This document shows, piece by piece, positions 1 through 64,000 of a DNA stretch of 64,000 bases (the first letter of the stretch is position 1; every line of letters begins with the position of its first letter). Made by a program: the position numbers and the translations under genes. Source of the DNA: Patellaria atrata CBS 101060 (taxonomy: Eukaryota). Below the pieces are notes generated by a model. The model did not search any database and was not told the DNA's origin. It saw nothing but the letters and a program-made list of their open reading frames with translations. Location: contig MU006090.1 of NCBI GenBank assembly GCA_010093705.1, positions 682,001-746,000 on the forward strand. The letters run 5' to 3'.

Positions 1-600
1 GATGGCAATGAAACGGATGGAACTTCAATATCCTCCTACTATTCGAGATCACGGCTATATAAACCGGATTTTGTCGATAGTATCTTCGCTCTCAGCAAGG
101 TGACAAAGCTCAACTCTTTGAAGCTCATTCTTCCAGTCGACTTCGAGCCCGCTTTTGCCCACTACTCCTATCCGAGACTTGGGGGCAGGTCGTTCGTCAC
201 TACGATTAAAATCAAACGTTTCTTTGATCTGGTGGACGATGTCTTAAGATCAGCTGTACCAGACTGAAAGTTTGGGATAGTTATTCTTGATGAGGAAAAG
301 GAGATCAATCGGACCTGTCAAGTTCCAGATGTCCCGTGACTCGACATTGCCGGCTTTGTTGAAGAAAGCAGGAAGAAGGCCTGGGCTGTCAAAGTTGGGC
401 AGTTAGAGGATGGTGGCGGCTGGAGTATTATTAGAGACGTCACCAAAGCCCTCGACGACTGGGAGGAGTCGGAGGACCATCTTGTTCGCGAAGACGGGAA
501 GAATTTGAGTATCATTGATTATCCAAATTCCAGGAACTCCTTGTTCACAATTCGTTTCGAGGATACCGTAGATTCAAGGATTTGTTATTGGTTGAAATAG
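1..600 (+). pseudogene. 3' part of an unknown gene with two in-frame TGA stops
   Basis: Frame 1 reads as plausible protein from base 1 to TAG 598-600 (...LRSAVPD*KFGIVILDEE...VPDVP*LDIAGFVEES...), interrupted only by TGA at 265-267 and 337-339. Confidence 0.45.
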
Positions 601-938
601 GTTATATTGTTACCTTGTTTCAATCGCCTTCTTTGTTATGGTTAGTATTCTTGGCCCCTTATATTCCTTTTATATATTTAGAGGAAGGACCTTCAGTTAT
701 AACTATCATTCAGTCTCGGTTTTCTGTATGTTTCGTCATCTGTACAGTTATTAGACAATTGTGTGTTTCCGGCGGAGGGAGGCAGCACCTACGGTATAGA
801 AATCAATCACTTATCAATCATTACTTCAGTTTCTCATGTGGATGTGTTAACTTCATTTTTCCAGGATTTTATTCTACAGAATCGATACCATATCACAAAG
901 ATATAAATATCGTTAGTCTAACGGCAGTCGAAAAGGTT

Positions 939-1775
939 CTAAACAACAGCATTCCCCCTCTTCCGCTTCTCCTCCATCCACTTCATCCTCAACCTCTCAA
1001 GATTCTTATCATTCATCAACTCCTCCCGCTCATCCCTAGAAAGCGGGCGAGTCGACGAGCTATCCGTCCTCCGAAAACGAGGCGTCCCCTCCATACCGGT
1101 TCCACTCCACTTGAACTCCCCCCGATCACTCTCCCACAACTTCGCCACCTCCTTCTTCAACCGATCCATCTTCTTCGGACTCGGACTCGGCCCCCGGATC
1201 ACCTTTGCCTTCGCGCGCTTCATGAACCTAGCGTGTTCCTGTGCGGCGGGGGGCGTGTACTTGTTGCGGTCGTGCACATAGGAGTCTTGGATCGGGGAGG
1301 AGGGGCGCGGGTTCGCGTCGTTACCTGACCAGATCTGGTGGCTCGGGGAGGAATAAGGGGAGGAAGGGGTGCGGGGGCGTTTGGGTGTGGCGCCGCGCTT
1401 ACGGGTAGATGGTGGTGAGGGGGGACTGCTTGAACGGGGGAAGGATGAGGAAGTGGAGGTGCGGCGTGTCCAGAAGACCGGGGGGCTCGGACAGCTGAGA
1501 CTCGTGGAAGCTTTGTCTTCGTCGAGTTTGAGCGATGTGAAGGCTTGGAGGACTTTCTGTTGCGCATCTCTGTCTCTGAGGACGGACTCGGCTTCCTTGA
1601 TTCGGGCGAATTGAGCCGCGGCGTCAGGGGATTTGTTCTTGTCTGGATGGTAGAGAAGAGCGAGCTTCTTGTACGCGGTCTTGACGTCCACTATGGGAGA
1701 CCCAAAGGGGAGACCCAGTGTTTGGTAGTATGGAGTGAGAGCACTCGCGATATCTGCTCGGGTGTACTTTGCCAT
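939..1775 (-). CDS. DnaJ (J-domain) protein with S/P/R-rich C-terminal region
   Basis: N-terminus YYQTLGL...VKTAYKKLALLYHPDKN...FARIKEAESVL carries the J-domain HPD motif; intronless 278-aa ORF. Confidence 0.85.
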   Translation of the reverse strand: MAKYTRADIASALTPYYQTLGLPFGSPIVDVKTAYKKLALLYHPDKNKSPDAAAQFARIKEAESVLRDRDAQQKVLQAFTSLKLDEDKASTSLSCPSPPVFWTRRTSTSSSFPRSSSPPSPPSTRKRGATPKRPRTPSSPYSSPSHQIWSGNDANPRPSSPIQDSYVHDRNKYTPPAAQEHARFMKRAKAKVIRGPSPSPKKMDRLKKEVAKLWESDRGEFKWSGTGMEGTPRFRRTDSSSTRPLSRDEREELMNDKNLERLRMKWMEEKRKRGNAVV

Positions 1776-3380
1776 TTTTATGGTTGGAATTTGATCGTCC
1801 TGCGAGCAAATTATAGCTACAAATTTTCTTTAGGCGTGCTTTCGCGGTGAATAATGGATGTGATAAATATACGATAGGCTGACTTCAGAAAAGATGTAAA
1901 CGAGCTTTCTTCTTATAGACTCGAAGTACTCGTCTCACTGATATACAATGTCCATCTCGGACAAAGGGGCTCGAGGAACGAGTATGCAGTAGACACAACG
2001 TATTTGGCGAAAGCTGAAATTCTAAGTGTTGTTTAGGTGAGGACTTTTCTGGAATAAAAAGATTATCCTACCCACTACATCTAACGATGCGACACAATGT
2101 GGACAGACAAAGAAAGGTTGGACGACTCGAGAGCGGCCCCCTTGCCTTGCATTGTACTTCTACAGTTCATTCTGAACCAGTATTAATCGGCACAATGCAC
2201 GACAATGCACGGAGAATTACAGTTCGGCTTCAGTGGGGTGGAGAGCTGGATATCGATGTGACTCAGGGATACTTCTCCTCAATATACTCATATGATGTGT
2301 GTTGACTAGCTGTTCTTTGGTTACTGGAAGGATAAGAGAAATAGTGTATAGTGGCGTATGTCAATCAGTACTTAGAGTGAGAGAATACCTCCTAAGTAGG
2401 ACAAAAATGTGAAGGCTACTTTGAGAGTCCCTTACGAACTCCTCTACGGCAGCCTAATTGTGATATAAATTCAAGATATGAGTAGATAACGCTCACCGTA
2501 GCGGCCGAAGTCAGAATGCTACAAAATTTTGAGGGTCCGTTTTAAGCAACTACCTTTGCGTTTGCAACGTGGATCTTACCTATCTTGTTCGCGTTCGGGT
2601 CAGACCTGGGCGTATCACAATACACGACCTTGAAGATCGTTTCAAAGATCTTATCATTAAGTTCTAGAGTCATGTATCTTCTAGGTCCTCATGATAGATA
2701 CATTGTCCGTATCCAACAGAGGAAAGTGAAAGACATAGGTCTCACGGTCGGGCGAGGAATCGCAGTCACTACATGTTTCGAATGTGGAAGGTTAAATCGA
2801 GACTGCTCCCGATGTTTTCTCTATGCCAGCTGCGGGAGGTCTCATGGGATCGGATATGTCAAGCTATTCACAGCTGGTGATTACGCATCCCGCCCCATCC
2901 AGCGCTTATTCATTCACGATGTTGAACCAGATGTAGTTCCGGTAAAAGTGCAAACTCAACTAAAGGTTCACGGTATGCCTTGTAAGACTACGTTTGAAAT
3001 CCAAAAGGTGCCGGATACGTGTTGTGGACCGAAAGATTGAGAAGACACAACAAATTGGCGATGATGCAAAGTTGTTCTAGTCCAATAATTCACCAATGTA
3101 CTGCAAGTTCGGATGGTGCACCTAGCTCTTTGAAATATATTTTCCGCAATATTTACTTTTGGTTTCTCTAACCTAACTAGTGGAAGACGAATGTTTGTAG
3201 TTTGTACAACTTCGAATTTCCGGGAGCCAGATAACATTTGACACTGTTCACGCAGAACCGAATGTATCGATTGAGTATGAACTTCTGTCCTTTTCTAATG
3301 TTGTACATAATCTAGGGCCGCTGAAACAGCTCTTATGCTGCGGAACGCAGACACGCCAGAAAGCGGAATAGACAACACGT

Positions 3381-5248
3381 CTATTGGGTTGATAGTCCGT
3401 TTTGGAACGGTATCGCTCGGGAGAATACGTTCTTCATGAACCTTACCAACCACGCATTTTCCGGCCCTCGGAGAGGTTTGTCTTCGATTGGCAGTTGCGC
3501 TGAGTTAGAACTATCACCTCTACGCTTAAATTTCCCCTCGAGAAATTCTAATAATGACTCAGTGCCTTGAGACAAATGGGACCAAGATTGCTCGCAGCGC
3601 ATGATTTTCTCCGACAGGGCTAGCTCTCCGTTTTCGGATAACTGTAGGAGAATGTATTCTGACATCAGGTCGGCGATCAGCATGATACCATTAGATCTCT
3701 TGCAAATGTTTGATATCGTCGTTAGCGAGCTTTCGAGATGTTCTTCCTGGAGTTTAGCAAAGAGATTGTTGGCTGATAGTTTCTTAACCACGAAATTATG
3801 AATATCATCGTCCATATATTGCTCGAGCTGCAAGTGTGGGATATCCTGCGTATCATATTGCTCAAGAAGTTTGGTATTTGGTCGTGAAGTCAGTAAAACT
3901 TTCAGATGGAATTCCATTCTCCACTCATCCAGAAGATTGAGAATCCCCTTTCCCCTATCTTGGAGCCCGTCAACCCCATCAAGGAGTACTAGTATCTTGA
4001 TTGATCTGCTAGTCGCCTTTAATATATCTGCCATGGCGTTTGTGAGTTCTTTTCCAGACCACAGCGGCGCCTGGACATTGGGTCCAAATAACTTAGTAAG
4101 GGTCCATCGCTTTGGACACACACTCCCAATGAGGTCTGGCTTCTGCTGAAGAAGTTGGTGGAGTACCGTACGTATAATACAGGTCGCAGATGCTTCACCG
4201 GAAAACTTCGAATTTCTAGGACAGAAAACGGCAGCGAGTAGAAATGGGCCCGAGATGTGTCTCTGTAGGTTGCTTCGCCCTTCCTTGCTCTGGGATAGGT
4301 ACCTTATCAATGTTGTCTTTCCAGATCCTTGAGTGCCAATTAAGAGGTATGTCTGTTCTCCATCGGTCAATAGCCAATCAAGAATGCTTGAAGATCCATC
4401 TTCGTAGGTTGTAGAGTTGTTAAGAAGCCATTGGAAATAGCCTTCGCTTTCTAATCTAGTAATTGGTCGGGTATCCTCAGAAATTCCAGGATTCAAGCTG
4501 CTCACAACTGATTCGCAGCAAACATCACATTTGATGCAATATGAATCAGGAATGTTAAAATTCGCGCGATATAATGCAAGTATAAGATCGGAGAGCAGCA
4601 ACTCACGGTCGATACCAGACCGGCCAGCTGATCTAATGAAGTCTTGACCGGCGAATTTCCGCATGCCGTTTGCAAAGTCTCGAGATATGACTTCTAATGC
4701 TTCATCCCGGTAAGGTAAATTGCCATTTTGCGCTTGCTCTTGAGTTGCATCATGTTCTATCTGCTTAAAGCTATTCAAATATTAGGTTTGATTCAATCAA
4801 AGTTTGATGGAGGACAATACCATAGCCACTGTAATATGGCTCGATCTGCTCGCATCTTGAGCTTCCACAGTCTGTTCTCTGTTGCTCCTGGCTTTTCTTT
4901 ACCCCATACTGTTGCGGCTAAAAACAGAAAGGTCTTCTTTGCACAGTTCCATTCAGTTATATCCCGGGCTTGCAGGTCCTCCAGGCATTTTAGCAACTCA
5001 GAGGCGATCGTCTTGCATTCCTTTCTAAATGTCAACAAGGGAATTGCATTTAAAGGCAGGCCTGGATCCTTAATAGCTGGTTCTAATTTGGAAACAAGGA
5101 CGTTGAGGTCATTAAATACTTGGCTCAACTGGACGCGCTTTGATTCCACGCCTAATGGAGACTTATATGTTCTGGCGCGCTGATCTAAGAGTCTAATGGC
5201 GAAGTAAAGGAAATGGATAATAGCTATTGCTGTCGTCTGAGCTGCCAT
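3381..5248 (-). CDS. Fungal NLR-like STAND protein: HeLo/SesA-like N-terminal helical domain + NACHT NTPase, no C-terminal repeats (~605 aa)
   Basis: Exon 5248-4821 joins exon 4770-3381 across a 50-nt GT..CTAAT..AG intron in phase (TG|C). Walker A GTQGSGKT, Walker B ILVLLDGVD, VLLTSRP and RTVLHQLL are typical of fungal NACHT domains. Confidence 0.8.
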
Positions 5249-5743
5249 CGCAGAGTGACCAAAGTCACCCTACGGATGATCCGATGGCTGGAGTAGAAAA
5301 AGACAATTTAATATTTAATATTTATTTACGGAGTGCCGTCGAGACCCAAAACAGTTTATTCTATGTTGGACTGTGCATAACGCTATGACCGCCTCAACTA
5401 CCCCGGGCTGGCTAAGCCAACGCTAGAACTAATTTGGACTAAAGGATCTCCTCTTGTAAGATATCCTCACTCACAGAACAACTGCCAGCAACACCCCACA
5501 TATCTATATGCCTGATTGTCATTCAGGCATGCAGTTAGGGACCACCTTTCATTAGTGATATTACATTCAGTATTGATACTTTAGAAAGAGCCAGTAATGT
5601 ACATGTAATCTTCAAAAGCCTCGAACACGCGGAACGCTTATGTATGCTTGCTACTCGAAGGATTCATAATACCTTTACGATACGCAAATCATCGACCGTA
5701 GACGCCCATTATTCAGTATAATCCTGTACAATTTTTTTTTGGC

Positions 5744-6766
5744 CTAAACATGCAACTCTGCCATAAGAATTTCGGGAGCAAGAATGGCTGGATCGTAGCC
5801 GACGGACCTTGATGTCGCCCACTCGTGGAACGGTTCCCACTTGATGCATTGTCTCTGCGCAGAGGTTTTCAATTCAGGCATCTTGTCAGTTTCGGGATTG
5901 AAACCAAAAGTATACAGAGCGGTATTGGGTGTACACATTACGTTGTGGAGCACGACACCAAGACAATGCGCTATCATTCCGTTAATAGGCAACTCTAACT
6001 TTCCACGGACTGGAACTGGGCCAAGTAGAACGTACCTGCATGCGCCACTTCAACTCTTCTCCTGTGGGCTGTCCTGTTGGGGAAATAATGCTCCTCGTTC
6101 AAGTGCCAATATAGGCGCCGCTATAGGACGCAATTTGTTAACGAAGGATTGAGGAGATGCTTTTTGAGTTCTGGCTAAACCAAACGCTAACTTACCAAGC
6201 AGTGCAGTTCATGATAAACACCGAAGCTAGTGAAGTATCCCCCATCAACCAGTCGTACAGACGCGTCAGGATCATCGTTAGAGAGCTTGATCTCGTCTCG
6301 TGTAGCTTGGAAATATATGGCTACGAACCCATAAGTACGTATTCATGAACAACGACAGACTGAGAATCAACCTTATACTTACGGGATACAAGTTTGTTCC
6401 ATGCATCATCGACTTCCGGGGAAGGCTCCTCAGAATAAATGGAGTATGGGTTTGCAACCGCTTGTCGAGTTTCGAATTCGACAAAGTCCCGTGCTGGAGC
6501 TAAAAATCATTATGAGCATGTGCTGAATCAATTCTAGCTGTTCTACAGCGAGGCTTACTGTAAGGTGGTGATGCTTTCCAAGTCTTCAGACCCAGATACA
6601 CGACAGTTCCAGTCATGAGAAAAGAGTAGACGAGAAGAGATATGATCGCTTTACTGAACTGCCTCATTGGGAGCCGTCCCCGACTTGCTTTTTCTTCGAA
6701 AGGGGCATCCGATAAGCTATCATCGTCCTCAAGAAGTGGTAGACTCTGTTCGATATGCTTCCCCAT
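5744..6766 (-). CDS. DUF3328 / UstYa-like oxidase (fungal RiPP cross-linking enzyme family), 253 aa
   Basis: Five exons (6766-6559, 6499-6383, 6320-6196, 6120-6036, 5970-5744), all GT-AG introns in phase. The product has an N-terminal TM helix, PSPEVDDAWNKL, two HxxHC motifs (HELHC, HAAHC), VMCTPNTALYTF and RQCIKWEPFHEW. Confidence 0.92.
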
Positions 6767-8005
6767 TTTATTAGATCGGTGCTTGTTCAATTGACAAAAG
6801 AGGTGGGAATTTTCAAGAGTCCGTAAAGATATGAAGACTTCAAAGGGGACGCACAGATGTATATGAAGAGTACAGGGCCTACAGGCTTTAACCAAGATCG
6901 ACGATACGGTTAACGCTTCCAAAATGGAATAGCACTGACCGGAGTATAGATGGAATAAGCCGTCATCTTGGGGAACTTGATTTAGGAACTTTAGATTTGC
7001 ATTTTCCGTGTTCACTACTCCGTATATGGCGGGGCTTCAGCCGTTCGACTTACGACGCTGTTGCAACAAATGCTGCATCTTACCAACAACACTATTGATT
7101 CAGATAGGACCTACGGACTTCGGGGCATGAACCAATCTAATCTACGCGATCCCAAGGACTGCGGCGTCCGAAGTCTTGAAACTTGTCTCTTGAGGTGACA
7201 TTTTGGGAACTGAAGATTCCTTGGCTGTGGGCGTTTTATTTGGGGGGTTTGATTCGCGTAAATTTCCTGGGAATCGGCTGCCTGTCTGCCTTGTAGAGTA
7301 TTGCACCATCTCCCGCCGTCACAGCCGTTATATCAGTCCAGGAACCCATGAACCACGAGAAATTTATCTACTAGGGACAGCGAAGAAGAGCGAAGGAATA
7401 ATAGTGGTAAGTTCGTATGAGGCTTGCAGAATAACCAATTTAGTTCTTCCTTATGAAACAATAGTATTCATTAGCCACGTCAATAATTTGACCGAGACCT
7501 GATGGACCTTTCATATCGACCAGGTTAGGAACTTGTGGGACCGGGGAGATCTATCAGTTCACTCGAAAATAAGCAATGCCATCGAGGGCCACCTGCAGCC
7601 AAATGCATGCAACCGCGGTGGCCGTGCCTGCCATAGTTAAGGCCAAAACATCCTTTCAGGAAAATCATTATCGAAATGTTCGATCGCTGAGCGGATAACT
7701 TGGTATTGGCAGACCAACGTCCGACCCCTAATGTCCTGGCACGCCGTGACGCATGCTGGCACTCTTTTTGAGTTTCCCCATGGCCGAGAAGGTCATTTAT
7801 AGTCCGTTTCAGACAATCATTATAAGGTCTCCAATCTCTGCAGCTTTCTCCTCAAGTTATATCAGTCAGTCACATTCATTCAGTTCCGGAGTCGCAAAGT
7901 CTCTCTGCTTTCGCTTGCATTTCCATTCTAGCGAGTCCTCTTCTACATACACAATAAAACATCACAGCTTTCACCCCCCAAAGTGTTCGATCGCTGCTGT
8001 CAACT

Positions 8006-8311
8006 ATGCGGTTCGTGAAATTCTGTAGCATTGTTTACATGCTGGTAACTTATGTTGCTGCTGCACCAATTGAAGGTACAAATCACCTTTTCCTACTTTG
8101 ATCTATGTGGTCCAATTGACGGTTCCTAGGAACAACTATTGATCCGGATGGGTTATTACACTTGCCCAACAACGTCGAGTATGGAGAGCCTATCGATGCC
8201 CGGGTATACTTCAAGACTATTGAAGATGATCCAGATAGTCCGGACAACTCAGACGACTATCCTACACCTGGACACGGATCCTCTAAACCTGGGGACGGAC
8301 GTGGCGCATGA
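8006..8311 (+). CDS. Small secreted peptide (83 aa), candidate RiPP precursor
   Basis: ATG 8006, intron 8076-8129 (GTAC...TTGAC...TAG), TGA 8309-8311. Translation MRFVKFCSIVYMLVTYVAA/APIEGTTIDPDGLLHLPNNVEYGEPIDARVYFKTIEDDPDSPDNSDDYPTPGHGSSKPGDGRGA shows a signal peptide ending VAA-AP and an acidic body. Absent from the ORF track because of the intron. Confidence 0.75.
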
Positions 8312-9096
8312 CATTCAAGTGAAGATTCTTTGGTAGGACGCTGAAGGATCAATTTTGAGATTGGATAAAAAGAGTCTCCTATTGCTATACCCTAGGATTT
8401 GCGTTTTTTTATACGACGGGTAATTGTTCGGTCAAAAGTTTTGCTTGTTAGACTTGGGTTCTCAATGTAAAACGAATTTGCGTCACTTCTACTTCATACC
8501 CGATACTCCTAATCCCTTGATAGCTGCATAACATCCATATCCAATTGTGAAAAGTCCGTCGATGATTAAGACAAGCTTGATATTACGAAGACCGAACTTT
8601 GCAACTATCTATTTCTTACCTTGATCCTCGAAGGATTAACCAAAGAAGGTAACACGAGGCGCCACATTCTCCCAGAGTTGGTAAGGGTTATCCCGTTACA
8701 GGCTACCTTGGCGATCTGTGGGCTTGACATGCAGGGGCAGGAGTAATATTAGGAGAGTTTCAAGGTGTCTTTGTAATAGGCTTAAAACGAAGTCTTACGA
8801 AGGTCACCCCACGATCCCGTGCAGTCGAAATACTCCCTATTGGGCCTTATTCAGCTATCCAGCCCCCAACTTGTCATAAGGCCGCAGAAAGGCCGCAGGA
8901 AAATATAATATGGACCTTCTTGTCGGTTTTCTAAACGCCTTAGGATAACGAATCGGACTTCATATTACTGTCATTCGGCTTCATTATCCCACTTTAGTGT
9001 ACAATGGGGTCTGGAAACGGACAGGCACCGTTGACCGGCAATCACGAAAGCCATGCTTTTCCATGCTGAAGTACGAAGCTCTAACCTGATCGCCGT

Positions 9097-9880
9097 TCAG
9101 CTTCGGGGTCTCCTCTTACGTACCATGAAGAATAGACGGGTCTTCGGCCGATCTGCAAATTCTTCGGGAACGACCAATGTGCGGTGACGTTTCACCTCGA
9201 AGCCGGACTTCTCATACAACCATCTGCCAGCATCTGTAGACTCAACGGTACACTGCATGGACGTGACAGTCAGCACCGTGCTCGAACGTGGTAGAAGGGC
9301 AGCAGAGTTGATGAACTGACCAAGGCGCCCATACTGTCTGCTATCTTCATTCCGGATATCATCAACGCTGTGCCAGCACCACGAAATTGATGCTTTGGTT
9401 TAACTGCCATGACACTCAAGCCTAGAAAGCACGGTATGGTTAGTCTAAATACTCGTTTTCTAAAGGGAAGGTGGAAGTCTCACTGATTAGAGGTAAGTCG
9501 TTCTCTCGCCACGTTTTCCGTTCTTCTTCCTTACATGAACGATGCAGTGCTTGAGCATATCTCTTTTCGGTCTCATTCTCCCACGTCCCAGGAGGGCCGT
9601 CAAGGTCAGAATCTGGCGGTTTTGCATTCTCGCAGATGATCCACATAGCACCACCGATGATTTCGCCAGTTACTGTATCAGTGCATTTCTCCCACTTTAC
9701 AGCGGGACTGACTTTGATGAGATATTGACATCTCTGGATAGCGTTCTCCTCGCCCTCTTTAGTCATGTTACGGGGGAATATCGCGTTGATGTAATCATGT
9801 GTTCCACCGTAGGCACTGAAGACGATAGGAACTAACGTCTTTAGGTCTTCTTCTCCCGCGGGCTCAACAACGAGAGTCAT
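9097..9880 (-). CDS. GNAT-family N-acetyltransferase
   Basis: MTLVVEPAGEEDL...IIGGAMW, then after two introns LSVMAVKPKHQFRGAGTALM (acetyl-CoA-binding QxRGxG motif) and VESTDAGRWLYEKSGF; TGA at 9097-9099. Confidence 0.85.
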
Positions 9881-10682
9881 GTTGCTGTAGTAAGTGTATC
9901 CTTTGGACAGTATCAAGCTGAGTGAACGTCTAGGCATATTATAGATTCGTGCACGCAAATGCCGCGGTCGTACTTGTAAAGTGCATGTGCTTGTATTGTG
10001 ATGCGCAGGCCCCTGTTCAGGTCCATTCGGAGATTATCGGCGTCTATAATGACCTGCATAATTTCTAGTCACTATTGAAGCACCAGGAGGTATTTGGAAA
10101 ATGTTTAATGACTTCTTCAATAATGTTACCCACAGTAAAATTTGTAGGCAGACTAATGTGTGAGATATCACTTTGTGCAACTCTGCAACGAGAGTCTTGT
10201 CTAGCTGCCTTGTTGGTACAGGGGCTTTTTGTTGGTCCCCAGAGAGGAACCCCATCAACCCCCACAACCCCCAGTGAAACCCGATGAACTCAGCTGGTCC
10301 CAGCCCCAGGTACTGGTAAGCACCTGGAATAGGAATTTTAATTCCGTACGGCCCCTTTAGTATCCGCGAATCCTTGACTGGTAGCCGTACTCCGTACATG
10401 CAGAGAACTCTGCAATTGGAAGAAAGATTTGACCAATGTAGGTAAAATATGAGCTGAAGGTAAAACTGAAACATTCTTACGGGTACGTATGCACCATTTC
10501 CCTTTCTATGCTCGCTGATCACGAATACGCTTTCGTTTTTGCGGGCAATGTCCGTAATGTCGATGGAATTTTCGAGGACATCGTTTGCCCAGTCATTCTA
10601 TCAAGCAAGTACTGACCTATTTCTCAGTCGTCGGCCTCGATTTAGGTATCATATATGGCACTTCTATGATTGAAGAATGATA

Positions 10683-12030
10683 CTACACAACTGGACTCTC
10701 CCTATCCACGTGGGGAGCTTGAGTTATTGATCGATCAGCGCTGGATGTTGCAAGATTGGAAGGCGATTTCGACGAGTCCGTCTTGCTGCTCAGCGGATTG
10801 CTTTTTGTCCCCAGGGGAAATAAATTGGAGCTTGTGTGCGTTCCTCCCGTCGGTCCTACACTATTGTACCCTAATCCGCGGCGTACATTACTGCTGGACC
10901 ATCCAGGTTGGAGGTATTCCATTACCGGCTTCATGAACGGTAAACAAGTAATCAAGATGCTTGTGTTCATAACAACAGACGTTGTTATTGCAACATTTGC
11001 ATATTTGTAGGTGATATCCCATCGTGAAGTGTCACGATCGGGGCCTAGTCTAAACCCGTAGACTAGCTTAAATATCACGGGGATCAATATTCTAAAACTG
11101 TTTAGCAAGACTTCCTCTTTGGAATTCCTGTTTCAACTCACAGGGCTCTTGCGGCAAATACTAGGGTAAGTATATATTTTGTGTTGGATGTTTGCAAAAT
11201 CCAAACGATTGAGATCAAAAGGACAGCTAGCATAATATCAATTGAGACATTTACGACCTCAACAAATATCCAAAATGCATTCTGTCGAAAGGTCAATAAC
11301 CGATCAGGCACTGTCAGTCATGTGACACTTACTTGATTGAAGCATTTTCCATGTACTACTTCCCATGGATGAGGTAAATCGCATTGGAAAGCTATTCCGA
11401 AGATAGATATGCTGGACTTATCATTAATGAACAGTTTTCTTCAAGGAAACAATTACTCACATCGTCCATACAATCGTGATTCCAAAGATGATTTTCAAAA
11501 GCATCGATCTTGTCGGAGTTGGTTGAAGAATGAGTGCAAACAAGAAGGCTGCTGATTTTGTTGTGCACAAGACGGCGATATACAATATTTCAGCTACATA
11601 TTCGGTCTACATGATAGTTGGTTAACTTGAAACCTGAGGTACTTTGGACCAATTGGGTTCTCATTCGAACCTTTTCATATTTAGATATCGACGCTGGTTT
11701 TAGGGTATCTTGATGTTTACCCAAACCAGCTGACACTTGTTGAGAGACAGCAACAGTTTGGCCTGCTGCGAGGAGCTTTATCATACAGAATGCGATCAGC
11801 GATCTATCGGAAATTCGAGTGGGATTAATCCTTCTACTAACCAAAGCAAGTGTCAACAGGATATCATCCAGTTGAAGGTTGCCCGGATGTATCTTGCGTC
11901 GGGGGCGTGCGAACTTGGTTAAAACTTTGGAGACTACCCCCAAACCCGAGAGGATGAAGAAAATCCATATTATGATGTTGACAAGCGCGCTATGATGATC
12001 CGGACCGATTGTGTTTTCCGCAGAGGCCAT
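10683..12030 (-). CDS. PTH11-like (fungal rhodopsin-domain) integral membrane protein
   Basis: Multi-exon. N-terminal TM ...LQLDDILLTLAL, GLGKHQDTL, FQCDLPHPW and C-terminal TSILITCLPFMKP; no CFEM domain. Confidence 0.75.
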
Positions 12031-12890
12031 AGTACCGGTAACCCTACATTCTCAGAATGAAGGCGAAAAAAAGAATTTGGGCAGATGGAGCATCAAGAAC
12101 AAATGTCACACCTTTAGGACTGATGCGAACTACCTACCAACCGCGCCATCAAAAGCACGAAAATCCAAATATCGTGCCCCTAGCAATTTGAGGGAGAACT
12201 ACCGGCGTTGCCGATATACTTGCAGGGAGCGCGGGGGTAGTTGGTGATAACGACGCCGAATCCAGGGATTTGAATCCTTTTTTTGGGTCAATATGCAGCC
12301 TTTCACATCAATTTCATGATTCTCTTCCAACGCGGGAACACCAACACCACCAGTCTGGCACGTCTGGCTACTCTGGCACCAGTGACAATCCTCCAAGTTG
12401 CCCCATGCCTGGCCGTCTGGCCGCCTGGCCCCAGAATCCCAGATACGCTCTCCCCCCTTGGATGCTGTAACCAGGTCTGACCGGGTGCATACTCCAGCTG
12501 TTTCTTATGCTAAGAACTAATACATAAGCTCGAAGTGAGCTTAGAGTGGTCCCGTCGGACCCACCAGCATTGAGGACAGCAGTCAACGAATTAGATGGTT
12601 GGGAATACCATCTGAAATGTGAGATTTTGATATTATAATATTTTGAGGAAATGCGTTTGGTTTATCATCCGTTTATCAGTGGTCTATTCTCGCAATCCTC
12701 GCCGATCATCCTGGCTTGGCTACGGACTTTCTGCAAGCCACAGAAACAGAAGGCCGTTACGCTATCCGTTTCCAGTTTAACGGTTTCAGATGCTTCTGTG
12801 GAGCGGCACACGCTATCTCCATGTCTTTCTTTGAAAGTTGATTCAACTTCCCTTTCCATTGATTGTCGCATTGGCAATCCAGAAGACACC

Positions 12891-14933
12891 ATGGCGGAAC
12901 GAAACAACTACCAGAGGAGTAAATTGGACTCCTCGGTGGATACGGTAGATGTCGAAGTCAGTAGTGGTTCGAGGAGCAAGACAAGCGATGAGCAAACTCT
13001 TGCTCACTTCGGAAAGAGGCAGAGATTTCGAGTAAATGCGCCGTTGTGAAGTATACTTTGATAAAAGCTGATATATCAACAGAGGAACTTCAACTTTCTG
13101 TCTGTTGTTGGTTTGACCAGCACTCTTAGTATGTTAAGATTCAGAACTTTTCATGCTTTAGTTTTTGATACTGATATTTTTAAGTGCTGTCATGGGAGGG
13201 AGCATTAGCGTTCGTACTCGCGTGTTTTCTTGTTAAAGTCTTTCTGATTCTAACACTTCTCGTTCAAGCGGTTTTCAAGCTGTCCTATTCAATGGCGGTC
13301 CAACTGGAATCATTACCACTTTCCCAATTGTCTTCGCAGGAGTTTTCATGCAAACCTTAGTAATGGCAGAGATGTCTTCGATGTAAGAGAAAGGAAATCT
13401 TGGCATTATCCCCCTTCATGCGCCTGACAATATCGCAGGATTCCCCTATCAGGAGGCCAATACAACTGGGTTGCTATCCTCTCTCCTCCTAGGTTTTCGA
13501 ACTTTCTATCCTACGTCACGGGTTGGATAATCACGATCGCCTGGCAAGCTGCGGTTGCAGCACTCTCATGGTTGGCATCCAATATGATCGTGTCTCTCGC
13601 GAGTTTTAACTATCCGGACTACGGCGTGCAGCACTGGCATGCTACGCTTATCTTCTATGCTATTATAGTCCTCGGAATCTTGGTGAATACATACCTCGGC
13701 CGTATTTTCCCCACGTTAGAGTCATTTGCGTTCCTTATTCATTGCATTGGATTCTTCGTCATCCTGGTCGTAATGGTCTATCTTGCCCCAAAGACCCCCA
13801 GTAAGGAGGTTTTCGATAATTATATCAACGGCGGTGGGTTTTCCACTACCGCTCAATCAGTCTTTGTCGGCTCTATACCGGTTGCGTTCGGGTTTAACGG
13901 TATTTACTATTACCCCTTTATCCAGAACGTACTTTAAGAGTGCTGACAATTTGCAGGTATTGATGCCGCTGCTCATATTGGTAAGTATATCGAATCCCAC
14001 CAGTTTATGTTCCACTGGTGGTTAACTCCTTTACATAGCCGAGGAAATCGAGAATGCTACCCGAGTGATTCCGAAAGCCATGATCGCCTCCATCGTACTC
14101 TACTTTCTCATGGGCTACACAGTCTGCATCCTAGTTGTGTTCTGCTCAAGAGTTGAAGACGTTCTGACCGACAGCTTCTCCTTCCCCATCATCACCATCT
14201 TCGGCAACATCACCGACTCCAAAAGCGGAACATCAGCCTTGGTACTTCCCCTTCCCCTTCCCTTTCCCCTCATCCCCAATTTTCCCTTGCTCTACTAACT
14301 CTACCCACTAACACCGCTAACCCTCCCAAACAGGTCTCCCTCATCATCCTCGTCCTCATCTGCGGCGTCTGCGGCCTCCTCGCCACCGCCTCCCGCATGC
14401 TCTGGGCCTTCGCCCGCGAAGACGGCGTCCCCTTCTCATCCTACATCTCGCGCATCGAGCCCCGCACTCAACTCCCCATCTTCAGCATCGGCGTCACATC
14501 CGCCCTCTCGCTCCTCCTCGCGCTCATTGGCCTCGGTTCCGAAGCCGCATTCAACGCCCTCTCCGGCCTCACCGTCGCGGGTTTCTACTCCGCCTTCATT
14601 GTCTCCGCGAGCACCATGCTCTGGCGGAGATGTACCACCCCGACCGCGAACATCCCCTGGGGCCCGTTCAGGCTGGGCAAGGCCGGGGTGCCGGTGACGC
14701 TGGCCGCGTTGGCGTATTCGGTCGTAGGGTTGGTGTTTAGTTTTTGGCCGCCCGTCGCGCAGGTCGATGCCAAGAGCTTCAATTGGAGTCTGGTGGTGTA
14801 TTTAGGTGTTTTGACGGGCGCGATGGGGTGGTGGGGGGTTAGGGCTAGGAAGACGTATAAGGGTCCCAAGATGGAGATCAGCAGTCAGCAGTGGTTGGAA
14901 CTGTTCGAAAGAGGAGATTGGAGGGAAAGTTGA
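12891..14933 (+). CDS. APC-superfamily amino acid/GABA/choline permease
   Basis: Multi-exon. LAHFGKRQRF..RNFNFLS, MAEMSSMIPLSGGQYNWVA, AAHIAEEIENATRVIPKAM, SRMLWAFAREDGVPFS and WGPFRLG motifs. Confidence 0.9.
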
Positions 14934-15560
14934 TCGTCGTGTTCTGATGTTGAAGTATTGATGTGCTATGAATCAGATATAGATTAAGTGCCATTTGTTT
15001 AGCTGTGATGTGGTTGTGTGCTGCATGATATGATGTGATTTCTTCTTCACTTAAGTTGTGACCAACACAAAAATACATTCCTAGGCAATTCTACTGTATA
15101 TAGACTTCTTCGAATAAAATGGCTTCGATTGATGTTGAAGTAAGGTAGATAAACGCTCGGATGATGCGCACGTGACTCGGTCAAATAACGGACTGTAAGC
15201 TCAAGTGAACCCCTGGATTCCGATGTAGCAGAGACTCAATGTCTCATCGCACGGTAAGAAACAAAGACAAACTTTTTATCAATGCTGAGGGCATGCGGCA
15301 CTGGTCTTCTGGCCGAGATCAGGCACGGGTGTTTTGGAACGATTTCTAGTTGGAGACTGGAGATAACCTTCTGACTAAGGGGATAGTTTAGACGCGATAT
15401 AAAATCATAGTCCTATAAATAGAAAGAAAGTGGGATTTATAAAATGTTTTCCGTACGTTGTAAGAGCCTCTTGTGGGACTTTGGTATTTTTTGAGCGACA
15501 AGTACAGTAATAAGACATCGTGACATGATCATAAGCGGAAATCGAACGTATAAAGGGGTA

Positions 15561-17028
15561 TCATTTTTCTTCTCGCGACCATGGCTCCGCAAGCCAAGGA
15601 TAGTAGTTATAAAACTCCAGATTCTCATCTCCCTCCCTTCTTGGCTCCTGCACCGTAACTATCTCCACCGTTCTCACTATTCCCGCTCCTTGCACCTCGA
15701 TCGGCAAACTCGTACTGCTGATGTTGTTGCTGGACTGCTTGTTGCTTTCCTGACTGTTCACGTGTAATAGTTCTGCTCTGTCCTGGTCGGGTAGCCGAAA
15801 CCCCGGGTGCTGCGGCTGGTTGCCGGACCATATCCGAGTGCTTGGGAAGGCTAGGCGTGTGCTCGGTTGACGTCTTGAGATGTGAGTCTTGTCGACCCAG
15901 AGGGAGAATATTCGACGGAAGGAGGAGCGGCGGGTGGCAATGTCGCGGAAGAAGATGGGCATGACAGGGAGGCAGATTAGGAATAGACCGGCGGCCATTT
16001 CGGGGAAGGCGGTTAGTCCCATTAGGGCGATGTAGTAGGTGGTGTCTTGGCTTTGGAGCAGTTGCACACTGAAGTATAAACGCAGTGTTGCGAAAATGCA
16101 GGCCCTGTGGTATGAGGTTAGACAAAGGATGTACAGATATATTGGTGATACTTGCACGATCCCGATCATGAAGACGGCGGAGAAGTCCAACTTTTGCTTC
16201 AGAGACAAACGTAGACCCCATATCACTTTCTGGGGTAGTAATAGCATCATCAGGTCAGTGGTAACGTTAAAGATACCTGAGGCTAGATTAAGACGTTTGA
16301 TGTCGATACATTTTCCCGGGATAAGATCACCCTTCCATGCTTTTTGGCGCGGACTGCAGGCAAAGATCTCAAGGAACGTCAAGGAGGTAAAGAAGAGTAC
16401 ATTCGTCCAGAGGATGAAATGGGATGAAAAGAAGACAAATCCCTTTCGGCCCTTGGGATTGAATAGTCGTAGAAACTGAGTTACAAGGGCAACTTTAATC
16501 CACATGAGTCCGATTCGATAGATGATAGAACCGACATGAACATACTAATACAATGTTAATATTTGACAAAGGTCTTCTGAGTCGAAATATTAACTTACAA
16601 GCATAAATCTGCTAAGATTCTTCAACTGTATGTCCCATTGGTGTACGATAGGCGCATACTGAATTGCCATACATGTCGGCACATAGAATGCTAAATAGAA
16701 TCCCTAGTATCCATCAGATGCTGCAAAGACAGAGGTATACTGTTCTACGTACCCAACTAATTAAGAGGAAATCTATTTTCAAATATTAGCTTTGAAAAAT
16801 TCATGTGATTGCCAATGTCTCACAGTCTTCGATATTGATCTCTCGTAAAAGGCGAACCTTCACATATGCGCGGATAGTAGTTGCAATGGAGGGAATGACC
16901 AAGCATAGAATGACCACAACAAGACTTAGGGTTCTTTTGTTTTCGGGATCAGAGAAGTTGGGAACTGCATGATTGGGAGGTTGTAGAGCAGGTCCATCTA
17001 ACTGGGACTGTGTTTGGGCAGAAAGCAT
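15561..17028 (-). CDS. PTH11-like (fungal rhodopsin-domain) integral membrane protein
   Basis: DGPALQPP..VPNFSDPEN, RAYVK..INIED, HQWDI, IKVALVTQFLRLF, FACSPRQKAW, DLMMLLLP..VIWGL and EMAAGLFLICLP; several GT-AG introns. Confidence 0.85.
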
Positions 17029-17759
17029 GACTGCAAGGGTAATAGGATATCATAACATCGAGAAGATGGGGGCATCGCATGTATGTCTATGAGATCGCAT
17101 GCATCGAAATCGAACACAACATCTTGAAGAAATACCGACAGACGAGGGTAGAGGATAGAAATAGGATATATGAGGTGTTTGAACCAGCTCTGAAAGGGTC
17201 GGAGAGATAACGGTCAAGCGCGGTCGGAGTGTTTAGATGTATTTGTGTAATATTCATACTTGCGCCATGAACACCTTCAATCTAGGGGTGTGCGTTCACT
17301 GCATTGAGTCTCTGCTCACGGACGCCATAGGAGCGTAACCCCAGATCGATGCTAGTCCTTAATGTGGACTGTGTGGGTGAGATCGTTGAGCTGGCGTTTC
17401 AAACTCATCGTTTGATACTAATTACCTTTTGGAAGTCCGAATGCGGATCATATAGAAGTGCAGCTCAGGGCCATGATATCTAACAAGAGAAGTCTCGTAC
17501 GGAGTACTGTACAGTGGTGGCCTAACATTGAAAGAGGACTGTTCCTCTACTGAATTTTACTGTTGCAAGTCAACTATGAATCTTTCTTCTTGATCCAAAC
17601 TGGGCTGTCACAATTTGTGAGTTCCTTGTAATTGTGGGATGGATCTTCATCCATGCTAGTCTAAAGATAGGTTGATAAGGTACGGCAGGATTATGACCTG
17701 AGGAGTCGCTCTGGTTGGAGAGTTGCAGGACAAAAAGAGGGTTTCCGCGTGGCAAGCTT

Positions 17760-18400
17760 GTGAGGTTGTGACCACCAACTTAGCCAAGGGGTTACAGCGC
17801 TTTGCTTGGTATTTCGCTTGATGTTTTGCTTGCTTCGACCACCGAAAAACGTTGATGGGGGCGGCTTGGCCCATGTTTTGGGCCACAAGGGCCCAAACTC
17901 CGCAAGAAACCAACAACCACCTTGCCATATCTCCCAAATCTTAACTTCTGTCGGATATTTCTCCTTGCTTTTGACACATACACTTCCACATTCGAGTTTT
18001 CTGATGCTAATTATGCTTTTGTAGTCTGCATCTCTGGTGTCTTGATGGAAGAGATAGATTATCCCCAACTCTACTGAGTCTACTCCTACGATCTCATCTA
18101 CACGTGCTACCCCATACATCGTATATCGTAACGGAGTCGCTTTATGTGTGCTAGGATGAGTAGTCTTATTTCCTGTTTCTTTATATCTTGCAGAGCCGTA
18201 CAGGGAACTGCTCCTACTTCTCCTCACAGTATCCACTGATCGGAGTTTCACTACTTATATACATTCCCGCTACCTCGCTTATATCTTGCTAATGATACAG
18301 AATCCTAGAGTATTGCAGTTAAACGTTATAATCTCTATCGCTATACTACTAGTTTATCACTTGCTAGTGTTTTCAGAGTGTGATTAATGCGGTTCCTTCA
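17760..18400 (-). mobile_element. Possible heavily mutated DNA-transposon relic
   Basis: TpA-rich stretch. The minus strand reads SSLYGSARYKETGNKTTHP, resembling a transposase C-terminal zinc knuckle with Cys->Tyr changes. Short GCTTG sub-repeats near 17805-17835; no matching second end found. Confidence 0.2.
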
Positions 18401-19791
18401 TCATACAGACATACGTCCTTCCAGTCAGACAGTCTATCCTTTCCTTACACCCAACACGAAGTTTTAGTTTTCTTACTCACATTAGAAAACAGAATAACGA
18501 TCAGATGTGGTGTTTAAACATGTACCACCATTGGATCCAGAGCCTTTCCTTTCCCTGCATAGTCTCATCTGGGGGTGGTCAGATAAGATGATGACAACGG
18601 TTTTGACCGTGCCTCATGCAGTTACCTAAAAACAGCGGAAATGGATCAAAAACACGTGGACCTCTCCGGACTTGAGCTTTATCTAACCCGTCTCAGTCTA
18701 CCGTCATAGAATCCGAACTGTTTCACAAGATAACCTACCAGTTTTGTACGTGAATGCGGCCTCAACAAGACCCATACCTTTTCTAATATTTCGGTTCAAG
18801 TCGTATCCGAAAGACTCCTACTCGTACATACGTATTTGACGATCGTAGCCTAATCGGTACTATCCGTTCCGGGGGATCTTCTTATTGCTTTGTCTTAAAG
18901 GTTTGCTCGAATATGAACTTACCTTCCTAGCTGCGCGGGGATAAAAGTCGAGGGTTTCCCTATATGGACAGCCCTCCCGACTACGTTATTTGTATGCGAG
19001 CACTATCGATTCGAAGAGCAACGACCAAGTACCGCGAGGTCACGCACGCGAATGGAACCGAAAGGACATGCCTTATTTATCTCTTAACTGAGAGATATCA
19101 TTGAACGAAGTGAAGTCTTCTATCTCAAGCTGTACGATATATGTCTTAGGGCCCGGAAAATTGTTACATCTCCATGGGTTCGCATCGTTGCAGGATAACA
19201 TATTAGGCCCGTCAGTTGCTGTCCCGGACTCTTCGCTTGTGAGGAACTAGTAAGCCAGTCTGAATTTAAGCGTTAATTGAAGTCATGATTAAAAATCTGC
19301 GAACATTTCGCCTAACCCTTAAGCGACCTGTTGGAAGCATTATTTGGACAAGAAACTATGACTAACCTTCCATCAGTGTCGATGCACCAGCACCGCAGGA
19401 GAAGGATACTTCAGGACATGATCTCCAGGTGTTCGAATTTGCAAGTTATCCCTTTATTTCCGCGGAAGAATAACCCCAAAAATATTCTGAGCGTGGGGCA
19501 AGCCTAATTCTCAAATTCACGCGGACATTTAAAGTAAAAGGCAAGAGATCAATTGCAGAGCTTATTGGAAGAATCAATGAGAATTTCTATCACATCTAAA
19601 ACGCAAGCATGTGGAGAAGAATAAAGCACTTCACTCATGGTTTATTGTACTATTGTTGAAAACGCACAAAGACCCACAGTAAAGAAAACACACTCTAATC
19701 GACCATCCCCAGAGAAGCGAAAATCATCGCCCGAGCAACCCACACAACACATCAAAACCCCGTCCATAGGAAGCCATTCTCCCGTTACCAA

Positions 19792-20580
19792 TCATGCAAT
19801 CCAACGACGGAGCCTCATGAACACAACATTCCAGATAGCTGGGCCCGGGATCTGGTAATCTGGGTGCAACGAATTGTGGATATCAAGAGCAAGGCCAGGT
19901 TCTGTACCCTTGTAGAATGTCGTCGCGAGAACACCGCCAGTGATAGACTTGGTACCCGTTCCGGTAACCTTGAGGTTGAGGCATTGAGGATAGAATTCAG
20001 CACCGAGACCACCAGGAAAAGCGAGATGCAGGGCGATAATTTCATGGCGGAGGACGTATTCTCCGGCCTTGAGTTGAGGCGGGATCTTGATGTTCCAGGA
20101 GAAGTTGTCAGCGGCCAATTCATCTGCAGCCCAGGTGCCCTCTGGACCAGTAGCGTTCACCCAACCACGTTCCTGGATCTTGACCCACTTCAAGGTCGTC
20201 TTGTCGACAGTAGAGCAAGGTCCGTTGCAGGCGGCAATGTAATCAATGACGGGACCCTTATGCGAAGGAGGCCACTCGTTCCACTTGACGCGAAGCTGGT
20301 GTCCTGACATGATGGTGATACTGGATTTAGCTGGAGCACCGTCTTTCGCACAGATGATATTGGGCTTGTCGGCTTGATCAGGATACAATGGGTTGTTTCC
20401 TAAGTTTGTGGTGGACCAAGCAGGAATGTCTGTTGGGACTGGGAGGCCATTCGCCCAGATCTCAGGATCCCACCCAGTGTAGGAGACACCGTCCGCAGTG
20501 ATGTTGGTGATGCGAGCATGGCCGAGGACCAGAGGCGTAAGAGAAGAAAGAATAAAGATTGAAGCGGTGGTTGCATACAT
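19792..20580 (-). CDS. AA9 (GH61) lytic polysaccharide monooxygenase
   Basis: Signal peptide followed directly by His1 (LVLG/HARI), SHKGPVIDY, WVKIQERG, YVLRHEIIALH and AEFYPQCLNL; intronless 262 aa. Confidence 0.95.
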   Translation of the reverse strand: MYATTASIFILSSLTPLVLGHARITNITADGVSYTGWDPEIWANGLPVPTDIPAWSTTNLGNNPLYPDQADKPNIICAKDGAPAKSSITIMSGHQLRVKWNEWPPSHKGPVIDYIAACNGPCSTVDKTTLKWVKIQERGWVNATGPEGTWAADELAADNFSWNIKIPPQLKAGEYVLRHEIIALHLAFPGGLGAEFYPQCLNLKVTGTGTKSITGGVLATTFYKGTEPGLALDIHNSLHPDYQIPGPAIWNVVFMRLRRWIA

Positions 20581-23500
20581 CTTGAAGAAGAGACTCTGAA
20601 GATGAGTCTGAGGCTGTTTGAATTGAAGACTGTGCTGGAAGCTGAGGAGTGAAGAACAATTTGGAGTGGATATGCGACAGCTTTATATACACTACATTCC
20701 CCAGCGGACGGGACATATTTCTTGAGATTGACATTGAAAATATCATCAATTTATCACGATGCTAAGAAAATGCGGTTGATGGACTTGGAAAAAGCAAAAC
20801 TTGTAGTGGAGCGGCTTAGGTCAGACGCACGGTTAACGCGCACAGGTAGGAGAACCTCCCAGCAAAACTTATTCGCTGAATCTGCCTTGAGATCTATAAT
20901 AATAGCCGGTAAGATGGCGCTAAATATCCAATGAAAGACGCTAAATAACTGATTAGGTTCTACAAATGCGGGTTTAGATCTTGTATGTCGGTAGCGAACT
21001 GCACCTGTCTTTCAGCCACCAGTCCTTATACATCAGTCTGCCTTGAGACATTAACTTAATCATCCGGCAATGTGGCGCTAGATACCCAATAAGAATCTCT
21101 AAGCCCTTCAACAAGATGCTGCTTGTGCATACTTCAGATATTGTTCAAGGGATATATGATCCTTTTCGCAGCCACTATAGACCATAACCTCAAGATTCCA
21201 GACTTGATATCCGCACTGACTTCGAGATAGCCATTCATATGTAGCACCCAGGAGTCTTCCTAGAGTCATGAAGTAAACAGCAGACTAGTGCGTGTGACTA
21301 CCTCGTATTCTGCTGTACATTTCTACAACACTGTCCAGGAAACTGTCCCGACTATGGCCGAAGTCATCCTCAAGAGCGGTAAGAATAGTACCCCTGCATG
21401 ACTATCTCACCACGACGTGCAAGAGCCAGACATGGAAACACTGTCAATACCAATCATTTCCTCTCATCCAAACAATTCTAGAAGCTTACCATATCTGGAA
21501 GATTGGGGCGTCAAACTTCACGAGGATTTGAATAGACTCCATACTTCTGTCATGGGTGGATTACGGATTTCTCCTGATCTCGGCCGATGGAAGAAGGCGG
21601 AATTTTCATTTTGAGCGTGGCAATCCAACATACCAAGATCTGACATATCTCTTTCCGACCGATTGCTCAGCATAGACCGAAGTCATGAACGCTATTATCT
21701 GATACCAGGCTCCAGAGTGCATCTAATTACACGTATGGTTTGTGCCGAGTCACTCACCACTTCCTCGAACTATGAATATAGTCTACGGAAAGCGGCACTA
21801 AGTAAGTCTGCCTACACCTTGTGCGGATAAATAGCGTTGCCTTTATCAGTAGAGTAGTATTAGATACGGTTCTCTATTGTTAGCAAGATCCCCCAACTTG
21901 CAGTAAGTAGTAATGAGAAACTTTTCTTCTTACCGCTATATTCTTACCGCTATATTTACTCCGTCTTATCACTCATGTAAGACTTTTGAACGGATCTTGC
22001 CATGTTTATCGTTGATTACTAGGTATTAACCTTTCAATATACTGTGCGAGGCAGAAAATGTTTGTCTCCTGATGATTCTGCATGATATGTAATGGAGATC
22101 TACAACCACAGGTACGGTCTGGAACCAGATCAACAAAGGGTTCACATAGGTGAATCCTCCCGTCACAGGGACACTATTCATGGTGGAAGAGTAGCGGTTC
22201 TCGTTGAACAATTGAAAATTCAGCATGATCCTTCAAGGACTGTAAACGGAAGAAAGACGCGAGATATAGCTTACGGCGCGTGGTAAGTTCCTGTGCAATG
22301 AAATTGTGCAACCAGCGGACCATTTACCAGTTACGACCAATGTCTTGAGTTATTGATTTCGAGTGTGTGTCAAAGGTTCCAGCTTCCAACAAATCATTGA
22401 AGGTTGAAGTTTCTTCAGTCATTCCAGAATCATTTCTACTCGAAGATACTGTTGATAATTGAGTAGTTCTCAGCGACTATGGGTTTATTTTGTCACAAGT
22501 ATGATCTAGTTAAGTTTGGAATATCCTTGTTTTTCGATTCTTCGTTGATCTCTCTTAGGAGGCGAAAGACAGGCTGTTCCGCGGAAGTTACAAGTCATTA
22601 GCTAAGGATCACATAACATATACTATAGACGTCCAGCCAGACTCTATCGTCATGAAAGGGTCATTTTCTCTATCAAAGGTGTTACCATTCTCGAGACGGG
22701 ACATTGAATCTCGTGCCGCCGAACGCCTACCTTCCTCAACGGGAGCGAATGAGGTGAACAAAGATTCCGATTATAGTGCACACACCTCAAGAGATACTTT
22801 ATGATAGAACATGTTTCGGTATTCGGGCCGGCGTTGCTCACCACATCAGCCGTGGGCGCCTGTTTGTGCTCACACAGTTGGCGGAGAAGATTCAATGATC
22901 ATGCTGGAGACCTTCGGCCCTCTAGAGTCTGAAACTGGGCACTGGTGCGTATATTCCCTTTTCATGGTCTGGTATTGATTCACTGTTTGCAATAGGCCGC
23001 TTTTCAAACTTACGATCTCGTAGTTCTTTTCGTCAAACACCCTTCACTGTAAGCAGTACTTCATAAGGTGCAACATAATACTTCAACTTATGTCTCAGTC
23101 GTCAGCCGTCGAAGTCTTACAACATTATTCTCGTCTCCCATTACATTTCAATATCAGAGAAGGCAATTAGGTTTTATAGTTCCCTAAAAGGGGCGTCAAA
23201 AAATGAGATGGATATTTCCCTCGGAGATGTACAACATCCTAGCCAGTTATTACATCAATCACCCCCGGTAAAGAATGATTATACAGTACAATGATAAAAG
23301 CCTAGATAACGATCGAAACAGAGCAGAAAGTGGAGGCACTCATGCAGTAGTGTCAGGAAGGATAACATGAACAGAACCGTATCTTCATATGCACCGCTTG
23401 CGCTTCTTATACAATGGAGAGTGCAAGAGTACTTTCCTTCAGGCTTCCTACCTTTCTATTTCTTTTCCCTTGTCCACGTAATTCGTACTGCCAAATAATT

Positions 23501-24204
23501 TAGGAGTGCCACGGCAAGAGAAAAGATAGGGAAGTTTCTTCCTTCAAAAAATTCCAAATTTGAAACGAGAACATATCACTAATTACTTCACACAGCACTT
23601 ATATAATACCTGATTGTATCAGTACTTCTGCCCTGTGGACGAGTGTATGTCACATTAGGCCCACCATTGATCTCATTGGCCAATGCTGCTTGTGCACTCA
23701 TAACCGAGTATTTGCCGGACTTTTCAATTTAAACTTCGCGTTTCAAGCTCTTTACACTTCGAATATTCACAATTGCACACTGGTACACCTTCGAAATCTC
23801 TCCACATCCTTACTCCTAGATAAAGACATTCAATATCTCCTCTGGGATTTCTCTATCCATGCCCTTGAGACGAGTCTTTTATACAACTGTTTTCTCTACA
23901 TATTGCACCGCATTTGACGCGTACACCCAACGGTACTGGTGACGGACTGACGGTGGACTCCCGTCATCGTATGAGGCCACGTTCATTCTAATATATCTAA
24001 CTGTTAGTATATACGTGGATTTTATTAGTGAACCTGAGTTCATGTTGTCCCGGTCTTGCACACGTCACGAAATTGGTTTTGGGAGCGGAATGCGGATAAC
24101 GAATTCCGTCTACATCACGATATTTACTCAATCTCTGGATCCAACTGGAAGGGAGATGTTATCCTACGACCAGCACACAAAATGGTTCTATTTACAAGAC
24201 GTGT

Positions 24205-24917
24205 TCACCTATGTAACCACCCGTCCCCGTTTGGGATATATCCTCTTCCCTCCATACTGAGGATAAGGTCTTTCGAGCTTTGGAAACAATCAATCACCTT
24301 CTTGGCCTGCTGATGAGCTTCAAGTGCGGTTCTAGTCGCATAGCGCTCGAAGATCCTCACATCATGATCGTTATCTAAGCTTTTCAAGACTAGAAAAGTG
24401 TAGGTATCTTTTTCATTTTCCTTGGTCCAGTCTGCAAGTTTTACTAGTTTCGCTAGTACCTCCTCACATTTCTCGGGTTTGATCTTCAGTCTAGTATCGT
24501 AGAAGATTTCGCACTCTCTCATGTCGTTATACTTGTCAAGGTACCCTCCCACATCTTCGTAATGCATCAAGTCTAACCCAGTCATCAATGTGTGTGGCAT
24601 CTTTTTGAGGAATGTGCCCATAGCGCTAGAGTTGAAATGCGTAACATAGAGATCATCACGCTTTCCGTACATCTCGAACGCGAGCATACATGTCGATCTT
24701 GAATGGTTTTTGCCATATTCTTCGGGGGTTCCGAAGTAGTATGTCAGCGTGGTAGCTTTCTCGTTCTCTCGCACGTAGCCTTCGAGATCGTGGTAGAGTG
24801 CTACCCACTAATCACCAGATTAGTCAACTATAATCTACACGGTCTTTCTAGAGGGAATCTTACCTCATCATACCCATTGGGAGGGGCGAATTGGAGGTTT
24901 CCATAGATAATGAACAT
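24205..24917 (-). CDS. Dimeric alpha+beta barrel (ABM-like) protein with two tandem domains
   Basis: Exon 24917-24864 (MFIIYGNLQFAPPNGYDE), intron 24863-24808, exon 24807-24205. Two repeats: ENE..TLTYY...FEMY...THFNS and ENE..TYTF...FERY...AHQQA. Confidence 0.75.
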
Positions 24918-25866
24918 ATTTTCTGGGTTTGTACTCGAGTGTGCCGTCGTAAAATACTTGGGAACCTTCCATCTTATGTACGTAACCCATCTCCTGCTCA
25001 AGAAGCCTGCAAAACTTCAGCCAAATAACAACCGCGAGATAAGGGAACGTCTTGAAGTCATCAGTCACGACACCTAACGACAAGGCACTACACATGCACT
25101 CCATGTTTTAATCTCGGGAACTAGTACCCGCAGCTTAGGTCTCCTCATTTAGGCCATGAATGAGGAATAGGTTTTGGGAAAACATGTGCCTGTCTTTAGA
25201 CACATTGTGTGTCATTCAACATCTACTGACTTTCCCTTATTGCCTTGTGAGGCATGTATTCCAATACCCTATACTGACTTGGTAAGGCATTTAATGTTCC
25301 CAATACTATCACTCGTCCCTACTGTTGGGTTCGATCAAACTCAGAGGTAAGTGGCGTGAATCTGTTGCTTCATGTTGGAGAAACGTATTATGTATATTAT
25401 CCACTTCAACAGTCTAGGTATTATGCTAATCAAAAGTAACAGGGACAGTTCCATTCGGATGAAATTTTATCGTAACTAACATGTTAATCGGCCGTCGAAA
25501 TATTATATCTTGCGATGCGCAGAACGAGTTCGAAATAGTGGGGCGTGCAGCTCGTTCACAACTGGTTTAACTGGCGATTTTCGCGAAAAACCAGGTGTGT
25601 CTTCATGCAAAAACTCGAAACCAGTGATCTGAAATGGATGCTTATGTTCCAAAGGGTTGGCGCCGCTATGATTTTGCGCCTCTTTACCACCCCGCTAGAC
25701 GAGACGACGTTTTCTCTCTTCGTAGACGGGGTTGCTTTAGGCAAAATCTTCTTCTTGTTACTAGAGCATTTTCGTATCGATGGTACCTAAGCCACCTCTT
25801 ACACCTTTCATACGATAAGCTATAGCAGTAAGAATTTGTCCACGAAGACGTTAATAATCCAGCACG

Positions 25867-28800
25867 ATGGATGCCGGAATCAGGGTAGATTCCAAAGCAA
25901 GAATCGAGGATGGAAGATTAATAATTTGGAGAAAGAATTCCGAGACTCATAATAAGGGCTAGATACAGTAAGGAATAGATAGCTCTTGTTGTATATTGCT
26001 AATAGTCATATTTGGCAGGTTCATCGCTATAAATGGGATCTGTGAAAACACCAGGAGCCCTTGGACTAATAAATCCACTTTTTGGATTGAGGATTGTTTG
26101 CTGCATGATTTTTTAATGCAACTTTGACCGTTCTGAATTTTCAAATGCAAGAGTTCAGAAGTTGGCGAACTCTTTTGGACTGTGGTGAGAGGCTACATTA
26201 CGAGCTTAAGAATATCCTCTCTGCCACAGAGGTCTGTGCCTCCACAGCAAAAAATATCTTATTCTCAGTATTGATTTTCTTAGTCATGTCAAGTCTATCT
26301 GTGTCACGGATTAGGTGGGTTGGTGTTTCACCAGGTATGAGCTTCAATTTGACAGTCCACGTTTTTCCTTTGCGAGCATCTCTGATTTGAATCATTGAGT
26401 ACGCAATCTATCTCTGGCACACGAAGCTAAACAGACAAACCGATTGGTTCAATCCTTCTCTCGCAGTTTTCTTTGGCACTCCAGTGGATATAAATTCTGA
26501 AATAAGAACCATGAAAAAGGTGTTGAGGGAATTTGTTATTGTTGAATCTGGTGGAACACAGGATCTCCTCGGGGATATGAATGATGAGATAGCAAAAGAG
26601 ATCATGGATTTGGGTAAAAGCTTATCCAGAGATTCAAACATCCCGTCCATAACTTTCTACGAAAAGGGCGAGAGTCCGGTGAAGAAGTCTAGGTTTGGAA
26701 CAAAAAGGAGATTGGTATGCGCTTTACCCCTCTGAGGCATTTACCTAGTTAACGACAAATAGCTAGTATCTGAATCGATGGCTTCAATTGGGCGCGGGAA
26801 ATCCTTTGATACGCCGGAAGACCATATCAATGTTGCGAGACTTGAGCATGACTTATTTGAAAAGTTGAAGCTGGAAATGAAGAATACTACTACGAGATAT
26901 ATTAATGGTATGGTCACGATTGTTAGTTTATTTATTCCGATAATAACAACATTAGCAGACTTAACAATAGCGGACGGATTGACTGCAAATCAGGATAAGA
27001 CCGAAGTTGAAAAACAATCGTCGTTTGTACCAAGACTCCAGGGACGAGGTCGGCAAGATTCGAACAAGACATCTCATAATGCAAACACACAATTCGCTAT
27101 CCATAGCTTCTCAGAACATGCTAGCGAGTTGGGGCTCGTTAGCGAACATGAGAACGATCAGACTGCAGTCCAAGCAGAGTTGATGCGATGGTATGCTACA
27201 ACAGGCTAGTCACTGATCCTTCCGTCCTCATATCTACTTATACATATAGATATCCCTTGGTTGTTGGTATTTGACAACGTCAATGATCTTAGCACTCTGG
27301 CCGAGTTCTGGCCCACTGGAAATACTGGCTCTGTACTCATTACTTCTCGAGATCACACATCTTCAACATTGACACTAGTAGAAGCTAGTGAAAAGATACA
27401 GGGGTTAAGAGCTGAAAAAGCAATTGACTTAGTCCAAAACCTTCTTGGACGGGCTCAAGTTTCCGAAGAAGAGAGAGAGGAGTTGTCAACGATTGTCGAA
27501 AAGGTGGAACATCTCCCACTCGCGCTTCAGAGTATAGCTAGAACCATGTTGAAAATGAAGTGTTCAGTGCACGATTTTGCTATGCAGTGTGCCGAGCTCC
27601 AGGATATCATTGAAGATTCTGGCCCGCGGCATTTTAACCGCCCAACTTCGCGCTATGAGCACTGTCTTCAAACTGTATGGAGATCAAGTTTAATGACCTT
27701 AGACCATTCGACGCGTAAGCTTCTCGAGGCGATATGTTTTCTAGATCCCGATGGTATCCAGGAAAAACTTTTAAGAGCTACCGTCAAGTAGAGGGATAAG
27801 GAAGCGCACTTTCCGCTGTTCTTAAGGGATTCTGACCTTTTCCGCAGTGGGGCTACCCTAATGAAACTATCGCTCGTCGAAAGCACAGATGACGGGGAAG
27901 AGTCTCGCTATCACATTCACCGTCTTATTCAGGCTTTTGTAAAATCTCAATTAACGGATAAGAGTAGCCAAAAAGCATTTGATGCCGCTCTAAGTATGCT
28001 TCTAGACGTTTGGCCTTTTGCAGATCAGCATGAGCGTACTCAAGTCTCATGTTGGAGTATCTAAGAAAGATACATGCAACATGTAAAGTCGCTACGATTA
28101 GCATATGAGAATTCTTGGGATAGTGATACAGAGAGTGTGGGGGGCCTCATCACAAATGTCTCGTTCGCCGATCTTATGAATAGTACAACCATGTAAGTAT
28201 ATCTCTCTTTCTGGATAAGGACAAAGTTATTGATTATGCAGGTATTGCGCGTGTCGAGCGTTATATTTTGATGGCTGGCTATATTTCCGCACCGTTGAGG
28301 ACTTTGTCAAAAGGGTATCTTTAGAGGATTTCTGGAAGGACCAAATTCTCCATTACGCGTAACAAATCGCTGGCTCTATCGCATGTCATATTGGAGATTT
28401 TATCGGTGGCTTAGAGTATCTTCTTAAAGCTCAAAGATTACTTTGCAATCTTTTCGACTCGGGCAAGTTGCGTCGACCAGACGACCGAGAATCCTGGTTT
28501 GCAGGAATGCTCGGGGGCGCTTATAATGGCCTAGGCCAAAATGACGAAGCTGAGAAATGATATCTTGAGTGCCTTAGACTTTGGACGATCCCAGCCCCTT
28601 CAACATTCATTATCTCTCTAGGTATTGCGTATCACCATAACGGCAAGCATGAAGAAGCAGAAATAACAATCAGAGATTTCATTGAAAGACGTCGAAAAAT
28701 ATTTGGCCCTGAAGACATGGTGGATTACCGGTACTGCTTACCTCTGTAAAACTTCAGAAATGCCACTGACATTGAAAGGGTTGGCTTCGCCTACTACAGT

Positions 28801-29280
28801 TTAAGCAACCTCCTACTTGATATGGGATGCTTGAAAGAAGCTTTTGACTGCTACTTAATTGCATTAAAACTCTACAAAGAAACTCAAGGTTTACAACATA
28901 TTCGGGTAGGACTTACATGCTATAAGTTAGGCATAGAATACTCACGCATGGGAACAAACAGAGATGAGGCAATGTAAGTGTCTTCATAGCTACAAAGTAG
29001 TACAACTTGCTTTGCTAATAAGCTTTCAGCAAATTGTTTGAACAAGCGATCGAAATATTTAAGACGGGATCCGCCCGGCAATATACTCAACGTGAACAAG
29101 CGCGGAGTATGTATATTAAGTATAGCGACCAAACAGCTCAGAGACGATGCATCTCAAAGCAGAGCTGATGAGCTAGAAAAGACGGTGGATGAAGTGCGAA
29201 AGAGGATCCTTGATCCTGAATATTTCCCTCCAGAAGGACAAGAAACATATGATGCTTTTGTCAGTCCTTGGAGTCGTTAG
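25867..29280 (+). pseudogene. Pseudogenised NLR: SesB-like alpha/beta-hydrolase + NB-ARC + TPR
   Basis: FIAING, LCHGLGGLV, FFGTP, ITFYE and DHINV (SesB-like); WLLVFDNV, SVLITSRD, HLPLAL and IHRLIQ (NB-ARC); TPR-like helices to 29280. In-frame stops at 25960, 27789, 28062, 28360 and 28558, a frameshift near 26110, and a disrupted Walker A near 27040-27060. Confidence 0.85.
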
Positions 29281-30339
29281 AGACAGCCCTCGATGAGGTT
29301 TGTACGAGAACATCAGAAGTCCAGGGGGAAGTAGTAAAACATTTGGCCATTGCATTCGGCTGGCTGTTTTACCCAGAAGGGTATGCGGCTCTAGTTTCTT
29401 ACTCGGTATACCAGCAGCTACAAAATTCCTAGACCTAGGAACTGTCCTGGTCAGGGGCTTGAGCGTGCCTCTGGATGATTTTTGGGTCATTCAAATCACC
29501 AAAAGATCGAAAATAACAGCCTTCCGGTGCACTAGCTATATGTCCCTCGATCCCTCTCTATCTCACTCAATGTCCAGCTGAGCTCTCTCTCCATACTTCA
29601 AGAGCATATTTCGGGGGGCTGCAAGGGAACACCTCAATGGTCCAAGGGGTCGTTCAAGCGAATGATCGCCCAAGGGCACCCCCAACAGCCGTACGTAGCC
29701 GCTAGTCTCACCTAGTTCTAGTAACCTCCATCTCGAACTTTCAAAGGTTCCATCACCTTTCATGCGAATTCTCGAGGGCAACGATAGGAAATAACGTTTC
29801 CTTCTGGAACGCAATGGCGATAGGCGTTTCTGCACTTTGACTTGGTTAGGAATGGTTCTACACCCTCCAGTGAGTTTCTCACGTCGTTATTCTCTCGCAG
29901 TTTGCGGTAGGACTAATCATTTTATCACAATCTACAGCTGTGGAGGAACTGTGCATGCATTTTTGTTTGCCTTCTTCAACTGCAGCCTCCAGTACTTTGC
30001 AGTTGCGCGGCGGTCAGCTAATAGTGACACCGGACACATCGACTAAGTATATAAGCCTAACGATAGTGTCATCTTGACATAGTTATTTGGCGCGAGAACT
30101 TGACCAATACTGCAGACAATCATAAAGAAGCATCCACTGTGGTTGACCGGAAAAGTCGTATTTTGTGAATATCAACAAATGTAGCGCACAGAAGTGGTCA
30201 TGAGTAAGTCCAGATGATGGTAGCATGACACGCTTGAGCATTGGGACTCCGCTAATAGTTGGAAGCAACGTTCCATATGGATATCTATGTCTTCGCTATA
30301 AGAGTCAAATCAACCATTCGTAAATTTCACTACGACTCC

Positions 30340-31829
30340 ATGCCGAAAATACAATCATTCCTCGATAGGCTCCTGGACACTGACCTAGATAGTAAACATG
30401 ACCTTAGTGATCTTTGGATTCTCCCCGTCAAAGAATATGCGAAACTTGATTCGGCAATTGGATCAGCAACCCAAAAAAAATAAGATACTCAAATATGGAT
30501 CCAAAAGAATATGGTTGTAAGAGCTGCAACATCCTGGCCCACTCGTAAGTGTGATACAAGGCTTTCCCAGCGCACATGCATTACAAGTATTCGGTTTGCG
30601 ATACGGGCTAGGCTTAAGAGACGTCATAACTCACCTCCACTTCCCAGGGCAACGTTCAGGATTTCAGGTCAATCCAGGTCTACCAGCTTACGATACATTT
30701 TCGTTTTCGGTTCGTGTTGTATCTCTTAGGTATTCCGTGACTCCTTTTTATGCACACAGGGACTCTCTGTCAGCGGTTCAAGGAGAAATTAAGGACAACT
30801 TAGAAGAATACAACAAAGGAGTGTTCAGTTTTCTAATGACCGGTCATGAGTGCTTTCGGAGGATAACTCTACACGATAGCCATCACTTCAGCGTAGAACA
30901 GCAGATCACGGTTACTATTGTTCCAAATCTGGGGGATCCAAGTGACTGGTCAGCTTTGATCATAAACGATTGTGGGACACCAACTACGGCAACACCTCCA
31001 TGGAAGATCTCAAGTGTGCAGAACAGCGACGTATCATTCTACGCAATCAAGGACCACAGATTTGAATGGATGGATCTCGGATAGAACACGGCGACCGAAA
31101 GACATCATAAAGCGTAGCCATCCAAATCCATTTAAGTCTTTATTCCTTCTTGAAAGCGACGGTGTTGAGATGGCAGAGCCATATTGCGTAACGATATCGA
31201 GAGACCCCTTTAACCTTATGTGCAATATTCTAAGGACCGCCGTTCTGTCCTGGGTGCAGCTGCTTGACTTTATTGGGGAGTCAGAAACCGGCGAAACGAG
31301 GAATTACGGCAACAAGATCGAACAATTGAGACAGAATAAGCAGTGTGTAGACGCTGCTTCTCGACATTTCCAAGAAGTCCTCCGGTTCATCGATCGTAGG
31401 GGAAACTCAATCAGGCTAACTTGCGAAACGGGAAAATGTGAACAAGGAGGTTTTGACGAGGCAAATTTCCCTCGCCTCAACTTCACCTCCCTGTTAGAAA
31501 GAGCTAACAACATATCCATTCAATGCAGTGGCTCAACAAACACAATTTTGAGTATAACAAGCGTTGAAGAGGCACAAAGGGCCGTATTATCAGCCAGCAG
31601 GCTGAAATTACTTACTTTGCTCGCATTCTATTTTATTCCCTTGAGCTCTATGGCTTCTTGCTTTGGAATGAACGTCCAAGAACTTGTGAAGAATGAGCCA
31701 CCGCTTCGAACCTTTCTAGCTGCGGTTGCGGTTTATACCGGATTGTCCAGCACGCTTCTGCTATGGTTAAAACATGAAACCGTGATCGCTCTATTCAACA
31801 AGACGATCTCATGTAATAGTTCCAAGTAG
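30340..31829 (+). pseudogene. Pseudogenised fungal CorA-like (GMN motif) membrane protein
   Basis: C-terminal VEEAQRAV...LLTLLAFYFIPLSSMASCFGMNVQEL plus a second TM helix. Frameshift in the A-run near 30475, TAA at 30518-30520, second frameshift near 31075. Confidence 0.7.
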
Positions 31830-32433
31830 TCGTAATATTCCGAGAAAACAGGAGAGGAGGTTACTAATTATACATAAGATACTAATGTTCTTCTGCATGA
31901 CTAACAGTCGCAAATTTCCAATTCCATAAGAGATTAGACCAAATAGAGGCTTTACTCATTGGGTTGCTCATTAAAGAAGCAATCAATCCCTGCATCCAAA
32001 ACCCATATACAGGTCTTGGAAGTGTGGGGTATCCTAGAAGACGACAATATGGCTAAATTTGGCTATTCTTCGAACGTCACAGGAAAAGCTTAGTATTTAC
32101 GATCTAGATGATAGATACAAACTGGAAGGGCCTAGCTTCACTGATTGATTTGACCAAACCAGCGTCCAACTGAAATTTTAAACCAGGTTCGACGGATTGA
32201 TGGAGGAAATATGGAGGACCAATAAGGAGAAGCATCAGATGGAAATCCGGCAGGGAGAATATTCAAGACGAAAAAAGAGGATTCGGAACTAGGGAAGTTC
32301 TTTCATGTGGATAATATGTTCTACAGTCAATTACTGACACGATCTTCTGCCGCGAATACATTAGGTATAGGATATCCACAACCACTGTGCAGTCTTCGTA
32401 CACTTCCAACAACAAGAGACAACACTCACCAAG

Positions 32434-33806
32434 ATGGGACCATACCTCTATCGAACCATATTGACAGCCCTGTTATGCTTGTCTCTCCCTTCTTTGAGTC
32501 AAGCACAGAGTTGTCCGGCCACTCCTTCACCATTCCCGAAAGCGGCAGCATTTTCTACCCAGGCAACGCTTCCAGATCCGTTCGTCTACTTGGATGGAAA
32601 GAGCCGAGTCACAACTCAAGAGGAATGGTACCAATGCCGCCAACCGGAAATTCTACGCTTGCTACAGGAATATCAATTTGGGTACTATCCAGACCATTCT
32701 GCTGAGACTGTGACTGCGACTCGGACTAGCAATACTCTGTCAATATCTGTGGCTGCTGGGGGGAAGACTGGTACATTCTCTGCGAGCATCAATCTACCCA
32801 ACGGAGCTTCCGCAGCTGCACCGTCACCAGTCGTTATTGCTATCGGCGGCATCGACAACAATGCGTATCTAAGAGCTGGAGTGGCAGTGGTGACTTTTGA
32901 TTACACGAAAGTGGCCCCTGATAGCAACGGCAAGACCGGAGCATTCTGGTCCTTGTATAATGGAAAGGATATCGGTAAATGGCCCCTTCCGAACTGTTCA
33001 TAATATTTAGAAATGAGACATCTACTGACCCTTACCAGGAGCCCTCACAGCATGGGCATGGGGCTTCCATCGTGTCCTCGACGCCCTCGAGCTCCGCGTT
33101 CCCGAGATCAACTCCACCCTCGTCGGCGTAACCGGCTGCTCCCGTCTCGGCAAAGCGGCTCTTGCCGCCGGTCTCTTCGATAAGCGCATCACGTTAACAA
33201 TGCCTATGAGCAGCGGGATACAAGGCCTCGGGCCGTATCGCTATAGCCTCAGCGGCCAAGGTGAGAATCTAGAGAACTCGAAACAGGGCGCCCCATGGTG
33301 GACGAACAGCGTGCTTGGCACCTTTGTCAACCAAGCGCAGAGGTTGCCGTTCGATGCACATACCATTGCGGCGGCTATTGCACCACGGGCTATCGTGATG
33401 GATCAGGGACAGAGCGACCCGTTCGTTGATTCAAAGGGCACCGCTGTTGTGACTTATCCAGCTGCGAAGTTGGTGTATGACTGGCTAGGGGTGGGGAAGC
33501 AGTTGGCGTTGGCGATTCGCTCAGGGGGACATTGTGATAACTCGGGATAGTAAGTCTTACTATTACGCAAACTTGAAGCCTTCTTTGTGTGCGTAGCTGA
33601 CATTATATAGCACGAATGTGCTTCCTTTCGTGTTGCAGGTTCTGAAGAGCACCCCTACTACAAGGGATTATACGAGTCTTTCGCCGTGGACAGCAATGAC
33701 AACAGCTTATCCGTGGTCATCGCAATCACCACCGCAAGCGGCTGCTGCTAGGGAAGCACCAAGGAAGAGATATGATACTCGTAGAACGTCGATGAAGGGG
33801 AACTGA
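32434..33806 (+). CDS. CE15 glucuronoyl esterase (4-O-methyl-glucuronoyl methylesterase), secreted
   Basis: Signal peptide, LPDPF, GALTAWAWG, catalytic GVTGCSRLGK, LPFDAH and GGHC; introns 32975-33038 and 33550-33610. Confidence 0.93.
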
Positions 33807-35618
33807 TTGAGTGGTCGAAGTTTGGTACACTAAGAACCGAGGTTAATCTTATTCAGACCTCTCGGGTTGACCACAAAATCGCATTAAAACTTATTTGCAT
33901 GAAAGAGCAGGGTCCCAATTAGTGCCTTCATGGGAAGAATCTATTTCCTGAATCGATTGTAGCGTGTTCTCCGGCTCGCTATATGGAATTTGTTACAGTG
34001 GTCCGGCTCTGAACTTTTGGTACTAACGATTATGATTATAGTGACCTTGTAGCATACATACGAAGAAATATCTTAACATCATAGCAACCTATCGATAGGA
34101 CAGTCTATCACGAGGGTTCTAACCTACGATAGCAATGTTGACTACTTGTGCCGCGATGAAACCAGACTCATTAAGGTCTCCATATAACGACGGTCGTTCC
34201 AACTGCTCTATAAATAAAGTCTGTCCTCTTTTAGCCAATTACTTGCTCATTCAAGCATTCATTGCTTTCATTTCGTTCACCTATTCTTTCAAGCCCTCTA
34301 ATCTAAGATCTTCATGGAGGCGTGAATCGGAGTCAGAGGGTGTTGCTTCTCAACACAGGTACTTCCCACGCGTATAGCATAGAAAGTAAAGTCAGCATCT
34401 ATATATGAGCATAAAGATATAATATAGTTGGGGTCTTGATTTGGTATTTCTGGACTTGCTAAGTGCAAGAGCTCCTAGAACCATACCATCACTCGGGAGA
34501 ATTGTACCGTTCGAGCGCTCACTTAATGCACTTCTTCGTCTGAGAGGGAGGACCTATACTATAGCCGTGTCACCGCTATTAACGTGCTAGGATCCGTGGA
34601 GGGTGTCATTGAGGTAAGTCTCCTTGAGCTCTGCGCTCGTATAACCGTAAGGGAATAATGCTAACATGACCCATCACATTAGTTTTATTACATTTGCTGG
34701 CTCCGTCCGATGGTTACCGAAGCCATTCATCCGTTCTATTTCTCCATCTGAGACGTAGCGAGGATCTATGGGTGAGAATCTTTCGTGAGTTCTGTCTCGA
34801 TATCCGCCGCTTCGACGTAGACTCTAGAGAGGGGAAACACACTGGTTCAATAACCCGCTTGCTATCGATCCTTACACCTCGTAGGCCCGTGTTGATGGAG
34901 TATGAAGAGTGCGGCTTTTAAATTCTTGTCAGCTGCTGTATCCCTGGAGAAAGTATACCTTACTGTTGGTGTAGTAGGTACCTTCAGTATTATCCGCGCC
35001 TTTCAAAAAGCCGGATACCTCTTCTTGCCTGGCGTGCATGAATGAGATCGTATAATGGCTTCGACAAAGGTATGTACGAATAGCACCGAGATGGATAACA
35101 TGAATACTTCGAAGGTGTTAAATGCTGCCTTATCGGTCTCCTCCGCTCTGCACTATAGCGACAACGTTCTTAGACGTCAATGCTCTCACCTATACTCCCA
35201 TCATTCCTCAGTCGCTATACACATCCGATCACCCTCTCGCAGACTTTCCTTCACAATTGCTCTTGTTTTGGAGTCATTATTGCACAACGGGGCCCAACTT
35301 CGGGGATTCTAATGGGGATAGGACCTTATTTGCGCACAACGCGTGGGAGGCGAAAGTGTTATGCAGAAAACTCGCGTCTAGTAAGGTCACAATGCGCTTT
35401 GTTGACGGCGAAAGGTGAAGAAGAAAAGCCTCATATAAAGTTTAACTTTGACCACGACTTATACTTTTCTTTCCCCAAAAATCTTTATACTCTTACACTC
35501 CACACAACAGACTTTTTAATCTTACAAAAGTCTAATCGTACTTTACGAACTTAATAACTTATAAAACACCGCAGCAACAATCTAAACGGCACCAACCACT
35601 CGTCATTCTTCGCGTCTT

Positions 35619-37320
35619 ATGAAGGACGGAGAGGACTCATCCCTGCCGCCAGAGCAACTGAAGACTCCTGCAAAGGATCCAACGCCTAAAACGAAGAAGT
35701 CAGCACCACCAAAGGAGAAGAGTTCAGCAAAGGAGAAATCCGTATCATCGAGGAAAGCAGACGGTGCAGCTAAGAAAGTGAATCCTGAACCGAAGGAACC
35801 TACGTCTCAACTTGCTCCTGAAAGTTTAAGGAGGAGCAATCGTGATAGGACCGGAAAGCGCAAACTTTCCGCGATCTGGCGCGAGTCCTACATCGACCGT
35901 AAGGATTAGGAAGGCCGAAAGGACGACCGAATGCCCGAAGCGGGTCAAGAAAACGCTCGAGGAGCTAGGGGTAGAAGCAAAGGTTGCTAAGAATAAAGCC
36001 AATGCTACTGCTAATGGTTCCGTCGACGGTCCTGCTGACGAAGGTGTTGTTGATACAGGAAATGCTACTAGTGTTGATCAACATACTAATACATCGTCCA
36101 TACAGAAGAACGACGAAGCGGATAATGAACCAACACCTGCGAGACCGGCTAAGAGGGCTCGCTATGCGGCACCGGTCCTCTCAAACTATTCTCTTCGAAA
36201 GACTAGAGCACGATCAAATCGCAATGCTACAGAGTCTTCAAAGAAGGTTGATGACAACAAGGCGACCCAGAAGACGCAATACAACGAGATCAAGGTCGTT
36301 ACCAAGAAGTCAACTTCGAAGACTGGAAAGAGGTTAGGGTTAACCGATACCACCAAGGCCACCCTAGGCGAGGATGAAGATGTGTAATCAGTCACTTCCT
36401 CCCTTTCGGATGCCCTCACCGTTACATCCATCCATGAAACGGAAGGTGCTAACATTACCGAAGAGATGCCTGTGGTAGACGCCAGCATGACTGCAGAACC
36501 GGCCAAGGTTCCAACAAAGGCTAGCACGCCGGAGACCGACAAGGCAACCTCAATCTTGACAGAGAACCTCGAGACTCTTTCTGTAACTGAGCCGGTTTCT
36601 GATGTCTATAGAGCACCGACTTCGACTCCGACTGAGAGGACACGAACTCCAGTTGATCCAATTCCTACTAATAACATTTCAGGGGAAGACACTCCTATAG
36701 CGGAGGCTCCTATGGAGAAGGCTCTTATGGTCGAGGCTCCTGTCTCAAATACTACGGCGGACGCGACGCTTGTCAATCCTCTTGACGCATGGACTCTGAC
36801 AGTAAACAATCTTGCCGCAGACGCTCCTGTTGTCGAAGTTCCCATCGTACAGGCTCCAGTCGCAGATGTTCCTATCTTAGACGCTGCTATCTTCGATACG
36901 CCTGGTACAGGTATCACTATGAACGCTGCTCCTATCGCCGACATAGGTATCGCTAATAGTACTGCCAATGTTGCCTCGGTTGCCGATACTACTACCAGCA
37001 ATGTTCCAGTTGCAGATGTCACGGTAGCTGAGAGTCAACCGATTGGTTCCACGGTTCCCGTTTCTAACGACGAAGTACCTGAAACCACAGTAGCGACGAC
37101 CATCCAATTCACTGAGTACGAGCTGGAAGACGCAGAGTTAAACCGTCTGATCTTTGGGGAAATTCCACCCTGGAACTGTGAGCTCGACAGGTTGATGGAC
37201 CAGATGGACCAGGCTCGTGATGCTGCAGAACGTATAGAAGGCACGCCGATGAACGTCGATAGGGCTGGAGTCGGGCCTGTTGAAGGACATGAGGTGGCTG
37301 GCTCGGAGGACAAGTTGTAG
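35619..37320 (+). pseudogene. Disrupted orphan gene for a low-complexity K/T/A/P/E-rich protein
   Basis: ORFs 35842-36387 and 36466-37320 are in the same frame, separated by a single TAA (36385-36387). The upstream ORF 35619-35909 joins by a frameshift. Confidence 0.5.
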
Positions 37321-37617
37321 GCCGCTATTTGGCCTAATTGGTATGGTGATTTCCGAAGTGTCTGTTTCTTTATAGGATCATATTGTTTGTAACTGGGCTG
37401 TAATTTTTTTGGCCTGTTCAACAAGTTACGGGCGTTATGACAAAATATGGGTATACCCTAGATCTTAGTGTTATAAAAATGTATTTCAATAACCAAAAAA
37501 ACTTGCAATTTATATAAACCTTTAACTTTCGACGTGATGATTAACCATATGATGCTTAGTAAACCCGTTCTCATCCCCTAGTTCCCCTTCTGTTCACTGA
37601 TAGGATATTGCGCACTT

Positions 37618-38414
37618 CTACAACTTTCTCGTGAGCACAATAGTGCTAGGCGACCGTTTTGACACCTTCAAGGCGCACATACTGACCAGAAAGTTTTGAA
37701 CACCAGTACCAATGAGCCGAAATGCTTCACCATTTTCTAAGCAAAATCTCGTCATAACGCACCTCTTCCTGGGCAGCCTCTTTCCCTTCGAAACAGAGGA
37801 CAGACGGAAGGACTCTCTTCTCCGTACAGTCAGCTCATCCTCTTGCTCGCAGGTTTTCTGTATCCTACAATCGCCGGTATGCCATCTCTTCGAAAAGGAG
37901 AACCAATCTACATAGTACATACGATCCTCCTCGTCCACCCACTGCAAATTTCAAGACAGCCAAGTTCTCGCACATATAGTTACAACTGCAGCTCCAGATT
38001 CCGCGCGAAGCAACAGGAAAGTACAGATTTCCAAGTGGAGCGATTTCTGGAGTAAAAAGGGGGAAGTAGGATTCCCGGGTTTCGCGCGGTACGAATCGGA
38101 TTCCTCGTCGGCCATGGCTCTATTGTGAGATAAATTCCAGACGTACGCTGATCAAAGCATCTCTGGTAAAGGTCTCTGGATTGCATACCTTCCGACGTGA
38201 CTTCTCGTGCTTCCGGTGTCCGTTTCCGGCATGGACAATAGGGGACGCCGCGACTTGTCGCTGCTGGGTTGGTGGTATACTCTATATTCCGGGGTGAAGG
38301 GGATCTCTTGGGTATGGAGGACGAGAGAGGGGAATGCTGATTGGTTTGGGGGGAGGGGGTATGTTCTACTCTCTGCGCTGTGGGTTGTGGTGTAGGTGTA
38401 CCGGGTGCTTTCAT
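37618..38414 (-). CDS. Hypothetical protein, possibly decayed, with a weak WW-like segment
   Basis: P-rich ORF from ATG 38414 with intron-like GTATGC...AATAG. The downstream segment WVDEEDRMYYVDWFSFSKRW resembles a WW motif, but splicing phase could not be reconciled. Confidence 0.2.
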
Positions 38415-38994
38415 GTATGGTTTATATGAGTATGTGTATAGCAGTATTGTCTTTTGACTCTATCTAATTGCCTTGCTGGGTAGATACAGTAAAGACTAGC
38501 GAATCTTTATCTATAGCTATTGGTCCGGGTAGATTTAATGCACAGAAGGATTGAGTAGTCATGACTATCACGTTAGGAGAGAGGGTCAAGCATATCATCT
38601 GGCGGGTGTAGTGCAACAGAGCGATCAATCTCAAAACTCACAATCAACAACAGGAAAATAAATGCAACAAAATTCTTTTTCCATTATGCTATCCAGTATT
38701 ACCGGCATCAAGGGATCCGGATCGACAAAACCGCCTAGGAGCAACTTACAACTAGATTGCCACCCTTCCGGTATCTCTCATCTCACAACACCAATGCAAT
38801 TAGCAAACCAAATGGGGGTGAGGATGTACTTACCTATAACCAACAACCAGCAGACCAACTCAACCTAATTCCCATACCTCTTACTCCCCCTTTCCTCCCT
38901 CCCCACATCCAAAGCCCTCATCCTAGCATCCAAATCCGCCATCTCCGCATTCGTCCCCACCCTCTGCGACTCCCTCGGGGTCCTTGAAGGAGAG

Positions 38995-39621
38995 TCAACG
39001 GGTAGGCCGACGGTGGCTGCTCGCAGTCCGCATGCCCATGCTACGGGTAGCCTCGGCAGGCGGAGCCGGAAACTGCGACGCGCGACGGACAAGTTGTTGG
39101 GGATATTCCTCGCGACGGGAGTGTGCGAGCGAAGCACGAGGTCGCATCGATGGTCTACGAGAGCCCTCATCAGCACGGAAGGAGCGTGGAGTCCCGCTCA
39201 CCCGCGTCCCTCGGTCCGTCTCGGCTCTCATGCTCGGCGCACGGGATGCTTCTGCTCTGAGAGAAGGGCCACGGGAGGATTCTACTCCCCGTTGGGAAGA
39301 CGCGGCTTCTATCATCCTCTGGCCATGGCGGTGATCCACGATTTCTTCGATTCGTCTGCTAGGGCCGCAGGAAGGAGGGGCTGCGATTTCCCTACCCGCG
39401 CGATCTCGCAAAGACCCGCCTTGAATCTCTTCTACGATTTGAGCGAGAGGTGTTGAGGGGGATGAGCGACTGCTGCTACCGCTGGAACGACGGTATGCGA
39501 TGATTTCCTCTTCGATGATGATGCCTCTGCTCTTGTTCTCGTATCTACGGTTGGCACGGATAATTTCTTCTTGTCCGCGACGGGAGTTGGAGGACGAGGA
39601 AGTTTGGCTGGTGGAATGCAT
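38995..39621 (-). CDS. Hypothetical R/S-rich disordered protein
   Basis: ATG at 39621 after an AAC-rich 5' leader; GC-rich coding-like ORF. A different frame continues to 38865, suggesting a frameshifted C-terminus. Confidence 0.45.
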   Translation of the reverse strand: MHSTSQTSSSSNSRRGQEEIIRANRRYENKSRGIIIEEEIIAYRRSSGSSSRSSPSTPLAQIVEEIQGGSLRDRAGREIAAPPSCGPSRRIEEIVDHRHGQRMIEAASSQRGVESSRGPSLRAEASRAPSMRAETDRGTRVSGTPRSFRADEGSRRPSMRPRASLAHSRREEYPQQLVRRASQFPAPPAEATRSMGMRTASSHRRPTR

Positions 39622-40453
39622 GTTGTGTGTTGATTGGTTGGTGATTTGGGAGAAGTAATTATTGGTAATAGTGTGTCGTTGGTTTGTTGGTTTGTTGGTT
39701 TGTATGTGGACGCGTTTGTTGGTTTGTTGATTTGATAGATGAGTTTGGTTATGATGAATAAGAGATGAGATTCCATATGACTTTATAGACACTTTGGATG
39801 CGTCAAGTTCAACCAAAATAGGCTCGTCATACGGAGAGACAATAACATTGTAGATCCTTGAGAATCTCGATACAATACGAGGGTTTGTGCGTTCAGTGTG
39901 CTAGGTGGGTGGTTCGCTCACGATACACTTAGTTTGACTCGAAATATGTGACCAGAACAATACAGATTTTGAGACCAAAAGCTCGTCGGACTCACATTGG
40001 ATTGCAGTTGAATGCGTAGTGTATATTTACAACGCTCTCGTTGTGCGTCTCACTTGTACTACCTCTGTACAGAGATGAGAAAGACGCACAATGCTTGTAG
40101 CAACCCAAGCGCAAGAATTCCGTTGAAATGCATTGCGTGAATAGAATTCGGCGAAGAATGATTGTGCCGTCTTAAAGGAGCTAGAATAGATAGAGAAGCT
40201 ACTAATGATGTAAGATGTAATAGTGACCCGATGATTGTGATCAAATGTGCTCAATAAAATTAGGGAATAAGGAAATTGCCCAGGTTAGCTTGTGGAAGTT
40301 CATGGGAATGTTCAGTAAGAGCTAACGGGATATTTGAAGCACTTATTAATTGGTCAGTACAGAATTTACATTAGCTAGACTGAAACATGATTCGATACAA
40401 GACTTCGAGTCCAGACTATCAAGATTCAAATCTCATTGGTATCAGTGTTGGCT

Positions 40454-41326
40454 CTACTTGAACCGCTTCTCGGCCGCCTTCCAGTTGACCACGTCCCATA
40501 CCGCACTGAAGTATTCGGCTTTGCGGTTCTGGTATTGGAGACTGACATTATGTTAGTATCATATAATCAAAACAACCATATCAACTTACTAGTAAGCATG
40601 CTCCCAAGCATCAATGCCAAGAATTGGTCTGAATTGGCCAACAACAGGATCTTGATTCTAAGGATGTAAATATTAGCTTTGCTATTCCATCCCGTAAGCT
40701 TCACCGGAGTACTTACAGCATATGTCTTGATGCTGATAGATCCAGTCTGAGTGTCCTGGACAAGCCATGCCCATCCACTGCCCTGAATACCAGCAAGAGC
40801 AGTATTGAACTTCTGCTTCATGGCGTCGAGACTACCAAAGCTCCCGTCAATCGCCTTGCTAAGAGAACCGGATGGTGGCTCTCCACCTCCTTGGTTCTTG
40901 GGAGCGAGGTTCTCCCAAAAGAGAGTATGGTTGATATGTCCACCACCATGGAAATTGATCAGAGGCTTAAGGGCGATCTGACCAGCAATATCCTGAGCTT
41001 GCTGGGCCTCCTGAAGCTTCTCAATGGCTTGGTTGTAAGATGTAACATAGGTGTTGTGGTGCTTGCTGTGATGAAGTTCCATGATCTTCCCGTTGATTGC
41101 GGGTTCGAGCGCTCCATAGTCGTCTAATCCACACTGCGGTTAGCATGCATGTTCCAGAGCACCAACACAGATATTTATGAAGTATGGACACACATGGAAG
41201 GTCTGGAAGTGTTGCTTTTCCTCGAACGAAGCTTACTCCTGCGAGTCTAGCACGCTTGGAAGCCACGGTAGGTGTAGCTCGGATGGTCGAGCGAAGGGCT
41301 GATGTGCGAAGCATTGTAGATGCCAT
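40454..41326 (-). CDS. sod2: Mitochondrial Mn superoxide dismutase
   Basis: Mitochondrial presequence, KATLPDLPYDYGALEP, MELHHSKHH, FHGGGHINH, QGSGWAWL and IDAWEHAYYLQY across three introns; TAG 40454-40456. Confidence 0.96.
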
Positions 41327-41520
41327 GATTCTAAGGATAAGTTCAGTAATGTGTACGACAGTGATCAATTGGCTGGGATATGTATCTCTGTAAAATGGGG
41401 AAGTTGGAATGAATTGATTTTCGGACGTCTGGAGATTGATAAGAGGTTTGGGATACTTGCAGCTCAAGCTTACCCGCAAGCTCATGGTGACGTTTTGTCG
41501 TGCTCTTAGAGTATCCGAGC

Positions 41521-41560
41521 AACCGCCTGTTACCGCCTGTCACCGCCTGTCACCGCCTGT
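41521..41560. repeat. 4 x 10-bp tandem repeat (nACCGCCTGT) in the sod2/sidL divergent promoter
   Basis: aaccgcctgt taccgcctgt caccgcctgt caccgcctgt read directly from the sequence. Confidence 0.9.
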
Positions 41561-42039
41561 TTGATGGGCAGCTAGCTTCAATAAAAACGGCAGAAAGCCT
41601 TCTCCGCCTCAACCCCGAGTATCGGTGCCGTTGGCAGGTCACCCCGCGTTTTGGTGCGGTACAGGCGCCTGACGCCTGTAAATCGAGGGGAGATGGGGGG
41701 TTACCGCCCAAACTCTAGGCACCGTACCACCAAATGCTAGGCACTATCAAGTATACATTGCCGCCCTCATAAGCAACAAAGCTCATATGTCCACAAGCCT
41801 CCTTTTCATCATGTTGTTTGCTTTCATACATCCGCTCTTCGGAGGTGTACTGTACCTTTCGTACCATTGTCCCTTTTTATCACCCCACTATCACCGTAAA
41901 AAAGAATCCGTAAAATATATCTCTGCAAGTATAGTACACGAATATGTCCCGTTCCATCTGATTCACCTTCCCTTCATCCATATCCTCCTAGATCCTATCA
42001 ATCCCACATCTTGATGCTCCCGTCCCCACCTTGTCCGTC

Positions 42040-43752
42040 ATGCTTCCATCCATTGTACATCTCCCAAATGGTACCAACCTCACCGTAACCCCTGTGTTCG
42101 GGGGTTTATACTTCAAGTCCAACGAACTGAGCTCCCACAACCACCACTCCCCCTTCCCACCAGGATGGACAATTGTCCTCAACTCTGAGGATTACGAGGA
42201 GGACCATGCAGAAAGCAAAGCTAGCCTCGTGGACGACGAGAGCAAATCTCAGGAAGATGAACCCAAAAAGTTCCGTAAACATATCCACCGCTTTAGAATA
42301 CCGACCCTCCAAGGCGACCACCTATACATCTCCTCGATATCGAACCCAAGCGACACCAAAAGCACCGTATCCCCTACCCGCCAAATCGCCATGATGCTCT
42401 GGGCCACGCTATGGTGGTACTTCCACCAACCCGAACCCTCCCCCCAATTCACAAGCATCGCATCCGCCAAAACCCCCGATGCCGGCAAGCCCAAGAGCGA
42501 ATGGCGCATAAACATCAACAGGGAAGGCATCTTCACGGGCAAAGTCGTCCTCCCAAAGCTGGAGCGCATGGGTCTAATCGCCTCGGAAGACTCAACGGTC
42601 GGCGTAGACCAGGACGAGCGACCAGGCGAAGGCTGGCTCAACATGTTCGTCTCGCGGCGCTCGTTCTGGCAACTCGATGCCCGACTCTACCTCTTCACCC
42701 TCTCACCATCACCGCACTCCCCCTTCCCCGGAACCCCGTACGCCTCGCGACCCGGCTCCCCCAGCGGCGAAGGCGCCATCCGCAAAGAACCTCCCCTCGA
42801 CTCCTCCACAGCCGTGACAACCGGCCTCTGGTCCCCCACCGGCCCGGGCCCCTTCCACTCTGCCTCCCACCAGCCAACATACTACCCCCCTCCTCCCCCG
42901 CAATACGTCTTCACGAACAACATCCGGCACCCGCTGCGTCCGAAGCCCCCGCGTCAGGGCGAGACCTTCTACACCCGCTACGTGCCGAGCGTGGGCCAGT
43001 ACATATCCTTCCGCGTCGCGTCGGCGTCCTCGAAAGCGTGCATCTTCCGCGGCCCGACCTCGAGCGCGACGGTCGCGAATCTGGTCGCGCGGACGCTGGC
43101 TTCCGACTCCACCACCACCGTCAACTGGGTCGGCGACTGCGACACCGACCTCCTGCACCGGTGGATGAACCTGCCGCGGGTCGCGCACTCGTGGGGCGAG
43201 TCCGGCCCGCGCTCCCACCAGGAAGCTTTCCTCAAGAACGGGTTGAAGTCGCGCCACTCGTTTCCCGTCATCGGGTGCTGGGACGGTAAGCCGTTTGGTT
43301 ATTTCGAGATATATTGGGTCAAGGAGGATGTGTTGGGCAAGCATCTGGGCGGAGACTGCGGGAATTATGACAGGGGGATTCACTGTTTGGTCGGAGAGCA
43401 GGAGTATAGGGGTCCGGAGCGGGTGAAATGTTGGTTATCTGCGTTGGTGCATTGGTGCTGGTTGAGTGATTTGAGGACGGAGGTCGTGATTATGGAACCG
43501 AGGGTTGATAATGTGGTGTAAGTACCCCCCCTATTCGATATTGATGAGCAACAACATACCCCCCCTCCCCCGAAAAAAAAAAAAATTAAAAATTAAAGAA
43601 ATGATTCAGAACGAGAACGCTAATGTGAATACAGGTTACACAACTACCTCACCGAAATCGGCTTCTACAAGGAGCGAGAAGTCACCTTTCCCCACAAGCA
43701 GGCGAACTTGATGAAGATCAGGCGGGAGGCCTGGTCGCAGCCTGCGCTCTGA
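42040..43752 (+). CDS. sidL: SidL-like siderophore N-acyltransferase (AlcB/IucB-type GNAT domain)
   Basis: HLPNGTNLTVTPVFGG, FPPGWT, LHRWMNLPRVAHSWGESG, PFGYFEIYWVKED, YDRGIHCLVGE and EPRVDN, then after an intron near 43518-43634 FPHKQANLM; TGA 43750-43752. Confidence 0.8.
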
Positions 43753-44362
43753 AGTTACGAATTCACGCTTAGTGTCATGTCCAGACGTTTTTCTTGGGCC
43801 ATATACCTGATGTAGTGGTTTGGATGTATTTCGTTGATGGCGTTTGTTGTACTGTACTGTACTATGCGCTGTAGCGTTAGGTAGAAAAAGGAAATCTCTC
43901 GACAGACAGGTTCAATGGGACTTATGTAGTTTTGGCCCTTTCAAGCCAATTGACCTCCTTAACGGCGGACAATTAGGCCGAATAAGCCAAAACTCAAAAT
44001 AAACGGTTATTTGATAAGTGACATGTAGTTCTTAGTTTTCAACTCTCGGATGCAATTCATCGTCATCCCCGTATTCCGAATCCCAATTCGCATTATCTCC
44101 AGCCCACTTCCATCCTCTCCCGAACCCAGCTAACCTCCCCATCCCCCTTACTCCCTACATCTCACACCAACCTCAGCAGACTCAGCACACAGTCACGACA
44201 GCAAACAATCACAGTAATCTCCCCTCGCATTCCCCACGTTACGTGATATACTCTCCTCCCTCTAACCCCACCCCACTCAACTCTCCCATCACTCAAAAAA
44301 GAAGTGTAACTTTTACCTCCCGGAGGCATCAACTTCCTCAATCAAAAAGTCCCAAAGAAAAA

Positions 44363-44386
44363 CAACAACAACAACAACAACAACAA
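44363..44386. repeat. (CAA)8 microsatellite
   Basis: Perfect CAA run downstream of the RasGAP stop codon. Confidence 0.85.
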
Positions 44387-44647
44387 AAGGTGAATTCCCC
44401 AAACACGGCGCGAAAAATGCAGAAGAACGATCCCATCCTAGCGCCATACAAACCACAGGCAGACATCGTAGCGCATGACATCATCACCATCAACACCACC
44501 ACCACTAAAAAATAAAAATAAAAAAAAAATACCCACAAGACAAGAGCAATCCAGTTCATCTCTTTCCCGATCTCATCCCCTGCTCTACCTAATCCCATGA
44601 TCCCTTTATCCCTTTCCTACCTCCCCCTTCACCCTCCCAGCACCCCC

Positions 44648-47600
44648 CTATCGCCCCCCCTTCTCCCCCTTCCTCCGTTTCCCAAACCCCACAATCCTAA
44701 GCACCCCCCCCTCCTTCCCCTCCGTCCTCTCCATCCTCTCCTCCCTAAAACTCGGCAACGCCGTCGTCTCCTCCTCCCACTCCTCCTCCCTGCTCCTACT
44801 AGCCCACAAGCCCGCATCTCTATTCCTATTCCTCTCTCCCTCTTCACCCCTGGCGCTGGGTGCGCGGGGCGTATGATCCCTACTCGGCACGCCGGAACCG
44901 TGCGCGTGAAAATGCGTGGGCAGCATGGCGGAGGATGAGGGCCACGGCGTGGTGGCGGAGGCATCGATTCTGGCGCCGCTGGAGCCGGGGCGGCTTGTGT
45001 CGTCGAGACGGGCGTCGAGGGAGTGTTCGTAGAGGGAGGAGCCTGGGGTCGCGGTCGAGGCTGTGATGATGGAGGATGTGTCGTGCTGCTGGTTTGTGCG
45101 TTGGCGGGTCGAGAGGGCCATTTGGAGGGGAGTTTGACTGCCTTCGCCTTCGGGCTCATCGTCGTCGTTGTCATCTTTATTCGCGTTTCTGGCGTTGGTA
45201 TCGCTTCGGATGGACGCTGATGTCGTGGAACGCTCGTGTAGTGTGCTGCCTTCCAGCTGTTCGACTAACTCCTCCCATTTCACGGATAGGCTGCTCGATG
45301 GTCTTTCTGCTCGCTCGGCGCGCTCTAGACAATCCTGGGTCCGCACGTTTAGGGCTAGACATAGGGTATGGAACTTCAACAGGTCTCCATCACTCGCTTG
45401 AATGTTCTCCGCTGTCGTCTTCGTGCCCTCCAACCATAGTCCCACGAGTGCCGCAAAATTCTTCGCGTGATCGATCAGATATGGTAGACTCGGGAATCCC
45501 TCTCTAGAGGTCGGCGGGAGTCTCTGCAAGATGGCCAGGGGGGTCGAGTAGGAAGGAGGCAGTATGGGTTGGTTGTGTAGGAGGTTTGAAGGCACGGAGC
45601 AGATGTTGTCGATGAAGGTTTTAAAATCCTGTCGATGAGAGGTGAGAAAGGTATTCATGGGTTCCATCCAGGATTCCTTTTGTCCAAAGGTAGACATATT
45701 TGCAAGGCCTTGGAGTGACTTTGCGATGAGAGTTAGAGTGCGACGGGCGCGGGCTTGAGGATGATCTAACATATAAAAGTTAATAACACTCTATATAAAA
45801 TTGCGTTTATAATGGAAGGGGAAGAAGAGTGAGAATATAATTACCTTTAAGTAAGCCAAACAGCTTCGGGTTCAGCACAGCCGGACAGAAGAACCTCAGA
45901 AACAGAAACCCAGAAACACTACTATACGTCACCGTCCTCATAAAATCGCCATATCTATCCTCCGCGCACGCCCTCACGTGCCTGAATATCAGCCTCAGCT
46001 CGGCCGGACACCTACTGGCGCTATTCGATATCGCCTGCCAGATGAGCTCTGTGTAACTAATAAGCCTGCGCCAATTCCTATCCAATTCATGCTGGCTGCT
46101 CGTCCTCGTTGGGTCAACCTCACAATCTGGGTCTTTGTCGTTGATTTGCTTGAGTTTATCACACAACGTCTCCTCCAGATATTCCTTTCCGAGCCGCTTC
46201 ATATGATAGTCTACCGCTTTGGTTAGGAGCGTATTACCCCTGAACAAGAGGTTCGCTTCTTGCTTGGCGGAGTTGCCCATGTCCCTGAGAAACAGTTCCC
46301 GGTCTGAAGCTGAGTTTACCGAGTGGTTCGAGTCTGTCGAGCCTAATCGTTTACTAAGCCGAAGACGACTCGCGGGTGTCTCCTTAATTGTCCCATCAAT
46401 CTCCTCTTCCACCAAACTCATGATCCACTCGCCGGCCTGCCCACTCACCTGAAAGATATTGAGCAAGCACTCACTCACTCTCTTTAAATCATTTGGGATC
46501 ATCTGTGCAATCTGCATCGTGAGTCCATTTGAAAAGCGGTGTAGCAGCTCAGACATAGGTTGGTAGTCCTTCGCCATCAGAATGACCCCTTCTTCTGTTC
46601 TGAGTTTGAGCAAGATCTCCCCGATTGACTGCCCGTAGGTGTTTTGCAGCGTCCACCATCGCTCGATATCGGAGCCAGGAGTCAGATCGTCAAGGTAAAT
46701 TTCTACTTTGCCGTGCGTTTGGTCGAATGTTACGCCGGTATAACCGTCTGACCCCTCTGAGGACAGGTTGGGATCTTGCACCAGTTCTGGTTTGTGGTTG
46801 TGGTTTGAACGATTGTCCTTGTGTAATTTTGCAGGTGGTTCCTGGGATTGAGGTGAAGGTAAGCGTTTTCTTAATAGCAGAGAAGCGGTCGAGAGAATCG
46901 CGGGCAGGTCGGGAAACTCGAAGTCTTCGCGCCAGAACAGGGTGGATGTTTCGTCTTTTAGACTCGTTCGCGCTCGTGTCTCTCCGTCTAGCAGGATCTC
47001 GACATAATATCCTCCTCCTGAATGATTGATATTGCTTGATCCCGGTCGATTGGTCGAACCGTGCGACTGCTGAGTAGTCTGATGTGCTGCTTGCATCGGA
47101 CTCACGGGCTGTAGTAGACGAGCCTCAATAATCCGTACGCTCAACAGCCTTTCCATGCGAAACATATCTTTCGTAGAGGCAGCAAATGTCTGCGAAGAAG
47201 TTAATTCGTCTGTAATAGACGGTTGTTTCGGGCCGTAAAGCTGCGGTATCGTAAAAGCTCTCAGAAGCACAACCCAGACTTCATATAGCACTCTCGACTC
47301 CAACGACAGGAAGATAGGCCTGAGCAGGGACGAAGTAGTCGTGGTGGAGGTATACTGGGGATAAATAGCGATGCAGAAATCATTATCCAAGACAGAGGGA
47401 TCCAAGCGCTGAATCGCGCTCCGCGACAGCTGGCTCAACTGAATCACAGACACGAGCGTGACATCAGTATCACTATACAGCTTTAACTCGCCATTCTCCC
47501 GTAACGTGCAACTTACCCTCCTCCACCGCCTGCTGCCAAAACTCTGCATCTTGAACGCCTGTGGCCTAGCAGCGCCGCGGCTTGTGGCTCCTACGTTACT

Positions 47601-48788
47601 GCTGTACGAGACATTGGTGTCCCAGAAGACCATCTTGCCGACTTTGATGATCGGCGCTTCCTTGAGCAACGAAACTTCAGAATGCCGTCTGCTCTCTGCC
47701 AGCCGCCTTTCCATCGCTACCGGGGCCTGGCTCTTCGCCATCTTATTTCCCATGCCTTTTGGCCGTATCGGCTGCCAACAGAGCAGCGCGGCAAACCAGG
47801 TATCGAACTCCTCCTGTGTCGGGGGTCTTAGATGCATTTCTAAACTGCTATTTGGCACCATCACGTCAATATACGCCGTATATGACTCGCTATCATAAGC
47901 ACTTTTCACCTGACACCCTCGCAGGTCGGGGATGAGTGTTTTTGTGAAGGTAGAGGTGGTGCTGGTAGTAGAAGAGGGCGTATAGACTAGTGATCCGGCC
48001 TCGGCTTCGATGTGGCAGTAGGACAGCGACCAGGGATTTGTCTCGCCGCGGCGGAATGCGAGCATACCGGCCATACGACCGCAGGTGGATTTCATGAGTG
48101 CGAGGATCTTACGTGCGGGGGGTGAGGGGGAAGCGGTAAAGAATGAGTCGGGTTCGGGTGCTGTGTGGGCTAAAGGGGACGCAGTTCTCGGAGGCTGCTT
48201 TACTAGTCGAGTTCGGGAGCTGTTGGAGGGCCGAATTTGAGCGTGGGTGTGTGCAGATACGATACTCGGCTGTCCTATACTCGTCACTGTCTCTTCCATC
48301 GTCTGGTACGTTGCGCTGCTCGTCGAGTGCACACTCCCAATTCGATGTCTACTCTTCATATACAGACTACTCGGACTCCTATCTCTCACGCTTCTTTCTT
48401 CCAGCGTTCGCGTCCGCGGTCGAGAGTGTGCGCTCTCCCTCATTCTCATACTGCTGGTGCTGTACTCGTCCCGAACATCGCTAGAACCGGTGCGCGAGAG
48501 GTAATTCCGTGGGTTTGAGCGAGGTGAGTCTCGCGCCTGCGCCAGGGAGGGGGATGTCGGGGGTGAGGACGTTATGATTCCGTGAGCGGGATCTGTGTAG
48601 AGGCCTCCAGGTTGGTGGGAGCCTTCCTCTGGTATCGAGTCCGGAGTTACGGCGCGGATGGTAGTCGGTACGTGACTGTAGAGACTTCGAGCCTGGGGAT
48701 GACGGGAGGATATAGATTCCTGGACCGCATCGTCGTCTTCCTTTGTGAACGAGGGTTTTCGGCGAGTGGGACGGGTGCCGTGGTCCAT
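44648..48788 (-). CDS. bud2: Bud2/Cla2-like Ras GTPase-activating protein (PH-like + C2 + RasGAP)
   Basis: LLFRGNTLLTKA, FLFLRFFCPAVLNPKLFGL (RasGAP signature), RTLTLIAKSLQGLAN and C2-like FWREDFEF; intron 45766-45844 joins the 993-aa and 374-aa ORFs. Confidence 0.88.
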
Positions 48789-50500
48789 TATTGCGGTGGC
48801 ACTGTATGCTATTCAAGGACCTAGCCTTCGTTGGTGCACAACGGTGGCTGTCCTTCCTCTTGACCCAACTATTTTTCCCTTATAGTTTTTAATTTGTAGC
48901 GAGAGTACCGGTTGGAGGCTCTTCGTTATGATATTATCACCATGCCCACTAGGAATGCGAGGCACCGACTCAGTCGTATCCCTAAAGCCCGCATTTGTCC
49001 CAGTCCCAGTCCGCGGAGGTCAGGTCAAAGGCGGCCCGTTCGGAGGGAGGCGAATAACAGACGATACGACTGTATCACAATGAAGTAGTCCGGGGGGTAA
49101 GCGTGATGCTTAAGGCAATGTATGTTCAGTGGAGGTAATAGGTCGAGGCAGGTTCAAAATATGCTGAGGTATAGGGTATTATAGGTATCTACGAAGAACC
49201 GAAGCTGGTGGTGCAAAAGGTCTCCCGTCCCACGGCGCATTGGACGGCTTGGCGCAGTATTTAGACGGTAAGAACCGTAAGATAATTATTGTGGGGAAGG
49301 GGAGGACGCTTTAAGCTATTACGGGTGTAGTTCCTTATAATGGCTCCACTTATAACCGCTATTTCCTTGACTTGGACGAGCTAGAACCCTTGGTTAAATG
49401 CAAGAGAAGCGCAATTGCCGTAAATATGTTAAATCCTATTCATGATATAACCTCGAAATCACCAGCAGGTGGTATTCTATTGCATGTACTGTACAAGTAC
49501 TGTATGGGGTGAATACCATTGGAAGCGACGGGAGCAAGCAGCTTCGAAGAATGCGCCCGGAGGGGTATTGGATCAGGAACCTGCAGGGGAAGCAAGACAA
49601 AGCATTCGTGACACACCTTAGAACTATATCATCTGAAATATAACTGCAACGCCGAAAAGACCTCAGTCTACCGTTTTCCACGGATGGAGCTTTCCACTGC
49701 GAGAAGCAGAAAGAGACACAAAGAGTCAAAGAAAGATTCTGGCTGCCTTATCGTTGGCTTTGGTCTTTCACAATGTGTGCACTAGCATCCTAATCGGGCC
49801 TTGGGTAGGGCTGTTGATGTCCAAAAATGGACAATATACCTGTTTTGGGAAGCAGCACTTTCCATGAGAACTACCAGACTTCCAAGTGTTGAAGCATGTG
49901 GTCTACCATCTCATCAGCTTGTTACCTTAAATGTTAGGATTGGAAATATGCTTGCGTCAAGAGTGGAGAACCGTCCATAATGAGATTTTTGGAATTGAAT
50001 TTCAGGTCGTGAAGCTTTTCTGTTGCCGTAAAACATTATCTTGTCAATTGCATTGCTATCTGCCATATACTTAGGTTGTAATGTACAGGAAAATAGGTGC
50101 CGTGAACTGAAAGCATTGTCCATCAATACGTGATATACCCATCGAAGTAAGCATCCTCATCAAAAGTAGAGGAAATAGAAATTGCGCAGTAGATGTCCAA
50201 TGAAAACTGTCCTGAAATCCCGGAGAATCTCTTTTAAAGAATCCAACATTATTCGCCATCAGCTCCATTAACCTCGCTTTGCTCTTGGCAATCGTTACTT
50301 AATCTAGAAGGAAACCGAACTTCCCCTGGGCTGTTGAGATAAATACTGTGAGAAGGAGCAAAAAGGTGATATATACTACTGTAAAACCTATAATCATAGT
50401 ATAAGTCATCTGGCAAAAAAAAAAGTTAAGATTGCTGATGGTGGAGGGATGGGCTGGGGTAATCTCCAATCCAACGTTCGAGTCTCTCAGCTTCGCGAGA

Positions 50501-51613
50501 CTACCTGAACGGAGAGTTCTCGTTGACATGCTCGTCCCCAAGAACTGGGCTCAATGGTTGACTACGTGCACCACTCAAGTCACCGCTGCCAGTCTTGCGG
50601 AGTGCCTGTCTCATAGTTTCTACAGTCAACTCGCCGTGTACCGGAGGACTGTGAGAAGTAATCGGACTTCCTGGTGCTTTGGAAGGTACTTTAGCAGAGA
50701 TTCCATCAACCCCTTTCATAGAAGGCGTCCCGCTTGTCGGAGGGGAAGTGCCCAGCTGGCCGTGCGACGAGGCTGGAGAACGCACAGGCGAGGGCGATCG
50801 GTTTGCAGTAGCGGAGGAGAGACTCATATGGTGCATGGAATCTCGGCTACTCCCAACATGTTCTGATTGTACGACATCTGCGAAGGAGATGAAGCTTAAC
50901 CTTCGTACGTCGGTTGGGTCTAGGGAACCGTATGTGGATGCGGCTTCCTCGATATCCTGGTGGCCAGTCACGTCTTCTTGGGATAACGAGGCAATTGCGC
51001 CATCGTTCGAGGCGACTCCGCTTACGACACTGACAGCCGCAGGTTGATGAGCTGCGTGTGTTACAATTTCGACTTCATCGGGGTTCAGATGGTCATCTGT
51101 GATGGCTTCGGAAGCTGCTTCTAGCGTTGGTGGAATGCGATCTTCGGTCTGGATGTGCGCAGGAATTGCTGGTGAAAGTTCCCCTGATAGTGCGGCGCTC
51201 TCCTGGACATTGCGCTCGAATATCTGGGAGGATGCGGGCGAAGGGAAGCCCGGAGAAGAAGAGCGATATCGCCGGGTTGGAGATGCAATAGCCGCACTCA
51301 TTCTAGGACTCCTCTGGGGCGAGGTTCCAGCGAGGTTGACTGTGGGCGTCTGGTTCAAAGGGAGAGGTTGCGGTTTCACTGGAGCTTTAGAGCCTGATGC
51401 TTCGTTGTCCTTACTAGCTTTGTCGGCTGTTTTCTTCTTTACGAGACCGAACAACTTTCTCGTACTATCAGATATTGATGATGGTGCTGTTCCTTTCTCG
51501 GGTTCGTTATTATCTATCTGCTGAGACGATGTTTCCTGAATATGAGGTACGGAAGAGCTGCGCGAGGTGACAGAGGCATGAGCCGGGTTTGCAGTTTCTC
51601 CCAAGGTACTCAT
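50501..51613 (-). CDS. Conserved fungal hypothetical S/P-rich protein
   Basis: Long ORF with QIFERNVQE, HIQTEDRIPPTLEA and RRLSFISFADVV; the ATG at 51613 directly follows a likely 5'-UTR intron (51762-51614). Confidence 0.7.
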   Translation of the reverse strand: MSTLGETANPAHASVTSRSSSVPHIQETSSQQIDNNEPEKGTAPSSISDSTRKLFGLVKKKTADKASKDNEASGSKAPVKPQPLPLNQTPTVNLAGTSPQRSPRMSAAIASPTRRYRSSSPGFPSPASSQIFERNVQESAALSGELSPAIPAHIQTEDRIPPTLEAASEAITDDHLNPDEVEIVTHAAHQPAAVSVVSGVASNDGAIASLSQEDVTGHQDIEEAASTYGSLDPTDVRRLSFISFADVVQSEHVGSSRDSMHHMSLSSATANRSPSPVRSPASSHGQLGTSPPTSGTPSMKGVDGISAKVPSKAPGSPITSHSPPVHGELTVETMRQALRKTGSGDLSGARSQPLSPVLGDEHVNENSPFR

Positions 51614-52070
51614 CTGCGGTAATGTATCGGTTAGTGCGAGATTTTTTCTTGAAGTAGAATGAGCAAAGTTAAATTCCAGCAGTCTAAAAGTTATTAGAGG
51701 TACGAAATAATTGAGGTTGGAGTCGTCGCTACCCAACAAGCGGGGGAAAAGGTGCAACTTACAGAGAGGGTTTTGGGCGAGAGAGGGGCTCTGGTTCTAC
51801 AGCTGGTTGAGGTGTTCAGAAGATAAGTATCTTGTGAGCGATAGAAGATGTTTTTGATGATATGGTGGTCCGTTGTTGTCCGGTTGCGGGTGTTGGATGT
51901 CTTAGCTGATTTTCTTGCTTTGGTTGTACCTTTTGGTTGCTCACGGGACTTTTGAGTTGATTGTTTGATGAGTTAAGGTTGCTGCTGCTTGTTGCTTGTT
52001 GTTTCGTCCTTGCTGCATACGTACGCCGAGCCAAAGCCGCTAACGTAGTCCCGTCCTACCACTCGTATTG

Positions 52071-52830
52071 GGTGATGATACGGACACTTCAAAACGTACT
52101 TTTGGTTCCAGACTAACTGAGGGACTACTATATGCCCAGAGGAGCTATCTAGGGACCCGTAGATTCTAAACCCCATACGGATAATACGTGTTCTGTACCA
52201 AAATATTATATCGCGTCGAGTACCTCGTTCGTCGCCTTCCTCTTCGTGAAGCCGAAATCTCCTAAATTCTTCCTTTATAAACGATAATCTTTGGTATTTC
52301 TAATTATATCTCTCCCTCTTTAGTATATATTTCGACGGAGCTCTCGGAGCTGATTTTGACGATCTACTCGGCCAGCTCGACGTGGATATACTGGACCAGC
52401 TCAACGACTTGTTTGATACGGCTAGCCAGCTCGGCGACGACGGCGTATCAGCTCCGGTGCCTGAGGTGCCTGAGAATGGAGTACCTGAGATAGCTGAGGT
52501 GTCTAAGAATCGGTCGCACAACACAAGCAGTCGGAGAAAGGGGAGTATCTAAGCTATTTATACTATATATTCTGCTTGATATATCGCCTTCTATAAGACC
52601 ATAAAATTCCTAAATACGACCTTTCATTTAGGAGATTTCAGCTTCACGAAGGGGAAGGCGACGACGAGGTAGGTTTATTTACTCGATAGGATATAGTATT
52701 TCGGTGTGGAACACGTATTATCCGTATGGGGCTTAAAATTTACGGATCCTAGATAGCTCCTCTGGGCATATAGTAGTCCCTTAGTTAGTCTGGAACTAAA
52801 AGTACGTTCTGAAGTGTCCGTATCATCTCC
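52071..52830. mobile_element. Non-autonomous DNA transposon (MITE/foldback-like) with ~195-200-bp terminal inverted repeats
   Basis: 52071-52266 is the reverse complement of 52627-52830 (GATGATACGGACACTTC...GAAGTGTCCGTATCATC). Mismatches inspected are mostly G/A or C/T transitions; a short acidic ORF remnant lies inside. Confidence 0.88.
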
Positions 52831-53903
52831 TGACTGACCTGACAAGAACGGAAACTGGCCTTTACCCTAATTGACACTCAGCCTGCTTTATTAATCTCTT
52901 AAAAGTTGTCCAATCCAGCATCTTGGTGATAAGCTAGGTATTTGTTAGATATATTCATCTTTTTGCAGTTCTTCAAGGTGCACGCGGAACACTCTCTTAC
53001 AGTAGGATCGTTCTACTTGACGGTTGCGGGGAAACCGTCTCTGATGATTTTTCGCGCCTTCCCGGACGAGATGGGAACCGAATCTCAACAAAGTGGAAGA
53101 CATTCTCTTCAACTTCTTCCCTTAGCTCAGCGAGGTGGATATCGAAGTTAAACATATCATCAGAGATTCAAGGCTTAGAGGACAGAGAATGCGACAAATG
53201 ACACTTTTAATACATACGCCATGGCGGTGATTGGGTAGGTAGGTGGTAGAGCTCTGACTGAAACGCATACCTTACATGCGCATTCAGCTTGCAGTCAGGA
53301 TATGGGTGGATGTAATCATATTCTAGTTGCAGCTCGCTATCTATCTGCCGTCAGTCATTAGTATTACCCCTTCATTAGTAAGTCTGACGCGGAAGTCATC
53401 CGGAGAACATGTCACTATGCGAAAAGAAGCAAGAGGCTCAATGCATAGAGAGAAATGTTTGATAAGCAGTTATCCTAATTAAGTACTACAACTCTCTTCA
53501 AGAGCAAAAACAATCTGAGCATCGGGTATATCTACTGCCGAATGTGATGCTGAGGTGTGCCTGGCAACGGCGCCCTCCCGCCAGGAGAAGTCATACAAGT
53601 ACTCCCAGGCTGGTTGTGATAAACAGAACGCTCAATTGGAAGGAAAACTTTTTTGAGATTACTTTGTATACAGGTTCGTAAGACAATGCCCGCCGTCCCC
53701 CCCAAAAAAAAAGGTCAATTGGAAAACCATGCACCGGTCCGGAGTAAAAGGTAACGCCGTTGTTTTGATGCCGCGAGAATCAGAACCAGCTCGCTGATGG
53801 TCATAACTCAACCATGTATTGGTGAAAAAAACGCCGGTAGATGGAAGGAATAATCGAGAAGGGAAGCTTAGTTGGAAAAAAGAGACGAAAAGGGTAGCAG
53901 CTT

Positions 53904-54377
53904 CTACTTGTGGGAGAAGGTTCGGCTGACCCTGTTCCATGCATTTTCGATGCTGGTGCGCTTGTGGGACGCGTTGCTATCCTCGCTCATGGTCGAGCTA
54001 GCTGAGCCCGAGCGAGTAGAGCGAGGATGCATCTCATCGACGAGGTTGCCGGCACCACCGCGGCCGACATGATAGACGGGAGCTTGATGCTCCATGATGC
54101 GGCGCTGTTGGGCGAGTTCCTCGTCGAAGCTGAAGATGGCCCTCTCTTTCTGACGATGGGCGTTACCTGCACCACCTCTTCCGCTCAAGAAGACACTATT
54201 GGATGGTGGAGGAGTGAGTTTGGCTCGGGATGCAGGTCCGGAAGCATTGGCACCGTTGGTGACTGAAGCGGGATCGACATAGGTGACGTTCCCTGCACCG
54301 CCACGACCAGCGTGAATGTAACCACGAGGAACGGATGGGTGAGGTTCGGTGATTTGATAGGATGAGGATGAAACCAT
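53904..54377 (-). CDS. DUF3602 / Par32-like protein
   Basis: Three GRGGAGN motifs and FSFDEEL; start MVSSSSYQITEPH at 54377. Confidence 0.85.
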   Translation of the reverse strand: MVSSSSYQITEPHPSVPRGYIHAGRGGAGNVTYVDPASVTNGANASGPASRAKLTPPPSNSVFLSGRGGAGNAHRQKERAIFSFDEELAQQRRIMEHQAPVYHVGRGGAGNLVDEMHPRSTRSGSASSTMSEDSNASHKRTSIENAWNRVSRTFSHK

Positions 54378-55945
54378 TTTTGATGATATGAGGTTGATGG
54401 AGTTTTGTTCAGAGGTGGTGGTAGTAGGAAATTTGAATGGCTTTGAGATGGAAAATGTATTATATGTCTTGTTCACTTGGTTTGAAGAAGAACAGAAGCA
54501 ATGTTGTCTGAAATCTGTCTTTGTCTGATGAATAACGAAGAAACTTAGCTGGGTTCAGAGGGCTCTTATACTCGTTACGGACTTCATGACTCTTTTGTGC
54601 GGAGAAAAGAAAATTCTTCTAATTATTGCTAATAGGTGTCACGATGCCTCGTGTACTATGCAGTTAACGGCAGGGCTCAAAAATTGCAACAAAAATGCAG
54701 TGGTCAGCAGGTGAATTCCTTGTGCCTTGGCCGGAGGGAAATTGCGAAACGCTTTCCAGTTAACGGCAATCGTCACGTCAGGCTTTCGTTAAAAGACGTT
54801 AACAAAACTAGGGGGCAACAATGGTTGATGGATTCTTGATGGAACGATGATGTCTTGGTGTCCGCGATGGATGGCGAAAGAAAGCTGGGGGACCGGAGCC
54901 CTTCCAGGTCGCTTCGCTTGATGGCTTGGATGAATTTTCTGCTGCGAACGAACAGAGCACGCCCCCGGTCCACCTTATTTTAGGTGTAATAGGTCTGTAA
55001 GAGCTGTTTCCAGGCGACACCAGGCGAAGATGCCCCTCGCAGTTGCATGCGTACCTGAAAATCCATTTTGCTATTCTGTAGGTCGGATCGCTTGGCCCAT
55101 GATGCTTTTACGTGATTTTGCGTCTAGTGTAGTAGTTGTGGCGGCGGTTTGTCTTTCTACTGGACCGCGCCATTAGACCGGGCTACGCTGAGTGAGCTCA
55201 CAAGACTCACTACCCAGTTTCCTGGGGGTAATAAAAATCCATCGAGAATCCAATACTTTCAGTTCGGATGCATCACGTTGCCAAATAGGCGGTAAATCAT
55301 GGAGACTTTGCGCGTCGTGAAAGGATTTTTCTTTCAATTTCGGACTAAAAGTAGTTACCAGTTACCATCGGGCTCTCCTCACTTCCAGCTGAATTGTTCA
55401 CCCATCAGTAGTCGTGATGAAACGATGATTCTGTGCCTCGTGAGTCCCGCATTATTGGTACGGTTACGAACAGTGAAGAGCATCACCTGCCACGATTAAA
55501 GACTCTAGAATTGCCTCTCAAAGAGGCGAGACTGAGTGGGCAGATTGACGCCTCGAGCACGATCATTGCATCAGCCGTTGAGCGGAGACATTGCAGAGAA
55601 CAGAAACCTAAGCCATTCGATACGAGGTTAGATACAGTCGTTCTGCGACTGGATGTACTTCTACTTTTAACTGTACCTGTATCCGTATGGAGTACTGTGT
55701 GACTGTAACAACACACCGAGCGGCGATGTAACCCGGATGGATCACCAATTCGAGACCCAGTTTGGGAATGCGGAGGCGTGAGAAGCCACACTCACTGGAA
55801 TATGCGCTTTCAAATAATTGGACGAGTGTATGGCAGCAAATCTGCAAATACAAGTACTATAAACATGCTTTTCGAAATTCGACCACGGTTCAGAGATGCT
55901 GTAGGTTGGATTGCAGAGCCGAGCCGGATATTATCGATCAACAAA

Positions 55946-55980
55946 CTGGTCTCGCTGGTCTCGCTGGTCTCGCTGGTCTC
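55946..55980. repeat. ~4 x 9-bp tandem repeat (CTGGTCTCG)
   Basis: ctggtctcg ctggtctcg ctggtctcg ctggtctc in intergenic DNA. Confidence 0.85.
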
Positions 55981-56672
55981 AATAGTAGCTTCTGATTCGT
56001 GATTCAAGTCTCCAACTCTATTTCCCCACAATCCGCTAGCATCTGGTATTTCGTGATACATGTTCTAAGAAGAAGACTACGGTATCTTACCGTAAGGAGT
56101 CTAAAAAGTAGCCTCCCATGATCCCGTCTCTAAGTAAGGTACCTTAAAGGTACCTTAGGATAGAGCTCGGTACTCGGGAAACTGCTACCGCTCAGAATTT
56201 TTCAGTTCGTTCCTTCCACCACCAGGACCACCTAATCCTTTCCCTATGCGGCACATCAGCTATTATAAATGCGTCAAAGACTTCACCTCAATTGCATGCT
56301 TGAGGTGACCATGCTTCTAACGTGCTCATATGGATGTAGTGAGACAAGGGACTAAGGCCATTCTCCGAGGGAGTATTAAGTAAGAGAAAACACGAAAACG
56401 CCTGGTCAATATGCGGAGAGAGGGACGTGCCGACACCCCCTGTCGATTTGCACTTACTCGACCAGTTGACGCCATTTCTAACAAGCCGAGTTTGACAGCA
56501 AAGTCATTTCATAACCTTCTCCAGGGATATCAGCATGCAGAACCGGTAGTGATGCGGACGGGCTTCGTGTCTTTGGGAAGGGGAAGGATCCATCTAGAGC
56601 TGCAAGTATTGTTCGAAAAAAGCATCCAAAGTGTTGAATGCTACTCAGAAACCTGCAGCATCGATTAAAATT

Positions 56673-58016
56673 TCATGCAAATTTGCTATGTATTATATCC
56701 GGATTTTCCTGCCATTCGTCTTTTTCGACCCACATCTAGTAAACTATTAGCAAACATCCTGGTAACGCGGCAGACGCTGCTCACTTTCTTAAACGTGCTG
56801 AGACCTGCGAGGATACTTCCTCCTGTCCATGTCGTGTACTTTCTTTCGGGTGGTGCGAATATTTTGATTCTCATCTCCCTGACTGCTAGCCGCTGTACTT
56901 CGTGCAACAATCGGTCACCGAATCCTTTCGTGAGAGTAGAGCCGCCAGAAAGCACAATGCTCCCAAAGAGCGATTTTCGCAAATCCATGTCTGTGCGATT
57001 AATAGCATCTACAACGATCTGATGTACGCCGGGATACTCAAGACCAATGATTTCGGGATTGAATAATATTTCCGGTGCCCTGAACCGTTCCGCACCGACC
57101 TAGTCGAGTGAGCAAGTTGCCAATGTAACAGCAAAATAGATACCATACTTTGAGCTTATTACCGTCTGGTAAAGTGTACTCAACACTCTTCCCGTCAGAC
57201 CTCGCAGAGTTGCCGGACCACTCCTTTTCCTCCTTCACTGGATCAATTGCAATATAGCCCGTTTTCTCTTTAATCATTCTCACCACCTCTTTCTCCGCGC
57301 TTGTGTGGAAGACGTAGCCAGCCTTTCGAAGTAACGTTTGCATCCGCTCTGTCACATCCCGTCCAGCAACGTCGATTCTTCTTATACTATTTGGCATTGC
57401 AAATCCCTCGTATACTGGAACTGCATGCGAAACACCATCACCGCAGTCCAGAACTATGCCCGTCGTCCGACCCGATGCGTAAAGAGACAAGACTGCCTGA
57501 ATGGAGGTGTAGAGAGCTGGCACATTGAAGGTTTCGAAGAGGATCTGAGCCGCGGTATCGCGATTACTTCGGGGATTCAAGGGGGGTTCAGTGAGTAGCA
57601 CTGGATGCTGTAGGGAAATTCCATAGATGTTAGTAACATGTAAAGAGCTCAATCCAAGATTTTAGACGTAAAGTAGAAGGTCTCCATATAGTCAATGCCT
57701 AAGGACGTACCTCCTCACTGGTTGTTTTCAACTCTTCCGCATATACATAGGTCCAAATCCTCTCCATATCATCCCAATCGGTGACAATGCCATGTTCAAG
57801 GGGATAGTTGATCTTAAGTAATCCTCTGAGTTCTTGTGCTCGGGGACCGATAAACACATCTCCTTCTAGAGCTCCCGCTAAAGCACGAACATGTTTTGGC
57901 CGTCCGACGAATGAGGGAAAATAGCACTTTGGAAGATCCTGTCCTGCAAAGCCAGCTCTGATTGTTCCGCTGCCATTATCCAAAACAATCGGGGCATTTA
58001 GAAGGCGTGAGCCCAT
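56673..58016 (-). CDS. arp1: Actin-related protein 1 (centractin, dynactin subunit; ro-4/nudK type)
   Basis: [55 protein letters not shown] and [17 protein letters not shown]; three introns; ends IIHSKFA* at 56673. Confidence 0.95.
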
Positions 58017-59394
58017 AGCTGCAACTGATCTAATGAAACTGCTCTAAAGTATTGATTTATCCTGGTATGTTTCCTTGATGGGGTCGCAGATGTGGAGTAT
58101 CGAAATGTGTCGTGGAAGGAGCTCTAATCTTTTGATTAAAGTTGTAGAATGTCGCGATGGTTGACGCGCAAAGAAATGCAGGGATCACTAGCGCGGGATA
58201 CGGTCTGATGTTAAATCAAACCTCACCTCAACCTCATTGGGACTCCCGTTCAGATTCCACGGCGGTTCCCTTTCAACTATCCTATAGTAGTCCTCAAATC
58301 TGCGCCTCAATCATAAAGGAATTGTTCTTTCAATTCTGTTACTTCTTAGGTCGTAGTGATTACCCTCCTAGGAAGTATCAGACTCAGTCTAGCCTTCTAG
58401 ATATACCCCCTTTTCCAGAATATCAATGCTTAGATCATTTGAAACCATTCAAAGAATCCTCTGTCTATTTTTAATTCTTCTTTGCTCGTCTTTACTTCTT
58501 TCCCCGTATATACCCCCACGTACAGTAGATCTATAGCTGCTATTGAACTTGCAAACTTAAATGAAATGCTATCACTCCTTTCAAATAGTCTCAAGCTCCA
58601 CCATATATGAAATATTGATTTGATTGATGATCATCTAGTTTGCTCCTTTAATCCTTTCTCTTACGGAAACTCCTCCTCTATCTCAGTTCCCTTAGCCGCT
58701 ATTCGATTTGCATAGCGAAATACGATATAACTGATGGTTTGAGACCGTCTCCAACTTCTCAAATGCGATATTATGTTTTGATTTTTGCATCCCGGAATTT
58801 ACTTTTGTAGTTCCTCCTTTATAGGATATACTCCTTTGATGCAGTCCCCTCAGTTATTGTGTGGTCAATCTTGCTGAAGGATCTCCTATCTCAGTTATGA
58901 GAAGGACTCAGCTTGTTTGTCTATTCACTGTACGGAGGAACTCTCCTATACAGATGCTCGTTCCACAAAGAGAACTGCAGTCGACGAATGCTGCTCTTGA
59001 TAGGAGAGGACGGTACTATGTTTGAACAAGAAGATACTATAACATCGCTAAGGTATAATACTGTCCTCTTTGAATGCAATTATGATTACTTTGTTAATAT
59101 TCTGAATCTGTTAGTATTGTTCAGATAATGCCCGAACGGATAATGCAGGATTTCCCGGTCCAGGCTCACCGCAGCAGTATAATTCAACAAGACTCTGAAT
59201 ATATGTCCCGAAACAATGCAAATATCGAATACAAATGTGTTAGCTTTGAATAGAATGTAGTAAAGAAAGACCATAAGCCATTAGTTATGCGGTAGAGGGA
59301 CGGGGTTGGGCGAAAAGATTTGCTTCTTAGGAGTAGTGCCAAGAAAGAAGAGTTGTGGCATATAAAGATTCGAAGCAAGGTTAACTCACAGGTT

Positions 59395-59560
59395 GGTCAG
59401 ATAGTTTAGTGGGACGCCTCGAAGCTTTCACCGTCCAGATTACGCAGGTTCGAATCCCGCGATTGAAGTTTCGACTTCGCCTAAACCGGACCCTCAGTAC
59501 TCTTTACTGTGAGGCTATGTCGGCAAAGCACTATGTGGCTCTGGGGGACAAAAAATAATT
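59395..59560 (+). mobile_element. tRNA-Glu(TTC)-derived SINE-like element / tRNA pseudogene with structured 3' body
   Basis: A-box TAGTTTAGTGG (59402-59412), anticodon loop CTTTCAC (59425-59431) and B-box GGTTCGAATCC (59447-59457), but the acceptor and anticodon stems are broken. Followed by an ~80-nt pseudoknot-forming segment and an A/T-rich tail. Confidence 0.6.
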
Positions 59561-60262
59561 TAATTTTCTCCCCCCCCCCTTTAACTAAGGAACTGCTACG
59601 TAAAGTCCTATTTTTTTTATATCTTTTCTTTAACTTTGTCAAATATTTCTTCTATACCTTTACGAATATATTATGCATCGTGGGGAACCTTGATGGCTCT
59701 TTCATGCTCTCTACACTACCAATAAAAATATCTGCCCCTTGTGATTCTTTCTTTCAATACATATAACAAGGTAGGAAAATATATTAAGGAACATTTTAAA
59801 TACTCATAACCAGATATTAAATACGTTCTAGCGTCTATTTTCAACCTATCTGTTGAGGTACGGGGTTGAACCTACTCAGGGATAGTCTCTGTTCAAATAT
59901 GATCTCGACCCCATTCAGCGTCTTTCTATTTTTTGCGCGCATCTTCCCAGCTACACGGTCCTATTATGTTAGGGATAAACATACAATGTGAATAACCTTG
60001 CTCCGTTGTGTCGTCCTCGATGAAGAGCACCCGTGCGCTCAGGCACGAAGAATTCCGCAGTTACCATATGACCATCAACCTTCACATATCACACGATCAT
60101 GCAGTAGTACCAGGCAACAATACCGTCATAAAGCCGACATTTCGTTTGCGCGCTAGTCCACACTGCAACAGATTTAAACCCATCACCCACCTGTTATCTA
60201 CCACTACATTCCAACATAATCAATCCTCTCTTTCATTCTTCTTCGAATCTTAATCTTTCATC

Positions 60263-61606
60263 ATGGTAGCCGCAAAGGAGCAAGCGAAGAAATCTCACAG
60301 CGCTAAAACCCCAGACTGGCTAAAGAAAAACCAGAACAAGAAACGCAAAGAAAAAAGCAAGGCGGGGAAAGCTCACCACAAAGCGGCTTCATCGAGCAAA
60401 ACCATAGAAGATGCCAGGCTTGCTACGCAAGCGTTTAAAAAGAGAATGGCAGAGGCACGCGCAGTCCAACGACACGAGAAGTATAATAGGAAGCAACATA
60501 CCCTCTGGCACGCTGGTCCAGTCAAGGCTGAGATCGAGGAACATTTCAAGATCCCGAAGGATCTTCATCCACAGCTTCACTGGTAAGTTTCAGCGCTTGC
60601 AGGCACCTCCCGCTTCATTTTACTAACGATATTAATGAAGGCGGTAGATACGTGCCCTAGAGTACATCAATTATAACAGGATGATATAAGTTACAAAGTG
60701 ATTAAGCAATATGCCTGCTCACATATGTAGTCTACCACCGGAATTTGGCACCATGAACTATTTTTACGAACCGCTCGATAATTACTTCCGTGCTAACTCT
60801 CGACTCGATCTCATTGAGCTAGAGTTTCATCTCAGCTATGAGCTAAACTTCAAGCACGCTATGTTCCTTTTACACTTTGGATTCCACTTCTCCTACACAT
60901 TTGATGTCAAATTTCGCAGCGCAGACTTCATCCACCGCTACACCCATCAAGTGCAAGACAGCGGGCTTGACTCCACCTTCCCCACCGACATATTCATCAA
61001 ATTCACGGATAATATTGACGAGATGAAGTCAACGCCGGGTAGTTTTGCGAAGCGTGAAGAGTTCTGTCGATGATATATCGATACGCACGAGGAGTTTTCC
61101 GCTATATCACTGAAAGGCTCGAGGGACTTCGAGAAGTATAGATCCCAGAATCAAACCGCCATGTTCGTCGCCAAGTCGTTGGTCCAACGGGAAATAACGA
61201 GGCAAAAGCGCTGGGAACATGCCGAAGAATTGGCTGGTGCGGTCAAAAGATCTCTCTCTACGTACGAACGTTACCAAAAGCGTAGACGCCATCAACAATG
61301 CATTTACTCCGACCTCTCTTGAGGTCTGGGAACCCGAAGAAGAAAATCTTTCTGGAGTTGGATCAAACGGGAAATACGTTAGCATATAATCGTGCTATGG
61401 CAGTTTTGGCCAAGTTAGATTCACTGGGGATTGAGGAGAAAGCGGACGCTATTATTGCTGGGGTTGATGAGGATGATGATGGGGATGGAGATAGTGTTGA
61501 TGATAGCGATGAGAAAGATGACGACGATGATGATAGTGATGATGAGGATGGGGAGGAAGTTCTGATCAATATTGACGAGGATGATGACATGCTTGACTGC
61601 GATTAA
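60263..61606 (+). pseudogene. Disrupted orphan gene (K-rich N-terminus, D/E-rich C-terminus)
   Basis: Intron 60583-60640 puts exon 2 in frame with ORF 60711, but with TAG 60645, TAA 60687, TGA 60699, TGA 61071 and a frameshift before the acidic tail. Confidence 0.6.
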
Positions 61607-62750
61607 TCTGTTCATCATCCCTTGATGATCATACCTTGTCTGTAATCTGCATATACCAACGCATGGCATAAATGGAAGACATGAAGGAATTGTAGCATAA
61701 TCCCAATTTCCTCCCGTAATGAAACCTTCAACCGTGACCGATATCCCACCATGACAACCTCCACGCACTGCACTGATATGCATACCATCATTCCCACCCC
61801 ACTATCAAGATGTTCTCAATCAGTACCTCTCAAAACGGTGGTACAAGGCATCCCACATTATCCTCTACCGTCCTATGTTAGCATACGTGTTTTATTGCCT
61901 GTGGTATTTCTAAGCTCACTGATGCCTTCTCCCTAGGAATGCGAGTCCTCAACCATCGTCCCAATCCTTCTCCACGCCGAGTGTGTCATAACTGCTTACG
62001 GCTTAGAACGGCTTTGTTGCATAACTCCGACATACTCCCTGTCGTTTCTATGACCCACTATCACTCCCCAACCACCGTACGCCCGCTAGATGCCCACCAT
62101 CGCTCCTCCTCCACGACCTACCGTGCAGTAACCAGGAGACAGATAACTCAGGGTCCATACAGCTTGACGTTACTTATGCAGCTGTCCCTCATGCTATACC
62201 GCAGTAACCCACCCATTTCAAAAGCAGACGATGAATTCAGACAGCTCTGTTATAACGGGGAATGGCATCTTCTCGACCGTCCGTACAATACATCCAGTTC
62301 ACGGTTCCTCCCTCGTTATGGCTGAGGATTTGGATCCTAAGAGCAAGTGTTGCATGTTCTTTGGTGGGCTCTTAAATTGAAAGGAAGGCCAGGAACGCGA
62401 GAGCTGTGTTGGTATGTGAGTCTGCGAATATGACATGGTTGTATACCACGCGGGTTACGTTAAAAGGAGCCGGAGCCAGTTCCTGGAATAAACGTAGAGA
62501 AGCTCGGAGATGGACAACAAGGAGAGAAATGGCCTTCCTATCTGTCTGTTCCTGCTGGGGAAGTATGTACTGAAATCCCCATCAACAGCACAGTTTTCAT
62601 TGGGAAGAAGGATAATCTCTTCGAGATTCGTCAGCAGAATAATACAATACAAATCGAGTAATGATAGGGATTGATTCAAGAGTTGAAATTCATAAGTTCC
62701 ATTTGAATTGACCTTTACTATTATGAAATCAAGTATTAAAAAACATAGCT

Positions 62751-63806
62751 CTAAGCCTTATCTACGACCAAAACGCCTCTGTACCTCATTTTCCCGCTGT
62801 TAAGCACATCAAATGCATCTGTAATCCCCCTTTCGTTCATAGGAAACGTTTGCGTCATAGGTTTTATATCGTTTCGAGCGGCAAAGTCCAGCATTTGGTT
62901 ATGCACGTGTCGCGCCGCCACGATGGTCCCCTGGAGCGTGATACCGCTCTGAATAAAGGGGAGGGATGGAACGCTGATGTTATCTCCAGAAACGGAGAGA
63001 GGGAATATAGTTGCTCCTGGCGCTAGAAGCGGTAGATATATCGACCAGTCTAGACAGTCCATTAGCTCAAACCGATTTAAGTTACAGCAAACACCGATGT
63101 TCTTACCTGGGAGTTCACTTGTTGTCACAATCAAATAGTCTAGCTTATGTCCAATATCCACCTCCTTCTTCCCCTTCATCGCATAGAACTCCTTGGCCCC
63201 TAATTTCGTTGCCTCGTCTTTCTTCGAATCCGTCCCGCTAAACACAACAACATCACAACCCGCCTTCGCCGCAAACTCAATCGCAAGATGTCCCAAACCG
63301 CCTACACCTACAACGCCGACCCTGGATGTGGGCTTAACATCATAAGTATAGAGCGCGTTGAAAACCGTCGCACCTCCGCACATCAACGGCGCCGCATTCA
63401 CATCACTCAGTGCATCCGGGATCTTGAAGATATACGGTTCCCGCCAAACGCCATGCGATCCGAAACTTCCCTGGTCTGTATTCGCGTCTCCGTACATCTT
63501 GCGCTGGAGACAGTAAGTTTCTCGCCCTGAGAGGCATTGCTGGCACATCCCGCAGGTCTCCTGAAGGTAGCCCCATCCGACGCGGTCGCCCTTTTTCAAG
63601 GTCTTGACGGCTGGTCCGACGTCTTCGACCACGCCGGCGCCTTCGTGTCCCAAGGCAATGCCAGAGGTGCGATAATGGACATCAGTACCGCAAAGACCAG
63701 ATGCGGTGATGCGGATGAGAACCAAGTCCCCACTGAGGTCTTTGGTGACAGTTGATTTGACGATGGAGCCATCTTCTGAGCCTTTGAAGACTGTGAAGGA
63801 GACCAT
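62751..63806 (-). CDS. Zinc-dependent NADP-alcohol dehydrogenase (MDR, cinnamyl-alcohol dehydrogenase-like)
   Basis: GLCGTD, GHEGAG, CGMCQQC...YC, APLMCGGATV and GVGGLG; 57-nt in-frame intron 63106-63050. Confidence 0.93.
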   Translation of the reverse strand: MVSFTVFKGSEDGSIVKSTVTKDLSGDLVLIRITASGLCGTDVHYRTSGIALGHEGAGVVEDVGPAVKTLKKGDRVGWGYLQETCGMCQQCLSGRETYCLQRKMYGDANTDQGSFGSHGVWREPYIFKIPDALSDVNAAPLMCGGATVFNALYTYDVKPTSRVGVVGVGGLGHLAIEFAAKAGCDVVVFSGTDSKKDEATKLGAKEFYAMKGKKEVDIGHKLDYLIVTTSELPGKNIGVCCNLNRFELMDCLDWSIYLPLLAPGATIFPLSVSGDNISVPSLPFIQSGITLQGTIVAARHVHNQMLDFAARNDIKPMTQTFPMNERGITDAFDVLNSGKMRYRGVLVVDKA

Positions 63807-64000
63807 ATTGGATGTGTCTTTGGACGACGGAGAGAGATGTAGTTTTTCTTTCTTTTCGCCGACTTTTTTTAATGATATTGGAGAATATGTGCTGAGATAT
63901 GATCTGAAGACTGAAAAATTCGGGTATGCTTCCTTACGTTAGTTTTTATATCGGTCGATAGCTTTGTATTCTATATCTGAAGACCATTACCCTGTATGAC

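What the first reader, a model, noticed from the sequence alone, without database searches (positions are those of the whole stretch)
5744..8311. Candidate minimal fungal RiPP system: DUF3328 oxidase head-to-head with a hidden secreted peptide gene
Seen: a complete five-exon DUF3328 gene with both HxxHC motifs (HELHC, HAAHC). About 1.24 kb upstream on the opposite strand lies an 83-aa spliced ORF with a signal peptide and an acidic, Tyr-containing body. The ORF track splits the oxidase into fragments and misses the peptide entirely. Established: DUF3328/UstYa enzymes oxidatively cross-link Tyr-containing cores of secreted precursors (dikaritins such as ustiloxin, phomopsin and asperipin-2a) and sit next to their precursor genes. 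Inference: a two-gene, shared-promoter RiPP cassette making an undescribed cyclic peptide.
Basis: partly seen in the sequence, partly recalled or inferred. Interest (0 to 1): 0.88.

Follow-up and report, generated by a model that had tools for sequence, protein, structure and literature searches.

The report
Conserved copper-oxidase and secreted-peptide gene pair
A fungal DUF3328 (UstYa-type) oxidase gene sits head-to-head with a small secreted-peptide gene, and the pairing is conserved in related fungi, so the peptide may be an unusual substrate of the oxidase, though it lacks the hallmarks of known precursors of this kind and nothing is shown chemically.

Summary
The oxidase has five exons, 253 aa, Pfam UstYa at 130 bits and both HxxHC motifs. 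The peptide has two exons and 83 aa with a signal peptide. Neither is hidden: identical proteins are already deposited as hypothetical proteins of Patellaria atrata CBS 101060.

The peptide is not a canonical dikaritin precursor. It has no Kex2 (dibasic) sites, no repeated core, and no tyrosine conserved in its relatives. The 64-kb window holds no tyrosinase, methyltransferase, NRPS or PKS.

The new result is two homologues of the peptide in metagenome contigs (L005, L002). Each lies head-to-head with an orthologue of this same oxidase. Each has the same gene structure: a signal-peptide exon, a 52-54 nt phase-1 intron, then a TT[IL]...G...EP.DA motif. That is 3 of 3 testable loci in an oxidase clade with 0.98 support.

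A wider five-gene block is also syntenic, so linkage alone does not prove coupling. No RNA data were obtainable.

I favour a non-canonical, single-copy DUF3328 substrate peptide (about 0.42) over mere syntenic neighbours (about 0.38). Interest is moderate.

The parts
5744..6766 (-). UstYa/DUF3328 gene. Five exons: 6766-6559, 6499-6383, 6320-6196, 6120-6036, 5970-5744. 253 aa.
   Evidence: Gene model, identical to P0002. PF11807 at 130.1 bits.
6584..6667 (-). Predicted single transmembrane helix (residues about 34-61), preceded by a disordered N-terminus.
   Evidence: Hydropathy peak at residues 40-58. AF2 model helix 34-61, with residues 1-33 at pLDDT below 50.
6199..6213 (-). First HxxHC motif (HELHC, residues 145-149), in exon 3.
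   Evidence: H145, H148 and C149 are invariant in 11 relatives.
5963..6042 (-). Second HxxHC motif (HAAHC, residues 177-181), split by intron 4 (coding bases 6042-6036 and 5970-5963).
   Evidence: H177, H180 and C181 are invariant. The same split by an intron is seen in L005 and L013.
6767..8005 (.). Divergent intergenic region of 1,239 nt, a presumed bidirectional promoter.
   Evidence: Position only. No k-mer is shared with the L005 and L002 intergenic regions above the shuffled expectation.
8006..8075 (+). Peptide gene exon 1 (70 nt), encoding the signal peptide. It ends in phase 1.
   Evidence: Exon 1 is 67 nt in L005 and 70 nt in L002.
8076..8129 (+). Peptide gene intron, 54 nt, GT-AG.
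   Evidence: Introns of 52 nt at the same position and phase in L005 and L002.
8130..8311 (+). Peptide gene exon 2: acidic, Cys-free mature peptide plus stop codon.
8132..8200 (+). Conserved N-terminal segment of the mature peptide (TT[IL]..G...EP.DA).
   Evidence: Alignment A2 has invariant T1, T2, G7, E16, E19, P20, D22 and A23. Pairwise BLASTP E values are 9e-4, 0.004 and 0.009.
9097..9880 (-). GNAT-like acetyltransferase gene, tail-to-tail with the peptide gene. Part of the syntenic block; limits approximate.
   Evidence: 48% identical to the L005 neighbour and 40% to the L013 neighbour. The L005 piece weakly matches Pfam Acetyltransf_1.
10683..12030 (-). Pth11-like / fungal-rhodopsin-domain membrane protein gene. 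Part of the syntenic block; limits approximate.
   Evidence: Weak collinear PF20684 hits on four ORF pieces. Homologues lie next to DUF3328 genes in L005, L013/L014, L017 and L026.
12900..14933 (+). Amino-acid permease gene. Part of the syntenic block; limits approximate.
   Evidence: PF13520. Homologues in L005 and L013.

Best explanation
This is an evolutionarily conserved, divergently transcribed gene pair. One gene encodes a UstYa/DUF3328 enzyme: a type-II membrane protein whose catalytic domain, carrying two HxxHC motifs, faces the lumen of the secretory pathway. In the one biochemically characterised member, CctR, this fold is a binuclear-copper, O2-dependent oxidase. The other gene encodes a fast-evolving 58-83-aa secreted peptide that is acidic, Cys-free and probably disordered.

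I propose that the peptide enters the ER through its signal peptide and meets the oxidase domain in the secretory pathway. There it would be oxidatively modified (hydroxylation or a side-chain cross-link) within its conserved N-terminal segment (TT[IL]..G...EP.DA), then secreted, possibly after trimming. On this reading it is a single-copy, Kex2-independent substrate, which makes the pair a non-canonical relative of the dikaritin RiPP systems rather than a member of them.

Shown: both gene models, family membership of the enzyme, and conservation of the peptide gene and of its head-to-head position.
Inferred: co-expression, enzyme-substrate relation, type and site of modification, and the fate of the product.
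For: 1. The enzyme is complete. PF11807 scores 130.1 bits. Both HxxHC motifs are invariant across 11 relatives. The AF2 model shows a disordered N-terminus, a TM helix at 34-61, and two helices (142-158, 168-188) each carrying one HxxHC. This matches the architecture described for CctR (PMC12435403, part 1 of the text read).

2. The peptide has two homologues, each at the same place relative to a DUF3328 orthologue. These are L005 (70 aa) and L002 (58 aa). The evidence is reciprocal best tblastn hits; pairwise BLASTP E values of 9e-4, 0.004 and 0.009, with every alignment starting at the first codon of exon 2; and the same structure of a signal-peptide exon of 67-70 nt and a phase-1 intron of 52-54 nt.

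3. In a rough FastTree the oxidases of the window, L005 and L002 fall in three sub-branches of one clade of 10 with support 0.983. The peptide is present in 3 of the 3 members with enough upstream DNA. The other 7 could not be examined: 2 contigs are too short and 5 are database proteins without DNA.

4. The gene at the 3' side of the oxidase differs in all four contexts: an NLR in the window, an amino-acid permease in L005, a lectin/subtilase in L002 and an aquaporin in L013. The head-to-head neighbour stays the same.

5. Both products are predicted to go to the secretory pathway.

6. Family precedent: 31.8% of 9,399 DUF3328 genes lie within 15 genes of a secreted Kex2-repeat precursor gene, with the peak at the adjacent position (PMC7329392, passages).

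7. No NRPS or PKS that could supply another substrate was seen in the window's ORFs of 110 aa or more (47 of 89 listed ORFs scanned).
Against: 1. The peptide fails the defining tests of known DUF3328 precursors. It has no dibasic site, no repeat, and no conserved Tyr or other aromatic residue. The same scan found canonical Kex2-repeat precursors beside distant DUF3328 paralogues in L021/L022, L025 and L027.

2. The whole block of amino-acid permease, Pth11-like protein, GNAT, peptide and DUF3328 is syntenic in L005 and L013. Adjacency may therefore reflect low local rearrangement rather than function.

3. In the sister clade (L013/L014) the same position holds only a 49-aa signal-peptide-like ORF with no detectable similarity. 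Such ORFs occur by chance at 0.39 per kb per strand.

4. About two thirds of DUF3328 genes are not near any Kex2-repeat precursor, and family members also act on non-ribosomal peptides.

5. The family has only three peptide members, and each pairwise similarity is modest.

6. No shared promoter motif was found.

7. There is no evidence of transcription, splicing or co-expression, and no product.
Confidence: 0.42

Rival explanations
1. The two genes are syntenic neighbours without biochemical coupling. The peptide is an independent, rapidly evolving small secreted disordered protein, for example effector-like or acting at the cell surface. The DUF3328 enzyme acts on some other substrate encoded elsewhere. 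The pair stays together because divergent gene pairs and this whole block are seldom broken.
For: - A five-gene block is syntenic in L005 and L013.
- About 7.7% of annotated fungal proteins carry ER signal peptides, so a secreted neighbour is not rare (PMC7329392 passages).
- The peptide lacks repeats, Kex2 sites and a conserved Tyr.
- 68% of DUF3328 genes are not near a Kex2-repeat precursor.
- An orphan, disordered effector candidate lying between two UstYa genes is reported in Ascochyta lentis and is treated there as an effector (PMC13159263 passages).
Against: - The head-to-head adjacency is the only one kept in all contexts, while the oxidase's other neighbour changes each time.
- Both products share a compartment.
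- No alternative substrate gene is visible in the 64 kb.
Confidence: 0.38
2. The conserved block (amino-acid permease, Pth11-like membrane protein, GNAT, peptide, DUF3328) is a larger co-regulated unit. In it the oxidase modifies a small molecule, for example an amino-acid derivative handled by the GNAT and the permease. The peptide is accessory or unrelated.
For: - The block's order is kept in L013 and, with two rearrangements, in L005.
- Pth11-like genes also lie near DUF3328 genes in L017, L026 and L032.
- DUF3328 enzymes hydroxylate and chlorinate non-ribosomal substrates.
Against: - There is no backbone enzyme.
- The GNAT, the permease and Pth11-like proteins are common fungal genes with no known tie to this family.
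- The permease has moved and the Pth11-like gene is inverted in L005, so the block is less stable than the pair.
Confidence: 0.12
3. The small ORF is not a functional protein-coding gene. It would be a spurious gene model, or a non-coding divergent transcript.
For: - No RNA evidence could be obtained.
- The donor site GTACAA is weak.
- The structure prediction is very poor: the Atlas model has pLDDT 0.29.
- Signal-peptide-like ORFs are common by chance.
Against: - Reading frame, intron phase and position, signal peptide and an N-terminal motif are kept in three lineages whose oxidases are only 35-50% identical.
- The surrounding intergenic DNA shares nothing above chance.
Confidence: 0.05

Closest known systems
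Asperipin-2a system (aprA precursor plus one DUF3328 oxidase, AprY), the smallest known dikaritin cluster. Known to me from passages in PMC7329392 and PMC12048977 and from recall.
   Same: A single DUF3328 gene next to a gene for a secreted precursor with an ER signal peptide. Modification is presumed to occur in the secretory pathway.
   Different: AprA carries many Kex2-flanked repeats of a Tyr-rich core. The peptide here is single-copy, has no dibasic site and no conserved Tyr. A reductase and a transporter accompany aprA/aprY; none is seen here.
Ustiloxin, phomopsin and victorin dikaritin clusters.
   Same: The class-defining UstYa/DUF3328 enzyme with a double HxxHC motif. The precursor is secreted.
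   Different: Those clusters have several DUF3328 paralogues, a tyrosinase, a methyltransferase and other tailoring genes, and Kex2-repeat precursors. None of these is in the window. In my rough tree, the metagenome loci that carry such repeat precursors fall in a distant DUF3328 clade.
CctR, the cyclochlorotine hydroxylase (PMC12435403).
   Same: The predicted architecture: a disordered cytosolic N-terminus, one TM helix near residues 38-60, and a lumenal helical domain with HxxHC on two adjacent helices.
   Different: CctR acts on a non-ribosomal cyclic peptide inside an NRPS cluster. No NRPS lies here. Copper binding and dimer formation are untested for this protein.
AlenEC002 of Ascochyta lentis, an orphan effector candidate between two UstYa genes (PMC13159263).
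   Same: A small, orphan, structurally unpredictable secreted candidate encoded directly beside UstYa genes in a Dothideomycete.
   Different: I found no sequence relation to it and did not test for one. That locus is subtelomeric, flanked by transposons and strain-specific. This pair is conserved across orders.
Acalitide precursor AcaA (PMC10840396).
   Same: An approximately 80-aa single-core fungal RiPP precursor without Kex2 repeats, which shows such precursors exist in fungi.
   Different: It is matured by a peptidase and by disulfide formation. No DUF3328 is involved, and it is Cys-containing.

Membership tests
UstYa / DUF3328 (Pfam PF11807), for the enzyme | Match to PF11807 above the gathering score | tested here: met
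   130.1 bits against a cut-off of 25, E 1.5e-37, profile positions 27-220 of 220.
UstYa / DUF3328 (Pfam PF11807), for the enzyme | HxxHC(x)nHxxHC double motif | tested here: met
   HELHC at 145-149 and HAAHC at 177-181. All six His/Cys are invariant in 11 relatives.
UstYa / DUF3328 (Pfam PF11807), for the enzyme | Single N-terminal TM helix with a lumenal helical domain that places the two motifs on adjacent helices (as described for CctR) | tested here: met
   By prediction only. AF2 model has mean pLDDT 73.7, a TM helix at 34-61, and helices 142-158 and 168-188. Hydropathy peak at 40-58.
UstYa / DUF3328 (Pfam PF11807), for the enzyme | Binuclear copper centre, disulfide-linked homodimer, O2-dependent oxidation | not testable with these tools
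   Two further invariant Cys (C191, C220) exist. Their role is inferred only.
Dikaritin RiPP system / Kex2-processed repeat precursor (KEP), for the peptide and the pair | ER signal peptide on the precursor | tested here: met
   My own heuristic only, plus the source name 'Secreted protein'. SignalP was not available.
Dikaritin RiPP system / Kex2-processed repeat precursor (KEP), for the peptide and the pair | At least 3 tandem repeats of at least 8 aa between Kex2 sites KR/KK/RK/RR (definition in PMC7329392) | tested here: not met
   No dibasic site in any of the three peptides. The repeat scan found none in the window but did find canonical precursors in L021/L022, L025 and L027.
Dikaritin RiPP system / Kex2-processed repeat precursor (KEP), for the peptide and the pair | Tyr (or another cross-linked residue) kept in the core | tested here: not met
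   Tyr 41, 50 and 67 of the window peptide are not conserved. L005 has only a C-terminal Tyr and L002 has none.
Dikaritin RiPP system / Kex2-processed repeat precursor (KEP), for the peptide and the pair | DUF3328 gene within a few genes of the precursor gene | tested here: met
   Directly adjacent and head-to-head, 1,239 nt between ATGs. The same holds in L005 and L002.
Dikaritin RiPP system / Kex2-processed repeat precursor (KEP), for the peptide and the pair | Accessory genes of the original definition: tyrosinase, methyltransferase, several DUF3328 paralogues, transporter or peptidase (as quoted in PMC12048977) | tested here: not met
   None among the 47 long ORFs scanned. No second DUF3328 in the window. 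Only an amino-acid permease lies nearby.
Dikaritin RiPP system / Kex2-processed repeat precursor (KEP), for the peptide and the pair | An oxidase-dependent modified peptide product | not testable with these tools
   Needs mass spectrometry.

The most novel reading that the evidence does not exclude
DUF3328 copper oxidases have a second, unrecognised class of ribosomal substrates. These would be single-copy, Kex2-independent, Tyr-independent secreted peptides, encoded head-to-head with the enzyme and recognised through a short conserved N-terminal segment (TT[IL]..G...EP.DA). This would define a new branch of fungal RiPPs, or a new enzyme-installed modification of a secreted protein. It could also explain part of the roughly two thirds of DUF3328 genes that have no repeat precursor nearby.
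Probability: 0.3. Interest if true: 0.75.

Novelty: new variant of a known kind. Interest (0 to 1): 0.5.

Why it matters
Genome mining for fungal DUF3328 RiPPs looks for signal peptide plus Kex2-flanked repeats. Most DUF3328 genes have no such partner, and a study of lichen fungi explicitly wondered whether single-core precursors exist (PMC12048977).

This conserved oxidase-peptide pair without repeats gives a concrete two-gene test case for that question. It would also give a new substrate type for a newly defined copper-enzyme family.

If the pair proves uncoupled, it is a warning that 'DUF3328 next to a small secreted gene' is not enough to call a RiPP cluster.

Tried and rejected
**RNA evidence.** The look-up of sequencing runs listed no RNA holder. 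The two runs listed (X1, X2, one sample) are genomic contigs. They cover exons, introns and intergenic DNA alike, with no joints. Nothing can be said on expression or splicing.

**Complex prediction.** The oxidase lumenal domain (two copies) with the mature peptide returned 'no answer', score 0.02 against a mark of 0.34. This is no evidence either way.

**Whole genome.** None is held for the window. The record behind L013 could not be searched.

**Database searches with the peptide.**
- The word-index search found only the peptide itself.
- Exhaustive HMMER against 1.84 billion representatives gave the peptide itself plus three hits. These are repeat-inflated chance matches to tandem-repeat proteins, partly over the signal peptide.
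- The true homologues score only 15-19 bits pairwise, so such searches could not have found annotated orthologues. The 'orphan' result is therefore uninformative.
- ESM Atlas gave no look-alike above chance level: best score 0.80, own model pLDDT 0.29.
- PDB by sequence gave nothing for the enzyme profile and only chance hits for the peptide.
- Pfam gave nothing for the peptide.

**L013/L014 small ORF.** It sits at the right position and has a signal peptide, but shows no similarity. It is not counted as a homologue.

**HMM search of the loci.** An HMM of the three peptides, run against all six-frame ORFs of the 62 loci plus the window, found no fourth member. The best other E value was 2.1. 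The three members match by construction.

**Promoter footprinting.** Shared 7- to 10-mers among the three intergenic regions equal the shuffled expectation.

**Literature.**
- The search for 'UstYa' by word start was swamped by an author name.
- The supplements of PMC7329392 hold no entry for this organism.
- Searches turned up no description of a non-repeat peptide family paired with DUF3328.
- bioRxiv supplements and subscription journals were not searchable.
Full report
**1.

On the minus strand, five exons (6766-6559, 6499-6383, 6320-6196, 6120-6036, 5970-5744) joined over four GT-AG introns of 59-75 nt give a 253-aa protein with HELHC and HAAHC. This protein is letter for letter the database protein P0002. 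P0002 matches Pfam UstYa/PF11807 at 130.1 bits against a cut-off of 25. The separate exons hit successive parts of the profile.

On the plus strand, 1,239 nt from the oxidase ATG, exon 8006-8075 and exon 8130-8311 joined over a 54-nt GT-AG intron give 83 aa. This is identical to P0001.

Both database proteins carry the source name 'hypothetical protein ... Patellaria atrata CBS 101060', and one source calls P0001 'Secreted protein'. The peptide gene is therefore missed only by a plain ORF list, not by public annotation.

**2. The enzyme**

An alignment of P0002 with ten relatives shows H145, H148, C149, H177, H180 and C181 invariant, together with C191 and C220.

An AlphaFold2 model (mean pLDDT 73.7) has these features:
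- a disordered N-terminus (residues 1-33);
- one long hydrophobic helix (34-61; hydropathy peak 40-58);
- a domain in which helices 142-158 and 168-188 each carry one HxxHC.

This is the layout reported for CctR, the one biochemically characterised family member. That paper describes a cytosolic disordered N-terminus, a TM helix at 38-59, a lumenal helical domain, a disulfide-linked homodimer and a binuclear copper site that uses O2 (PMC12435403, first third of the text read). No relative has a solved structure. Copper binding and activity are inferred here, not shown.

**3. The peptide is not a canonical precursor**

Published definitions of dikaritin/KEP precursors require an ER signal peptide plus at least three tandem repeats of at least 8 aa between dibasic Kex2 sites (PMC7329392 passages; PMC9632046 passages).

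The 83-aa peptide has a signal-peptide-like N-terminus by my heuristic. It has no dibasic site, no repeat and no Cys in the mature part. That part has 14 acidic against 4 basic residues and three Tyr. Its predicted structure is essentially disordered (Atlas pLDDT 0.29).

The same repeat scan served as a positive control. It recovered textbook precursors, with YPD-type cores followed by KR repeated 3 to 8 times, beside distant DUF3328 paralogues in metagenome loci L021/L022, L025 and L027. It recovered none in the window.

The window's long ORFs hold no tyrosinase, methyltransferase, NRPS, PKS or second DUF3328 (47 of the 89 ORFs of 110 aa or more were scanned).

**4. Relatives of the peptide, and where they lie**

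Sequence databases gave nothing usable. The word-index search found only the peptide itself. An exhaustive HMMER search of 1.84 billion representatives found the peptide itself plus three repeat-inflated chance hits.

The oxidase has apparent orthologues at 40-53% identity in several Dothideomycetes. A scan of metagenome contigs with their alignment returned 62 loci.

In L005, the oxidase is 65-69% identical to P0003/P0008 and about 47-57% to P0002. There, tblastn with P0001 gave its second-best hit among all loci. The hit lay on the opposite strand, 650-900 nt upstream of the oxidase start. Reading the DNA shows:
- a 67-nt exon encoding a signal peptide;
- a 52-nt GT-AG intron in phase 1;
- an exon that begins with the same TTI motif.

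The product is 70 aa.

L002, whose oxidase is 58% identical to P0009, has the same arrangement: a 70-nt signal-peptide exon, a 52-nt phase-1 intron, an exon beginning TTL, and a 58-aa product.

Pairwise BLASTP of the exon-2 products gives E values of 9e-4, 0.004 and 0.009, and each alignment starts at residue 1. The L005 exon finds the window's exon 2 as its best hit in all 64 kb.

The alignment keeps T1, T2, G7, E16, E19, P20, D22 and A23. The tails differ in length and sequence. No Tyr is conserved: L005 has only a C-terminal Tyr and L002 has none.

**5. How deep the pairing goes**

I built a rough FastTree from database proteins and concatenated tblastn segments, rooted at the midpoint. It places the oxidases of the window, L005 and L002 in three sub-branches of one clade of ten, with support 0.983. 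The loci with canonical repeat precursors lie in a distant clade.

Of the ten clade members:
- three have enough upstream DNA, and all three carry the peptide gene head-to-head;
- two (L001, L004) lie on contigs too short to tell;
- five are proteins for which I could get no DNA.

In the sister clade, L013 (and its near-duplicate L014) has at the same position and strand only a 49-aa signal-peptide-like ORF with no detectable similarity. Such ORFs occur at 0.39 per kb per strand by chance (396 in 1,015,358 strand-bases), so I do not count it.

**6. The caveat from synteny**

The pair is embedded in a wider conserved block. Translated comparison of L005 with the window matches five genes: a Pth11-like membrane protein, a GNAT, the peptide, the oxidase and an amino-acid permease. 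In L005 the permease has moved to the other side of the oxidase and the Pth11-like gene is inverted.

L013 keeps the window's order and orientation exactly: permease, Pth11-like, GNAT, small ORF, oxidase. Pth11-like genes also lie near DUF3328 genes in L017, L026 and L032.

Outside the block the neighbours differ. The gene on the 3' side of the oxidase is an NLR in the window, the permease in L005, a lectin and a subtilase in L002, and an aquaporin in L013.

The head-to-head adjacency is therefore the most stable one at this locus. Part of its stability may still be plain synteny.

**7. Weighing**

For an enzyme-substrate relation:
- the head-to-head pairing is conserved over order-level divergence;
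- both products are predicted to share a compartment;
- the family is known to sit next to the genes of its secreted substrates (31.8% of 9,399 DUF3328 genes within 15 genes of a KEP, peaking at the adjacent position);
- no other substrate-supplying gene is visible.

Against:
- every canonical precursor feature except the signal peptide is missing;
- the block is syntenic as a whole;
- the peptide family has only three members;
- there are no expression data.

I put a non-canonical single-copy substrate at about 0.42, uncoupled neighbours at about 0.38, a larger small-molecule unit at about 0.12, and a non-gene at about 0.05.

If the peptide is modified, the conserved Thr-Thr-Ile/Leu and Glu-Pro/Asp-Ala positions are the likelier sites. 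That would fit the family's C(sp3)-H chemistry. This point is inference.

**8. Comparison with what is known**

The enzyme is a member of UstYa/DUF3328. The pair works, if at all, like the smallest dikaritin systems: one DUF3328 plus one secreted precursor, as in asperipin-2a. It fails the membership tests for a dikaritin precursor.

A lichen genome study raised the possibility of single-core precursors without finding one (PMC12048977 passages). An orphan effector candidate between two UstYa genes is reported in Ascochyta lentis (PMC13159263 passages). A single-core 81-aa fungal RiPP precursor exists outside this family (PMC10840396 passages).

My searches found no description of a conserved non-repeat peptide family paired with DUF3328. 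Subscription journals and preprint supplements were not covered.

**9. What could not be done**

- No RNA run was available, and the two holders are genomic.
- The complex prediction gave no answer.
- The fungal genomes that hold the orthologues could not be fetched.

The decisive computation is to check the upstream regions of those orthologues. The decisive experiment is co-expression with mass spectrometry.

Noticed in passing
window 3381-5269 (-): A NACHT/NPHP3_N P-loop NLR-like gene lies directly downstream of the oxidase gene. A second NB-ARC-type ORF lies at 27210-27791. It is not syntenic in the related loci.
   Followed up: partly
window 9097-14933; L005 1802-9774; L013 221-6626: A five-gene block (amino-acid permease, Pth11-like/fungal-rhodopsin-domain protein, GNAT, small secreted ORF, DUF3328) is kept across three lineages. 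There are rearrangements only at its edges. Whether it is a co-regulated unit is unknown.
   Followed up: partly
L013 5037-5183 (-), same in L014: A 49-aa intron-less ORF with a clear signal peptide sits exactly where the peptide gene lies in the other loci. It has no detectable similarity to the peptide. It could be a diverged counterpart or chance.
   Followed up: yes
L021 2795-3286 (-), L022 4644-5135 (-), L025 4565-4876 (+), L027 3336-3749 (-): Canonical Kex2-repeat precursors with [IV][AV]YPD-type cores followed by KR, repeated 3 to 8 times, lie beside distant DUF3328 paralogues in metagenome contigs. They are likely undescribed dikaritin-type clusters.
   Followed up: no
L002 2744-4292 (-): A fungal alpha-galactosyl-binding lectin ORF and a subtilase (Peptidase_S8) ORF lie just downstream of the oxidase orthologue. 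A subtilase next to a putative precursor-oxidase pair might matter for processing.
   Followed up: no
window 7531-7621: In run X2 the assembly graph breaks here into 31-60-nt contigs. Low-depth alternatives differ by one letter, at depth 6-14 against about 450. This points to a minor variant or a sequencing error in the intergenic region.
   Followed up: no
window 15561-16544 (-), 19792-20682 (-), 32371-33550 (+), 40567-41139 (-), 45807-48812 (-), 56686-58043 (-): Other genes in the window: a second fungal-rhodopsin-domain protein, an AA9 lytic polysaccharide monooxygenase, a fungal glucuronoyl esterase, an Fe/Mn superoxide dismutase, a RasGAP/PH protein and an actin-family protein. All look ordinary.
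   Followed up: no
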